This document shows positions 1 through 64,000 of a stretch of 64,000 nucleotides of DNA, in pieces. The position numbers were made by a program, and so were the translations under genes. Below the pieces are notes generated by a model. That model ran no database searches. It was not told the DNA's origin and was given only the letters and a program-made list of their open reading frames with translations. The DNA is from Anthoceros angustus. Its lineage: Eukaryota > Plantae > Anthocerotophyta. Numbering within the stretch: position 1 is the stretch's first letter; the number at the start of each line of letters is the position of its first letter. The stretch is from assembly GCA_010909165.1 (NCBI GenBank), contig MU008150.1, forward strand, positions 124,001 through 188,000, given 5' to 3'.

Positions 1-2351
1 AGTCCAAAAGCAAGGGGATAAGAAGGGGAGCGTGCTCGAGCTTTTCCAGGTTTGCATTCAGCGTCAATCTTCCGTTCGAAATAGCACTAGTTGCGATGTC
101 GACTTACTTTCATTACCTTCCTCGTGAGATAACACCGATTGCGATATCAACTGACTGCTGTTTTGTCTCTGTTGTCTGATGCAGCTCTTGGGGTCACTAG
201 TTCGCCGATGGTAAGCGAGATGTCCTAGGCCGACAGTTGTGTTCGAGCCAGTGACAACATATACTGTTGCGTTACGCGGAATTGCATCCTAGGTTATCTA
301 GTAGGTAGGTTCCAAAGCTTCATTGGACACGTAGTTCATGAAGTGATGAATCTTCGCCAAACTTTACTTTTGAGAGCACGGAAGGAGAGAAAGTTGAGAA
401 CTCAACTCATGAGGATGCACGGACAAGTCGAAAAAAGCCCAAAAGGACACGACAATCGGCAGATCAGTGGTCCATCACCAAGACAGTTTCCAATATGGCC
501 AACTCGAAGAGTTAACACATCGTATACAGAGCAATGAAAAGAACACCCTACGAAGCTCACACAACCTGTTCTGTCCAAACCGCCATTTACTCGGAAATCT
601 TGCTCCCAAAAGCTCAGTCCAAACCTGCCAATACCATATCCTCCCTCCACAATTAGTGTTTCGAAGTCCTGTCTGGAAGGTCCTATACAAGACGACACTC
701 CTATTATTTACATGAGCCAGTAGCCCGCCGCTGACCCCAACATCCTGCAGGAAGAAAAATGCAAAACACGATCACCAGCCCTATCAAGTCTTGCCAGATG
801 ACAGCTCCTGGTTACAGCCACCATAAGTATTGCACACCGTCGTAGCTTCAAAAGTACGTAACAGCTCCAATGCTCTAGACAGAAATTCACATCCTCAATC
901 TGCTGTAAGATTCTTGTCAACAACCTGACAGAACCTCCGCAGATACATATTCCTCCTGTGTTTGCATGAGAACTCCTTCACTGGGTTTTTTCTTGCACCT
1001 GTTCAAACTCCACCTGAAGCACGCTCTACAACACATTAGTCCTACAGTACCACAACATGACACCCTTGCTGCAAGTGGCAGCATGCACTTCAACAAAAAA
1101 ATTCAAGAACCACACCTCGAGGGACGACTGTACTTTCGTGTGGACTCCTATCTGGGGCAGACTTTTCTCCTGCAAGCGGTCATGATTGCACACAATCTCA
1201 CAACAGAGAGGGCAACCATTAGCTGCTCAGAAGTTAGGACCCATGCGAACCAGCCCAACCAGGAATGATTGGAAAATGGTCAGAGTCCTCAGATCTACAG
1301 GGAAGCCTTCAGCCTTGAATTTACTCTCAGTGGAAAGGAGAGAAAGCAGCGATCCACCATCCTCATTCACGAACCCCAAAAGCTGGATGCAAGAACCACA
1401 AACTCTGTGGCACACTGGCAACACCAATTCCTCGAGGGAGCAGATCTTGAGGCATCACTCAGCCAATATAACCAGAAGGCCAGCCAAGAGGAGCTTGCAA
1501 TTCGTGCTCCTGCAGCCAACAAGCATAATCCTCCCTGAGCCGTAGTGGCTCAGGCCACCCCTCCAATCAGCTGATGCAAACGACTTGGGCAGACCACCCA
1601 CAGGTCCTTGAACAGGTTCACAATAATAATACCCCACTCCCAATCCACGTGAATACTGTTGGAACAGTCAGAGTGCTGCAATTCATGACAGGTGATAAAA
1701 AGGCTACCCATCACAAGCTAGACACTCCACTCCCAGGGAGACAGAACTATATACAATCTACAGACCTAAGTAATACGCTCCCACTATCTGAGAATGGGCA
1801 TACCTAGTTCAAAGCCTGAGGAACCAATACCTGGCGGCACATACTACAAAATGTTTTGACTTCATACTACTCTAATCAGAGAGGGACAGAGACTAGTACT
1901 GAATCAAGGAAGGGCGTCTGCTGGGATAGTAGAACATCCCTGTCATCTGAGGGCAAGTATCCATGACATCAAGACAAGTTCAGGTGATTAGATGTTTGTT
2001 TGTTTACTATGTTCATTATGTTTCTCATTTTTTTTCCTTTTTATTCTTTCACCTTTTTTAGTTTTTGCATATGTTTTCCGCTGAACCCACAAATCCATGG
2101 CTTGTTACGTGCCCCTGAAAGCAACATATATGTCTTGGTTTGTTGGCATGCCATATTCTTCAGCAACATACTCTTACCCGTTGCGCAGGCATGTTCTAGA
2201 TGCCTGGGTTCAGTCGGAGGGGCAGGACTGCCAGTGAAACCGTAGCCTATAAAGTTGGCTTCACGGTTTGTTTGAGATAAGCTCCAGGTCTTGCTACTTG
2301 ATGTCGTCTGTAACACAACAAGCGAGGGCCGATGAAGATGGCCTCCAAATT

Positions 2352-4196
2352 TCATGCACAAATATAGTTAGGTATTTGAATCCCTGTATCCATGCTGGAT
2401 CGCCCAACACTGCCATTCTTCTTAGCTGGCTTACTTTCTAGGTCTTCTGTTGCTCTCTTCAAACCCCGTTCACCTTTCAGAGCTTCCCCCTCCCTCCCAC
2501 CTTCATCCGCTTTAGAGCTGCCATAATTCTCAAGTTCAGGAGAACCTTCCCCGTTGTTCACCCTGGCACCTACTTCACCTTCATGAGTACCATCGTCCCC
2601 ATAATCTTCACCCTGCCTCCCACATTTGGCATTACGATCACTACCAACACCTTCACCTGGCCTTTTCTTTGCTCCACCCTTGGACCTGTCAGGAGGCGTT
2701 GATCCAGTCTGTCCTGGCAACCTTCTTGGAGGGCGAGCTGGACGAACTCCCCCTGGAAAGACATAGTCAGGAAGTTGCCTCCGCTGCACATGAGACACAG
2801 AGATATCCATTCCATGCCTTCTCATCGCATACAAGTTAACTGCAAACTTGAACTCGTCCACAGTTGTCGAAATGTCAAAACGCTGGCCTTCCTGTGGAAC
2901 ACTCTGTTTCCGCCGGAGGCCCATAAAGAAGGATGAATGCCTCCCTCTCTTCGATTCATCCACAAACGTACAGGGATGAGGATGACACTGAAGCTCTCCA
3001 TACGTGTACCTCTCAATTTTCAGGGTAAGCTGCCTCAACCGAGACTCAACCCACCCTTTCCACGGCCGAAGATCATCTGCATGCTCTGCCAGTATGTCAA
3101 TCTGCAGGTAGTTCCTGTAAGCATCAAAGAAAGGGTAGGGCTCGAACAGCTTTCTCCAGTCCGCTCTCGTCACCTCCAGGGCCTCACAAACATCATTGCC
3201 ACGCTGGAATTCTTCAGTCATCACACGTAAGGTACTTGTTGAAACAGAATAACTAGAATTCATGCAAGGGTAGGCAGGAGTAATTATGGGCATCAGGTGA
3301 GTTCTGTCCATCGCGTTCTTCCGTGGATCCCATACGGGAAGACCTAGAGTGCCCTCCTCAATAGAACAAAGCATGACCGGATTCGGCCATCTCCACTGGG
3401 TGAAAACGCGGAAAAACCGAGAAACTAACATACTAGGCACAGCATAGGGATAAAGCTGGCAGATACGGGCCACAAGCAGCGCCCAGTTGACCCCTCCCAG
3501 AAACCCCATCACATTAGAGTAGACACCACGCCGCCTCGCCCACAACTTCATGCAGCGGAGGGTTGTTCGGAAATTAGGGATATTTGGAACCAATCTCAGA
3601 ATTTGATCTGTCACCCTACATCCATTGAGACTCCTCACGCTCTGCTCGTCAACATTTCTCAGAATAGATTCTTGAGATATGTCAAGGTCCTCGGAAACGA
3701 CCCAGTGATTCAGCCTAGCATACAGGAGATCGATAGAAATGTTGTTGAACTTGAACTTCATGACAGGTACGTGGGCGTCGGGAACAGGATGGAGCTCAGT
3801 CACTTCATGCATCTCAGCTAACATGTCATGCAAGTGACCAAAAAAATCCTCTTCACGGGTGGCAAAGCGAGGGCCCACACAGAGGGTGTCGATATCATCC
3901 CGAGGCCCATGTACTCCAAGCCGGTATGAACCAAAGGTGAAAATCCTTGCGTTGGCAGACTGCACCATCTCCTCATTGTAACCCTTATCCCTGCTAATAT
4001 TCTTCACCCAAAGCTTAACGGTTTGATCCAGATGCCCCAACACCTCCTCCCTCCGAACCGCCTCCTCTTGGCTCTCGTACAGTCCAGCGGATGCCAAGTA
4101 GCCTTCCAGCTCCTTCGTCCTGATAAGATCCTGCTCCGAGGGACCGGCAGTGGAGATGGGCTCGGTGACCCCCAGATACGGCACGACATTCTGCAT
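2352..4196 (-). CDS. PAPS: Canonical nuclear poly(A) polymerase, single uninterrupted ORF (~614 aa from ATG 4196)
   Basis: Translation has [32 protein letters not shown] (catalytic DxD), [18 protein letters not shown] (third Asp), [28 protein letters not shown] and [10 protein letters not shown]. The ORF track starts at a GTG (4217); the first ATG is at 4196. Confidence 0.96.
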   Translation of the reverse strand: [614 protein letters not shown]

Positions 4197-5440
4197 CCTG
4201 ACAGCGCTCCACGGCACACCTGGACAAGCTCACAACTGCTAAGGATAGAACACGGTAAGAAGGACAACACCGGAACCAAGGGCACCTCAACTCACGCCCA
4301 CCATAGCAGCCCTCCCAACACATGCACACACCACGGCATGGAGTAACACACACGAATATGCCACAAACATCCATGAACAGACAGCCAAAAAGCAGACGGG
4401 CAACAGGCCGAGCTCCGCACCTTGCAGAACCCTGGCGGCGCAGTCAAAAAGCACCTGAAAGTAGAGGCGGTGGCGGGCGGAACTCGCGCACCTGCCACCA
4501 CGCCGGAATGCAACTCCTCCACTCCCCGAGAGCTGAGCAGCGGTCGCGAGAGCCTTCCTGACCTAAACCCAACGCGTGAGACACCAAGCGAGAACCGGGC
4601 AGGCAGGCAAAGCGAGCTTCAATCCAAGAGTTCCCAGAAGCCGCCTCCACCAGCCGTGGCGAAGTGAAGGCAGGCCTTCGCCTCGCCTCGCCTGGCTAAG
4701 CGGAGGCCCTGCCTGTCACGACGCCGGGGAGCAGCAACCACCTTCCTGGAGCGGGGGTACAGCAGGCAGTGACACCGTCAACGGCACAGCATGCAGGGGC
4801 GGCCGATCGAGAGCCTGGAAGGAGGGGACGAGGCAGGGAGGCGCCTGGGCATCGCCGTGAGCGAAGGCGGGAAGGCACATGCAGCCACCATGCAGGCAGG
4901 CGGCATGTAGCAAAGCCCCAGGACCGAGAAGAGGCAACACAACAGAGCACAAGCGAGGGAGAGGAGACAGTGCAGCCGGGCAGAAGCGGAGACAATGCGC
5001 CTGCGCCCGGGCCCAGTCAGCCACAACCCTAATGAGATTTTGGCTCTGATTCCCGATTTATGTACAGACCCACCCACAAACAGACAGCCAGAAATGGAGA
5101 CGGCCAAATCTCATACATGTGTAGTATCACCTACACATCATTTACCTCTAGAATACCGATCTCTGTTTTATAGTGAGACAGCTCGCCCTACCTACAAGTC
5201 CGCATCAATTACCACCATATATAGGATGTTTTTAAACCGGTCGAGAATTTGAACATTTTTTTAAGGGCTTCGAGAGAAGAAGAGAAGAATTATATTACAG
5301 CCACAAGAGTGTTACATTATGGTGATAGCATTCAATAGAGGGAACCATTGAAGTTATATAGCCAGCTATATGTCTAGGTTTCATCTTGAAGTCGCGTGTA
5401 CCTACTATGAAAAGAAAAGGCCTGCACTTTGTCGCTAACA

Positions 5441-5592
5441 CGTCATACTCATGAACAGAAGAAGGTGAAAAGGCCTTCATAGGTACTCTCGCGTCATATT
5501 CATGGACAAGAGAAGATGGAAAGGTGTGCATAGGTACTCTCACGTCATATTCATAGACAAGAGAAGGTGGAAAGGCTTGCATAGGTACTCTC
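5441..5592. repeat. Tandem repeat, 3 x 51 bp
   Basis: Units begin cgtcata at 5441, 5492 and 5543; each ends cataggtactctc. Confidence 0.85.
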
Positions 5593-7638
5593 GCCAACAC
5601 CTCCTACGATATCATAATGGAGACGATGGGAAACCCTTCATTCTGTTTGGCATTTAATGTTGGGCTGTTTGGTTTAAGCTGTCGATGAGGTTACTTGCAA
5701 CCGTTTGTTGTTGTTCTAGACATTACCTCTTTCTAAGTAGGGGTTCATAATAGTTTATATAGTAGAAAGATAATTGTTCTTGTTTTACTATTTTTTTCTA
5801 CTTAGAAAGAGGTTTTGATTTTCTAACTCGATTTTGAAGAATTGAGTTTGTTGTTTATGTCCAAGTATATGCTTGTATTTAGGAAGCTATTTCAAGAGTG
5901 CCCAAATGTTAACTCGGCACAAAGAAATTGAAAAAACAAAGTCTATATGAACCACATTTAATAAGAACCTACACGAATGTAGCAGGTTTAGTAGATACCT
6001 TCACGAATGAGAGGTGATTTAGCCCATCTCCAATTTCTGATTGTCTCTTAGAGCGATTCCAAATCAGAGAGAAAGCGAAAAATTTAAGGTTCCAGAATGA
6101 CTGGGCCCAACTCTAAGCGCACATAGAGACAAGTGGTAGTTTTTTTGTTGATCATTTTGTCTACCAATATACGGTAATGAACGACACATCATCTTGGTGC
6201 GGATGCCAATTTAGATGATCTTAACTGAGGTGGACTATTAGTTCATGTGGGCCAGGTGCCATCTCTAGCTAAAGCGCTCAGGGACAATCGCGAGTGGTTT
6301 GGATGTGTAGGGAGCAGGGAGGGAAGACAGAACACATGGGAAGGGTTCTAGAACATGGCAAACTTGACTTACTCTATCATTAACTTATCCACTATATGGA
6401 GAATTTTTTCTAGATGACTTGGAATTTTAACAACCAATGTGTATCACTTCAAAAACTTTTGAAAAGCTACTACCACATCCTTATCAGAGACACATATCAG
6501 ACATGGCACCGCTACTTGCATAAAGGCTCCGTCTTCATATCCGTTATGACTTGATGAAGAACATGAGACATATAATTGCGTGGGAAGAATTTCCATCATC
6601 AGAATCACTCCAATTAAAACCCTATAAAGTTGTCTGCATATCAATTTCATAAATATCCGTTGCTTGTAATCCACAGTTCAACTCAAGTATGAAAAGTGCA
6701 CCAAGATGTTGATAGTAAAATTGTCGAAAGTTCATGTAAGGACCATATTCCTGAGAGTTCCTCAGCTGCTCATCAAGAAAAGGTTCTCATAGCTTTACAA
6801 ATTTCTTGCATTTTAGGTTGAGAGCAAACTTCATAGTGCACAGGGTAGTTGATGCTAGTGAGTAGCAAGGGGATGAGTTTGGGTTTGCTCACAACTTGTT
6901 GAGGTATGTGTGAAGATACACAACTACGGACACAATAAAAATCCTGTCGAATGGACATAAAGAGAGTGCTCGACCCCCGATTCCGAGGAGGAGGAGGAAG
7001 AACAGCAAGAGCAGAAGCATGAACATGTCAGCGCAGGCTCTAGCTTGAATTAAAAAAAAATGAAGCTTTGCTCACTACCCACTTGGTCAAGCATTTTAAG
7101 TTTCTTTTCTTTCGATTTTCATTCAATAAAATTCATTATGACCTATTCTTCTTTGTACTATGATTTTTTTTGCTTCTCGCATCCTACTCCTTTTACAAAT
7201 GGCATCGGTACATAGCAGACAAGAAAGATAGAAATGGGCTAACGTGAGCGAACAAGGGGTTGTAACCCTAACCATTTTGAATTTTATGATTTTAAAATTA
7301 GTTATAAATAATATTATAAGAAAAATAAAGATGTGATATATCTTTCAAGAGAACTTTTTAAGTTGGATATATTTATTAACTGAATAAATAAAATTATTTA
7401 TTATTTTATAATAAAAATAAATCTCAAATATTAATTTAGATAGTTTAATTGATTATAATTCTTATATTTATTAAATAAATAAATAAATTTCTACCTCCAT
7501 TAAATAAGAGAAGGAGGGTTCATAATCTGATCTGCTATAAGAGTAAGATTATAAAACTTTTAATAATGATTTATATTATCAAACTTTTAATTCTAGTTAG
7601 CAGACGTAGGTAAATAATAGGTAACGAGGGGATAAGAT

Positions 7639-7665
7639 TATGGAATACCGATCTCGTCACACGGG
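7639..7665 (+). repeat. Left terminal inverted repeat (27 bp)
   Basis: Perfect reverse complement of 24902-24928. Confidence 0.95.
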
Positions 7666-8679
7666 CCCTTTAGGGTTTTTTTCCATTGTGACCAAAGAAG
7701 TTTTCCGGCATCTGGTGAAAACTCACAGTACGCAACCCGACATCGTGGTTCGCCTTAATGTCGTGTTTGTAAGGAATCTTTTACGGTTGTGTGACACACA
7801 ATGTTTTCGTTTTAAAATTTGTGAGGGCATGGGCCATCGGACATCCTTCGCATGACCCCATCCGTCGGTTTGCCGTCGATTTGCCATCGCCGTCACGAGG
7901 GCTTGATGGGAGATAGCGTGGAGGAGGGCACAAGGGCTGTATGCTGCGAGGCGGGCATCTGGCCACTGATAGCGTCTGGGCGCCATATGCGCCTCGCGCG
8001 GCTATCAGACCATCCGGCGTCGTCGCACTGAGGGCCAGCCATACGGGCCTCGCGGTGGCGCACACCATCTTCCGAGAACCGGCCTTTACATTGCACCACA
8101 ACAAAGCTTTGGGCTCAACTCTCAAAACGCGAACAAACAAATCCAAATTGTCACCGCTCTCATGGTGGCGCACAAAATGTCATCAGGGTCATGGTGGCGC
8201 ACAATCAATTTTCTCCGGCCACCTAGCTCACTCCGGAAGAAAAATCTGGGCCACGCCCCTCACACCTCGTGCACCATAGGCCAGGCGGGGTGATGGCCGT
8301 CACGCCCAGGGGTGGCTTGACCTCATCCAGTGGAGGTGGGTATTCGCAATCGTCCCACGTGCTCCTGCACTCCTGCAGTGTTGTTAGTGCCATGTGCTGG
8401 ATACATGTCAGGAGGAAGTCCTGCAATCCTTTGCATATGCATTGTCCTCGCCATCTGCGGTTCTGCACAACCCGCAATGATGGCCCATACGAGTTCCCGT
8501 GCACACACAAATGGCGATCGCCCTCCCTCCCTCCACAATCTTGTAACCTCTGAGACAAAATGAATGGCGAGACTGCGATTTGCTCACCGCTCGGCAATTC
8601 TATGCGGGTGGTGGCATCTCGGGGCCACGTTTTTGTGCATCTTGAGGCCACCCACATCGAACTCCTCGCCATCGTCCTC

Positions 8680-9850
8680 CTCAGCCCCATATGCGGGTGC
8701 CTGCACCCACCCTTGTAGTCGACCTTCTTCTTGGAATGCGATTGCAGGCACATGGCCGGAATGTCACATCGGCTGCCACGATCTTCCGCACCCGGTGCCT
8801 ATTCCATACCTGCCTCCAACGCTCGAGCTCTGCCCTCATCGTGGGCATGAAGGTCACGTGCAGGGAATGGATGTGCCAGGGGTTGGTGATGTCCAGTTCG
8901 CTGCTCCTCACCATATCCATCATGTACCCCTTGTAGAGGAATGCCCACTTCTCTCCCAAGGACCGCCAGAAATGCTCAATCCTCTGCAACAATCCGCATT
9001 CAACGCTTCCACCGGTGTCACTGCGGAAAGCAGAGACCTCCTAACTTTTACAGTTGTGCACGGAGGGGCGGATGAAGTTGCTTCCATGTGCCCTTGGCCT
9101 CGCTCGGTTCATATCCTCTATTAGGTTGTGCTGCTGCGTGGTCCGTGGCCAGCTGCGGATGCCCAAACTTCCTCCTTTGCTTCCACATAGGCGTTGAAAA
9201 TCGTCGTTCCCGCTTGTTATCCTCCGGCACCAACGGGGCGTAATGGGTTGCCCCATCTATGGCCCGTGCACTCAAGTAGAATTGGTACATCTTGTCATAA
9301 AAGGCTGCGGCAACCAGGCACCCGTCGGTGATTGCGGTCACAACTCTGCAATCACTTCTTCCTGCCGCGAACTGCGAACATCGCAGATGACCCCCCCCTC
9401 CTCTACAATCCATATGCCACATGTACATGGGTGTCGCATTGGTGTCTTGGGCCAGCAGCGGATGCGCCTTGTCGGCCGTCGTGCCATGTGCTCCGGGCAT
9501 CAAGCCGCCTCCGTCACCACCTCCTTGGGATTTCGATTCCATCCGATTGCACTCTGCCGCAGAATCGTATTCCGGCGTTCAGCCGTCTTTGATGGGTGTG
9601 TGCGTGGCAATCGTGCACACCTCCTCCACGGACAACCTCCCATACACCCGCGCCATGCCGTGTGCCGATCACGAGCCTCGTCACCGTGCTCAAGCTGCAG
9701 CCTAGCTCCGTCGGTAGGCCTTTCAATGGTCTCCACTGCAAGTGTTGCTGCCGCCAAATCATAGTTTGCGGTGTAAGTAGCGCGCGCACCGCCGCGTCTC
9801 CTGCATCCTTCATCTCCACCTTCCGGCCCTCATCCCCACGGCTCCTCACG
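8680..9850 (-). pseudogene. IS3EU-type DDE transposase (integrase core), frameshifted, probably with introns
   Basis: Motifs in order across shifting frames: NAGIRFCGRVQSDGIEIPRR; PMYMWHMD..FYDKMYQF..AIDG (first Asp); KFGHPQLATDH (second Asp); PSVHN|QRIEHFWRSL (Glu); ELDITNPWHIHSLHVTFMP..ELERWRQVWNRHRVR. These fit the WHxDGxDKL / SVHNQRIERLW / WNxHxIR consensus. The 5' boundary is uncertain (may extend to ~10330). Confidence 0.85.
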
Positions 9851-10569
9851 GTACCTCAAGTTTTCCGTCCGCATGATGATGGGCTTCGCCGCGACCTCGA
9901 TGCGGCCGTCTTTGGCGCGCCCACCATCTTCCTCGTCGTCGCGCTGGAAGGCCGCGCGCCCGCGTCCATGGGCACCCTTCACTGCCGTTTTGCCCCACGT
10001 GATGGCCAAGGTGGAACTTGGTGGCCTCAACACCCTCAGACCTCGCGCCCTACTCCGATGAGCGCTTTTCCTTGCCCATGCGCCTTCCTCCCGGTTCAAA
10101 CCCCAAATGCACCTCTCGCAGTAGGGCGATTTGATCCTCCTAACACTTTCCGCCCGAGTAATGGCATGTCAGCCAAGGGTTTCGACAGGACGGCTCGATC
10201 ATTGTTAGCGTATGCCCACTCCGATTTTTGTTCCAGCGGTCCGCGATTCAAGCGCTTGCGGGAGGGGTTTCCACCTGCATCTGCAGGTAGGCACTGCTGC
10301 AAGTTCTGGTGCGCCCCGCTAGTCACGGTTTAATTTTCGTTTCCGCATTTCATTCATTGTTTGAAGTGCGACCACAAGTGCACTCCACCAACACTTCCAA
10401 ACCGGTACGCACCAAACATTGTCCGTATGTGAACAATCTAGAATGGGCGCTTCACGTGCGAGCAACACACTTGCGTCCACCCATTTTACGGCGGGCCATC
10501 GACAATTACCGATGGCCTCTCTATCTTCACTCTTGTGCTTCCCATAAACCCGGCAAATAGCGAGAACCC

Positions 10570-13550
10570 TGTCTTACCTCAATGCGCAGGGTTCCACGAC
10601 GGTCCTCGGTGCGAACAAAAGGCATGGGATCTTCCGGCTATCGGGCGTATCCGTCGACCCCCATTGTGTGGCATGCCACGATAATCGGTCACATGCTTCC
10701 AGTTTGGAATACTCCCTCTTCGTTCGATTGAAGTCCATGTAACATATGAAATGCTCCGATCTGTACAATGAGTGGCGACCCACAAAAAGTTGTGTTGATC
10801 CAACTCCACAGGAGGATGCTCAATGTCCCAACTGCAAAGCGAGCCTCAGCATGTTCCAATGCCGCTTTGTGGCGTCCACAGCACATGTAACGCCGGTCCC
10901 ATTCCGCCCAACCGCCTCACTTCTTCCAACTCCACTTCTCCGATTGCGGAACATCCATCGCTATCATTCCCTCCACTGCGACCATAGGGTGCCATCCAAC
11001 TGCTTTCCTCCACTTTCGCAGCGGTGATTGCGAAAAGGCGTCCTTCTCATAAAACTCCCACGAAGCCTCCATTGACTTCTCACGAGCATGGTCACGGTGG
11101 CGTTCCTATCTCGATGGCCGAGCGCGATTGCAATCCACGGCTCTTGGTGCATCCTGGCAGCACCAACGTGCCATGCGATTCTTTGGCGCGTTCCGGCATT
11201 CCGTGCCCAGGCGTGCGCATGACGCCGAGGCACCTTGACTCCACCTCCAACCCCGGACCTCAATGGCATGGGCCTGCAATCGATCCTCTCCACGGTAGCG
11301 AAAATGAAATCTTTGTGCATTGCGGACAATGGAACCTCCAATACCATGAGTACCCATTTCCCGGACCGGCCGTGCCACATTTTCCTCCCTGCCATGTACG
11401 CTCGCACATGCGGAGTCGTGGAGTGGATTTGCGGGGACTCTCCCACTCCCACACCGGCTCCACCGTCGCCCGCGAGCCGTCGCTTCCACGGCCTCCTCCG
11501 CGCCCCGCCGTCGCGCATGTGCGGCGTCGTTCGCATTGGCGCCTTCCGGCGAGGCGTTCGGCGGGGGCAGTCGGCAGCGCGCTCGATGACCACCTCGCCA
11601 ATGCAACCTCGGTCGCCGCGCGCGGCGCGTCGGCGCAGCATCATCTTTGCCCGGCCGCCGCACCTCCTCCTCCGTCGCCATGGCTCCTTCCGGCGGGCGA
11701 CCATCCACCTCGCCGCCTCTGGATCGTCGCGTGGCAGCGCGTCCACGCCACGCTCTCGCAGCCGGTACTCGAATGGATCATACCCACGCACACAAGAGTT
11801 GTGAGGCTCAGGGCGAGCCAGCCAAAGCGCATTTTCACCTTTGAGGCCACATAGCCGCGTGCACATCGCTCGTTGTGGGCGGTGTCGCCTCCTTGAGCCG
11901 TACCCAAGCATGGCGTGGGCAATGGAGGCCGCTTTGTGCAATCCACCACCGCAATCAATAGCGAGGTTTGAGAATTCATGGCGACCCGGATGCGACGCCA
12001 GCGCTGCACCTCTGTCTCCACTTGGTGCACCTCCACGAGATCCACGCCCCTCCCAAGGTGGGTCGTGTTGATCACCGCCGCGGCGGTGACTTCCACCTTC
12101 CGTTCGGACGGCTCACGGGTTGTCCATGGCCTCTCCCCCCTCCTCCCTCCTCCGTCGCCATGGCTCCTTCACGGGCGCCGTGCGGCCGCACCTCCTCCTC
12201 CGCCGCCTCCCGTTTGAGCGCACCATCATGGCGGGCATTGAATGGGAATCATAGGTATACTTGCGGCCTCGGGATCGTCAGATCCCCAGCGGGCCGCCGC
12301 CTCCATTCGCCGATCCGCGCATAGCGCTGCAGCATATGCGACATGTTAGTCCACCGTCAAGTGCGTGTGCAATTGCGATGCCATGCGAGGCCACATCGAT
12401 CTCGGTTTCCACCGTGCATTTTCAGCAAACATTGAATGTGCAATCGGCGCGCACACCTTACAACGATCCGCTTGGCGGTTGCACCCTCTTGGTGGCCTGC
12501 GAACCCGCGGCCCTCGCCCTTACTTGCGTTGGCGTTCACCATCGGCTGTGCACCATCACGCCATTCCATTCGCAACCCATTACAATTTTGTGCCTTCACG
12601 GCGCGGTTACCTTCCACCGCCCACACTCGCATCCTGCCAAGTACTCGAACATGGTTCTCCGTCGGTTGATATCACGGAACAACGCTCCGTCTTCTCATTC
12701 CATTCCATTTCTCCATACGCCGCGAAATCAACCAATTCATAATACCTCATAATACCTCTCCACCGGTCGGTGGCACTTTCGATCGTGGGAAAACCAAATC
12801 CGGTCGTCAGCAGTTTACGGCTCTCCTTTCCGGTACCTCTTCCATCCCGCGGCGGCGCCGAACACTTGGTGCATGAAAATGTGGCACTCCACGGTCGGTA
12901 GCACTCTCGCGATAATTTGTCCACCGCCACTCCATCCGGTCATCCCTCGCGGTGCGGTCGTCAGACGGCAAGTTTCTGGATAGCCCTCTATGCGCGGACG
13001 GCTTTGATGGTCCTCCACAAATGCCAAGAACTCGGACAGCTCCAGTGGTTGATGGGAACCATAGGCCACGCGAGAATGTACTCGCGCGAGCTTTGCATCT
13101 CCCATTCCTCCCGGGCCCGCGCGCCCCGCGCTGCTGCCGGGACACGCAAACATGCGCATCCGCACCGTGATTTGCGGTCATCTGACATGGGCTCCGCTAC
13201 CTACTCTGCTGGCCACCTTCCACTCTTCAAGCGCAACGCCGCCAGAACACACCACCCACGGGCGCGCCTCGCTCGCCGCGCCCGGCGATCTTGTGTTCCT
13301 CATCCTCCTCCACGGCACGGGCGGGCGCGTTGCGCCTCCACCACCCACCCGGCGCGCCTTCCTTGCACGTAAATGTCGCACCCGTTTCCCTTCCGACCAC
13401 CGCGGCAACCGTCCCTTGTCCCTTCTCCGCAGGTTGCGGCGATCATGGCGGTGGACCGACGTCTGCTCAAACCCAACCGCACACGCGGTATCGCCCCCCA
13501 TTTCACTAACCCCTCCTTTGGTGGCGTGGGCGGAGTAGCTCGCTTATGCA
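10570..13550 (-). pseudogene. Degenerate cargo coding region inside the transposon; distal part weakly resembles a USP-type cysteine protease
   Basis: GC-rich coding-like sequence with a diverged internal duplication (KEPWRRRR at ~11680 and ~12160). Cys-rich segment CxxCTFNVCxxC near 12420-12450. Fragments WQGGKC, PALHVLW, PVELDQHNFLWVA, LYRSEHFICY and WKHVTD occur in USP-like order. Confidence 0.35.
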
Positions 13551-13689
13551 AACCCCTTTCACTTTGGGCCGCCACACAACCTCCCAATTTTCATTTCCAA
13601 CCAATCCATCTTCACAGCGTCCGGTGGTGTGGTTTGATATCTTTGCCGGACATACCACCGGAAAATTGAAAATCTATATACAAAAAACG

Positions 13690-14940
13690 AAAATCATAAC
13701 CCAAGGAAAAGGTGCACATGGCATGCACATGGTATGTATGCATGATGCATGGTTGCAATCGGATGCGTGAACATGTCTACCTAGATCTTTGTGTCATCTA
13801 TCGCATCGTCTATCTCCATCGCATGTCTATATGGCATACTATGACACATATATAGGTCATCGCATCTACATAGAAAAACCTAAACACCATAACCCAAGGA
13901 AAAGGTCCACATGACATGCACATGGTATGTATGCATGATGTATGGTTGCATTCGGATGCGTGAACATGTCTACCTAGATCTTTGTGTCATAGCGCAATCC
14001 ATCTATCATCGTCGTATGTATATGCACTATGGCATATAGTCATCGCATCTACATAGAAAAACCTAAACACCATAACCCAAGGAAAAGCGCATGTCGTTGT
14101 TCGGATGCATACATGTCATTTGTTCAAGGCCAAGGACAAGTATGATAATAAATAAACCCAAAGTTTCGACATTGTTGAGGTGGACGTGATTCAACATTCC
14201 TTGCGGCATACGCTACCGAAACATGTCTATATATGTGGCTTCCTTCCCAATCATGTAGAAGTTTGCATGGGCATCCATACTTGACCTGCAGAGGTTCGGT
14301 CAAGTAGACAAGGTCTTGTCTTCTTTCTCTCTTATGTCTTGTGGGATCCGCATTTTCCGGTGGGAGCCTCGGTCCAACCCTTAACGTCGTGTTTCCTTGG
14401 TCTTGACTTTAGCGAACATGTTGTCATACCACTTGCCATATGCCATGTGATTTGGGGGTGCATGTGATGAGGCATGCATTGAATGTATGGCATGCACATG
14501 GTGTGTATGCATGAAGTATGGTTGGCATGTTGTGTATGTGAACATGCCTAGGTAGATGTTGTGTCATGCCACAATGAATCCATGTGCATCGTGATGCATG
14601 TGGCCATAGCGGATATATAGGGTTGCGAACACATATATACGAATACATGAACAACATAACCCAATGAAAAGGCGAGTACGTTGTCTCATACATATCATTT
14701 GTTCAAGGCCAAGGACAAGTAGGTTTTAAATAGACCTATAGTGCCTACCGGGTGAGAGGTGGCGTGATTAACTCTGTTTCCTTGGTCTTGACAATACCGA
14801 TAAACATGTCTATATATGTGGCTTCCTACCCAATTCATTATTCGATTGTAGAAGTTTTATGCATGGAAAGGCATCCATACTTGCCATGCACTGGCTTCTT
14901 TCTCTCTTGACCTTTGGGATCTAGTGGGAGGCGTTAGGCA
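13690..14940 (+). repeat. Internal CATG-rich repeat array A (~185-195 bp units plus a larger ~585 bp duplication)
   Basis: cataacccaa(g/t)gaaaag at 13695, 13888, 14071 and ~14655; tcatttgttcaaggccaaggacaagta at ~14116 and ~14695. Confidence 0.9.
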
Positions 14941-15899
14941 ACCAACTTGATCGGGGCGCCTGTCAAATGCATTGCGATTGCCTTGGTCTTGGACAAGGGA
15001 CCATTGTTCATGTGTTCATATACGAATATGCACCTCCTTCATTATTGTCATTGTCATTCGAGGAGGGCTGCGGAGGCGAGCGCAACGTCATCCTCGTTTG
15101 AGCGCAAGTGCATTGTGTTCTATGGCGGTCGTTCATTGTCAATTGCACATTCAACCTCGTCGATTGCACATTCAACGCAATTGCCTTTTATGCTATGCAT
15201 TTGTAAGGCATTGTATGCATTCGAAATTCTGGCGGTTTAGGCATTTTGGGTTCGGTCGGCATTTTCACTTTGGTTTGTTGGGTGGGGTGGGTTGGTCTTT
15301 GGGTTGGCGGGTTGGGTTGGTGTGGGTTGGGGCGGGGTTGAGCCGGTGGGGCGGTTTGTGGTGGTGGGGCCGGGCCGTAGCGGGGTGGGGCATGCTGGTG
15401 CGGGCTCACCCAGCGGCAGCCTACAGTGCGGGAGGCTGCGGGATGGCGCGGGCGCTGCGGCGGGTCCGTGGAGCGGGCCGGGTAAGGGCGGGGAGGACCA
15501 GTGCTGCTCGGGATGGGGTCAGGATGTGGGAGTGACCAGGACAAATCTCCGAGCCATGAGGCGCAGGAAGGGCCAAGGCAACATGCCATCGAAAATGTGA
15601 AGTGATGATGGGCTGCGTTGGCGCCAATATGGGCCATGCTACAGTTTCATGGCAAGCAATATGGGATGGACTTCATGGGCATTGCGGACCATGGCCCGAA
15701 ATACCTTATAAATGCATAGCCGTGGACTGCGCATGCGCAATATAGACATCGGATGAGAAGGGCATTTGAATAAGCCGGGGCACAATGAATTGCTTCGAGC
15801 GTCGGTATTGGTGTGCGGTCCGACACAAATGCTCGCGGCCTTGATACCGCATCATTTGCCCTATCACACTATTCTGCGGACCATATCGGACCCAATATG

Positions 15900-18800
15900 T
15901 TAGTGCGACACGTTGTGCAGCATCTTCGCGCAGCGGAAGGAACCATGGACCCTCCGCCTCGACATGTTTGGCGGGCGCCCGGCGAAGTCAAGCCACTCGT
16001 CATGTCCTCTGCAACGGAGTAGTGCGGTGGCGGCAACGATGAGGGTGTGGCGTGGCCGCGGCGTGCATGGCACTATGGCGGCGCGTGGCTTGTGGAGAGT
16101 ATTGCGGCCAGCGTAGCGCGCAATCATGTTTGCGGGGCCAAAACTTATCGCGGCCGGCCCCTCGTAACTCAACGATGTACCGCACATGCCGGCGTGCGAA
16201 AGTATGTCGGGCGGGGATACGGAGGATTATGGACAATGATTTCAGCTTTCCGGCTGCAACCCCACCCTTGAACGCAATGCTTGCGGACATCGGTGGCCAT
16301 CGATCTCCTGCACATGCGCGTCTCGTCCCACACTGGCAGGCGCGCCACGCATCGGTGAGGCGTGTGGACATAAGGTCAGCTGCGGATCTTGCACAGGCTC
16401 CATGGCGTCTAGCGGAAGACACGTGAGCATTGCACACACCCGCTCGGGCGGACGAAGATGAAATTGGCACACGGTTCTTGATGAGCACGAAGGAGAAGCG
16501 ATCCGCGGATGGAGGCGGATGGAGCGGCCGTGTCTGCCCTCGGCGGATGGGCGGCCGTGCGCCGCCATCGCGCCGTTCGCGCCCCAGCCGTTCGTCAAGC
16601 GCGCGGCGGGCGACCTTGGCGTGGGCCGGCGTCACGCCCAAGATCGCGACCGGACGGCACTGCGCCGTCGAAGCCGCCATCGGGCGCTCGGAGGTTCAAC
16701 GTGGTGGTCGGCGGCCCTTCCACATATGGCGGGAATGGGTGGGAGGATCGTCTCGCATTCGCGCCACGCGCCACATTGGTGGGAGGAGGCGGCGGAGGAG
16801 AGCGGGCGCCTCCCTGCGGGCGCCGTTGGGACAATCCCATTCACGCTGCGGAATCACGGTGGTATAGGCGCGGAAGAAGCAAAAGAGCGGAGCGCCGTGC
16901 TTGCGAGGCGTTAACCAAAGCTCGGATACAAGTCTGGACAAGGCTTTCCCAAGGTCGACTTGGGAGATGGAGAAGGCGGCGAGTTGTCTTCGTGTCGCTC
17001 GACCTCACGCAGTGGAGCTCTCGGGCATGCGGTGGCGTCGTCTGGCAGCGCCGTTCGGAAGGAGCGTGTGTCGACCATTGTTGATGCGTGCGAGGCTCTA
17101 TTCGACAAGCTGGTGGCGATGCAGGACTTTGTGGTCCATCGCGATTCGTCGCGCACAAGTCCGGTGTATCCGGTGACATTCTGTCAATTTTTCCCAGCGT
17201 CACAGTCTTGGCAGGTGATCAGTATGCATGGGGCGTGGGGCGCAATTTACACCTCTGCTGCGGAGTGCGAGGGAGCGTGCGCCGGAGGTGTATGATTGGG
17301 TTGGGAGGAGGAAGAAGTGGATGTCCCGAGGATGGGAGGGATAGCGGGCGGTGGCGGCGGTGGTGGTGGGCGCTCGGAGGAAGAGTTCAACAACGCCGTC
17401 GGTATCCGGCATCCCACCTTGGAGGCACCGCACATCCCACTGCCGGTCGGGACATGTGGGGAGGCGCACAATTTCCTCTCCCTCAAGGCCAGGCCAGCCT
17501 TGAGTAGAGCTGCTGCGTGGGCGGGCGCCACGTCCGGCCGGGCGGGCGTGCCCGTTGATGGGCGTCTCGCGGCGGGAGGCGGGAGGAGGCTCTCAGCGGC
17601 ATGGCAACGGACCTTCTTAGTTGTGGAAGAGCTCGGCACACACCACCGCAGTGGGAAGGCGAAGGCAGCGTCGGCGGGGCGACCGGAGCCATCGCGAGCT
17701 TCTTTTCTTCATTTTGGGTCACTTGCGAGGCGGAATGGCGGGGCGAAAGCAGATCACGGCTGCGCTTGCAAGGCTGCAACATCTTGGACAGGCGCGAGCG
17801 AACTCGCGGAAGGGCTACTTTGCATCCGGATGGTCAAGGCATGGGCCAGCTGGAAATGTTCGACACGCCACCATCCGAGGGTTCTTCGCCGGCGTCTCCA
17901 GTGCGGGCTGGTGCGCCTTCTCGAGGACATGGACGACTAGACCTTCGCTCCATGACGGCGGAAGAGTTGCGAACAGCGGCACCAACTTGAGGTTCGCGAT
18001 GGATGAGGGCGAGATGCTCACGCCGCGCCCACCGCGGTGGGTCGCTTCGAGCGAGCGGCGAGGAAGGCGGAGAAGAAGCGGCGGCGGCGCATTCCGGCAG
18101 GAAGCGCCGCGATGCCGCCCACTGCGATCGGGTTTGCGATGACCAGAAGGCTCTGTATGCCGTCCGAGCGGAGCGAGGCGGCGATTCGAGGACATCCTAA
18201 CCCTCCGGTGAGTGCGAAGATGCCATTATTGCGGTGCGCCGATGGGGTTGACGCCGGCCTTTGGTGATTGCGGGTTGAGGCGGGCATGGAGTGCCAACTG
18301 CTTCGACAATTTCCGGGCGGGAGGGACCTTTCCACCGTTTAGAGTGCGATCACAGTGCAGGGCAGTGGTGATAGTCCACGAGGTTGGAGCGATGGGCCAG
18401 CGGGCCTCGAGGCGGTGCATCGGTGAGGCTGGAAGCAGTGCGAGTCGCCGTCATTTGTGGGCGTGTTGAGCTAGCGTTCGGCGGTGCTACACATTACCAC
18501 ATCGACAGTGCATCCGACCCCTCTGAGTGACATGGTAAGATATATGGCATGATTGATGCAAAATGTGCGGTCGGCAGATGCCTCCTTGTGCGAGCCATGT
18601 TCTTGAGCTCTACATCACTGGCAAATGGCATTGAGGTGAGTCGTCCCATGACATTTGCCACACTCGCACGCACTAGGGAGCCAAAAGGACGGCGTGCACA
18701 AGTGGAAGGATGCGGGCGCGAGAGGGCGTTGAAGAGGGCTTTTAAAAGGCGGATATGTTGACAAGCCACCTCATGGCCATCCTCCAAGAACGAAGCGCGG

Positions 18801-19400
18801 GGCTCGGCGGGCGAAGAGGAAGCGGCTGCGATTTCATCGGCCGGGTCCGATGGCGAGCAGGCTCCCGGATTTTTCAAGCATGTGGCGACGAAGCCCTCGC
18901 ATGTCTGGGGCGGCGGTGGCGCGCGTCGGAAGAAGGTGCGGGACCCGGCTTTTATTCACCGGTGCACACGCGTTGGCGGGTGGGTGGGAGAGGGTTCGGC
19001 ATGTGGTGCACCTGGACAAGAGGGCCATGTTGGAGTGTCTAGGGAGTGCACGTTTGAGAGTGTCACCAAGTTCTTCGCCACGCATGGATGCAGGCGAGCG
19101 TTCTGGCGGAGTGAGATTCGAGGCTTGCCGCGGTTGAGAGAAATGTTACGTGAAATCGTCGAGAGATGTCATTCGGCGATAGGCGCTGTTCACCTTCATC
19201 ACCGGAGTTTACTTACTTCGGGCGGTGCCAATGGTGGTCGAGCAAGTTCCCCTCCGGGCATTTGGGCGTGCCTCGATCGAGGCGTGCTCGCACTCTCACT
19301 CCGCTCTATGTCTCAAGCTCGTGATGGCCGCGGGTGACGAAGCCATCCGCATGAACTCCGTGTATGGGCAGCGGCCTCGGTCGGACCTGCGTTTCATTAG
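15900..19400 (+). pseudogene. Degenerate cargo gene ending in a HECT-type E3 ubiquitin ligase-like domain
   Basis: LREMLREIVE..ALFTFITG (19183-19206)..SIEAC(19285)S..TL..LYVSS..DEAIRMNSVYG matches the HECT C-lobe pattern W/F-E-I-L..LLxFxTG..PxAHTCxxxLxLPxY..LxxAI..GFG. Upstream AHALAGGW..LDKRAMLECLG and HEVGAMGQ fit N-lobe positions loosely. GTAAG/GTGAG intron donors at ~18535 and ~18636. N-terminal extent uncertain. Confidence 0.6.
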
Positions 19401-20859
19401 AGGCGGCAAGTGGTTTTCGAAGTTGTGTTTGTCCTGGCCCCCGCGAGGGCACTAATGTGAAGAGACTTTGACTGTCCGCACTCACGCTTGGTTTGCGATG
19501 GCGGATCTGGCGAAGCGGTGCACCCACAGCAGAGCGGCCGATTCGGCGTGGTGCTTTCCGTCACCAATTGAGAATGGGCGAAACAAGGTCGGGCGCAATA
19601 ATACGGAAAGTAGGGTTGGCGGTGGCATTTGGGCGGTCGAATGGAGCGGAAGTGCATCCGCGGAGGTTCAATCGGCCGCGGCTGCCCCAACCACATTGGG
19701 GAAATGGAAAGAGGTGCGAGCGGTGAGGTTTGGGCGGAAGGTCTTCCATGTGGGCGTGCACGATGCGCATGGCTGCGGTGGTGCGGCCGAGCAAGGTTGT
19801 TGTCATTGCGACAATCCGAGGTGGACAGCTCAAAGTTCTTGCGACATCGGATCAGAGGCTGGAGACGTGGAAGAAGACAAGCTGGAAGTGTGCGGCGTGG
19901 AAGTGCGGTCGGTGCGGTTCGTCAGGTGCTCCTCGATGATGAGGGCGAGGTTTGGGCCTTGCATTCCACGGTGGTCTTGGGCATGGCGAGGAGTTTGGGC
20001 TGCGTGTGGAAGGCGGGGATGCGGTAGCGATCTGCTGCGGAGGAAGGCGCTTTGGTGCATCATCGGTATGTGAGCCCACTCGCGCGCACCATCCGTCGTT
20101 GTGCGTAGCGCGGTGCCTTATGCGGTGGGAGGAAGGTCCTTGAATCAGGGGCGGGCGGGCGGGCGGAATGGCCTCAAAGGAGGTGCATTTGATTGCGGCG
20201 CGCAATCACCGGAGGAGCGGTGAACTTGCAGTGGCGATGGCGGCAGTGCTGCTCATAATAGCATGATCGCGAGTGGAAGAGTGGTTGTGGAATGGCGGTA
20301 GCGGGGCACTTTTATACTCCTCCATAAGTTTGGTGTTTCGCAAGGGCATCATGATGATTTATAATCGGTCCAAAGCCTAATGAATGAATTTGTTTTAGTG
20401 GTCAGTCCAAAACTTTCGGTGTTTTCGTTTTCATGTCAGTATGTCATGGGCTAGTCCTCGACCTTGGCCCAATGGCGAAAACAACATCGATTGTTTCGTC
20501 ATTCGACATGGCCCAAAGCGAAAACAACTCGATTGTTTTCAATCAGTGAATAAATTTCCCCTTTGGACCATCGGCCAGTCATGAAAGGGAAAATACTCAT
20601 TGGCCTTTGGAGCTTTCACATTGGCAATGAAGAACAAAACTCCTTGGCCTTTGCACCAATATGTCAATCAATGAATGGAAGGAAGACCTTGGCCTTTGGA
20701 CCAAACCGAGAATCACCAAATGAAGCGAAGTACCTATGACCATTACCGCTGTGAGCATTCGCATAGGTGCGCCATTGACACCGACTGACCTCCCACTAGA
20801 CAATGCGGTTCCCAAAGGTGAGAAGAGGGAAAGAGAAAAGAAGGGACGAAGTATGGCTG

Positions 20860-21960
20860 CCTATCCTTTATGACAAACATGTACAATCGAAGAATCATAG
20901 GTTGGGTAGCCCACATATATAAACCAACGGGACTCTCGATGAAGCACCACCGCCGATGGTAGGACTACGGATCTATTTAGAGTCCTACTTCTCCTTGGCC
21001 TTTGAACAAATGATATTTATGCGATTAACAACCTACTAGCCCTTTTCCTTGGTTTATGATTTTCAGGTATTTTCTATATAGGTGCGGTGACCTATATATG
21101 TGTAGTAATCTTGTGCCTTACAAACATCGCGATGCACATAGGTTGATTGTGCCATGACACACATCTAGGTAGACATGTTCACAATACGTGGTCCAAAGGC
21201 CAAGGCCAAGGACGTTTCTTCCTATATATAGGCGGTAGGCGGGGATAGGCAAGTAGCGTGTAGTTGGTAGTCCATGGTTGGGTAGCCCACATATATAGGC
21301 AAGGCTGATGGAGTGCCACCATCGATGGTAGGCGATTAGGTATATTTGTAATCCCACTTGTCCTTGGCCTTGAACAATTGATATTCATGCAAGAAACGTA
21401 CTCGCCCTTTTCCTTGGGTTATGGTGTTTACGTGGTTTGAATATAGATCGGACCTATATATGTGTCATAGTACCACCGCGAACATGCATCACGATGCACA
21501 TAGATGGAAAAGGTGCCCATGAGAGCATCTAGGTATACATGTTCACATACTTCAACCATCCATCCCACATGCATGCATACCATGTGCTTTCCATGTGCAC
21601 ATTTTCCTTGGGTTTTGATTTTTAGGTCTTTCTATATAGATTGGCGTATGTGTGTAGCCAGTCGTGAACATATATCACGATGCACATGCACATGGTATGT
21701 ATGCATGATGCAGTTGACGGTGATGCATGTGACCATGTCTACGTAGATCGTGTCGTGGGCACCTTTTCCTTGGGTTTTGATTTTATGTCTTCTATATCGG
21801 CACGTGACCTTTATATGTGGCATGGTACCCTTCGACATGCATGACGGTGCACATACATGGATTGTGCCATGGCACGACATCTAGGTACAAATGTTCGGAT
21901 GCATCACATGACAACCGCCATCATGCATACATACCATGTGGATGCCATCCATAGGCAATG
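20860..21960 (-). repeat. Internal repeat array B, inverted relative to array A
   Basis: ttttccttgg(g/t)tt at ~21043, 21408, 21602 and 21764; cttgtccttggccttgaacaa at 21357; catctaggtagacatgttcac at 21162. All are reverse complements of array A motifs. Confidence 0.88.
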
Positions 21961-24901
21961 CACATGTGACATTGGTCCAAATCGAAGGACTTTTCTTCCT
22001 ATTTATAGGCAAGGCGGAAAAGGCAAGTATAGATGCCATGGATAGATGGCGGGAACACATCGGAAAAGGGGAAGTGGTAGGTTGACTAGCGGTCCGTTGT
22101 CCGGACTCAAGCAAGCATGCAGTTAGAAGGTTGGAGCTACGCAAGCTGAAGCGGCGGTGGCAACATCACGGACCATCTGGCAGTGGTGTTGGAAAGCGAA
22201 TAAATGCGGCGGCACTTGAGCGGCCAAAAGCAGTGCGCTGGTGGCAAGTGATGCATTGGGGTGCCAAATGCGGTGAAATCTGAACAGGCGGCTTTCTTGA
22301 TTTGGGCGCAAGTTGGGGCAGCTCTTCACTCGGCAACTCCAAGTGCCACTTTTCAAAGTGGAAGCTCACGAGCATAGGCGTTTTGGGATATGGGCGGCGA
22401 GGTGGAAGACATGGAGCTCGACACACCCATGCCGGGGCAGGAGAGGAGGCGCCTTGGAAGGCATGGCGGTGGGGCATGGGCGCCGGCCGCGGGCGGCGGC
22501 GATGAGAAATGGCGTCGTGGCGGCGGCAATCGCTTCTGCTCGGCGGCAGCGGCGAGCAGCGGCGGTGGCGTCGAGGCGCCGCGGCGCGAGCTTGAAGCAG
22601 GCCCCGGCGACGAGCGAGCATGCGGCGGAGGCTCGGTCGGCGGCTGTGGCGGCGGGGCATCCGATCTGCGCTTGGTGGAAACCCTCCAGCGGCAGGCGTG
22701 CCACCTTGGGCGATCCCAACAAGCGGCGTGGAGTCTTTTGTTTGCGCCCACAAAGCCGTCGCGGATGGGGCTGCGGCCAAACACGGAGGCGGTGAGGCGA
22801 TTGCATGCGGCCGAAGTCTGGGCTGACATGAGGCAGTTGAAGCGACACCAGAAAGCGGTCTGGCAGCTGGGTTACTGCATGCGCCGGCTGATGGAGGATA
22901 ATTTGGCGGTGCGGCCGCCGCTATAGGGAAGGGGTGCTGCGTGTAATGCGGGTGGCTTTGCGCATGCGGCCAATGGGTGCGATCGAGGATGCGGCACGAT
23001 CGCAGCTGCGATGCGACCTTGTACTGACGGACATTATACGGCCTGGCAGCTGGCGAAACAAGGCGCAACCCATGTGGTTGCGCCAAGCGGGCTGCAAACA
23101 GGCGCATGCGGGGACGGAGGACCGGGCATCCCTTGCGCCTCCTTCTCGGGCGTGCCGTGGGGGCGGGCGGAGGAGGTGGGGGCGAAGTGAGGATGGTGGG
23201 GCAAGCGGCTCCGGGGGAAGGAGCCGTCGGGCGCTTGGTGAGTGGAGGAGAAGGAAACCGAGGAGGAGGCGCGGACTGACGAAGGAGGCGTGGGGTTGCG
23301 AGCGAAGGCGAGGCGGCGGCGGACAACAATCGGAAGACTCATGGTAAGTGAAGGCACAATCCGCCGTGGTGTTTGACAATGCTGGTGGGTTCGATTGTCA
23401 TTGCCTCGTAATCTTTGGTTGCAAGTGGTGAACTTTGCCATGCACGGTACTCATATGTCTGCAGTTGGGTTTGCGGTGTGGGCCAGTGGGCAGACCGAGC
23501 CCTGGTCATCTCGGCCAGCAGAACGTTCGCATCCGGTACTCTGACGTGGGCGTCGTCGGAAGATCGAGCGGAGGCTGGCGGGCTGAGGCGGAGGGCGGCA
23601 AAGGCGAGAGGCTGCTCATCGTTGAGCTCGAGGCGGCGGCGTCACCGGAAGAGGAAGAGGTGCGGCCGAGCAGGCGGACCTAGCGGTGGGCGCCGTGGGG
23701 GCGCCAAGATGCAAGGCGGAGTGCGGGCGAACCCGGTGCTTGCCGAGGCGTGAATGGGGCCAGCCGGTGGGAGGGGCCCGCCCGCAACAAGGTGGGGCAT
23801 CCGGCTCAATGGAGCTCCGAGTATGGTAACAGCAGCGAAGTCAATGCGATTGCAATCCGCCGCCATGACGCGCCTCCTTCTTGAAGTGGTGGAGAAGGTG
23901 CGCAACGGTCCACTTGCACACATGGAGGAGTGATGGGCGGGACTCCGGCCCGGGCCGACAACGCGGCCCGATGGGAAATGCCGCTGCGCTGGTTCATGAA
24001 ATGGACGTGGCGCATCCTCCATGCCATCGGGCCAATGTGCAAGTCGCGGTTGTGGTGGTGGACCTCCCTCTCGACAGCGCCACCCGCCTTCCGGTTTCGG
24101 GGTCCCCCCCATTGGTGCGGGGATGAACCACCTCCCCAACCTCACCGAGACGGTGGTGCACTGGCCGCCATGCTGTCGGGTGCACCTCCCATGTCCGGAG
24201 GGACATTCGGCCCCTCCACGGCCCAGGCGGCCACTGACGAATGCGGAGGAGGAGCCAAGTTCGGAGCACAAGAGGATGGAGGACTGCTCACGAGGCTTCT
24301 TCGCGGCCTGGCGTAGGAGGTGTTTTTGTTGTAGCGCTCCACCATGAGGTGTGGCGCTTGACTCGGATGTTTTTGGTTGAAGCAGCAGGCGATTCGCAGT
24401 GTCTCGTAGGGGCGGAAGTGGATTTGTAGGACGATGACATTGCCCTGTTTGATGAGGTTGAGGAGGGATAGTGTGAAGCATGTTCGGATCTCATGCCTGC
24501 ATTGCAATGGTTTCCTTCACGCGTGTTCGGTTTGAAAGGTGAAGTTCATCATCTTACAGCTGTCCATACATCCGCAAGCACAACACAAGCATGTTAGCCG
24601 CCTCCCACATCCTTCCCGCATATATAGTGAAAGCGCTGTGTAAGCGGAGGATTTGCGCTGACGCCACAACAAAAGTTCCCATGTGTGTATGTTTGTGTGT
24701 TGAAAAAAACCCTAACAATCAAAAAAAACATGTATGACACCATGAACGGAGGAACGTGTGATAGAATGTTTTTTCCCCGCGTACGAACCCCGTGAAGCTG
24801 ATGTGGCACGTATTATACGTGTATTATACGTGAGTATCGAAAAGATTCCGTGGCATATCCTCGTAGCGTACACCGAAAAGAAAGAAAGTCACACACACAC
24901 T

Positions 24902-24928
24902 CCCGTGTGACGAGATCGGTATTCCATA
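24902..24928 (-). repeat. Right terminal inverted repeat (27 bp), followed by TSD TAAGAT
   Basis: cccgtgtgacgagatcggtattccata|taagat. Confidence 0.95.
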
Positions 24929-25119
24929 TAAGATAAGAGCGAGGATGAAGACCTAATAATCTTTGATATGCTCTGTTGGTATAATATTGTTCGTACCTAT
25001 GTGTGTAGATATTTGTTGGATAAGCACTCCATTCCCTGTTGCAACTTGCAGAGAGGAAGGTTCGGAAACGGGTCGTGGCATCGGTGAAGGCGCCCCAGTT
25101 TGAGGTGCAAGCGCGTGGG

Positions 25120-25899
25120 ATGAGGCATCGACTCCTGAGATCTGATGTGAGCGGAGATGCAGGCGGATGGAGTGACGGTGGCGTCGCCTCGCTCTCGCCG
25201 GTGGCAACCGCTGCTGGAGATGGTGGTGGCGCCAAGGCGAAGAAAGGCAAAGGCAAGGGGAAGAACGAGGGCCAAGGAGCACCTAAATCTAGACCCAGGC
25301 CTCGAAAACCTAAAGCTGCAGAAAGCGTCGGAAATGAGGCTACCGAGGAGGATGCTGCTGCGGAAGATGGCTCTGCACACGTCGGTGCCAGGAAGGAGGG
25401 TGGTGGCAAGGCCAGGTCCCAGGCCAAGCCTCGCAAGCGCAAGCTGGCCCCGGCGGAGGCTGTGGCAGTGGATGCTGATGCTGAGGATCTTAAACTGCAT
25501 CCGAAGCAGGCGGCTCGCATGAAGAAATCGGGCGCGCCAGGCAGAGCCAGGAGCAAGGTCAAGAAGGTGGACGCGCCCGCCAGGGAGCGGGAGCGGGGGC
25601 GGCAGCGGGGGTCCGACACCGACTCTGACCTGGAGTTGCGCTCGGACGCGGAGACGGAGACCGACGCCGAGGTGCTGAGCAGGGACGGGGTCAAGTGCCG
25701 CAAGCTGGAGAGGGACTTGCGGCTGCTGGAGGAGCAGAGCGTGGACATCTCCCGGGAGTTGGAGGAGACGGAGGATCTGGTGAAGGAGTTGCAGAAGGAG
25801 AAGGTTGCGCTCCTGGATGAGCTCCTCATTCTGGAAGGCCTGGCGGTCAATCCCTACCCTCCCTTCAGGCCAAAAGAAAGTGCGCAGAAGCGCAGGTGA
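25120..25899 (+). CDS. Lys-rich nuclear-type protein with a conserved plant C-terminal coiled coil (possibly INO80E-like)
   Basis: Open frame. C-terminus KCRKLERDLRLLEEQSVDISRELEETEDLVKELQKEKVALLDELLILEGL resembles a conserved plant coiled-coil motif. Splice acceptor ttgcag at 25046-25051 lies upstream of the ATG. Confidence 0.7.
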   Translation: MRHRLLRSDVSGDAGGWSDGGVASLSPVATAAGDGGGAKAKKGKGKGKNEGQGAPKSRPRPRKPKAAESVGNEATEEDAAAEDGSAHVGARKEGGGKARSQAKPRKRKLAPAEAVAVDADAEDLKLHPKQAARMKKSGAPGRARSKVKKVDAPARERERGRQRGSDTDSDLELRSDAETETDAEVLSRDGVKCRKLERDLRLLEEQSVDISRELEETEDLVKELQKEKVALLDELLILEGLAVNPYPPFRPKESAQKRR

Positions 25900-27017
25900 C
25901 TTTCCGTCGCCAATCAGCGCTGTGAACGCTCGCTCCTTTGGTCTGGCTTCAACTTCAAAGCCTCAGTTGCGGGTGAGTATAGCTGGCAGAATTGTAAGCG
26001 CAAGATATCCTTGTTGTCTGCAGCATCTGGGCAACTTACTCTTCGACTCTGCCTGCTCTCTCACAGACAACGCCGTGGCGCCTCCAGATTGTAGTCTCAG
26101 CCTTCTGCCGCTCCTGTGTGTGAGAGACCATGCCCTGTTTTTGAAAGGTGAGCATCAAGGTGTCTTGCATACGCCCATGGTCTCTCTTTCTTGGTGGATT
26201 GAACTTGCATCCGTTGCTAACTAACTAACTGGGGCATTTTTTTTCAGGTACATATTTGTGGCGTTTAGGGAGGAAATTTGGGAAAGGGCTTCGTATCTTT
26301 TTCAGTCCGTGCAAGGAAGTTACATACGTGTAATGGAAGCATGTGATTTGAGTCTGGGTGGAAACGTCTCATCAGAGGCAAAACTGTTTGGGCACATTGA
26401 TGCCAGGCGAATGTATAAATATCTACAAACAATGTTGTGATGCTTGCCTAGCAGAGGACAAACCGTTTGGGCACGTTGATGCCATGCCAATCTATACAAA
26501 TGTTGTGATGCCTACTCTATCTTACACAAGCCAGGATTCGGAATATGTCCAGGACCAAGTATGTACGCACAGTCAGTCCTGTTGCAATGGAAAGCAGAGC
26601 TATGCATACTTGGAGGCGGCGGCTCGGGCACCACCTAACACCGCCGAGGAACGTGTGATAGAATGTTTTTCCCCCAGAAACCTGCGTGAAGCTGATGTGG
26701 CACGTATTATACGTGTATTATACGTGAGTATCGAAAAGATTCCGTGGCATATCCTCGTAGCGTACACCGAAAAGAAAGAAAGTCACACACAGACTCCCGT
26801 GTGACGAGATCGGTATTCCATATAAGATAAGAGCGAGGATGAAGACCTAATAATCTTTGATATGCTCTGTTGGTATAATATTGTTCGTACCTATGTGTGT
26901 AGATATTTGTTGGATAAGCACTCCATTCCCCTGTTGCAACTTGCAGAGAGGAAGGTTCGGAAACGGGTCGTGGCATCGGTGAAGGCGCCCCCGGAGTTTG
27001 AGGTGCAAGCGCGTGGG

Positions 27018-27792
27018 ATGAGGCATCGACTCCTGAGATCTGATGTGAGCGGAGATGCAGGCGGATGGAGTGACGGTGGCGTCGCCCTCGCTCTCGCCGG
27101 TGGCAACCGCTGCTGGAGATGGTGGTGGCGCCAAGGCGAAGAAAGGCAAAGGCAAGGGGAAGAACGAGGGCCAAGGAGCACCTAAATCTAGACCCAGGCC
27201 TCGAAAACCTAAAGCTGCAGAAAGCGTCGGAAATGAGGCTACCGAGGAGGATGCTGCTGCGGAAGATGGCTCTGCACACGTCGGTGCCAGGAAGGAGGGT
27301 GGTGGCAAGGCCAGGTCCCAGGCCAAGCCTCGCAAGCGCAAGCTGGCCCCGGCGGAGGCTGTGGCAGTGGATGCTGATGCTGAGGATCTTAAACTGCATC
27401 CGAAGCAGGCGGCTCGCATGAAGAAATCGGGCGCGCCAGGCAGAGCCAGGAGCAAGGTCAAGAAGGTGGACGCGCCCGCCAGGGAGCGGGAGCGGGGCGG
27501 CAGCGGGGTCCGACACCGACTCTGACCTGAGTTGCGCTCGGACGCGGAGACGGAGACCGACGCCGAGGTGCTGAGCAGGGACGGGTCAAGTGCCGCAAGC
27601 TGGAGAGGGACTTGCGGCTGCTGGAGGAGCAGAGCGTGGACATCTCCCGGGAGTTGGAGGAGACGGAGGATCTGGTGAAGGAGTTGCAGAAGGAGAAGGT
27701 TGCGCTCCTGGATGAGCTCCTCATTCTGGAAGGCCTGGCGGTCAATCCTACCCTCCCTTCAGGCCAAAGAAAGTGCGCAGAAGCGCAGGTGA
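27018..27792 (+). pseudogene. Second, frameshifted copy of the coiled-coil gene
   Basis: Same sequence as 25120-25899 with several single-base indels. Confidence 0.6.
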
Positions 27793-28493
27793 CTTTCCGT
27801 CGCCAATCAGCGCTGTGAACGCTCGCTCCTTTGGTCTGGCTTCAACTTCAAAGCCTCAGTTGCGGGTGAGTATAGCTGGCAGAATTGTAAGCGCAAGATA
27901 TCCTTGTTGTCTGCAGCATCTGGGCAACTTACTCTTCGACTCTGCCTGCTCTCTCACAGATAACGCCGTGGCGCCTCCAGATTGTAGTCTCAGCCTTCTG
28001 CCGCTCCTGTGTGTGAGAGACCATGCCCTGTTTTTGAAAGGTGAGCATCAAGGTGTCTTGCATACGCCCATGGTCTCTCTTTCTTGGTGGATTGAACTTG
28101 CATCCGTTGCTAACTAACTAACTGGGGCATTTTTTTTTCAGGTACATATTTGTGGCGTTTAGGGAGGAAATTTGGGAAAGGGCTTCGTATCTTTTTCAGT
28201 CCGTGCAAGGAAGTTACATACGTGTAATGGAAGCATGTGATTTGAGTCTGGGTGGAAACGTCTCATCAGAGGCAAAACTGTTTGGGCACATTGATGCCAG
28301 GCGAATGTATAAATATCTACAAACAATGTTGTGATGCTTGCCTAGCAGAGGACAAACCGTTTGGGCACGTTGATGCCATGCCAATCTATACAAATGTTGT
28401 GATGCCTACTCTATCTTACACAAGCCAGGATTCGGAATATGTCCAGGACCAAGTATGTACGCACAGTCAGTCCTGTTGCAATGGAAAGCAGAG

Positions 28494-29704
28494 CTATGCA
28501 TACTTGGAGGCGGCGGCTCGGGCACGGTGGGCCTTGGAGTCTTGCAGGACGACGACGGCAGCATAGAGCAGGAGGAGGGAGGTGACGCTCCAGAAGATGG
28601 CCGGGGCGACCACATTGTTGACGAACATGCTGCAGAGGATGGCCCAGCCCATCATGATGGTGCCCCAGGCGGAGCCGGTGAACCAGATGGCGTCCCGGGT
28701 GAAGAGCGCGCGGGGGACCATGAGCCCGTTGCCGACCATGCCCAGGAGGGTGGTGAGCAGGGAGATCCCGGCGAGGCTGGCGGGGTTGGTGAGGCAGGCC
28801 CAGAGCTGCGCCAGAGGCATGAACATGAAGAGCAGGGTGGCGGTCCAGGCGGACAGCCCCGCCCACAGCCCACGCAGCCGCTCGGGAAGTTTCCCGGCCC
28901 GGGTGAGGAGGATGAAGGAGAGCCCGGCCAGGGCGGCTGCCGCGCCCGGGCGCTGCTCTTCTTGGCGGAGAAGGTGGAGAAGACCACCTGCGGGAGCACG
29001 GTGACTCCCACCAGCCCCGCCGCGTCCTGCCACACCCCCCATACGCCCGGGGAGAGCGCGTTCCTGAAGTTGAGCAGGTTGAGGAGCAGGCCCAGCGCCA
29101 CCACCGCCGTGGTGAAGAAGAATGCCGGGGGCGGCATGAAGCCCGCCAGAAAGATCTGCGACAGCAGCACGTAGGTGGAGATGACGCCCACTGTCTGCAC
29201 CAGCGTCGCCCCCCGCTCCTTCTTGGCCGCGAAGTAGGAGAGCAGCAGCAGGTTGCCCAGCAGCCCCGTGGAGTAGCCCATCCATGGCAGGATCCCGATC
29301 GGGGCGGGGTTCCCGGCCAGCAGGTTCCTGCCGTTCTTCACGATCTGCGGGGTCATGAGCAGCAGGAAGGCCACTGTGGACGCCTCCGTCAGCTTCTCTG
29401 TGATGCCATCCCACTGCTTGTACGCGGCCGGGGTCGGGGCCTCAGCCCGAGCCTGCCCCCCTTGCGCCTGAGCGCTGCGCCTGGCCTTGGGCAGGGGAGC
29501 CCAGATTCCCACACCGGGCCCCCCCGCTCTGCGCAAGGGCGCGGCGGGGAAGAGCTTCCCTGCAGTTCCGCTCTTGCCAATGCTACTGCCATCCCAACAC
29601 TCCTGGAGTCGCGCTGATCTGGAAGCAGGTGGGAATGCGGCGCGCACAACAGGCAAAGGCACGGCCTTGGCGGGACTCTGCCAAGGGCATACAACGGAAG
29701 ACAT
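28494..29704 (-). CDS. MEX1: Maltose excess protein 1 (plastid maltose transporter), intronless, one apparent frameshift near 28950
   Basis: Transit-peptide-like N-terminus; WDGITEKL..FLLLMTPQIVKN..PWMGYSTGLLGNLLLLSYF..KKE in one frame; WTATLLFMFMP..GNGLMVPRALFTRDAIWFTGSAW in the next frame. Confidence 0.92.
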
Positions 29705-30247
29705 GATGGCTGCTGCTGCTTCTGGCGGGCTTTGTCCGAGACCCCAAACTTGTGCTTTAGTATTTATATTTCAGGGCGAGGCGGGGCGAAGCGGGTCGAG
29801 GCCAGGCTCAAATATCTATGGCTCCAATCCCGGCAAGGCTGAGTCACCCGGCCTCTGCCGCATGTGCTGATCCAGTGCGGGGCAAGGCAAACCGCAATCG
29901 GCGCTGCAGGAGGTGGAAGACTTTGCGCAGCAGCGCACCTGGGTGTCGAATATGGGAGGCGAGAGGAGGAGACTCTCGCGCTGGACAGAGCAGTGCAATC
30001 CAGTCGGGCTGTTTGAGCTGGCTGGATAGGTACATATCCCTGATGCTTGTCAATCTGCCTGCGAGATCAGAACCGTTAAAGTCAAGCACTTATCAAATAG
30101 ATGACGTAACGAGACAACGTAACGATGCCATGAGAACTGCCATTTCTGTACCTGAGACGACAGGAGGTAGAAAGGTCTGGTTGCACAAAATTGCTTCTGC
30201 GGAAAGCAGCAGTTGCTCGGAGAGTGAGAATGATGACCACCATTACG

Positions 30248-32260
30248 TCACGGTGCTTCACTATGGCTTGCATGCTCAGTTTGTTTCATGCCTTCGGGCC
30301 TAGGCAGCACCCCACCCAGAGATGTGTACGTGACATAATTTGGAACAAACCCATTCACTTTCATTTCTTCCAACAACTCCATGGCCTGATCTGTCTGACC
30401 TGCCTTTGCAAGCACGTTGATGAGACAGTTGTAAGTGATCAGGGTGGGAGGCAGTCTCTTCTCCTTCATGTCCTGGAAAAGCATGGCGGCCTGGTCTATG
30501 TTGCCAGCTTTCCCTAGGCCATCTATGAGGGTGTTGTACGTGATCTGACTGGGGGTCTCACCGCTCGCCTTCAGCTCTTCGAACAGGGAGCAAGCATCGT
30601 CGATTCTTCCCCGGTGGGCGAGCCCTTTCAGCAGTATGTTGTAGCTGCTGACGGAAGGAGCTATTCCCCCGGATTTCATCTCCTCGAACAGATTCAAAGC
30701 AGCCTCCACTTGTCCAGCCTTCACCAGGCTGTGCATCACAGTGTTGCAAGTCACGACGCTAGGGGAAAATCCCACATTTTTCATCTGATTGAAAACTTGG
30801 AGTGCTTTCTTGGCTAGTCCCCCTTTCTGAAGTGCCAAGATGAGCACGCTGTAGGTAACCAGATCAGGACTGTAGCCCTTTTCCTTCAGCTCCTCATAAA
30901 GCTTGCGGGCCTCACTTATCCTGCCAGCCTTCACTAACCCGTCCATCAGTGTGGTGTACGTGTACGCATCTGCACCTGCCCCACTTTCCTGCATCTCTTC
31001 GAAAAGTCTGTAAGCCTGTTCCATCTGGTGGGTCTTAACCAGCCCATGTAGATATCCGTTGTACGTGTGTAGGTTAGGGGCCAGACCTTTGCTCTTCATC
31101 TCATCGAACACTACATGGGCTTCTTGCAATGCACCAGCCTTAGCAAAGCCAGCTACCAGGATTGAATATGTGACGACATCAGGGCTACGACCTTTGGCTT
31201 TCATCTCCTCAAAAAGCTTGGAGGCTGCTTCTATTTGCCGAGCCTTCAAAGTCTGCCAAAGTATCATGCTGTAGGTTACCACGTCTGGGACATACCCTCT
31301 TTGCTTCAGAAACTCAAACACCTTCACCGACTCGAGGAGATCTCCCTCCTTACAGAACACATCGATCAGGATGCATGCTGTGAAGATGTCTGGGTGGCAA
31401 CCAGCCTCACCCATCTCCTGATACACCCTCCTGACGCTATCATAATCTCCACCCCTGTAAAGCAGGTCCACAAGACAACAATAAATAAATTCTGTCGCCA
31501 GACAGTCATCCCTGGCCATCCGCCGAAACGCCAAAAGTGCAGCTCTGAGATGTACAGGCGTGGCACAATCTCTCAAGACAGTAGAGAAAGCCTTGGTGTC
31601 CAAACAGAACCCATTGTTCTTCATCTCGACCACCAAGTCCCATACTCTCCCGAAATCCAAAGCTCGAGCCAGAACTGAGATCAACGAATAATAGGTCCGT
31701 CTAGAGTGCTGGTAGCCCTTCTGTTTCCCAGCCCACCTGAAAAAATTGTATGCTACATCCGAGTCTGTTACTCTCTTCAAGATGACAACAACTTCCTTAG
31801 CCAGAAATTTGAGCTGCAGCTTCTTGAGGGCTTCCTCAGCAGCTGGCCCCCACTGCTGCTTCAGTATGTCAAATGCCTGACTCACTGCCCAGCCAGGCAA
31901 ATGCTGCTGACTCTGGCAGAGAGCAGAATGGTTTGGCTCCGAACCCTGTGCTTTCTGGCTAAGTTCTTCCTTCCTCCCTGGTCTTCCAGAGACATCACAT
32001 AAGTACCTGTGGCCAACCAGGAAATACCGGGCTCCCAAAGCATCTTCCAGCCCCGTTACACGGATCCCTTGCTTCCAAGACAGCACAAGCCTTCGACAGA
32101 AAGAGAAGTGCAAATCCTCCGAGGCCTCACAGTGGCTTCCGCCTCCTCTTCCTCCAGACCCAGCTCCCAATCTCCGGTGCCTGGACCAGAAGCCTTGATG
32201 TGCCAGACGACGGCGCTCCTGCAGCTGCATCGACCACCACCCATAAGCCTGCTTCCACAT
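30248..32260 (-). CDS. P-class pentatricopeptide repeat protein (670 aa)
   Basis: AYNFFRWAGKQKGY followed by many tandem 35-aa repeats (PDVVTYSIL..G.AKAG...EA..VFDEMKSKG). Confidence 0.95.
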   Translation of the reverse strand: MWKQAYGWWSMQLQERRRLAHQGFWSRHRRLGAGSGGRGGGSHCEASEDLHFSFCRRLVLSWKQGIRVTGLEDALGARYFLVGHRYLCDVSGRPGRKEELSQKAQGSEPNHSALCQSQQHLPGWAVSQAFDILKQQWGPAAEEALKKLQLKFLAKEVVVILKRVTDSDVAYNFFRWAGKQKGYQHSRRTYYSLISVLARALDFGRVWDLVVEMKNNGFCLDTKAFSTVLRDCATPVHLRAALLAFRRMARDDCLATEFIYCCLVDLLYRGGDYDSVRRVYQEMGEAGCHPDIFTACILIDVFCKEGDLLESVKVFEFLKQRGYVPDVVTYSMILWQTLKARQIEAASKLFEEMKAKGRSPDVVTYSILVAGFAKAGALQEAHVVFDEMKSKGLAPNLHTYNGYLHGLVKTHQMEQAYRLFEEMQESGAGADAYTYTTLMDGLVKAGRISEARKLYEELKEKGYSPDLVTYSVLILALQKGGLAKKALQVFNQMKNVGFSPSVVTCNTVMHSLVKAGQVEAALNLFEEMKSGGIAPSVSSYNILLKGLAHRGRIDDACSLFEELKASGETPSQITYNTLIDGLGKAGNIDQAAMLFQDMKEKRLPPTLITYNCLINVLAKAGQTDQAMELLEEMKVNGFVPNYVTYTSLGGVLPRPEGMKQTEHASHSEAP

Positions 32261-32584
32261 GATTGGAGTGCTTTCCGAGCCAAGGAGTCATCAGTCTTGC
32301 CATCACCCGACCACCCACCTGCAGCGGGGAAATTTGGACGGCATAGAGGTAGCAGTGCAGTGTGACGGTGTTTCGGTAGCAGAGTAGACAGTCGAGCCAC
32401 TGCGAGGGGCCCTTAGCCGCCGCCATCACCGATTCCGACCGAGGCTGGTTCCATGGAAGGTCAAGGCAGCACCACCCGATTAACGGAAGCGAAGCTGCTG
32501 GGACGGAAATGTCATGTTCGAGATTCCAGCTTTGGGTTGTTAGTGAAATTATATTTGGGTTGATTTCTTTTCCGGAGACTGGCG

Positions 32585-33200
32585 ATGGCGGCCGGAGCTG
32601 GGGCGGGGTTCAAGGGGGGTTTGGCCCGCTGGGCCGGGGAGCTCGCCAAGGGCGTGTACGGATACTGGGAGAAAGGGCGATGGACGCCGCTGGCCATCAG
32701 TGCGCGCCATCGCGCTCGTCTGCGGAAGGAGACTCTGCTGGCAGGAGGGTAGGCCGTTGCTTCTTCCTCCTAAAGTCGAACTTCAGCCACAGGTGCTGGG
32801 GTTTTGTGATGACCTGACCCTCCGTGGACATGTGCAGGGATTGGCCGTACGACGCCCCTCGGAAGGAGATGAGGACCCGGCAGAAGGGCCACAAGGTGGA
32901 TCGGGAGGCCGCGCTCAAGTACGTGTTCTCGTTGCTCACGGCAGCAGGCAGGTTTAGGGCGTGGTGAAGGTGTCTGTTTGTCTCACGCCATGGCTGTTGC
33001 AGGCGGGCAAGGACAGCCGAGCTGATGGAGAAGATGCCCCAGATGCTGGCAGACATGAAGGTATGGCAAATTAGGGCTGTTGTGCACGGTGTGTGTTCCA
33101 AGCCGTTCGTTGTTGGCATGCCATGACGAGTGTCCTCCCTGCTGGTGTCTTCCAGAAACGGAGATATGAACGGAAGATGGAATCGGAGAAGAAGAATTGA
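32585..33200 (+). CDS. Mitochondrial ribosomal protein mL59 / MRP-L25-domain protein, 4 exons (32585-32748, 32838-32918, 33003-33060, 33156-33200)
   Basis: GT-AG splicing gives MAAGAGAGFKGGLARWAGELAKGVYGYWEKGRWTPLAISARHRARLRKETLLAGGDWPYDAPRKEMRTRQKGHKVDREAALKRARTAELMEKMPQMLADMKKRRYERKMESEKKN*. This carries the W..P.IS.R..A.LRK / KGHK.DR / M.KMPQM motifs. Not present in the ORF track. Confidence 0.85.
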
Positions 33201-33942
33201 GAACAGAGAAATGGAGAAGAAGCCCTTGCCCTCCCTGTCCGTGGGCTTGTACGAGTCCTCCACTTTCTCAGTGTACGCAATTGTAGCACCCTGAATTGTG
33301 GATTGGCAGGTGAGATCGGAGTCGAGCAGCAGCCAGCAGATGTTGCGTCACAGGAGTGAGAGAGCTGCTTGTTCCTTCGCTCGCTATGGTGTGCAGGGCA
33401 GAGGCACCCCGCTCGCCACAGTGAGGCGGCTTGTCTTGCTTTAGAAACCCCTCCCTTGCTGCAGTGAGGATTCTAGCGGATGCGGCAGAGGAACAGAAGC
33501 TGTGATGAATGCTTTCACCGCCCCGGGCCCAAATTTTTATTCGGATTCCCGGGCACCGAGCGTGCCGGGAAGGAGAAGGCACAAGCCTCGAAACCGGGGC
33601 CGGCTTCGTTCGTCTCTCATGACATGCCCGGGCATACGACATTCCTCGGCCTCGCATGCGAATTGCGATGGCGAATGCACGTAGAACTGTAGACGAGCGA
33701 GACTGTGCAGTCGTTCCGACTGTGCAGTCTGCAGCCGAGCCCCGCGGACCGCTGGTTACGGGCTCCATGGATGGGCTTGTGGTTTTTCCAAGCCCGAGAG
33801 GTGCTTGGTGTGGTAAATTGAGGCTCCAGCAAGGCCGCTGGATGCGGAGATGGGCCCGGCCGGGGTGAGCTTCTCGTCACCTCCCTGGGCTGCGCCATCC
33901 TCGAAGCCTCGAAGGGCGCGTAAAGCAGAGAGGAGAGATGAG

Positions 33943-34257
33943 ATGGGAAAGCACGAGCAGGCCACCGGCTGGCCGCTGGAGTCGGAGCTGGGCCTGGAGT
34001 TGGACGCCTCCTCCCCAAGGTGCACCCCGTCCCCTGCATCGCACCTGCCTCCCCAGCACGCGGCGAGAAGTAGAGACCAGGTAGCCAGCTGCGGCAACAT
34101 GCAGATGGCCGGTGCGCCGCCGGCCCGACACCGACCCGCCCTCCAGCCGGCCTCAGCCGTCGCCAACGCGCCTTCTCCTGCCACTGGCATGTCCAAGTTC
34201 TCGCTGCTGGGGCAGCAGCTGCATTACTCTGCGCCGCCCCAGCAGCAGGACCCCGCC

Positions 34258-34309
<52 letters not shown>

Positions 34310-35893
34310 TTCAGCAGCAACAGCAGGTTCAGCAAGTCCAGCAGCAGTTGGGGAGATCAGGCTGAGCTTCTCGCTCGGAGGAGGCGGGGAGGTGGCGGGC
34401 TCTTCTCCCAGCCTCCGCCGCCGCCGCCGCAGCAGCAGCAGCAGCAGCCGGCCCGGGGTACCAGGGGCCGCTGGGCCTGGGGTACGAGCTCCTCGACTCG
34501 GATGGCGGGGTGGAGCTTTCTGGGCAGGGCTGGGGGAACGGCGGGCTGGCTCCCCGGCTCCCGATTTGATGAGCGCTTTGGCCGTCATCCACCAGGGGAT
34601 CGGGCAGGTGCAGGCCCTGCTGCCCATGATGACGGCCGGAGGTCCCCCCAACTCGGTGCTGGCGCACCAGCAGGCGGTGACCGCGCAGCGCCTGGCCGGG
34701 GTCATGTCGCAGCTGGCCATGGCGGCCGCGGCCATCGTGCAGCAGCAGGCCATGCAGCCGGCTGCTCTGGAGCACATGACGTTCGGGAACGCTGCGGGCG
34801 GGTCGGCCTACAGTATGTATCAGCAATCCCAGCCTCAGGCTCAACAACAGCAACAGCAGCAGATGCAGCTGCAGCATCAACAGCACCAGCACCAGCACCA
34901 GCACCAGCACCAGCACCAGCAGCACGGGGAGGAGGGATGGTGGGCGCTAGCCTCATGGGTAGCAGCTCCTACAACCCAGCCCCGCCTCCGGGGCCGAGCG
35001 TGATGCCGCCCGGGGAGCAGCAGCGGCCATGGCGGGGCTCAGGGAGGGCGCGGTGATGCCCACCAGCAGCGGGTGGTGGGCGGGACCCGGGGCTGGGTTC
35101 CGATCTGGTGGACTCGGGGCTGCTGCACGGGGGGGTGGTGATGGTGGAGGAGGAGTCCGGGGCGGGGTCCAGGGACGAGGACGACGACCTGGACGGGGAC
35201 AACCTGCCGCCGGGCTCCTACGACCTCATCGAGATGGGGCCCGTGGAGATCCTGGCGGAGCACACGCACTTCTGCGAGATCTGCGGGAAGGGCTTCAAGC
35301 GGGACGCCAACCTGCGGATGCACATGCGGGGCCACGGGGACGAGTACAAGACCCCCGCGGCGCTGGCCCGCCCGGAGCGGTCCGGGCAGGAGCCGCTGGT
35401 GAGCAAGCCGCGGAGGTACTCCTGCCCCTTCCTCGGGTGCAAGCGCAACAAGAAGCACCGCAAGTTCCAGCCCCTCAAGACCATGCTGTGCGTGAAGAAC
35501 CACTACCGGCGGAGCCACTGCCCCAAGAGCCTGCTCTGCACCAAGTGCAAGACGAAGAAGTTCTCCGTCATGGCGGATCTCAAGACGCACGAGAAGCACT
35601 GCGGGAGGGACAAGTGGCAGTGCTCCTGCGGCACCACCTTCTCCCGCAAGGACAAGCTCTTTGGCCACATCGCGCTGTTCCAGGGCCATACCCCGGCTAC
35701 GCCTTTGCACGAGATGGAGGAGCAGGGGATGGAGTCCCATGCTGCTGCTGCTGCCTCGGGTTACGCTCCTCCTCCGCCCTCGGCTCCTGCTCCTGCTCCT
35801 CCTCCCTCTTCCTCCTCCTGCGCGGATTCCCTCCAGGGCCTGCACGGCCTCTACACCAGCAACTTCCTCCAGGGCTCTTCCGGCGGGAGCTGA
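33943..35893 (+). CDS. STOP1: STOP1-like C2H2 zinc-finger transcription factor with poly-Q N-terminus (apparent frameshifts in GC runs)
   Basis: [95 protein letters not shown]-terminal STOP1-type motif [25 protein letters not shown] lies in another frame. Confidence 0.88.
34261..34308 (+). repeat. (CAG)16 microsatellite, coding poly-Q
   Basis: Read directly. A (CACCAG)n tract is also present at ~34884-34920. Confidence 0.95.
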
Positions 35894-36532
35894 GGGACAG
35901 CCAGAATTCGGGGATGAGAGACTCTTCCTGACCCAGCCCCAACACATCACGGTTTCAGTGTTGTGCTGAGCTTGGTTGTGAGATGGGTACCCGTGGTACC
36001 ACACCTTGTGTGCTGAGGTGAGCCAGGCTCGTACTGATGGAGGAGCCTGGTGGTGAGGAGCCTGGAAGGGTGGGTGAACTGCAAGTGCCCAGAGGAGGGA
36101 AGCTCAAGGACACTTCTGCTACGGGTATTTGTGGAGAGGGGAACGTACTTGGGTGATGCTGAACCCTGTCTCTATTGCAGGACAGGTAGGACGCATGACC
36201 CAGAGAGACAGGCCAAGTGCATTTCCGGGAGGTGTCTTTTTCTGCCCATCTCCACTGGCCTGGCCTTCTTGCCTTCTCTAACCCAGCACCCAACAAAACC
36301 AACCCCATTGGTGGAGTACATAGATGAGGATTGGGTTGTACATATCTTAGCCTAACAGCTTGTGAGTAAAGCTTGGTGGCTGCCACTAGCGGCCTGTTAA
36401 ACGTTGTGCCTGCCTCCTGACATTTCATCGCACCACTCCCAGTTCCATCGTCATGGATGACCGTCGGAGTCTAATCTCACGCCTTTCTTTGTCTGTGAAA
36501 GAGGGCACATTGCAAACGAGAACGAGAGCCAC

Positions 36533-36716
36533 GCTCTTGCTAGATACTCCTCTCACGGTAAAGATCCCTGTGCCCACATAGACTACTGTGCTCTTGCTAC
36601 ATACTCCTCACAGGGTTAGATCACTCTGTGCCCACATAGACTACTGCGCTCTTGCTACATACATGGTATATACTCCTCACACGGTAAGATCACTGATGAG
36701 CCCACATCCACTACTG
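36533..36716. repeat. Tandem repeat, 3 x ~58 bp
   Basis: gctcttgcta(g/c)atac...cccacata(g)actactg repeated three times. Confidence 0.8.
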
Positions 36717-37336
36717 TGTGTTATGTATGCAGTGTGTACATAACCATTCGGCGCGCACTCGTGAGGCTGGCCAGTTCCTGACAAATCTGTCCCTGGTCCC
36801 CGCGGATCGTTTGCGCGTGGTTATCGGATTGCCCAGCCCGAGGTTGCGCACGCGCGCCTTCGGCCGGTGGAGTCGAATTTCGGTCCTTCTTCTCGCCACC
36901 AGTGTGGAGCTGGGATCGGATTGCCCGTTGCCAGTGAAGAGAAGAGAACGGTGATGCGGATCGCGATGGCGATGGCGATGGCGATGTTGATGTCTCGCTT
37001 GCTCAAGCTTGGTGCTGATGGCTTGTCTGACTGTGGCACAGGCTTGTGTCACTAAGGCCGCTCAGTTCGCAGAGAGGGCGAATTGTCTTATTGCCGGATT
37101 TTCTTTGAGGAGGGAGGAAGGAAGGAAGGTCCAGGGAAGGTGCTGGATCGGGTACAGCTCAATAGCCACAGTGCACTAAAGAAGCACGCGGTTCCGGCTA
37201 CCAACTTCCCACGATCGATTCCGGATGGGCGTCATGGAAGCTTGATGCTTCGGGGGAACTGCGGGCCCAGGGCTTGCGAGTCCTCGGATGGCGGCTTCGC
37301 CACATTCTAGAAACATCACGTCTTTCAGGACCTGGT

Positions 37337-40300
37337 ATGGCCGAAGATGAGGGTCAGAGCGCAGCCGACACAGCTCCTGTAACGGATGACCAAGACTGCG
37401 CTTTAGAGGATTGCAGTGACCCCTTGAGGGCGTTGTCCAGTGTGTGCGGTACCGAATCTGAGGATTTTGTGGGATGCACCGTTGGGGCTGCGCCGGTGGC
37501 TTTGCGGAATCAATTTGATGAATTTGCGATCCTGAGGAGGAAGAGCGTGGAACCGCTCTGTGGCCAGCCCGTGGGCTTAGGGTTTGGTGGATTGCTGCCG
37601 TATGATGATCCACCCAGGGGAAAGGGGAATGGCGCGGAGGGGGAAAGGGGCAGGGAGCATGTCACCTCAGCTGTGTCTCCTGAGCATGGAGGTGTCGTCA
37701 TACAGAGAAGGCATATGGTGTCTGTGCAGGATGTGAAAGAAAGGAGGAGTGAGGAGGTGGGACCTTCTGGACAGGATGTGAGGGAGAGCAGGAGGGACAA
37801 GGAGGAAGTGGTGTCTTCGGAGACGGAACAATTCGATCCTGCCCACCGAGATGCTGTTGAGACTGCTGACCAGGGGTCGGTTGAAGAATCCGTTGAAGCA
37901 GGGCCGGGGGCGGGTGCTACGATCTGCGTAGCAGATGCGCATGCTCTGCCACAGGGGGAACCGGGTAGTGCAGAGAGTAGTACAGCCAGTATCCCTCGAA
38001 TAGGGGAGGGCGAAAATCTAGTTGCGTCCTCCCTTCTGCAGGATAGGCTCCGGGGATGGATAGGCAGCACTGGTCCTCTGGCCCGCGATATCACAGTGGC
38101 CGCTGTCGCAAAGGCAAGCATAAGTTTGCCTGTGACTGTCAAGTCATGGTGGGCAACTTCTCCATCTGGCAAGAAGGAAGCTGCGAATGCGAGTCTTCAG
38201 CCTCCTCAAGCCGATTCTTCCCAGAACAACAAGGCCTCCGAATCAGCCTTTGGGGGTCTCCTCTCCAGGGGTGCCAACCTGGTGTTGAGGCCGAGTAGCT
38301 TGACGGTGCCAGCAGAAAGTCTTTCCAGTTATAACTATGCGGCGCCCAGTCAGGCATTACAACCAGTGGGCGGTGAGCCTGCAGAAAAGGCTGAGGAATC
38401 TGGGCGCCTTATTGCAGAGCTGAAGCAGTCTTTGAAATCTGTGCTTGGTGAGGCTGTCAAATGTGGCCCTGAACCCATGGGAGATGGAATATATGCCCTC
38501 ACATTGTTTTGCTCACTTGTTGAACAAGCTTTTGGACACGGCTTGAAGGAAAGCAGTAGGGGCAGGTGGTCCTTCTGGGGTGCCGGAAAGATGCAAGTGT
38601 CCTTCTTCAATCTTCTGGAAGCCTTGGAGCACTCGGTGCCTGAAAACCAATCCTTTCGTGGAGCCTTGGGACTGGATGCTGTGAGGTCGTTGACTTGGGT
38701 TAAGTCCAGCGTTGGTCAACTGCGTGCGTGGCTGCGCCTCTCCTTGAACGAAGGCTTGTTGGGTCGGAGGCTTAGCATCATACTGGAAGATCCTGAACTT
38801 TTGGAACAGTGGTACGAAAGCTGGGCCTTGCTTCGAAGAGAAGATGCGTCAGAGCAGTTTGCATCCATTGTCACAGCTCTCGACTCTGTTAACATTTCTC
38901 TCTCAGTTTCTGAAGGTCTAGCTCTTGACCACCAGAAGTTCATCGGTGCCAAGGCTTTGCATGCTACACAGGTTGTGGAACCTGAACAAACAACACCTGA
39001 TTCCAATTGGCAAGAAGCTCTGCACTATGAGCCCAAATCTTCTGATTCCCATTCCTTGGATCCTGACGGAACTGGTGAACTGCAAAATACACGTGGTGAT
39101 ATGGGTGCTTTGTCAGAGAAGAAAACCAGAGGCATTTCGAAGACTGGGGCCAGGAAACGTGTGATATCCGTTCCAGGTGGAGGTGCGAATGATGAGCAGG
39201 TTGATGCGAGGATAGAATTTAATGGCTATAGAGTGTATACAGGTCCTCCTGATGAAGAGGTGCTTGTGAATGGTGTGACGGACGTCATTGTTCAAAGTCC
39301 TCCTTTTGAGGTTGCGGCAACGCAGTGTGAGTCAGAGGGTGCCCCGCAGGGATTTCATCCTCCGCAACAAGGGCAACAGAAAACACTCGAGGAAGAGGTT
39401 GTGGAGTCCTATGGAACTCCTGACGCCAAAGATGAGGTGCCAGCTGTACGCCTAGTTACATCCAGGGGCGGTCAGTATAGTCCAAGCGTACAGAGTGGGG
39501 GTGTTCCGGAGGACATTTATGTATTCACTGATGACGTTGCATCCACTGGCAGGGATGGATCTTTTATGGATGCCAATGCCTCCTTCCATCTTGAAACAGC
39601 CTTACCAAGGTTGGGACTTCCTCCAGACCTAGATGACTCCAATATTCACGGTGTACTATCAAATGCCAACCTCCTCGAGTCAGAGGACGTTTTGCAGAGT
39701 GCCAGTTTTGTGGACAATCTTCTAAGTAAGCCTCGAAGTGGCAGTGCATTTGCTGCACTGGAACATTGTCTGACCACAGAGCCTCTCAGCGAACAAATTG
39801 ATGCTGATTGTCAAGAGAAGAAAGTCCTGGAAGTCACACCATTTTGTTGTACATCGCCGGCCAGTGAAGAAGGATGTGGATCTGACAATGATTCGGATAT
39901 GTCAATGTTTGAAGAGGCTGGTGAGTTGTCTGAGAAGCAGAGACGCAATGTATCGCACTTCCGAAATAGACGAATGGCCACAGCTTTTGATCTGTGCAAG
40001 AAGTATGATGATGAACTGGCCTTTGGAGCCAGCGACTGGGACGAGTACTTCCAGCAGACTGATCCTCAAGAAGATTTTTTGTTAAATCATACTACTATTG
40101 AAACGTCTCTCTCCAAGAGATTCCTGGGTCTGAATTCCTCTCTTCAAATTCCATCCTCTGATGCTCAGACCCAAAGGAGTGTGCATACATGTCGAGAGGA
40201 TGCTGAGCCTGTACATGTTAGACCCGGAGAACCATTGGGCATCCATGGAACAGGTTGGCCTTACCTTGACTATGAAGAGGCAGAACCAGAAACTAAGGAC

Positions 40301-43212
40301 GTGATTCAGCTGAAAGATGTTATGGTGGGGGAGCAAGCTTTGGCTGATGCAAATTTGCAGGTGTCTGAAGTTGCCCCTTATGAGACTGAGGTGTCTCATA
40401 GTAGACTAGTGGAGGGTTCTGGACAGAGCATTCCTCGGCAAGCAGAGGATCCTCTCCGGTGTGCTGTCCGTGTTATCCCTGGCAGTGCTGATTCAATGTC
40501 CCATTCACATGGAATGGGAAGTCAAGACGACCAAGATGAGCAGCTTGGTAGTCAACCTGGAGGTTATCATCAGAAAGTTGCTCCTCTTAGAACAAAGCAA
40601 GCAGACTCTACAGTTTTGAACATCTGCAGTGCCGATGAGCCTGAAGATGTACCTGCCAAAGTCAGACAACGGTCGAATGTTTTCACTGTTCCTGCCTCGT
40701 TGGAAGGGTTTGAGTCGCAAGTTTCTAGGCCCTCAGAAGAAGGTAACAAAAGACGAGGGTGTGTGGCTCGGCTGGGATCCAAGGAAGCAGAGGAGCTACT
40801 GCAACTAGATGTTGCCAAACTTGGAAGGGCCAGCTTTCAGTCGATGAAGGAGGCTACTCAAGTACAAAATTCTCCATCGCTAGTGTCGCCTTGGAGTTCA
40901 GAGGATCTGGGTCCAGACGAGGTTTGTTTCTGGCATCATACGTATGTTTGGATTAGTTATAGTATGTTTTGTATTTCTTTTGTCTGATAATATTTTTACT
41001 TTTGTCCCAAGTCAGCTTTCGCGGTATGTTGAGAAGGTGGAAGTTAAAGAGACGTACATTGACACGGTGCTTGACATGGAGAACGTTCTGCTAACAGAAG
41101 ACAGCCGCATGTTTGAAGATATTGGGTCCTCTCGCGCTATTCGGGATGGAAGCTTGTATGCTTCCACCTCAGGTTTCCTATCTCTGGGCAGGGGGCAACC
41201 AGTAGTTAGGAAGGGGAAGGAGGTGGTTTGGGTTGAGGTCATTGGAGCTCGTCAACAAAGAGGGGGGGCTTCTCTTGGTGAAAGAATGGTGGGTGTACAG
41301 GAGCATACAGTGTATCGGATGCTGGTGACAGGAGTGAACAGTGAGTGGGAGGTTGAAAGGAGATATAGAGATTTTGTTGTGTTGCATAATCAGTTGGCAA
41401 ATCTGTTCCCTCCTCAGAATGGCTTTTTCCTTCCAGCTCCATGGGACAAGGTGAAGGCAGAATCGAGAAAATTTTTTGGAAACACCTCACCAAATGTGGT
41501 AGAAGTGCGCAGCGCCCTCATTCAGGTGTGCTTGCAATCTTTGATCCAAGCTGGAACTCCGTTAAAAAATGCAGCACCACTACTAGAATTTCTTGCCCCA
41601 CATGATGATGAAAGTTGGCCTTCGGCGGCACCAGAAAGTGTAACAGGCAGCAGTGCATCCCACCTTCCTCTAGAGGACTTTGTTACAAACTATTCAAGCT
41701 CGCCCAGATCAGATAGTACCAGCATTGTAGGAGATCAGGATCAAGATGCAAAAGGCAGCGCTGTGTTTGGGAGTACCATACGATTGATTGTGCAAGTTCA
41801 TGCTCAGAAGTCTCTAAAGCAGCAGTTGCACGCACAGCACAATGCTTGTGCTGGTTGCTATGAGCATCTGGTGCTAGCAACAGGGGTGGTGCCTGGCTTT
41901 GTACAAAGGTTGGGATTGGCTGGGCCAAGGCTGTGTGAATACAGTGGGCAGCTATTCTGCCCCTCGTGCCATTCCAATGATGTTTCGATTATTCCAGCTC
42001 AAGTATTGCAAAGGTGGGATTTCTCAGTGCGAAAGGTCTCCCAGCTTGCAAAGGCTTACTTAGACTCAATATATGAACAGGTAATGAGAGGCACACAGCG
42101 CTAAGTGTTTTGAACCATGCATCGCACAAGAGCATTCACTGCTTATCCACAGAGTTTATTCACTTGGATATTGTTTGATGCAGCCCATGCTGTGCGTGAG
42201 TGCAGTCAACCCGTACCTTTATGGGAAGGTCCCCATCCTGGGAAATTTGCGGGATATGCGCAGGAAGCTAAGCAGAATGATGGCCTGTGTGCACTGTCCT
42301 GCCCGTGGGCGGATACTGGCAATGCTAGGATCACGACGCTACCTTGCTGAGAACAATGACTTCTTTGCACTTCGGGACCTTGCAGATATCTCAAAGGGTG
42401 CTTTTGCTGGTAAGGCAGTTTGTCATCACGGCTGTGTTCAAATGTGGTTCTGTACAGAGTGAATTGGCTGATGCTACTAGTTGTGGTGGACGTCTGTTGC
42501 TCCTTCTTGGTCTCTTCCTTATAAAGAAAACATCGAAGCTAAGAAGTAATTTGTGTCTGCATCTCACAGTTTTGTTTGCTGTTTGTATACAGTTGTCCCG
42601 GGTATAATGAAAACAGTATGCGAAAGGGCGTACATCCACATAACACGCGAGTGTTCTGTGTGCTATGAAACCGGCGAAGCTTGTGGTGCAGGTGAATGGT
42701 GCGATGACTTTTTCGATACCATCTTCCCATTCCAGGTACTTAACCTTTGAGGCTAGACAAAAAGCGCAAGGTTGTGTGCTTAAGCTGTGTATCCTGCAGG
42801 TTGGTCATTGACAGGAAGCTGACGGTTCCTTACAACCATGCAGGATGACAACATCACAAGGTGCCCTTGTTGTAAGGTTCCCTTTCACAAGTCATGCTTC
42901 AAAAACTGCAGCGATTGTCCATCCTGCCACGGCCAGAAACCCGCAGAGGCAGCCAGTACCAGTGGATATTCCACAGAAGAGTCTACCCAGGAACGTAAAA
43001 GCAAACATTCTTCAAGGCAAACACCTTCCACCCCATTCGAAGGTGGGGATAGCTCCACCAACTCACGCTCTCAGAAGCGAAGGCGGGGCAAAAGCTATCT
43101 GGGCAGGGTGCTGGGTGCAAATGAAGGCAAGACCGACCGAAGCCTAAAGGGAAGTCGCAGCAACTCCGCGGTGCTCAACATGAGCTCGCTTCCAGGGCCC
43201 CTCGAGCTGTGA
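37337..43212 (+). CDS. RUN + PX + Rubicon-homology (zf-RING_9/DUF4206) domain protein, 5 exons (37337-40921, 41016-42080, 42184-42409, 42593-42735, 42844-43212)
   Basis: RUN: LFCSLVEQAFGHGLK..GQLRAWLRLSLNE..WYESWALLR. PX: HTVYRML..WEVERRYRDFVVLHNQL. Rubicon-homology: QHNACAGC..RLCEYSGQLFCPSCH..IPAQVLQRWDF..PMLCVSAVNP..HITRECSVC..IFPFQ..FHKSCF..CPSC. All introns are GT-AG and keep frame. Confidence 0.92.
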
Positions 43213-44029
43213 CACGAAATCCACATGGCCTTTTAGCTAGGTGATGCATTGCTATCCTGCATGCAGTTGGCCATCATTTTGGAGGCCTGCCTGCCTACTC
43301 TGTGTATTAATGTATGTAACATGAGATATGAAAATTAATTAGCCTCACTGAAGCTGGTTGTATCATCCCTCAGCAAAGCCCGACATTGTCACGAGGCAAA
43401 GCCACGGTCGGGCTGGCCTACAGAAAGTCATGGCTCGGAGGCAGAGGCAACGGTACTGTTACCAACGCGGGATCCCGTGTATAGAACGTGGGCCCCGCGG
43501 CCACATGGCTTACAGAAGCCGGCTTCCCGGCGGCAGCCTTCGCGTTGAAGCCTTCGACTTGGTGCAGCAACACGCTTCGTCCTAGGTAACGGTCAGAGCT
43601 GGAGACTTCGTGGAAGCAGCCCCGTCTCTTGCGAAGGCAGCTGTAAAGGCCTCCACGCCTCCAGAAGAAGCAAGCAAGGTTCACAATCGAGCCTCACTCT
43701 TCCGACCTTGTTCATCTCTCGCTTCCTGCTTCCTGCTTCCTGCTTCCTTCTCTGCCGCTGCATCCTGGATCCCTGCGCATTGCGGCCTCGCTATTCCGTA
43801 GAAGTAACGCCTACTGCTGCGCTTATTTAGCTTGCGCAGTTGGCTGTGCAAAAGGATTTGAAACTCCGCCTGCCTGCATTGCTCCAGATCTGCACCGAGC
43901 TTGCTTCCGCACGTTCGATCGGGCACGAATTCGTCTCCAGCCTATCCAGATCTGCTCTTTCCGACCGTCCTGAGTTCGCTTTTGCGGAACAACGCTCTGT
44001 CTCTGACAAAACTGTGAGCTGTCGCGCAA

Positions 44030-44513
44030 ATGGAGAGTACTGCTGTGCTGTTACAGTCCCTACTACAAAGATTGCCGCAGCCATTCTGGATTGCGCGGCT
44101 TCTGCCAGCGCTGGCAGTAGCTTCGGAGTCGGGAGACGAGGCCAGGTGCGGGCAAAGAGGCGGGGCCTCCAAGCGCAAGACGCTGGAGAGGTTTTACACT
44201 GCTCGTGACCTGCTGGAGCCGTTGGACTCCGCTGTCGCGATCCAACGATCGCCGAGCCAGTCGAACGAGACTCAAGTCCTGCAGTTCTCGAATGGAAGCT
44301 TGGTGAGCGAGCAGGAAATTCGCAGAATATTTCAGACGGTAGATGAGGAGGGGAACGGCACAATCTCAAGGGCCAAGCTGGCGAGCTTCATCACGAAGCT
44401 TCAGAAGGTAGAGTGCAGCGAGGAGCAGATCCACTCCCTATTGCTATCGGCGGGTGTAGAGCACAAGGGATTTGTGGAGTTTGAGGAGTTTGTGAGGCTT
44501 TACCATTCTCTGC
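44030..44513 (+). pseudogene. Calmodulin-like EF-hand gene fragment (N-terminal lobe)
   Basis: EIRRIFQTVDEEGNGTISRAKL..GFVEFEEFVRLY; it runs directly into PPR sequence. Confidence 0.7.
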
Positions 44514-44514
44514 A

Positions 44515-46454
44515 GGGCGAAGGAGCAAAAGCTTTGCATATTTTTTGGCAAATGTGTGATGAAGGGTTCCAGCCAAATGTTAGGACCTTTGTCAGTGTTT
44601 AAAAAGGAGGCAAGCACTTGTGGACGGACAAAATGTGAAAGCAGAGTCACTGCGAATGGGCAGGAAAATTCATGTTCAGACCAGGGGTTTCAGATGTCTT
44701 TGTTGGTAGCACTTTGGTCAGCATGTATGCCAAGTGTGGAAGCATTAAAGATGCGCAGGAAGTCTTTGATGGTCTGTCACAGCACAATGTAGTATCATGG
44801 ACTGCCTTGATCACAGCATATGCTCAGCAAGAGCAAGGAGATCGGGCCTTGCAGATGTACGAGCAGATGCAGGAAGAAGGGTCGAATCAAACTCATGGAC
44901 CTTTGTGAGTGCACTCTGCCATGCAGCTGCATGAGTGAAAAGGAAGACAGTGGTTTTGTACATGGGCAGAAACTCAAGATCCAGTCTCTTGAAAGAGGAA
45001 GGAAAGTCCATGCTGCAGCGATCAGGAAGGGTTGCGATTCAGACGCATTTGTTGGTAGTGCATTGGTCAGTATGTATGCAAAGTGCGGAAGCACGAAGGA
45101 TGCTGAAGAGGTGTTTGATGGATTGGCCGAGCGCGATCTGGCAGCATGGAATTCCATGGTTGCAGCATATGCTGAGCAGGATGATGGGGAAAAGCTCTGC
45201 AGGTCTTTTTGGCAAATGCAAAAGCATGGTCTGAGACCTGATGCTCGGACTTTGTCAGTGCTCTCAAGCATGTGGCAGGATTGCTGAAAAGCACACAGAA
45301 CTTGTGGACGGGCAAGTTGTTAGGGTGGACTCGCTTAAGCAGGGAAAGGAAGTTCATGCTGATGCTGTCAGCATGGGTTTCTGGGTCGGACATCTTTGTC
45401 GGTAACACTCTCGTAACCATGTATGCCAAATGTGGAAGCATGACGGACGCAGAACAGGTGTTCAAGACCTTGTCTAACCGGGACGCAGTGTCCTGGACCG
45501 CCATGATCGCTGCTTATGCTCAGCAGGAGCGAGGAGACAGGGCTTTGCAACTGTATGTCGAGATGCAAGCAGCAGGTGTGAAGTCACATGAAGCGACATT
45601 CCTGTGTGTCCTGGAGGCATGCAGCCATACAGGCGCTTTGGACATCTGTGTGCGCACGCATCAGCATTGTGGAGAACGGACTGGAAACCAGTCCTTCTGT
45701 GACAACAAGGCTGATTCACGCGTACAGCAAATGTGGCAGCATTGTGGAGGCGCAGAAGGTTTTACCTCGCCCTGGCGTCATGGCATGGAATGCCCTAATC
45801 ACTGGCCACGCTCGACTAGGCGGATACTCTGCCACCATCCCATGCTACGAGCGGATGTGTGCGGCAGGCGTGAAACCAGATGGCGTCACGTTTCTGGCAC
45901 TCTTATCCGCATGCAGTCATGCGGGCATGGTCGATCAAGGACTGCGCTTCTTCGACAGCATGACCTCAGACCATGGCATCTCGGCAGAGCTAGAGCACTA
46001 TGCTTGTGCGATGGACCTGGTGGGCCGTGCCGGCAATTTCAGCAAGGCAGAGGAGCTGCTCTCCCAGATGCCAATGCAGCCTGACCTGCCCATCTGGTTG
46101 TCTCTGCTCGGTGCCTGCCAGAAACATGGCAACGTGCAGCTTGCAAGGCGAGCCTTCCATGGGGCAGTCTCTGTCGAACCCAAACATGCGGCAGCTTACG
46201 TTCTCATGTCAAACATCTACTCCGACGTCGCCATGTGGGAGTGTGCATCCGAGATACATGAGTTGAGGCAGCATGCTTCCGCCTGGAAGAAGCCCGGCCT
46301 GAGTTGGATCCAGCATGAAGATGAGGTGCATACGTTTCTTGTTAATGATGACAGACACGGGCAGACGCCAGCCTTGTATGGCTTGCTCAAAGACCTTCGC
46401 ATAGAACTGCAGGAGGCGGGTTACGTTCCGAAGACACCCGGGAGATCACTCTGA
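44515..46454 (+). pseudogene. PLS-class PPR gene with E/E+ C-terminus (RNA-editing-factor type), frameshifted
   Basis: Repeated [36 protein letters not shown]; EHYACAMDLVGRAG; WLSLLGACQKHGN; AAYVLMSNIY; KKPGLSWI..GYVP then stop. No DYW catalytic domain. Confidence 0.85.
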
Positions 46455-46637
46455 CATGCCCAAATGTAAAATCCGAATTATCATCCCCGCATATCGACAT
46501 CCTTCCCTCCAGGTTGGTTGCTTGTCCATTGTCGAAACAAACGGACATGAATTCAAGCCTGTCCGCAATCTGGGGCTGTCACACGTTCGTGGTTCAAAGG
46601 ATTTACTTAGACATGGCAAGCATGGTCTGAAAGATAA

Positions 46638-48280
46638 CTAACGATATTGGCCGTCAAACAGGCCGCTAAACGGCTCTAATACGAGGTTGTCCTCTGCCTC
46701 CTCAGGCTGGTCCTGTTGGACTGTCCATGACGATGTATCCCTCAAGCTGGATCTGGATGTCGGGGCTTCAACAGCCTGCCAGTGCTGTGGCTGGAGACTA
46801 AGAGTCTTAATAAAGTGTTCTATGGTTGGTCCCCAGACCGTATCTGCTAATTTCGAAGCACTGAAATCACTCGCATCCGTTATCTCTCTGACAGCCTTTA
46901 TCATCTCGTCGGCAGCATTCCACGAGCACTGATTCCATAGTCTTCCAATAGAAGTGACAGTCAGGGGCTCCGGCAAAGTCCGCAGCATCGCATTGAACTT
47001 ATTGCGAGCAGAAATGTCGAGAGGATGGCTGCCACAAGCAAAGCTTAGGCTCCATCAGCTTCACAACATTTGTCAAGGACTTTCAAAAGCATATTTGGGA
47101 CAGCAATCATCACCTGGAATCTGGAATGCTCTCTGGCCAAAGAGAAGGAGGCTTCTCCGGTAGTTTGGGGAACATGGATTCCAAGAGGAATTCGCTTTGT
47201 CTGCATGGCAAACAACCAAGAGCAATATAAGCCACAGAAATTGAAGTCAGGCAAAGAACAAAACATTCTCAAGAATGCTCACAACTTCCTGCACAATCCA
47301 TTGCTCAACAGACTGGCAACTGACCGATTCGAACCAAGGGCGCCATTGTTCTGTCACAGCAATCCTCGGTATAAGCAGGTAACAACAATCCCATCCTTCG
47401 CTTCAGCTGCAGCGTCCTCTGTTGCCTCTTCACTAACCCTGACGACGGTGTCTATCATCCGATCATTCACCTCCTGAATTTCTGACTCGAGCTTTCATAC
47501 TTACCCATCTGTTCAAAATATTATAGCCAGCCTCTTGATCAGAATTGCTTCTGCTCAGCAAAACAAGCTTCCAGTACTACAATTTGCGCGGGGCGCACAA
47601 GACAAGCGAGCATCCTTGATCAACCACGCACCTCCATTCTCGACCTCATCTTCCTTGCAATAATTTCCTCTGGAGATACCGATTGGTGAACACGGCTCAT
47701 TGAATTTCGTTTTCCTATCGTCCCATCATTCCATACCCCAAAAGGTTTTCCGGAGCCTTAAGAGATACCCATTGGGAACACGGCTCATTGTATTTCGTTC
47801 TCCTATCGTCCCATCATGAAACTCCCAAAGGGTCATCGAATTCAGCTCGAACTACCTCTGGATACACCGATGCGAGCTGCACAGCAGTTAACCGATCCAA
47901 TGTGTAATGGATGATAACACGGACGGAGCATTTCACAGGACCACTTTCCTAGATCCTACGATGTCTCAAGCCCCTGACTCAAAGGATTCCTGATCGGAAA
48001 TGGATACATACTGCGGTGGCAATCAGCCCATTCGGTTCCAATCTTGCATACAGAACAAGTCACACGACCTTAATCAGAGGAACCATGCCACTAAGACTCG
48101 GACTACTTGATTTAGTTTGATTATGCGGACCTTCCTTTTCTCTCGCAGAGTAACCTCCCGCAGGGTAATTCCATCAGTCTCCTCCCCAGCCGCATCTGCA
48201 TGGAGTCCATGCGCTTCTTGTGTCCCTGGTGGGAAGTTCGCGTGCACAGACGAGGTGCCCGAAGTATCTTGGTCGGCCAT
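46638..48280 (-). pseudogene. Unidentified degenerate coding region, partly duplicated at ~48760-49780
   Basis: Coding-like fragments. 46820-47460 aligns by eye with 48850-49720 (e.g. gacagtca(g)gggctccg; ttcgcttcagctgcagcgtcctc). Internal ~90-bp-period duplication at 47672/47762. Confidence 0.4.
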
Positions 48281-49072
48281 TGATAGACCGCTAATGCAAA
48301 AAACACTGATGACTCTCTTTGAGAGAAAAGCTAATAAATATGAGCTTCATAGTATCACACATGGTTCATGTATTTCCGGAATCACACCACGCATGAGATC
48401 GCTATATTAGAGTATTTTTATTATTATATTATATTATATTATATAACTCTGAGTATCTACAAATATATATCTTTAGTTAATATAATTTATACGGGTCTTG
48501 CCCAGGGTTCATCCTTCTACCAAATCGAATAGTCTAGATATCTACACTGATACCATTTGTGTCCAATGAAAAGCACCGTGTTCGAAGATGATGTTAGTCT
48601 AGATCATGAACAGCCACAACAAGCCATAATCGTAGACCACCAAGTACCCAGCTTCGAACTTCAGGTATCCGTTGCTGCTCTTCACTTGGGTACAATCGTG
48701 ATGAAACTGGAATGTTAGGAATGCAGGATCCTAGGAGGATAAGATCCAAAATAGTGTTATATTACACAGTCCCTACCCTGTCGAGATTGCTGAAAAGTTC
48801 GGTGGTTTGCTTTGGAAGCAAAACCAGATGTCATGTCAAATAAACCTACGGATGGTTCCCAGACTGTAGCTGCTGATTCGAATGCATTGGATTTCTCGGA
48901 CTCATCGCCGCTCGTCTCATCAGAATCATCTCGTGGGCAGCATCTCAAGAGCACCGGTTCCGTAGTCTTTCGATATAGCTGACAGTCAGAGGCTCCGACA
49001 GAGTCCGCGGCATTGCATTCAACTTGTCGCGAGCAGAAATGTGAAAAGGATTGCTGCCAAAGGAAAGCTAGA

Positions 49073-49316
49073 GCTTCATCACGAAGCTTCAGAAGGTAGA
49101 GTGCAGCGAGGAGCAGATCCACTCCCTATTGCTATCGGCGGGTGTAGAGCACAAGGATTTGTGGAGTTTGAGGAGTTTGTGAGGCTTTACCATTCTCTGC
49201 TAGAAAGCTGCCAGGATGGTGACGACACGCCCTCTGCTCCACAAGCCGATGACAGCAACGACGTCGGGCTTCGTGATGCTTTTGACGTTTTGACAAGAAC
49301 AAGGATGGCTTCATCA
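49073..49316 (+). pseudogene. Second EF-hand (CML-like) fragment inserted in the duplicated minus-strand segment
   Basis: Near-identical to 44385-44513, then continues LRDAFDVFDKNKDGFIS (with a 1-bp shift). Flanked by gcttcatca direct repeats. Confidence 0.7.
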
Positions 49317-49899
49317 GCTTCACACATTTGTCAAGGACTTTGAAAAGCAAAGTTTGGAAAGCAATCAACACCTGACTGTGTAATCTGGAGTCCTCTCAGG
49401 CCAAAGAGTAGGAGGCTTCTCCGGTAGTTTCCGGGAACAAGGATCTCTAGAGGAACAGTCTCTTTGTCTGCATGGCAAACAAAGGAACAAGACACAGAGA
49501 TTGCATTCAGGCACAGAAGCCAAAGATTCTCAAGAACGCTCACAATCTCCTGCAAAATGATTTCATTTCAATAGTTGCGCAACGGACCAATTCGAACCAA
49601 GGGTGCCATTTGTCTACCCCAGCAATCCCTCGGTATATACAGGTAACAACAATCCCATGGAATTCGCTTCAGCTGCAGCGTCCTCCGTTGCCTCTTCACT
49701 TATTTTGAGGTCTGTGTCAATCATATATCTTGTTGTCTGTCTATGCAAGATTGTACTCATACTTGCCAGTTCTCACAAGATGAGGCTGTAAATGGTGGCC
49801 TCAGCTCAGCAGGCATCCTTGTCCCCTTCTCAATTAGATAAGTTCAAGGGATTGCATGAGCTTCAGCAGTGCAGACAGTGCCAAGCTTTTCGAATGTCG

Positions 49900-50520
49900 G
49901 AAATTCGTTAACCTCTAACATCAGTCACTGTTCAAAGCTCCTCACAAAAAGACGGCATCAAGAGTCGCTTCTCTGGATGCAAAGCCTGTACAGCCATGCC
50001 AAACTGCTACCCACGGCTGCACAGACGAGGGGCCTCATGCTCCCAGAATGGGGCACTGCCATACCACCACCTTCCATAGCACTGCAGAGCTTACAGCCTC
50101 ATACCCGGCAGGAATGCCCTGCTACGACCCTGGCATTCCATGTCACCACATTCTGTTGACCTAGTCTGTCACACACCCTCTGATCATGAGCGTCCTTCAA
50201 GCTGCCACATTTTGCACCCGTGTTTATCAAGCTGGTGGCTACAAAACCCATCCGCGTCATCTCCTTGTGCCCTCATCTGTGCATGACGCTGCTGCACCTT
50301 CACCACAGCCAGGGTACCGACGAATGTATGAGAATTGGGTGCAGCCATGCCCTCATCATGCATAGCACCGTAGACACGAAGGGGCTCATGTTCGGGCTCA
50401 CTTTTGCAACGAAGTCCAGTGAGGAAGCTCTTCCTCACGTCAGAGACCATAGTCTATGCAAAATGACCGGCTTCAAGGAATTGATGAGCAAGCCGGGACG
50501 GAATCGGGTTCCAGTCTTCT
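49900..50520 (-). pseudogene. PLS-PPR gene remnant
   Basis: EPLRVYGAMHDEGMAAPNSHTFV; QNVVTWNA. Segment 50218-50400 recurs at 52148-52330. Confidence 0.6.
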
Positions 50521-50685
50521 AGAGACCACTGGAAAGTGGGACTAATGTTTATTTTTTCTCGGAGGATGAATGTATGGAATACCAAAGCACACAGAGGGGA
50601 CAGGGCACGTTTTGAGGGGACGGGGTACATGTTTTCGCAACTTTCTCGTACAATATGCCTAATACTAGGTCTCTATAAGAACATA

Positions 50686-51216
50686 CAGTCGGCCCCCCCT
50701 AATTGGGAATTCTATAAATGGGATTCCTCTCTAAATGGGACCTCCCATCCTACTCCCTTTAGTTTACAATGTAATAAATGGGACTTTTCCCTAAATGATA
50801 ATTGGGACCTTTTAAAACATACATTCATGTTAGTTTCACCTCCTAAATGGGATTTCTAATTTTTACTAAAAATTTAAAAAGAAAGAAAAAGAATCTATTA
50901 TTTGAGAGCACAATAGACTTTTAGGTGTGATTGAAGACTCTTAAGCTAAGCTTTTTCCTTTATGATAGATAGAGGTTTTTGATCGCTTAGAGAGAGTGCT
51001 AGCTTTCAAACAACTATATAAAGAACTGTTAAAAGTTATTTTTAGTGAAACCTATCAATCCAAATTTAAATTTTCTTTTTTTGGGTATTTTTTTTGATTT
51101 TTTTAAGTTTATAACATTTTTATTATTTTTAAATAGGGAAAATACAATCGGGACACTTCCCTTAATGGGACCTCTAAAGGCACTCCGAACCAGTCCCAAT
51201 TAGGGGGGGTGGACTG
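50686..51216. mobile_element. Tc1/mariner-pogo-type MITE (531 bp)
   Basis: TA|cagtcggccccccctaattggga ... tcccaattagggggggtggactg|TA: 23-bp TIR with 2 mismatches and a TA TSD. Repeated aatgggac subterminal motif; AT-rich, non-coding. Confidence 0.85.
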
Positions 51217-54200
51217 TACTCGCAAATCTTGGAAATCTTGGACGTCAAAACACACATGCTCATATGTCCGCTTTGGTGCCCTCACCATGCACAGAGGTGG
51301 TGATTTTCTTTGAAAAGTGTCTCTCTTTGAAAAGTGTCTCAATTTCAAAAGTGTCTCTCTTTCAAAAGTGTCTCTCTTTCAAACTCTAAAAATATAGAGT
51401 CAGAGTCATTGAAACATAGTGACTCTTTTTTGAAAGAGAGACATTTTTGAACGAGAGAGGCTTCCTCGAAAACAAGAGTATTTCTTGTTTAGTGCAATTA
51501 CATGGCGGCTTAACTCCAATTCGGTCACGGCCACGCTATCGGGTTGCCAAACCTTAACTTGTATGCGGCCATACCCTCGGTTGGCGAAACCCTACCTCGG
51601 CCGCACCATGGGTTCTAAGTAGGTGACTTTCAATTGTCTTATTCTTAGAGAACCCGAGCTTTATAAAAAAGGAAGAAACAAGATCGTGCTCGAAACGAGG
51701 AGACATGCCAAGGAGCGCAGAAAAGGCTCTCAGCAAGCAGGGTAGGCATGCAAAACCCGCAAGACGCCGAGGACCCCACAGCCACAGCTTGAAAAGGCTT
51801 CAGCTTTTCTCTCCACTTTTGCCACTCATCCTCGCTGAGCAACCTCCAATAGAGGGACATCATTTCGCCTGGACCAGACCTAGGCGAAACCTCATCGTGG
51901 TAGAAAAAGAAGCTGGTGCGATTCAGAATGCTTGGATGCAAGGGCGGGCCAGAAGCCAAGAACCTGCACCCTTCCCTGAGCAAGAGCAAAGGCCAGCTCT
52001 AGCGGGATGAGGAATAGATGAATCCAGAAGAAGACCCTACAGCACTTGCCCATAATGCTTTTCCTAAAGAGAAGCCTGCAACCCTTGAAGCCCGTCTCCG
52101 AGAAACTAGGAATACACACGCCTGCGGTTACATGCATGCAATAGCATCCGTGTTTATCAAGCTGGTGGCTACAAAACCCATCCGCGTCATCTCCTTGTGC
52201 CCTCATCTGTGCATGACGCTGCTGCACCTTCACCACAGCCAGGGTACCGACGAATGTATGAGAATTGGGTGCAGCCATGCCCTCATCATGCATAGCACCG
52301 TAGACACGAAGGGGCTCATGTTCGGGCTCATTCATCTGCGGGCAGGACACAGTTGTTTACGCAGCTTTCTCTGTCTGTGACTGCCACCTGCGAAGTCGTC
52401 CAACAGCGAGCGGTTCCGACAGGCTTTCACAATCTTCCGACAGAACGATGGCCACAGTGACCGGACTGCAACTCCGCTGTCTCGCTGTTTTACCCTGGCC
52501 AGGGACGCACGTCCTGGTAACCGGGCGACCGGCGGCTCCCGGTATCGGTAACCCGCTGCAAAAACAGATGAGGGAGCTGCGAGGAATGTTGGTCAAACAC
52601 GAGCTGCACCGATCCGCAAGGCGCCATTCGATCTGGGCCGTTACCGTTCACAAAGATGTCACAGTGGATCTTTGGAGACCAGGTTTATCCAAGCCCTCGG
52701 TTCAACAGAACGAGAACGAATCTCTCAGATCAGCATGCCCTGAAGTTCAAAACATTTTGCCATTGAGCTAGTTGGGACACAATTGATCCACGACCGGCTG
52801 CTGCTGCCAAGTATGTGGATCTGGATGTTGCTTTGCTGCTTTAGCAATGGCTGCCGGGGTGCTGGAGCAGCATCTGCTCCTGCTGTTGCTATTGCTGTTA
52901 CTGTTGACGCTGCTGCTGTTGCTATTGCTGTTACTGTTGACGCTGCTGTTGCTGTTGCTGTTACTGTTGACGCTGCTGCAAGGGCTGAGGCGGCTGCCGC
53001 TGCCACTGCCGTACATGCGCTGTTGTAGCAGCAGTGACTGCTGATGCTGCTGCTCCAGCTGCCGCTGCTGTTCCTGACGCTGAAGACGCAGGTGCGCCAG
53101 ATCAAGTGAAGTACTCTGCGCAAGATGTGGGACAGACGTGGTCGCCAGGGTGCTCTGTGCAGCCTGAGACCTGCCTGCTGACGGATGAGTTTGGTTCCTC
53201 AGTATACCCATCCAACCTGTTCAACACAGCGCAATTGAACCAGAAATAAGGCAACGAGAGATGGACAGTAAGCTACTTGAACCACACCACTCCATGCGCC
53301 TCCCCAATAGCCTCCCCTTACCTGGGTCACCACCTTGGGAAATTCTCCTGCCATTCCTCCGTCAGCAGGAGGCTGACCTCGGCACCTGGGAGCAGAATTA
53401 AGCAATTCGCTCGTCCTCTCCTGACCTTCCGCGAGCGTGTGCCTCTGCAGAGTTTCCGTTCTGCAACCAACAACTAACCCCATTCAGAAGAATTCCTCCA
53501 GACTCCGATTCACTGGTGGAAACCAATTCTATTTCAGCGGAAACCCCTAACGGACAACATAGTACGAAGCTCCCTCGTGTTCTGCTCCCCGCCCTGATGA
53601 AGAATCGCACCACCTGCACCAAATCAGACTATGGCACAACCTAGAGGGGCGAGCCAAACTCACAGCCTCTTGGCGTGACTCCTGGCCAGTCGTTTCCATC
53701 GCCGCCTGCATCCATGGCGGCCAACTTTGAGCTCAAGCCTTCGGCCACACTACCAATCCTTGGCAGCACCTCTTCTGCTTCGCTCAAAGAGCCCGGAAGT
53801 GGCACATCTGTATTTAAAGAAACCAGAGCCAAAAGAGCCATGTATTTAGTGTAAATCATATGTTTAGGGTAATTTATGTTATCTAGTAAGAAATGATTTT
53901 TAAGTTTATAACATTTTTATTATTTTAAATAGGGAAAATACAATCGGACACTTCCCTTAATGGGACCTCTAAAGGCACTCGAACCGTCCCAATTAGGGGT
54001 GGGATAAATCTTGGAAATCTTGGGCGTCAAAACACACATGCTCATATGTCCGCTGGTGCCCTCACCATGCAGAGGTGGTGATTTTCTTTGAAAAGTGTCT
54101 CTCTTTGAAAAGTGTCTCAATTTCAAAGTGTCTCTCTTTCAAAGTGTCTCTCTTTCAAACTCTAAAAATAGAGTCGAGTCATTGAAACATAGTGACTCTT

Positions 54201-55860
54201 TTTGAAAGAGAGACATTTTTGAAAACGAGGCTTCCTCGAAAACAAGAGTATTTCTTGTTTAGTGCAATTACATGGCGGTTTAACTCCAATTCGGTCACGG
54301 CCACGCTATCGGGTTGCCAAACCTTAACTTGTATGCCATACCTCGGTTGGCGAAACCCTACCTCGGCACCATGGGTTCTAAGTAGGTGACTTTCAATTGT
54401 CTTATTCTTAGAGAACCCGAGCTTTATAAAAAGGAAGAAACAAGATCGTGCTCGAAGCGAGGAGACATGCCAAGGAGCGCGAAAAAAGGCAAAGCGGGGT
54501 AGGCATGCAAAACCCAGAGGACCCCATGACCACTTGAAAGGCTTGACTTTTCTCTCCACTTTTACTCATCCTCGAGCAACCTCCAATAGAGGGACATCAT
54601 TTCGCTGGACGGACCTAGCGAAACCTCATCGTGGTAGAAAAAGAAGTGCGATTCGAATGCTTGGATGCAAGGGCGGGCGGGCCAAGAACCCGCACCCTTC
54701 CACGAGCAAGAGCAAAGGCCAGCTCTAGCGGGATGAGGAATAGATGAATCCAAGAAGACCCTCTGACTTGCCCATAATGCTTTTCCTAAAGAGAAGCCTC
54801 GCAGCCCTTGAAGCCCGTCTCAGAAACTAGGAATACACGCTGCGGTTGCTACATGCATGCAATAGCATCCTTGCGCTGCAATTGCAAGCATGCTCGAGCT
54901 AACTACATGCTCTTGCAGGAGGTGTGCTATTATATTCTTCGGAACCACAATAGAAAAGCAACTTACTCTTGAGCAGGAACTTGCGGTGCAGAAGACAACC
55001 TGCACGCAATCGGAGGGTGAGCAACGCTTGGTGTTGCCATTCAGGGTTTCCGCTGAAATAGAATTGGTGTCCACCAGTGAATCGGAGGAGTCTGGAGGAA
55101 TTCTTCTGAATCGAGTTAGTTTTGGTTGCAGAATGGAAACTCTGCAGAGGCACACGAACGTGGAAGGTTAGGAGGGATGAGCGCATTTTTGAAAACGAGG
55201 CTTCCTCGAAAACAAGAGTATTTCTTGTTTAGTGCAATTACATGGCGGTTTAACTCCAATTCGGTCACGGCCACGCTATCGGGTTGCCAAACCTTAACTT
55301 GTATGCCATACCTCGGTTGGCGAAACCCTACCTCGGCACCATGGGTTCTAAGTAGGTGACTTTCAATTGTCTTATTCTTAGAGAACCCGAGCTTTATAAA
55401 AAAGGAAGAAACAAGATCGTGCTCGAAGCGAGGAGACATGCCAAGGAGCGCGAAAAAAGGCAAAGCGGGGTAGGCATGCAAAACCCAGAGGACCCCATGA
55501 CCACTTGAAAGGCTTGACTTTTCTCTCCACTTTTACTCATCCTCGAGCAACCTCCAATAGAGGGACATCATTTCGCTGGACGGACCTAGCGAAACCTCAT
55601 CGTGGTAGAAAAAGAAGTGCGATTCGAATGCTTGGATGCAAGGGCGGGCCAGAAGCCAAGAACCTGCACCCTTCCCTGAGCAAGAGCAAAGGCCAGCTCT
55701 AGCGGGATGAGGAATAGATGAATCCAGAAGAAGACCCTACAGCACTTGCCCATAATGCTTTTCCTAAAGAGAAGCCTGCAACCCTTGAAGCCCGTCTCCG
55801 AGAAACTAGGAATACACACGCCTGCAGTTGCTACATGCATGCAATAGCATCCGCTTGCGC
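51100..55860 (+). repeat. Segmental repeats: ~51100-52150 recurs at ~53900-54870 and partly at ~55185-55850; includes a short aaagtgtctctcttt tandem repeat
   Basis: Near-identical strings, e.g. cttcctcgaaaacaagagtatttcttgtttagtgcaattacatggcgg at 51461, 54231 and 55201. Confidence 0.88.
52350..53860 (-). pseudogene. Degenerate Gln-rich gene fragment with a 30-bp tandem repeat (~52880-52975)
   Basis: QRQEQQRQLEQQHQQSLLLQQ; gctgttgctattgctgttactgttgacgct x3; GTAAG-type donor near 53320. Confidence 0.35.
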
Positions 55861-57499
55861 CTGCAATTGCAAGCATGCTCGAGACTGCGCTGACTACATG
55901 CTACTGCAGGGAGCTGGGTGCTATTATATTCTACTGCAGAACCACAATAGAAAAGCAACTTACTCTTGAACAGGAACTTGCAGGTGCTTTCTGTAAGACA
56001 ACCTGCACTGCAATCAGAGGGTGAGCAACGCTTGGTGTTGCCATGTGGTCAGGTCTGGACACCATGAAACAGATACATGCATGATTTTGCGACTGCTGTA
56101 TGCATGCTAAATGCTACTGCAGGCAGCTGGATGCTATTTAGTCTGCTGCCGAACCACAAACAAAGAAAACAACTTACGCTCGAACTTTCAGGTGCCTTCT
56201 GTAAGACTACCTGCGATTCTTGTAGTGTGCACATGATGGTCGGAAACGTGCTATCTATCAGCTAATCCTCCAAGCTTGACAAGTCTGCAGTATATTGGAA
56301 CTTAATAGCTTCCAGTCATGTTCAGAGAGAGTAACAACACCTGCCATGCTCTTAGCTTGATATGGGCGTTATGTGTTCTCCTCTTTAAATAGCCGTAACC
56401 AGCACATACGAAAACGAGCACTTGTAGCAATCAGACATAGCTTGAACTTCCATCATCAACATCAATCAGCCACAGTAGCACTAGCATGCAGATTGCAATG
56501 AGACCATGAACATTCATAGGCCTACAACGAGCATAAGTTGATAATAAAGGGGATCCATGCCATTCATCAAAATATGTTGTCCACTGTACAAAGCACAAAA
56601 CTGCATAGCCTGCATCCTACTCCATTTCCTATTGCGGCCCCCTTATGGGGCACCATTTGCCTCCCCCAACACACAGCATACAAAACAGCGTCTGTTCTGA
56701 AAGGGGTTTCTCCTGTCAAAAGGGGTTTTGGAAAAAATCCCAACCCTATTCCACCGAAAACCGAAGTTGGGCTGGTTTTTGTTGAGTTTTGTAGGTGTTC
56801 ATCCATCGGATTCGGGCATTCTCGGCTCCGGGACCACTTCCTGTCCGGTCATATACACTGCGGTGGCGCCATGCACTCGTGTGCATGGATACTTTGTCGG
56901 AGTGATGAAGGGGCTGTGACCGAATTCTTCCATAATTTCGGCATGTCAGTAGTTTCTGCAATTTGTGTGGTTCTATATGTTTTTGTATACCAAGTGGGGC
57001 TAGGCGGCGCGTAAGTGCGCCTAAACAAGGGTATGCAAACTTGTGACAAGGCAAAACAGTCACGAAATACATCATTCGGTGAGGAAATATGTCTTCTTGG
57101 AGGTGCATGGATGTGGCGGAAGCCCAGGGCGACATAAGAAGTTGCACAAATTGGTGGACGTCCACATAGACACGCCTCATCTATCTACCCTATGCCCTAA
57201 AGCTACGAAGAATACCCTATCACCTTTCTATCCTCTACGGTGTTTAGTCTCCTTGACAGTGACCTTGTGCGGATCATCATCAAACATGCCTTCAAAAGCA
57301 CCGATGGCCGTCCGGTTCCGTTGCCTGCCGCGGGTTCTTGTTGCGATTGGTCTTGGAAGTCGGATGTCTCTCATCACCGGTAGCGCAGCCGAACTACACC
57401 ACCCTTATTTGGATTTTCGTCCAAATCATCATTTTCCTCAATGCATCTCCCTCGGAACTTGGTGAGTACATCAGTTATCTTCAACCTGTTACCTTCTTC

Positions 57500-60400
57500 C
57501 ACGGTGGTAGATGTTGAAGTTCGAATAGCTTTGTCTTGATAAGCTCACGTATGCGGACTTGTAGAGTGCTATCCCTTGCAAAGCGAGAACCCGTATGCCA
57601 AAATAAATGTCTCCGATATCAGCGGTCGATCCGGTGCTTGGGTCGCTTCCTCCGTTACAAACCCTCTCTATCAACATTGTGTGGAGCCAATATCTCCTCT
57701 GGTAGGTACCTTCCCTCAAACGCATTGCTATTCTCTGTCACCCACCACTGGACAACTAGGTAAGGTTCGTCACATAAGAAATCCAAGTCTTCGACTTACG
57801 CAATCGAAGGCACATTACGATGCTGTCTCACATGGGACTGCAATCATATGGCCTCGTCTGATCTCGGACACATCCCCATCGAATCTCGCCAACTCGATGG
57901 CTGCGGCTCCCGGTGGCCTAAAATTCCGACATACATAGCCTTGGTTGCGGGGTTCGCGAGCTGGGAATGACAAAGACATCTGGAACGTCGATGGGATTTA
58001 AGTTCCGCTCGGCCTTCCTGTTGTACCACTCCCATGCTTTTGAAGATCTCGATGGACTCCTCCTCGATTTTATCGCAAATATCGGTGATGCCAGAATGAG
58101 TTCCACCATACTTTGTCTTCCGAGATAGATATTTTTGCATCGGTTCTTGAGGGCTTTCCTAATGGCTCCAATGATTTATGCGGTGTCCATGGTTTTCCCA
58201 TCTGATTGAAGTGGACATAAAGGCGCTCCCCTTATATCTGGTATTCTCAAGGAACTCCAAACCCTCAGCGGTTCCCAATGTGAACAAGTAGAAAGTGCCT
58301 TGCCACGAAGGCTATTACAGTGGCGCCCGACTCTTTCTTCCCTTGAAATTTTGAATTGATCTTGATAACTATGATTGTGCAAATTCCTTACACGCATCTC
58401 GTGTCCCTCTTTTACCCATCCCATTGGGCGGACAAAGCTCACATCGGCCACCTCGGAAACCATTTTCACTTCGGATTGGGTGTATAAGCGATGAATCAAA
58501 CTCATAAGGGTTTGAGTGACATTGCTTTTTGTGCACGAGACTTTTAGAAAAGCACGAGAACATTTGATCAAGCTGCATCATGTGTGTGCGACAAGAAGGA
58601 AGCCCACCTTCACCTTATCGAAGACCCGCTTCTCGACAAGCATACTTAAGTATGCAAACAACAACATATTCTTGTTTTCTCTGGCCGTGTTGTCCAGTTG
58701 CAAGTAAAAGCGTCTTGTGACATCTCATAGGTGAGAATAACATCCTGGATGATATGAATAGTTAAGTTGGCGTCGTTCCGAATATTCGGGAAGTTCACAA
58801 ACACCCTGGTCTTCATAATGTTGTTGTATACCAAACAACCCACAACATGGACCGAATGAGACCATCGCAAAATCCTTTGGAGGCGGGAAAATGTAGCTCG
58901 TCTTGCTTTGGTCCATCCGTCTATCGCCATTCCAATGTATTTGCTCGGTTGGCCTTTACACTTCAAGCGATGTTTTGCAAGTTTTAGTCGCTCTGCTTGA
59001 TCGGGCCGATGTTCGGAGGTCTTGCTCATGGACCTCATCACGATGAAATGGATCACATGGTCGAGTGTTGTCCTTGGTGCGCAGTGCATGGACCCGGGCA
59101 TCTGCACATGCGCACCGGTCTTCATAATGTTGTTGTATACCAAACAACCCACAACATGGACCCGGATGAGACCATCGCAAAATCCTTTGGAGGCGGGAAA
59201 ATGTGGGAGCTCCGTCTTGCTTTGGTCCATCCGTCTATCGCCATTCCAATGTATTTGCTCGGTTGGCCTTTACACTTCAAGCGATGTTTTGCAAGTTTTA
59301 GTCGCTCTGGATCGCCGATGTTCGAGATGCTCATGGACCTCATCACGATGAAATGGATCACATGGTCGTTGTCCTTGGTCTCGCAGTGCATGGACCCGGC
59401 GGCCAAGCATGCGCGCCTTGCGCCCCGGGTCTTGGTGCGCCAAGTGCGGCGTCTTGTGCGCGCGCACAAGTGCGCCGCGCGCACAAGTGCGCCGCCGTGC
59501 TGCGCCGAATAGCACCTCCGCTGGGGTGGCGGCGCAATCGCGCACCCCACGGTCGCGCAAATCGCGCACCCGGTTCATCTGTGATTTGGTGCATCACTAA
59601 TGTCGTGGCGCTTGCGCCTCGAGATTCCCACTGTGCCGCACAAGTGCGCGCACCGGCGGTGAGCAAGCGAGTCTAGGCGGTTGGAGTGCTCATGATTCCA
59701 TGGAAGTCAAAAAACTACGGATATGAAATACCTTGTTCTTGTCGGTTCTTTGGTCATCTCGATGCATTTGTCTTCAACGTTCGCATTGGACGCATTTTGA
59801 AAAGCTACACTTTGGTATCTTCACTTTTGGAAAATGTTTCTTCCATAAGGCCTGAAGTGAGAATGAGAGGCGTTGGTCAAACCACTCTTGAAACCTCCCG
59901 TTTGTAGTCACGGAATATCTCTCCTTTGGTATATGAATCGGCAAGTTGAAAAGCGAAACATTGGGCATTCGTTGTTAGCTTGAAAAACTTTTCCATCAAG
60001 CAATGCATTCGAACATGATCTTGATTGGGCGTCCTTGGAACTTCAATTCGATGACCATGGTGTGTTCGTTAGTACTCTCTGTTTCAAATGTTCATACCTT
60101 CGCCATCCAAGAACACTTTTAAACTTCGTACACAACATTGCAACTTTCTTGTCTCGGAGAAAATTGAGAACATTGCGACCGATAGGTTGCTTGTTCTACC
60201 TCGAGCAATCCTTGCAAATATATTTCCTGCTTCTCGAGGCAATCCCAAGCGATATCGAGGCTCTCTATATTCTTCTTTCCCAATTCGACAAACAACTGCG
60301 CTTCTGACAATGCGAACACTTTTACGAAACTTCGTACACAACATTGCAACTTCTGTCTCCGGAGAAAATTGAGAACATTGCGACGATAGGTTGCTTGTTC

Positions 60401-61105
60401 TACCTCGAGCAATCCTTGCAAATATATTTCCTGTTCTCGAGGCAATCCCAAGAAGCGATATCGAGGCTCTCTATATTCTTCTTTCCCAATTGCGACAACT
60501 GCGCTTCTGACAATCACGAAGACCATCGTTATGTATTTCTTCAATCTTGCCGACTTCATGGTCCTCTTCAATCTCGGCTTGGATAATGTCTACGCTTCAG
60601 GGCAATGTTGACTCGGCGTTTACGTGAATGGCTCGGCTGGATGCCCTTCTTGGTGGTGTTACGTGCCCGCATCCTCATTCACGCAAAATTCGGTCCCATC
60701 ATTCCGACCTCCTCCATGGATCGATGAAGAAACAATTTCACATCGCGTTCCATCTTGACCAATGTTGGATTCCTAATCCGGATTGGCGTGGTCTCGAATC
60801 CTTGGCCTACATTCTATCCCTTCTCCAGGAGTTGTATCGATTCTGAGACCTACCGATGCCTTCCATGCTCGGAGTGGTGTCCATGATTGTCACCTTCTCC
60901 ACCTTCGGCTTGAATCTGAGAGGCAAGGCTACACCAAACCATCTATCGTGATACATTGTCCACATACATCGCCGCCAGATGGCCTTCCAATCGCCCCTGG
61001 ACCTGCGGTAGAGAATAGGGTGGAAGCGTTGTGCATTTGCTAGCTCTTCAAACTTGCAGAATGTCGCAACTCGAGAGGAAGGAGAGCTTCGTATTCATTG
61101 TCCAT
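57500..61105 (-). mobile_element. Degenerate Sola1-like DDD transposase gene
   Basis: In order: LQCCVRS; MP..LP..LWKKHFPKVKIPK..FSKCVQC; PSKYIGMAIDGMDQSKTELPHF; VHVVGCLVY..DANLTIHII; LQLDNTARENKNMLLFAYLSMLVEKRVFDKVKVGFLLVxHTHxxLDQMFS (58550-58700). Local tandem duplications at 58810-59400 and 60120-60510. Element ends not located. Confidence 0.7.
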
Positions 61106-62104
61106 CTTCGTTTGAACCTTAAAATATCCATAGATGATTATGGTGGCGAGGTTTAACCGTTATAGTAGCGCCAATGTTAATTACCGAATGTTAGGCTATG
61201 AAACCTAGACTTAACCTTCAACCCAGATTAGTTAACCCAGTTGGCAAGCCGTTAACCCGGCCGCACATGATTGTGCCACAGAAACATACGGTTGGGGTGA
61301 AGTGTGCGATAGGCGTTTTCATGTCAGAGGATTCCAGATTGCAGGAGCAAGAGGACTACGGATTAGGTCGGCAAGGCGTGACAACAAGAGGAGGGGGCGA
61401 GCGCAGATACCTGGATTGCAAGGCGCGGCGGTGTCGTGAGTTGTGCAATAGTGTCACGCCGCATCTCGGGTTATTCTAGCCAGTCGGTGTGTGCTTGAAT
61501 CTCGTGTGTGCGGTGTCTGCGCGGGCACCCTCGGTGCCGTGTCCACACTCACGCAGTGCAGCGTTCTTATGTGACCACCCTTGGCGCTTTCGTATGCAGC
61601 GAGAACCCCGGTGCGCTCTCTTGTGGTAGCCACCCTGCGCGCTTGTGCGGCGCAGGCTTTGCGACCCCGTTTGCTGTGCGCGGCGTTGCTTATGCGCTTG
61701 TGCGGCGAGCACCCTCGGTGAGCGCTTCATTTGGCTGCTTGCTTCTCCGTGCATCCTTGGTCCATGATTTTGACATGCAGGCAAGAACCGCGTTTGTGAC
61801 AGGCATTTCATGGTCTCGTTTTGGGCGGTGACGCGTTTTGGCGGGCTGGGAACGCGATTGAGGTGCAGCTTTGGGCGCGTTTGCAGCGATTTAGGTGGCT
61901 TTTGTGGCAGGCGGTGTAGACAATTTTCACTGTTGGAGGTCTGGGTGTATACTATATAGAGAGAACCCGAAATAGCAGGTTTGTGGACCCATAATGTGGC
62001 TTGTTCCATGACATCAAATCACCTTCAACCTTCCTTTGTTCCGTGCTTGAGTACATGTTGTCTCGATTTTCAATGCTTCACGTGTGCACCTTCGGTTGAC
62101 AGAC

Positions 62105-63370
62105 ATGTCCATCCCAAATCGGCAAGTGCGTGCAAAACATGCCAACTTGGTTGAACCTCCACCACAGCCCAAACCTCCAAAACGCAAAAGAACAGAAGTC
62201 AGTGTCGAGGCACGAGCTTCCGGGAAACGGAGGAGTGCAGCAGGAGGAGGTGCGGGTGGTGGTCATGACCAACCAACATCCAGACCAGCAGCTGCTGTAA
62301 AGTCAACTCTGCTTCCACAAGGAGCATTAGATGGGAAGAGCGGACCTTCCCAAGGGCCATCACAGCGGCGGCCTCGACAAAGCAAGGGAGCATCAGGGCT
62401 GCTTGATGACAGCGCATTAACATTGTTCGATGATATTGGGATTGTGCCAGGGACCACTTTGGAGAATCCTTTCACTACGGCTGAGAAGAATGTCTTGACT
62501 GAAATTTGTACTGATCTATCGAGCAGGCTACTTGGACAAGGAATGAAAACATCCATGAAGAAGGAACGGACTCCACCCAACAGAATTTTGATCCCATTCC
62601 GACGCTCTGGGTGAACGGGTATATGGATGTGTTGAGAACGCAGAAGATTGTAGTTGGGTACATTCTTTGGGCTTGGAAGTATGAAGTCCGTGCGCAATTC
62701 AAAATGAAGCTTCTAATATGCACAATGAAGGAGAAGTTCTTTGTGAAGAATTCTAACTATCATCGCCTGCTGGTCTTGAGTGCGGACAAGCTGATTCCAA
62801 GGCGATGCAATAACAGCATAATATTTGAAGCGGCTGAATATACATCAAGCGGCTTTTGACGTGAATATACGCGGAACGGGGTTTTTGATGGGCATTGAAA
62901 TGCCATATTTAAGCATACCCTGCAAGAAGGCACACAATTAGGGTGTCATAGAAGTTTATATCTTTCACGCCCATGGTAGACAAAAGGTTTCCTTCTATAG
63001 GGGCGACCATTGTTTTCGATGGAAATGATGCCCATGTTGTTAATCCATGCGATTCGTTAAACAACGATGAAATGAACATGGACGATCATCTACGTAGTAG
63101 CATCGAAGGAATGCATACGGCTATTTCTATATTCATGCTATACATCCCATCCAGATCTGATGGCGTCTTTGTACTGTGAGGGTATGAAGACCCTAAACAT
63201 ACCATAAGTGACACACTTGGGCGGCATGCGCCAAATCCAATATTTCGTGCCTTGGGCGCCGGCATCGCGCCCAAGATTCATGGTCTTTGGCAATGAATGC
63301 GGACGTCGGACGGACACCCTCCTTCTTCTAAGAAATGGCTTCTCCAGAGCTCGCGTCGGATGAGACACCT
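62105..63370 (+). pseudogene. Unidentified frameshifted ORF divergent from the transposase, with NLS-like PKPPKRKR
   Basis: Consecutive coding-like frames 62084-62614, 62611-62859 and 62973-63179; TATA-like tatactatata at ~61947. Confidence 0.4.
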
Positions 63371-63489
63371 AAGCAAGTGGCTAAGAAACCACCTGAAGCG
63401 TGATGGCTTCTCCAGACAGGCTATAAAAAACAAGGAGCATGGAGGAGCATAGGGCATGAAGAAGAAGAAGAAGAAAGATGAGGGCAGGA

Positions 63490-63735
63490 GGGCGCCGGCA
63501 TGCCGGCGTCTTCATTCAACATATACTTTATGTTTTGGGATATTCAACATGGGAAAGTTAATGAAGTGGTAAGACTAGGGGATTATGCTGGAGAGGTCTT
63601 GGGTTCAAGTTTTGTTTTAGGGCGCCGGCATGCCGGCGCCCTTTACAAATAAAATTTTCCTAAATGGAGAGGTCTTGGGTTCAAGGTTCGTTTTAAGGCA
63701 TGCCGGCGCCCTTTAAAGATAAATTTTTCCTAGTG
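63490..63735. repeat. GC palindromes and a candidate transposon terminus
   Basis: Perfect 24-bp palindrome agggcgccggcatgccggcgccct at 63619-63642, variants at 63490 and 63697. Ends aaatttttcctagtg (reverse complement CACTAGGAAAAATTT). Confidence 0.55.
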
Positions 63736-64000
63736 TGTAGGGAATATGGATTGAAATGAGAGAGATTATAATATGACGTTACTAGTTCAAGTCATGCTTT
63801 TTTTATTTTGGCCAGCATAGTTTGCGTTGTCTATTTTGGCCAGCATAGTTTGTGTTGTAAAAGTGATAGATAATTCGTTCGGTTTGAAATCTCCTTATTC
63901 TTGTAATTCCTAATCTTGGACTCAAAATCATGGAAATTATTTTCAAATTTCAACGGTTTCTAAGCACTGCTTGAAATTACCCATGCCCTAATATTCATGA

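Follow-up and report, generated by a model that had tools for sequence, protein, structure and literature searches.

The window analysed here, a 64-kb stretch of an Anthoceros angustus contig, contains at positions 7639–24928 a 17.3-kb segment bounded by perfect 27-bp terminal inverted repeats (TIRs), the left one on the plus strand (7639–7665, starting TATGG) and the right one on the minus strand (24902–24928). Both are flanked by the hexamer TAAGAT (7633–7638 and 24929–24934), corresponding to a target site duplication (TSD). An inverted repeat of this quality is expected by chance in 64 kb with a probability of about 3e-7, and the 6-bp duplication with one of about 3e-4; this was the only TIR and TSD pair found in the window. 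The termini TATGG..CCATA show the TA..TA ends demanded by the definition of IS3EU/GingerRoot transposons (PMC10045372, PMC12730594), and the 6-bp TSD and the perfect TIRs also agree with those of this group. Repeats, TSD and TAT..ATA termini reproduced exactly what a preliminary description of this DNA had reported. Since the TSD is perfect, a recent (undated) insertion is a reasonable assumption. The 27-bp TIR was absent from viral contigs and from the loci retrieved, and neither tRNA genes nor Rfam families were detected in the 64-kb window. Two other classes of element were considered and discarded: a Polinton/Maverick, as no protein-primed DNA polymerase B, packaging ATPase or capsid match was obtained with Pfam or PHROG and the ends are TA..TA, not AG..CT; and a Gypsy/Ty3 LTR retrotransposon or Ginger1/2 element, as there are no terminal direct repeats and no RT match, and the ends are not TG..CA.

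At the right border, the sequence from 24749 to 26632, comprising the right TIR, the TSD and 1.7 kb of flank, is present a second time in tandem on the plus strand (26646–28526), a duplication that had been overlooked before. The two copies differ by 13 indels, mostly of 1 bp in homopolymers, and 4 substitutions, and the second copy is probably an assembly artefact. Single-copy host genes of the window are likewise frameshifted. The window also holds PLS/E-type PPR and STOP-type zinc-finger genes, which mark the host as a land plant.

Near the left end of the element, the minus strand encodes the integrase-core transposase that had been proposed for it, with a Pfam rva_4 match (E 1.4e-11) over 8684–9040 and a score of 122 bits in a frameshift-aware profile alignment versus a null maximum of 22. 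Three exons were recognised. Exon 1 (9407–9830; 36 bits over 9726–9408 versus a null maximum of 20) encodes a helix-turn-helix-like N-terminus, its start codon not being fixed, and carries the first catalytic D (9410–9408). It is followed by the 102-bp GT..AG intron 1 (9305–9406), which starts immediately 3' of WHMD and whose donor position and phase are those of two moss-type relatives (L001 and L006). Exon 2 (9053–9304; 46 bits versus a null maximum of 20) contains the second catalytic D (9143–9141), and the 68-bp GT..AG intron 2 (8984–9051), also located as in both relatives, is preceded by a donor-side codon short by 2 nt. Exon 3 (8584–8983; rva_4 E 1.4e-11, 125 bits), with an inferred 3' end, carries the catalytic E (8977–8975). 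The three catalytic residues are therefore all present, with D-D and D-E spacings of about 57 and 35 profile positions. The IS3EU motifs described previously as WHxDGxDKL and SVHNQRIE were read here as WHMD..YDKM and SVHN|RIE, each of them split by an intron. No HHCC zinc finger precedes the core, as the N-terminus aligns with the helix-turn-helix-like one of rva_4 proteins, and no integrase zinc-finger Pfam match was found among the ORF pieces of the element. With TA..TA ends, a 6-bp TSD and an rva_4 DDE transposase, the earlier assignment to IS3EU holds.

The reading frame of the transposase required about 12 small inferred indels or frameshifts in 843 coding nt (about six in exon 1, about five in exon 2 and one near 8761 in exon 3). 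This number is several times that expected from the roughly 0.35% measured per copy of the duplicated segment and, together with the damaged codon at the donor of intron 2, it would fit a real but dead element, whose transposase and ligase (see below) decayed long ago and whose present copy owes its recent move to a transposase encoded elsewhere, as defective copies of the fungal element Styx are moved in trans (PMC10853768). Against such decay, the inferred frame contains no stops, albeit from an aligner that avoids them, the three catalytic residues are retained, the breaks in exons 2 and 3 are mostly short deletions, often within base runs, and frameshifts also affect the single-copy host genes. 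We give a dead copy somewhat less than an even chance. The homopolymer errors found nearby suggest instead that the transposase frameshifts are assembly noise, and many of them are probably long-read assembly errors.

With regard to its lineage, the best match of the transposase was the protein of L001, a moss-like JGI contig (41% over 70 aa). In a tree built on 70 columns and without an outgroup from other superfamilies, it fell in a clade of nine rows together with rva_4 proteins of moss type, including that of Ceratodon (support 95/86). A topology constrained to unite the window row with only five pre-chosen moss-type rows did not stand (p-AU 0.001), as three unlabelled rows nest among them. 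Both intron positions are common to moss-type relatives (L001 and L006), one of which comes from Ceratodon purpureus. By eye, the transposase is also colinear with the core of Sl-GR-005 as given in PMC6839031. Word-index searches for homologues were nearly blank, a method uninformative about longer relatives, and searches for related loci in metagenome and viral contigs found nothing. The shared intron positions and the moss-type clade therefore place the element in IS3EU/GingerRoot, whose presence in non-seed plants has been on record since 2019. GingerRoot was described that year in Selaginella and mosses (Cerbin et al., PMC6839031) and was shown to form one lineage with IS3EU (PMC10045372, Kojima and Bao 2023), so the statement that IS3EU occurs mostly in animals and fungi has to be corrected: the hornwort element belongs to a plant group already known and is not the first of its group in plants.

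The GingerRoots of Selaginella lepidophylla and mosses share with this element the 6-bp TSD, the TA..TA ends, an integrase-related DDE transposase, a multi-kb size and a host among non-seed land plants (PMC6839031). In contrast to them, it measures 17.3 kb instead of 3.9–12.9 kb, its TIRs are of 27 bp instead of the 100–150 bp of Selaginella GingerRoots, and its target is AT-rich whereas GingerRoot prefers GC-rich sites; the same paper reports neither a HECT gene nor internal inverted arrays, and does not mention hornworts. Compared by published definition, the Repbase IS3EU superfamily (PMC10045372) agrees in TA..TA ends, a usually 6-bp TSD, the DDE core and the lack of HHCC. Among the fungal IS3EU families with TET/JBP and alpha-kinase genes (PMC12730594), those of rusts have similar TAYGG..CCRTA ends and a 6-bp TSD. 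Multi-gene IS3EU elements are already known, and the fungal ones also carry several genes in both orientations (PMC12730594; Styx, PMC10853768), although Styx is only 7.9 kb long and searches for TET/JBP, alpha-kinase, GATA and CCHC signatures in the hornwort element found none.

The interior contains two diverged arrays of about 1.25 kb each, confirming the inverted arrays noticed earlier. Array A (13670–14920, plus strand) is made of diverged modules of ~190–250 bp in the order A A B A B, is AT-richer and non-coding, and contains several TATA-like words; array B (20790–22030, minus strand) is its inverted homologue, with an identity of 67–77%, the arrays being 67–85% alike. To judge from their position and these TATA-like words, the arrays are probably promoter or protein-binding modules. 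They mirror one another around 14920–20790 in a way that resembles long subterminal repeats, and GingerRoots are known to capture host gene fragments (PMC6839031), so that a short GingerRoot of about 3 kb, with only a transposase, might have been enlarged through capture of host DNA or through an unrelated nested element of which the arrays form the borders. We consider this quite unlikely, as neither the outer nor the inner ends of the arrays show a TIR or TSD, the arrays are merely 67–77% alike, the interior has no match to the host genes of the same window, and HECT genes recur beside such transposases. Moreover, no nested TIR and TSD element was found inside 7639–24928, so unrelated nested insertions, named beforehand as a possible objection, were not encountered. 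It is quite probable that the 17.3-kb locus is one DNA transposon, mobile by cut and paste and belonging to GingerRoot, the plant branch of IS3EU, and that the interior is its own cargo.

Outside the arrays, the GC skew and the scarcity of stop codons would agree with genes in the GC-rich tracts at 10400–13500 on the minus strand (possible accessory gene or genes; stop depletion z -4.1 and -3.0) and at 16450–18300 on the plus strand (z -2.8), neither with a family match. The non-coding arrays are depleted in stops to a similar extent. Just 3' of array B lies an intact ATG-to-stop ORF of 178 aa (22390–22926, plus strand), which has no Pfam match and a low-confidence predicted structure (pLDDT 46), followed by a GC-rich tract (22930–24500, nominally plus strand). 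No significant Pfam match was obtained for 173 pieces of ORFs of at least 55–75 aa outside the transposase, no NCBIfam or PHROG match for the 99 of them that lie on the strands expected to be coding, and searches of interior ORF pieces against Pfam, NCBIfam, PHROG, PDB and ESM Atlas were all negative. Motifs for DNA methyltransferase, Ulp1, OTU, SET, alpha-kinase, PHD, RING and CCHC were absent from the interior or at chance level, and no protein-level mirror symmetry was seen between the two arms of the element. Two by-eye proposals found no support (best Z 4.5), namely a Ulp1-like protease at 10500–10850 and, at 17170–17290, a fold resembling AP2 or the hybrid-binding type of RNase H1. The claim of at least four more coding-like units was not confirmed.

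The exception is a tract at 18370–19400 on the plus strand, split across frames, which likely corresponds to a HECT E3 ubiquitin-ligase gene. It contains the C-lobe motif LFTFITG at 19186, a candidate catalytic Cys near 19285 and the ordered chain LxxFxTG ... P ... C ... LxP. This chain, defined post hoc, occurs once in the window and nowhere else in 128 kb, appeared in 0 of 1500 resamples and recovers a scallop control. The uniqueness of the chain in the window, and the presence of HECT genes beside related transposases in moss-like contigs (L001 and L011) and a scallop locus (L016), make the gene likely. Its low-complexity N-terminal part could possibly be the tract at 16450–18300.

The contrary interpretation, in which everything beyond the transposase is GC-rich non-coding filler and the HECT-like motifs are fortuitous, finds support in the uniformly negative profile searches of the interior, including PF00632, which matched no single-frame piece, and local frameshift-aware HECT profiles, which stayed below background. 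The first HECT motif by itself appears in about 11% of resamples, the chain was defined after looking, and a host-trained codon model saw no coding signal in the interior, though it missed the transposase too. However, the complete ordered chain is not reproduced by resampling, and the tail spacing equals, by eye, that of HECTs of moss type (PxY and YG are 18 residues apart, and VMA has the same offset), which makes mere filler improbable. Of the multi-gene cargo proposed at first, one extra gene therefore remains, the probable ligase recognised at motif level, and no other interior ORF was matched.

In the moss-like contigs and the scallop locus, the rva_4 transposase lies beside the HECT gene, and L001 has both introns. 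In L001 the HECT gene lies upstream of the transposase gene in the same orientation, in L016 the two genes are arranged tail-to-tail, and in the hornwort the probable HECT gene diverges from the transposase; the HECT sequences are too distant for significant alignment. No TIRs were found around the pairs in L011 or L016, where the ligase is only adjacent. The literature searched contained no description of a HECT pairing with IS3EU/GingerRoot.

Based on the observed ends, TSD, DDE residues, introns and lineage, and with a transposition chemistry taken from the integrase/IS3 family, the spliced DDE transposase would bind the 27-bp TIRs and cut the element out, and its reinsertion through a 6-bp staggered cut would duplicate TAAGAT. 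The interior would be the element's own: a probable HECT companion gene transcribed in the direction opposite to the transposase, further GC-rich tracts, and the two non-coding arrays, which are old and inverted. The ligase would most likely serve the element, with either the transposase or a host silencing factor as the target of ubiquitination. Tentatively, this copy could represent an intact, autonomous and recently active member of a large GingerRoot subgroup in a non-seed plant, endowed with its own HECT ligase and two to four further genes of unassigned families, all driven by promoter modules present as two inverted duplicates. The HECT gene would then be an ancient IS3EU/GingerRoot companion common to plants and animals.

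The basic find, a large IS3EU/GingerRoot copy, is ordinary; it widens the size range of these plant transposons and, with a hornwort as host, the range of plants known to carry them. Of greater interest is the HECT ligase-transposase neighbourhood, which recurs here, in a scallop and in a moss-like contig. Should the ligase truly belong to the element, the transposon would encode a ubiquitin ligase that, by analogy with the TET/JBP genes of fungal IS3EU, might counter host silencing.

The left and right boundaries of the element, at 7639 and 24928, were set by the terminal bases, 27/27 of which were exact reverse complements, with similarity ending immediately inside the TIRs and the 6-bp TSD TAAGAT abutting both ends on the outer side. 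The TIRs and TSD claimed in the preliminary description were thus confirmed as exact at both ends; the probability of finding them by chance in the window was about 3e-7 for the inverted repeat and about 3e-4 for the TAAGAT duplication, and the window yielded no other TIR and TSD pair. The right TIR and its TSD recurred at 26796–26828, within a tandem repeat in which a 1.89-kb unit (24749–26632), containing a host exon as well as this TIR and TSD, was repeated at 26646–28526. Because the differences between the two copies were mainly homopolymer indels (13 indels, mostly single-base in homopolymer runs, plus 4 substitutions), this duplication (24749–28526) is probably an assembly artefact, and these indels show what kind of error the assembly contains. 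The putative host exon (25039–25899), which starts near 25053, some 115 bp beyond the insertion, encodes an acidic/basic low-complexity region followed by a coiled coil, without a Pfam match; the insertion site may be an intron or the 5' region of the corresponding host gene.

Outside the element, a poly(A) polymerase gene (2355–4217, minus strand) consisted of one unbroken ORF of 621 aa, its coding part being intronless. The repeat-rich region 46900–64000 contained several internal duplications, a tract rich in CAG/CTG near 52900 and, at 58649–59230, a weak match to DUF7869 (E 8e-4); it probably corresponds to other, decayed transposons.

The minus-strand integrase-core transposase previously proposed near the left end was borne out by a match of the piece 8684–9040 to the Pfam family rva_4 (E 1.4e-11). 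Among 1.84 billion proteins searched, 103 relatives had E ≤ 0.001; those that were compared with Pfam or whose names were looked up proved to be rva_4 proteins from plants, animals, fungi and algae. Local alignment to a profile built from longer relatives, with frameshifts and introns permitted, scored 122 bits, where the null maximum was 22, and exons 1, 2 and 3 scored separately 36, 46 and 125 bits (null maxima 20–22). The gene comprised these three exons, with an HTH-like N-terminus and the residues D, D and E at 9410, 9143 and 8977. Its closest relatives were the JGI-contig protein P0001, with 41% over 70 aa, and P0003, a member of a cluster that includes Ceratodon purpureus proteins. Both intron positions (2/2) were codon-identical in the window, in the moss-like contig L001 and in the Ceratodon locus L006, as was the acceptor context of intron 2 in sequence. 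In a 51-row tree built on a short alignment of 70 columns, with no outgroup from another superfamily, the window exon fell in a starred 9-row clade with these moss-type sequences (95/86). In the Ceratodon locus, a 21-bp palindrome occurred in at least 15 dispersed copies upstream of the GingerRoot transposase (L006:50-7720), surrounding several long ORFs that lack annotation.

Across 843 coding bases of the transposase, about 12 frameshifts and 0 stop codons were inferred by an aligner with built-in stop avoidance, which possibly over-called shifts in divergent exons; the breaks in exons 2 and 3 were mostly 1- or 2-base deletions, several within base runs. Three host genes also appeared frame-split: one that we take to be maltose-exporter-like, without a Pfam match (28497–29704, minus strand, near 28950), a STOP-type zinc finger gene (33850–35893, plus strand) and an E-class PPR gene (45272–46454, plus strand, near 45650). 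These splits indicate indel errors in the assembly, so the transposase frameshifts, too, could reasonably be put down to long-read error. However, frameshifts were denser in the transposase than along the duplicated segment, which makes real decay about as likely as long-read error.

In the interior, GC skew was negative at 8–14 kb and positive at 14–24 kb, as expected for genes directed away from array A. Stop codons were scarce on the skew-matching strands at 10400–13500 and 16450–18300, which supports coding tracts only weakly, since the arrays were likewise stop-depleted. None of 173 single-frame pieces gave a significant Pfam match other than rva_4, none of 99 pieces on the expected strands matched NCBIfam or PHROGs, and Atlas and fold searches with interior pieces gave nothing informative. 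Database searches and fold predictions, here and for the transposase, covered exons and pieces individually rather than joined, spliced models. One 111-aa piece (16960–17292, plus strand) had a predicted fold of three strands and a helix in an AP2/WGR-like arrangement, of low confidence (pLDDT ~70 over 40 residues; best Z 4.5, not significant). Within the minus-strand GC-rich tract, a direct repeat of ~75 bp (71%) was seen between 11649–11740 and 12146–12221.

Arrays A (13670–14920) and B (20790–22030) are mutually inverted and AT-richer, and are built from modules of two types, arranged A A B A B, with several TATA-like words. Identity was 67–77% between blocks and at most 85% within them, and the arrays are far older than the insertion. 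Their folding was not notable (z -1.7), and neither a TIR nor a TSD was found at their ends. Lying as they do between GC-rich tracts, they may serve as promoter or protein-binding modules.

Judging from sequence motifs, the element probably carries a HECT ligase at 18370–19400 (plus strand). Pfam, PDB and local profile tests of this region were all negative. The C-lobe motif LxxFxTG occurred only once when both strands of the entire window were counted together, at 19186, and was followed by P, C and LxP at the correct distances; this chain, a pattern defined after the region had been inspected, appeared in 0/1500 resamples and recovered the scallop control. Independently of this, HECT genes adjoined rva_4 transposases in moss-like JGI contigs (L001:2226-7000, where the best-hit transposase has its HECT gene 4 kb upstream, and L011:8505-8738) and, tail-to-tail, in the scallop Mizuhopecten yessoensis (L016:10001-23914). 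TIRs around these pairs were not found. No paper describing this pairing was found, and literature searches, with Repbase outside their coverage, gave nothing relevant on IS3EU with HECT or ubiquitin or on HECT-encoding DNA transposons.

GingerRoot elements of Selaginella lepidophylla have 6-bp TSDs, TA..TA ends and TIRs of 100–150 bp, measure 3.9–12.9 kb and have relatives in mosses and animals (PMC6839031); IS3EU and GingerRoot form a single lineage with 99% bootstrap (PMC10045372), and multi-gene IS3EU elements exist in fungi (PMC12730594, PMC10853768). The element agreed with IS3EU/GingerRoot in every sequence-level feature tested, and the original IS3EU assignment holds; what sets it apart from the published GingerRoots is its size, the length of its TIRs, the arrays and the probable ligase. 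It has TIRs, a TSD and an integrase/IS3-type DDE transposase; by analogy with that family, the transposase would bring both TIRs together, excise the element and join it to the target with a 6-bp stagger, whose repair would yield the TSD. The putative ligase could act as a companion gene, adjusting transposase levels or eliminating a host silencing factor. In conclusion, the element is genuine, with well-defined boundaries, and is a large representative of a plant transposon group that is already known; the HECT pairing is the sole point deserving follow-up.
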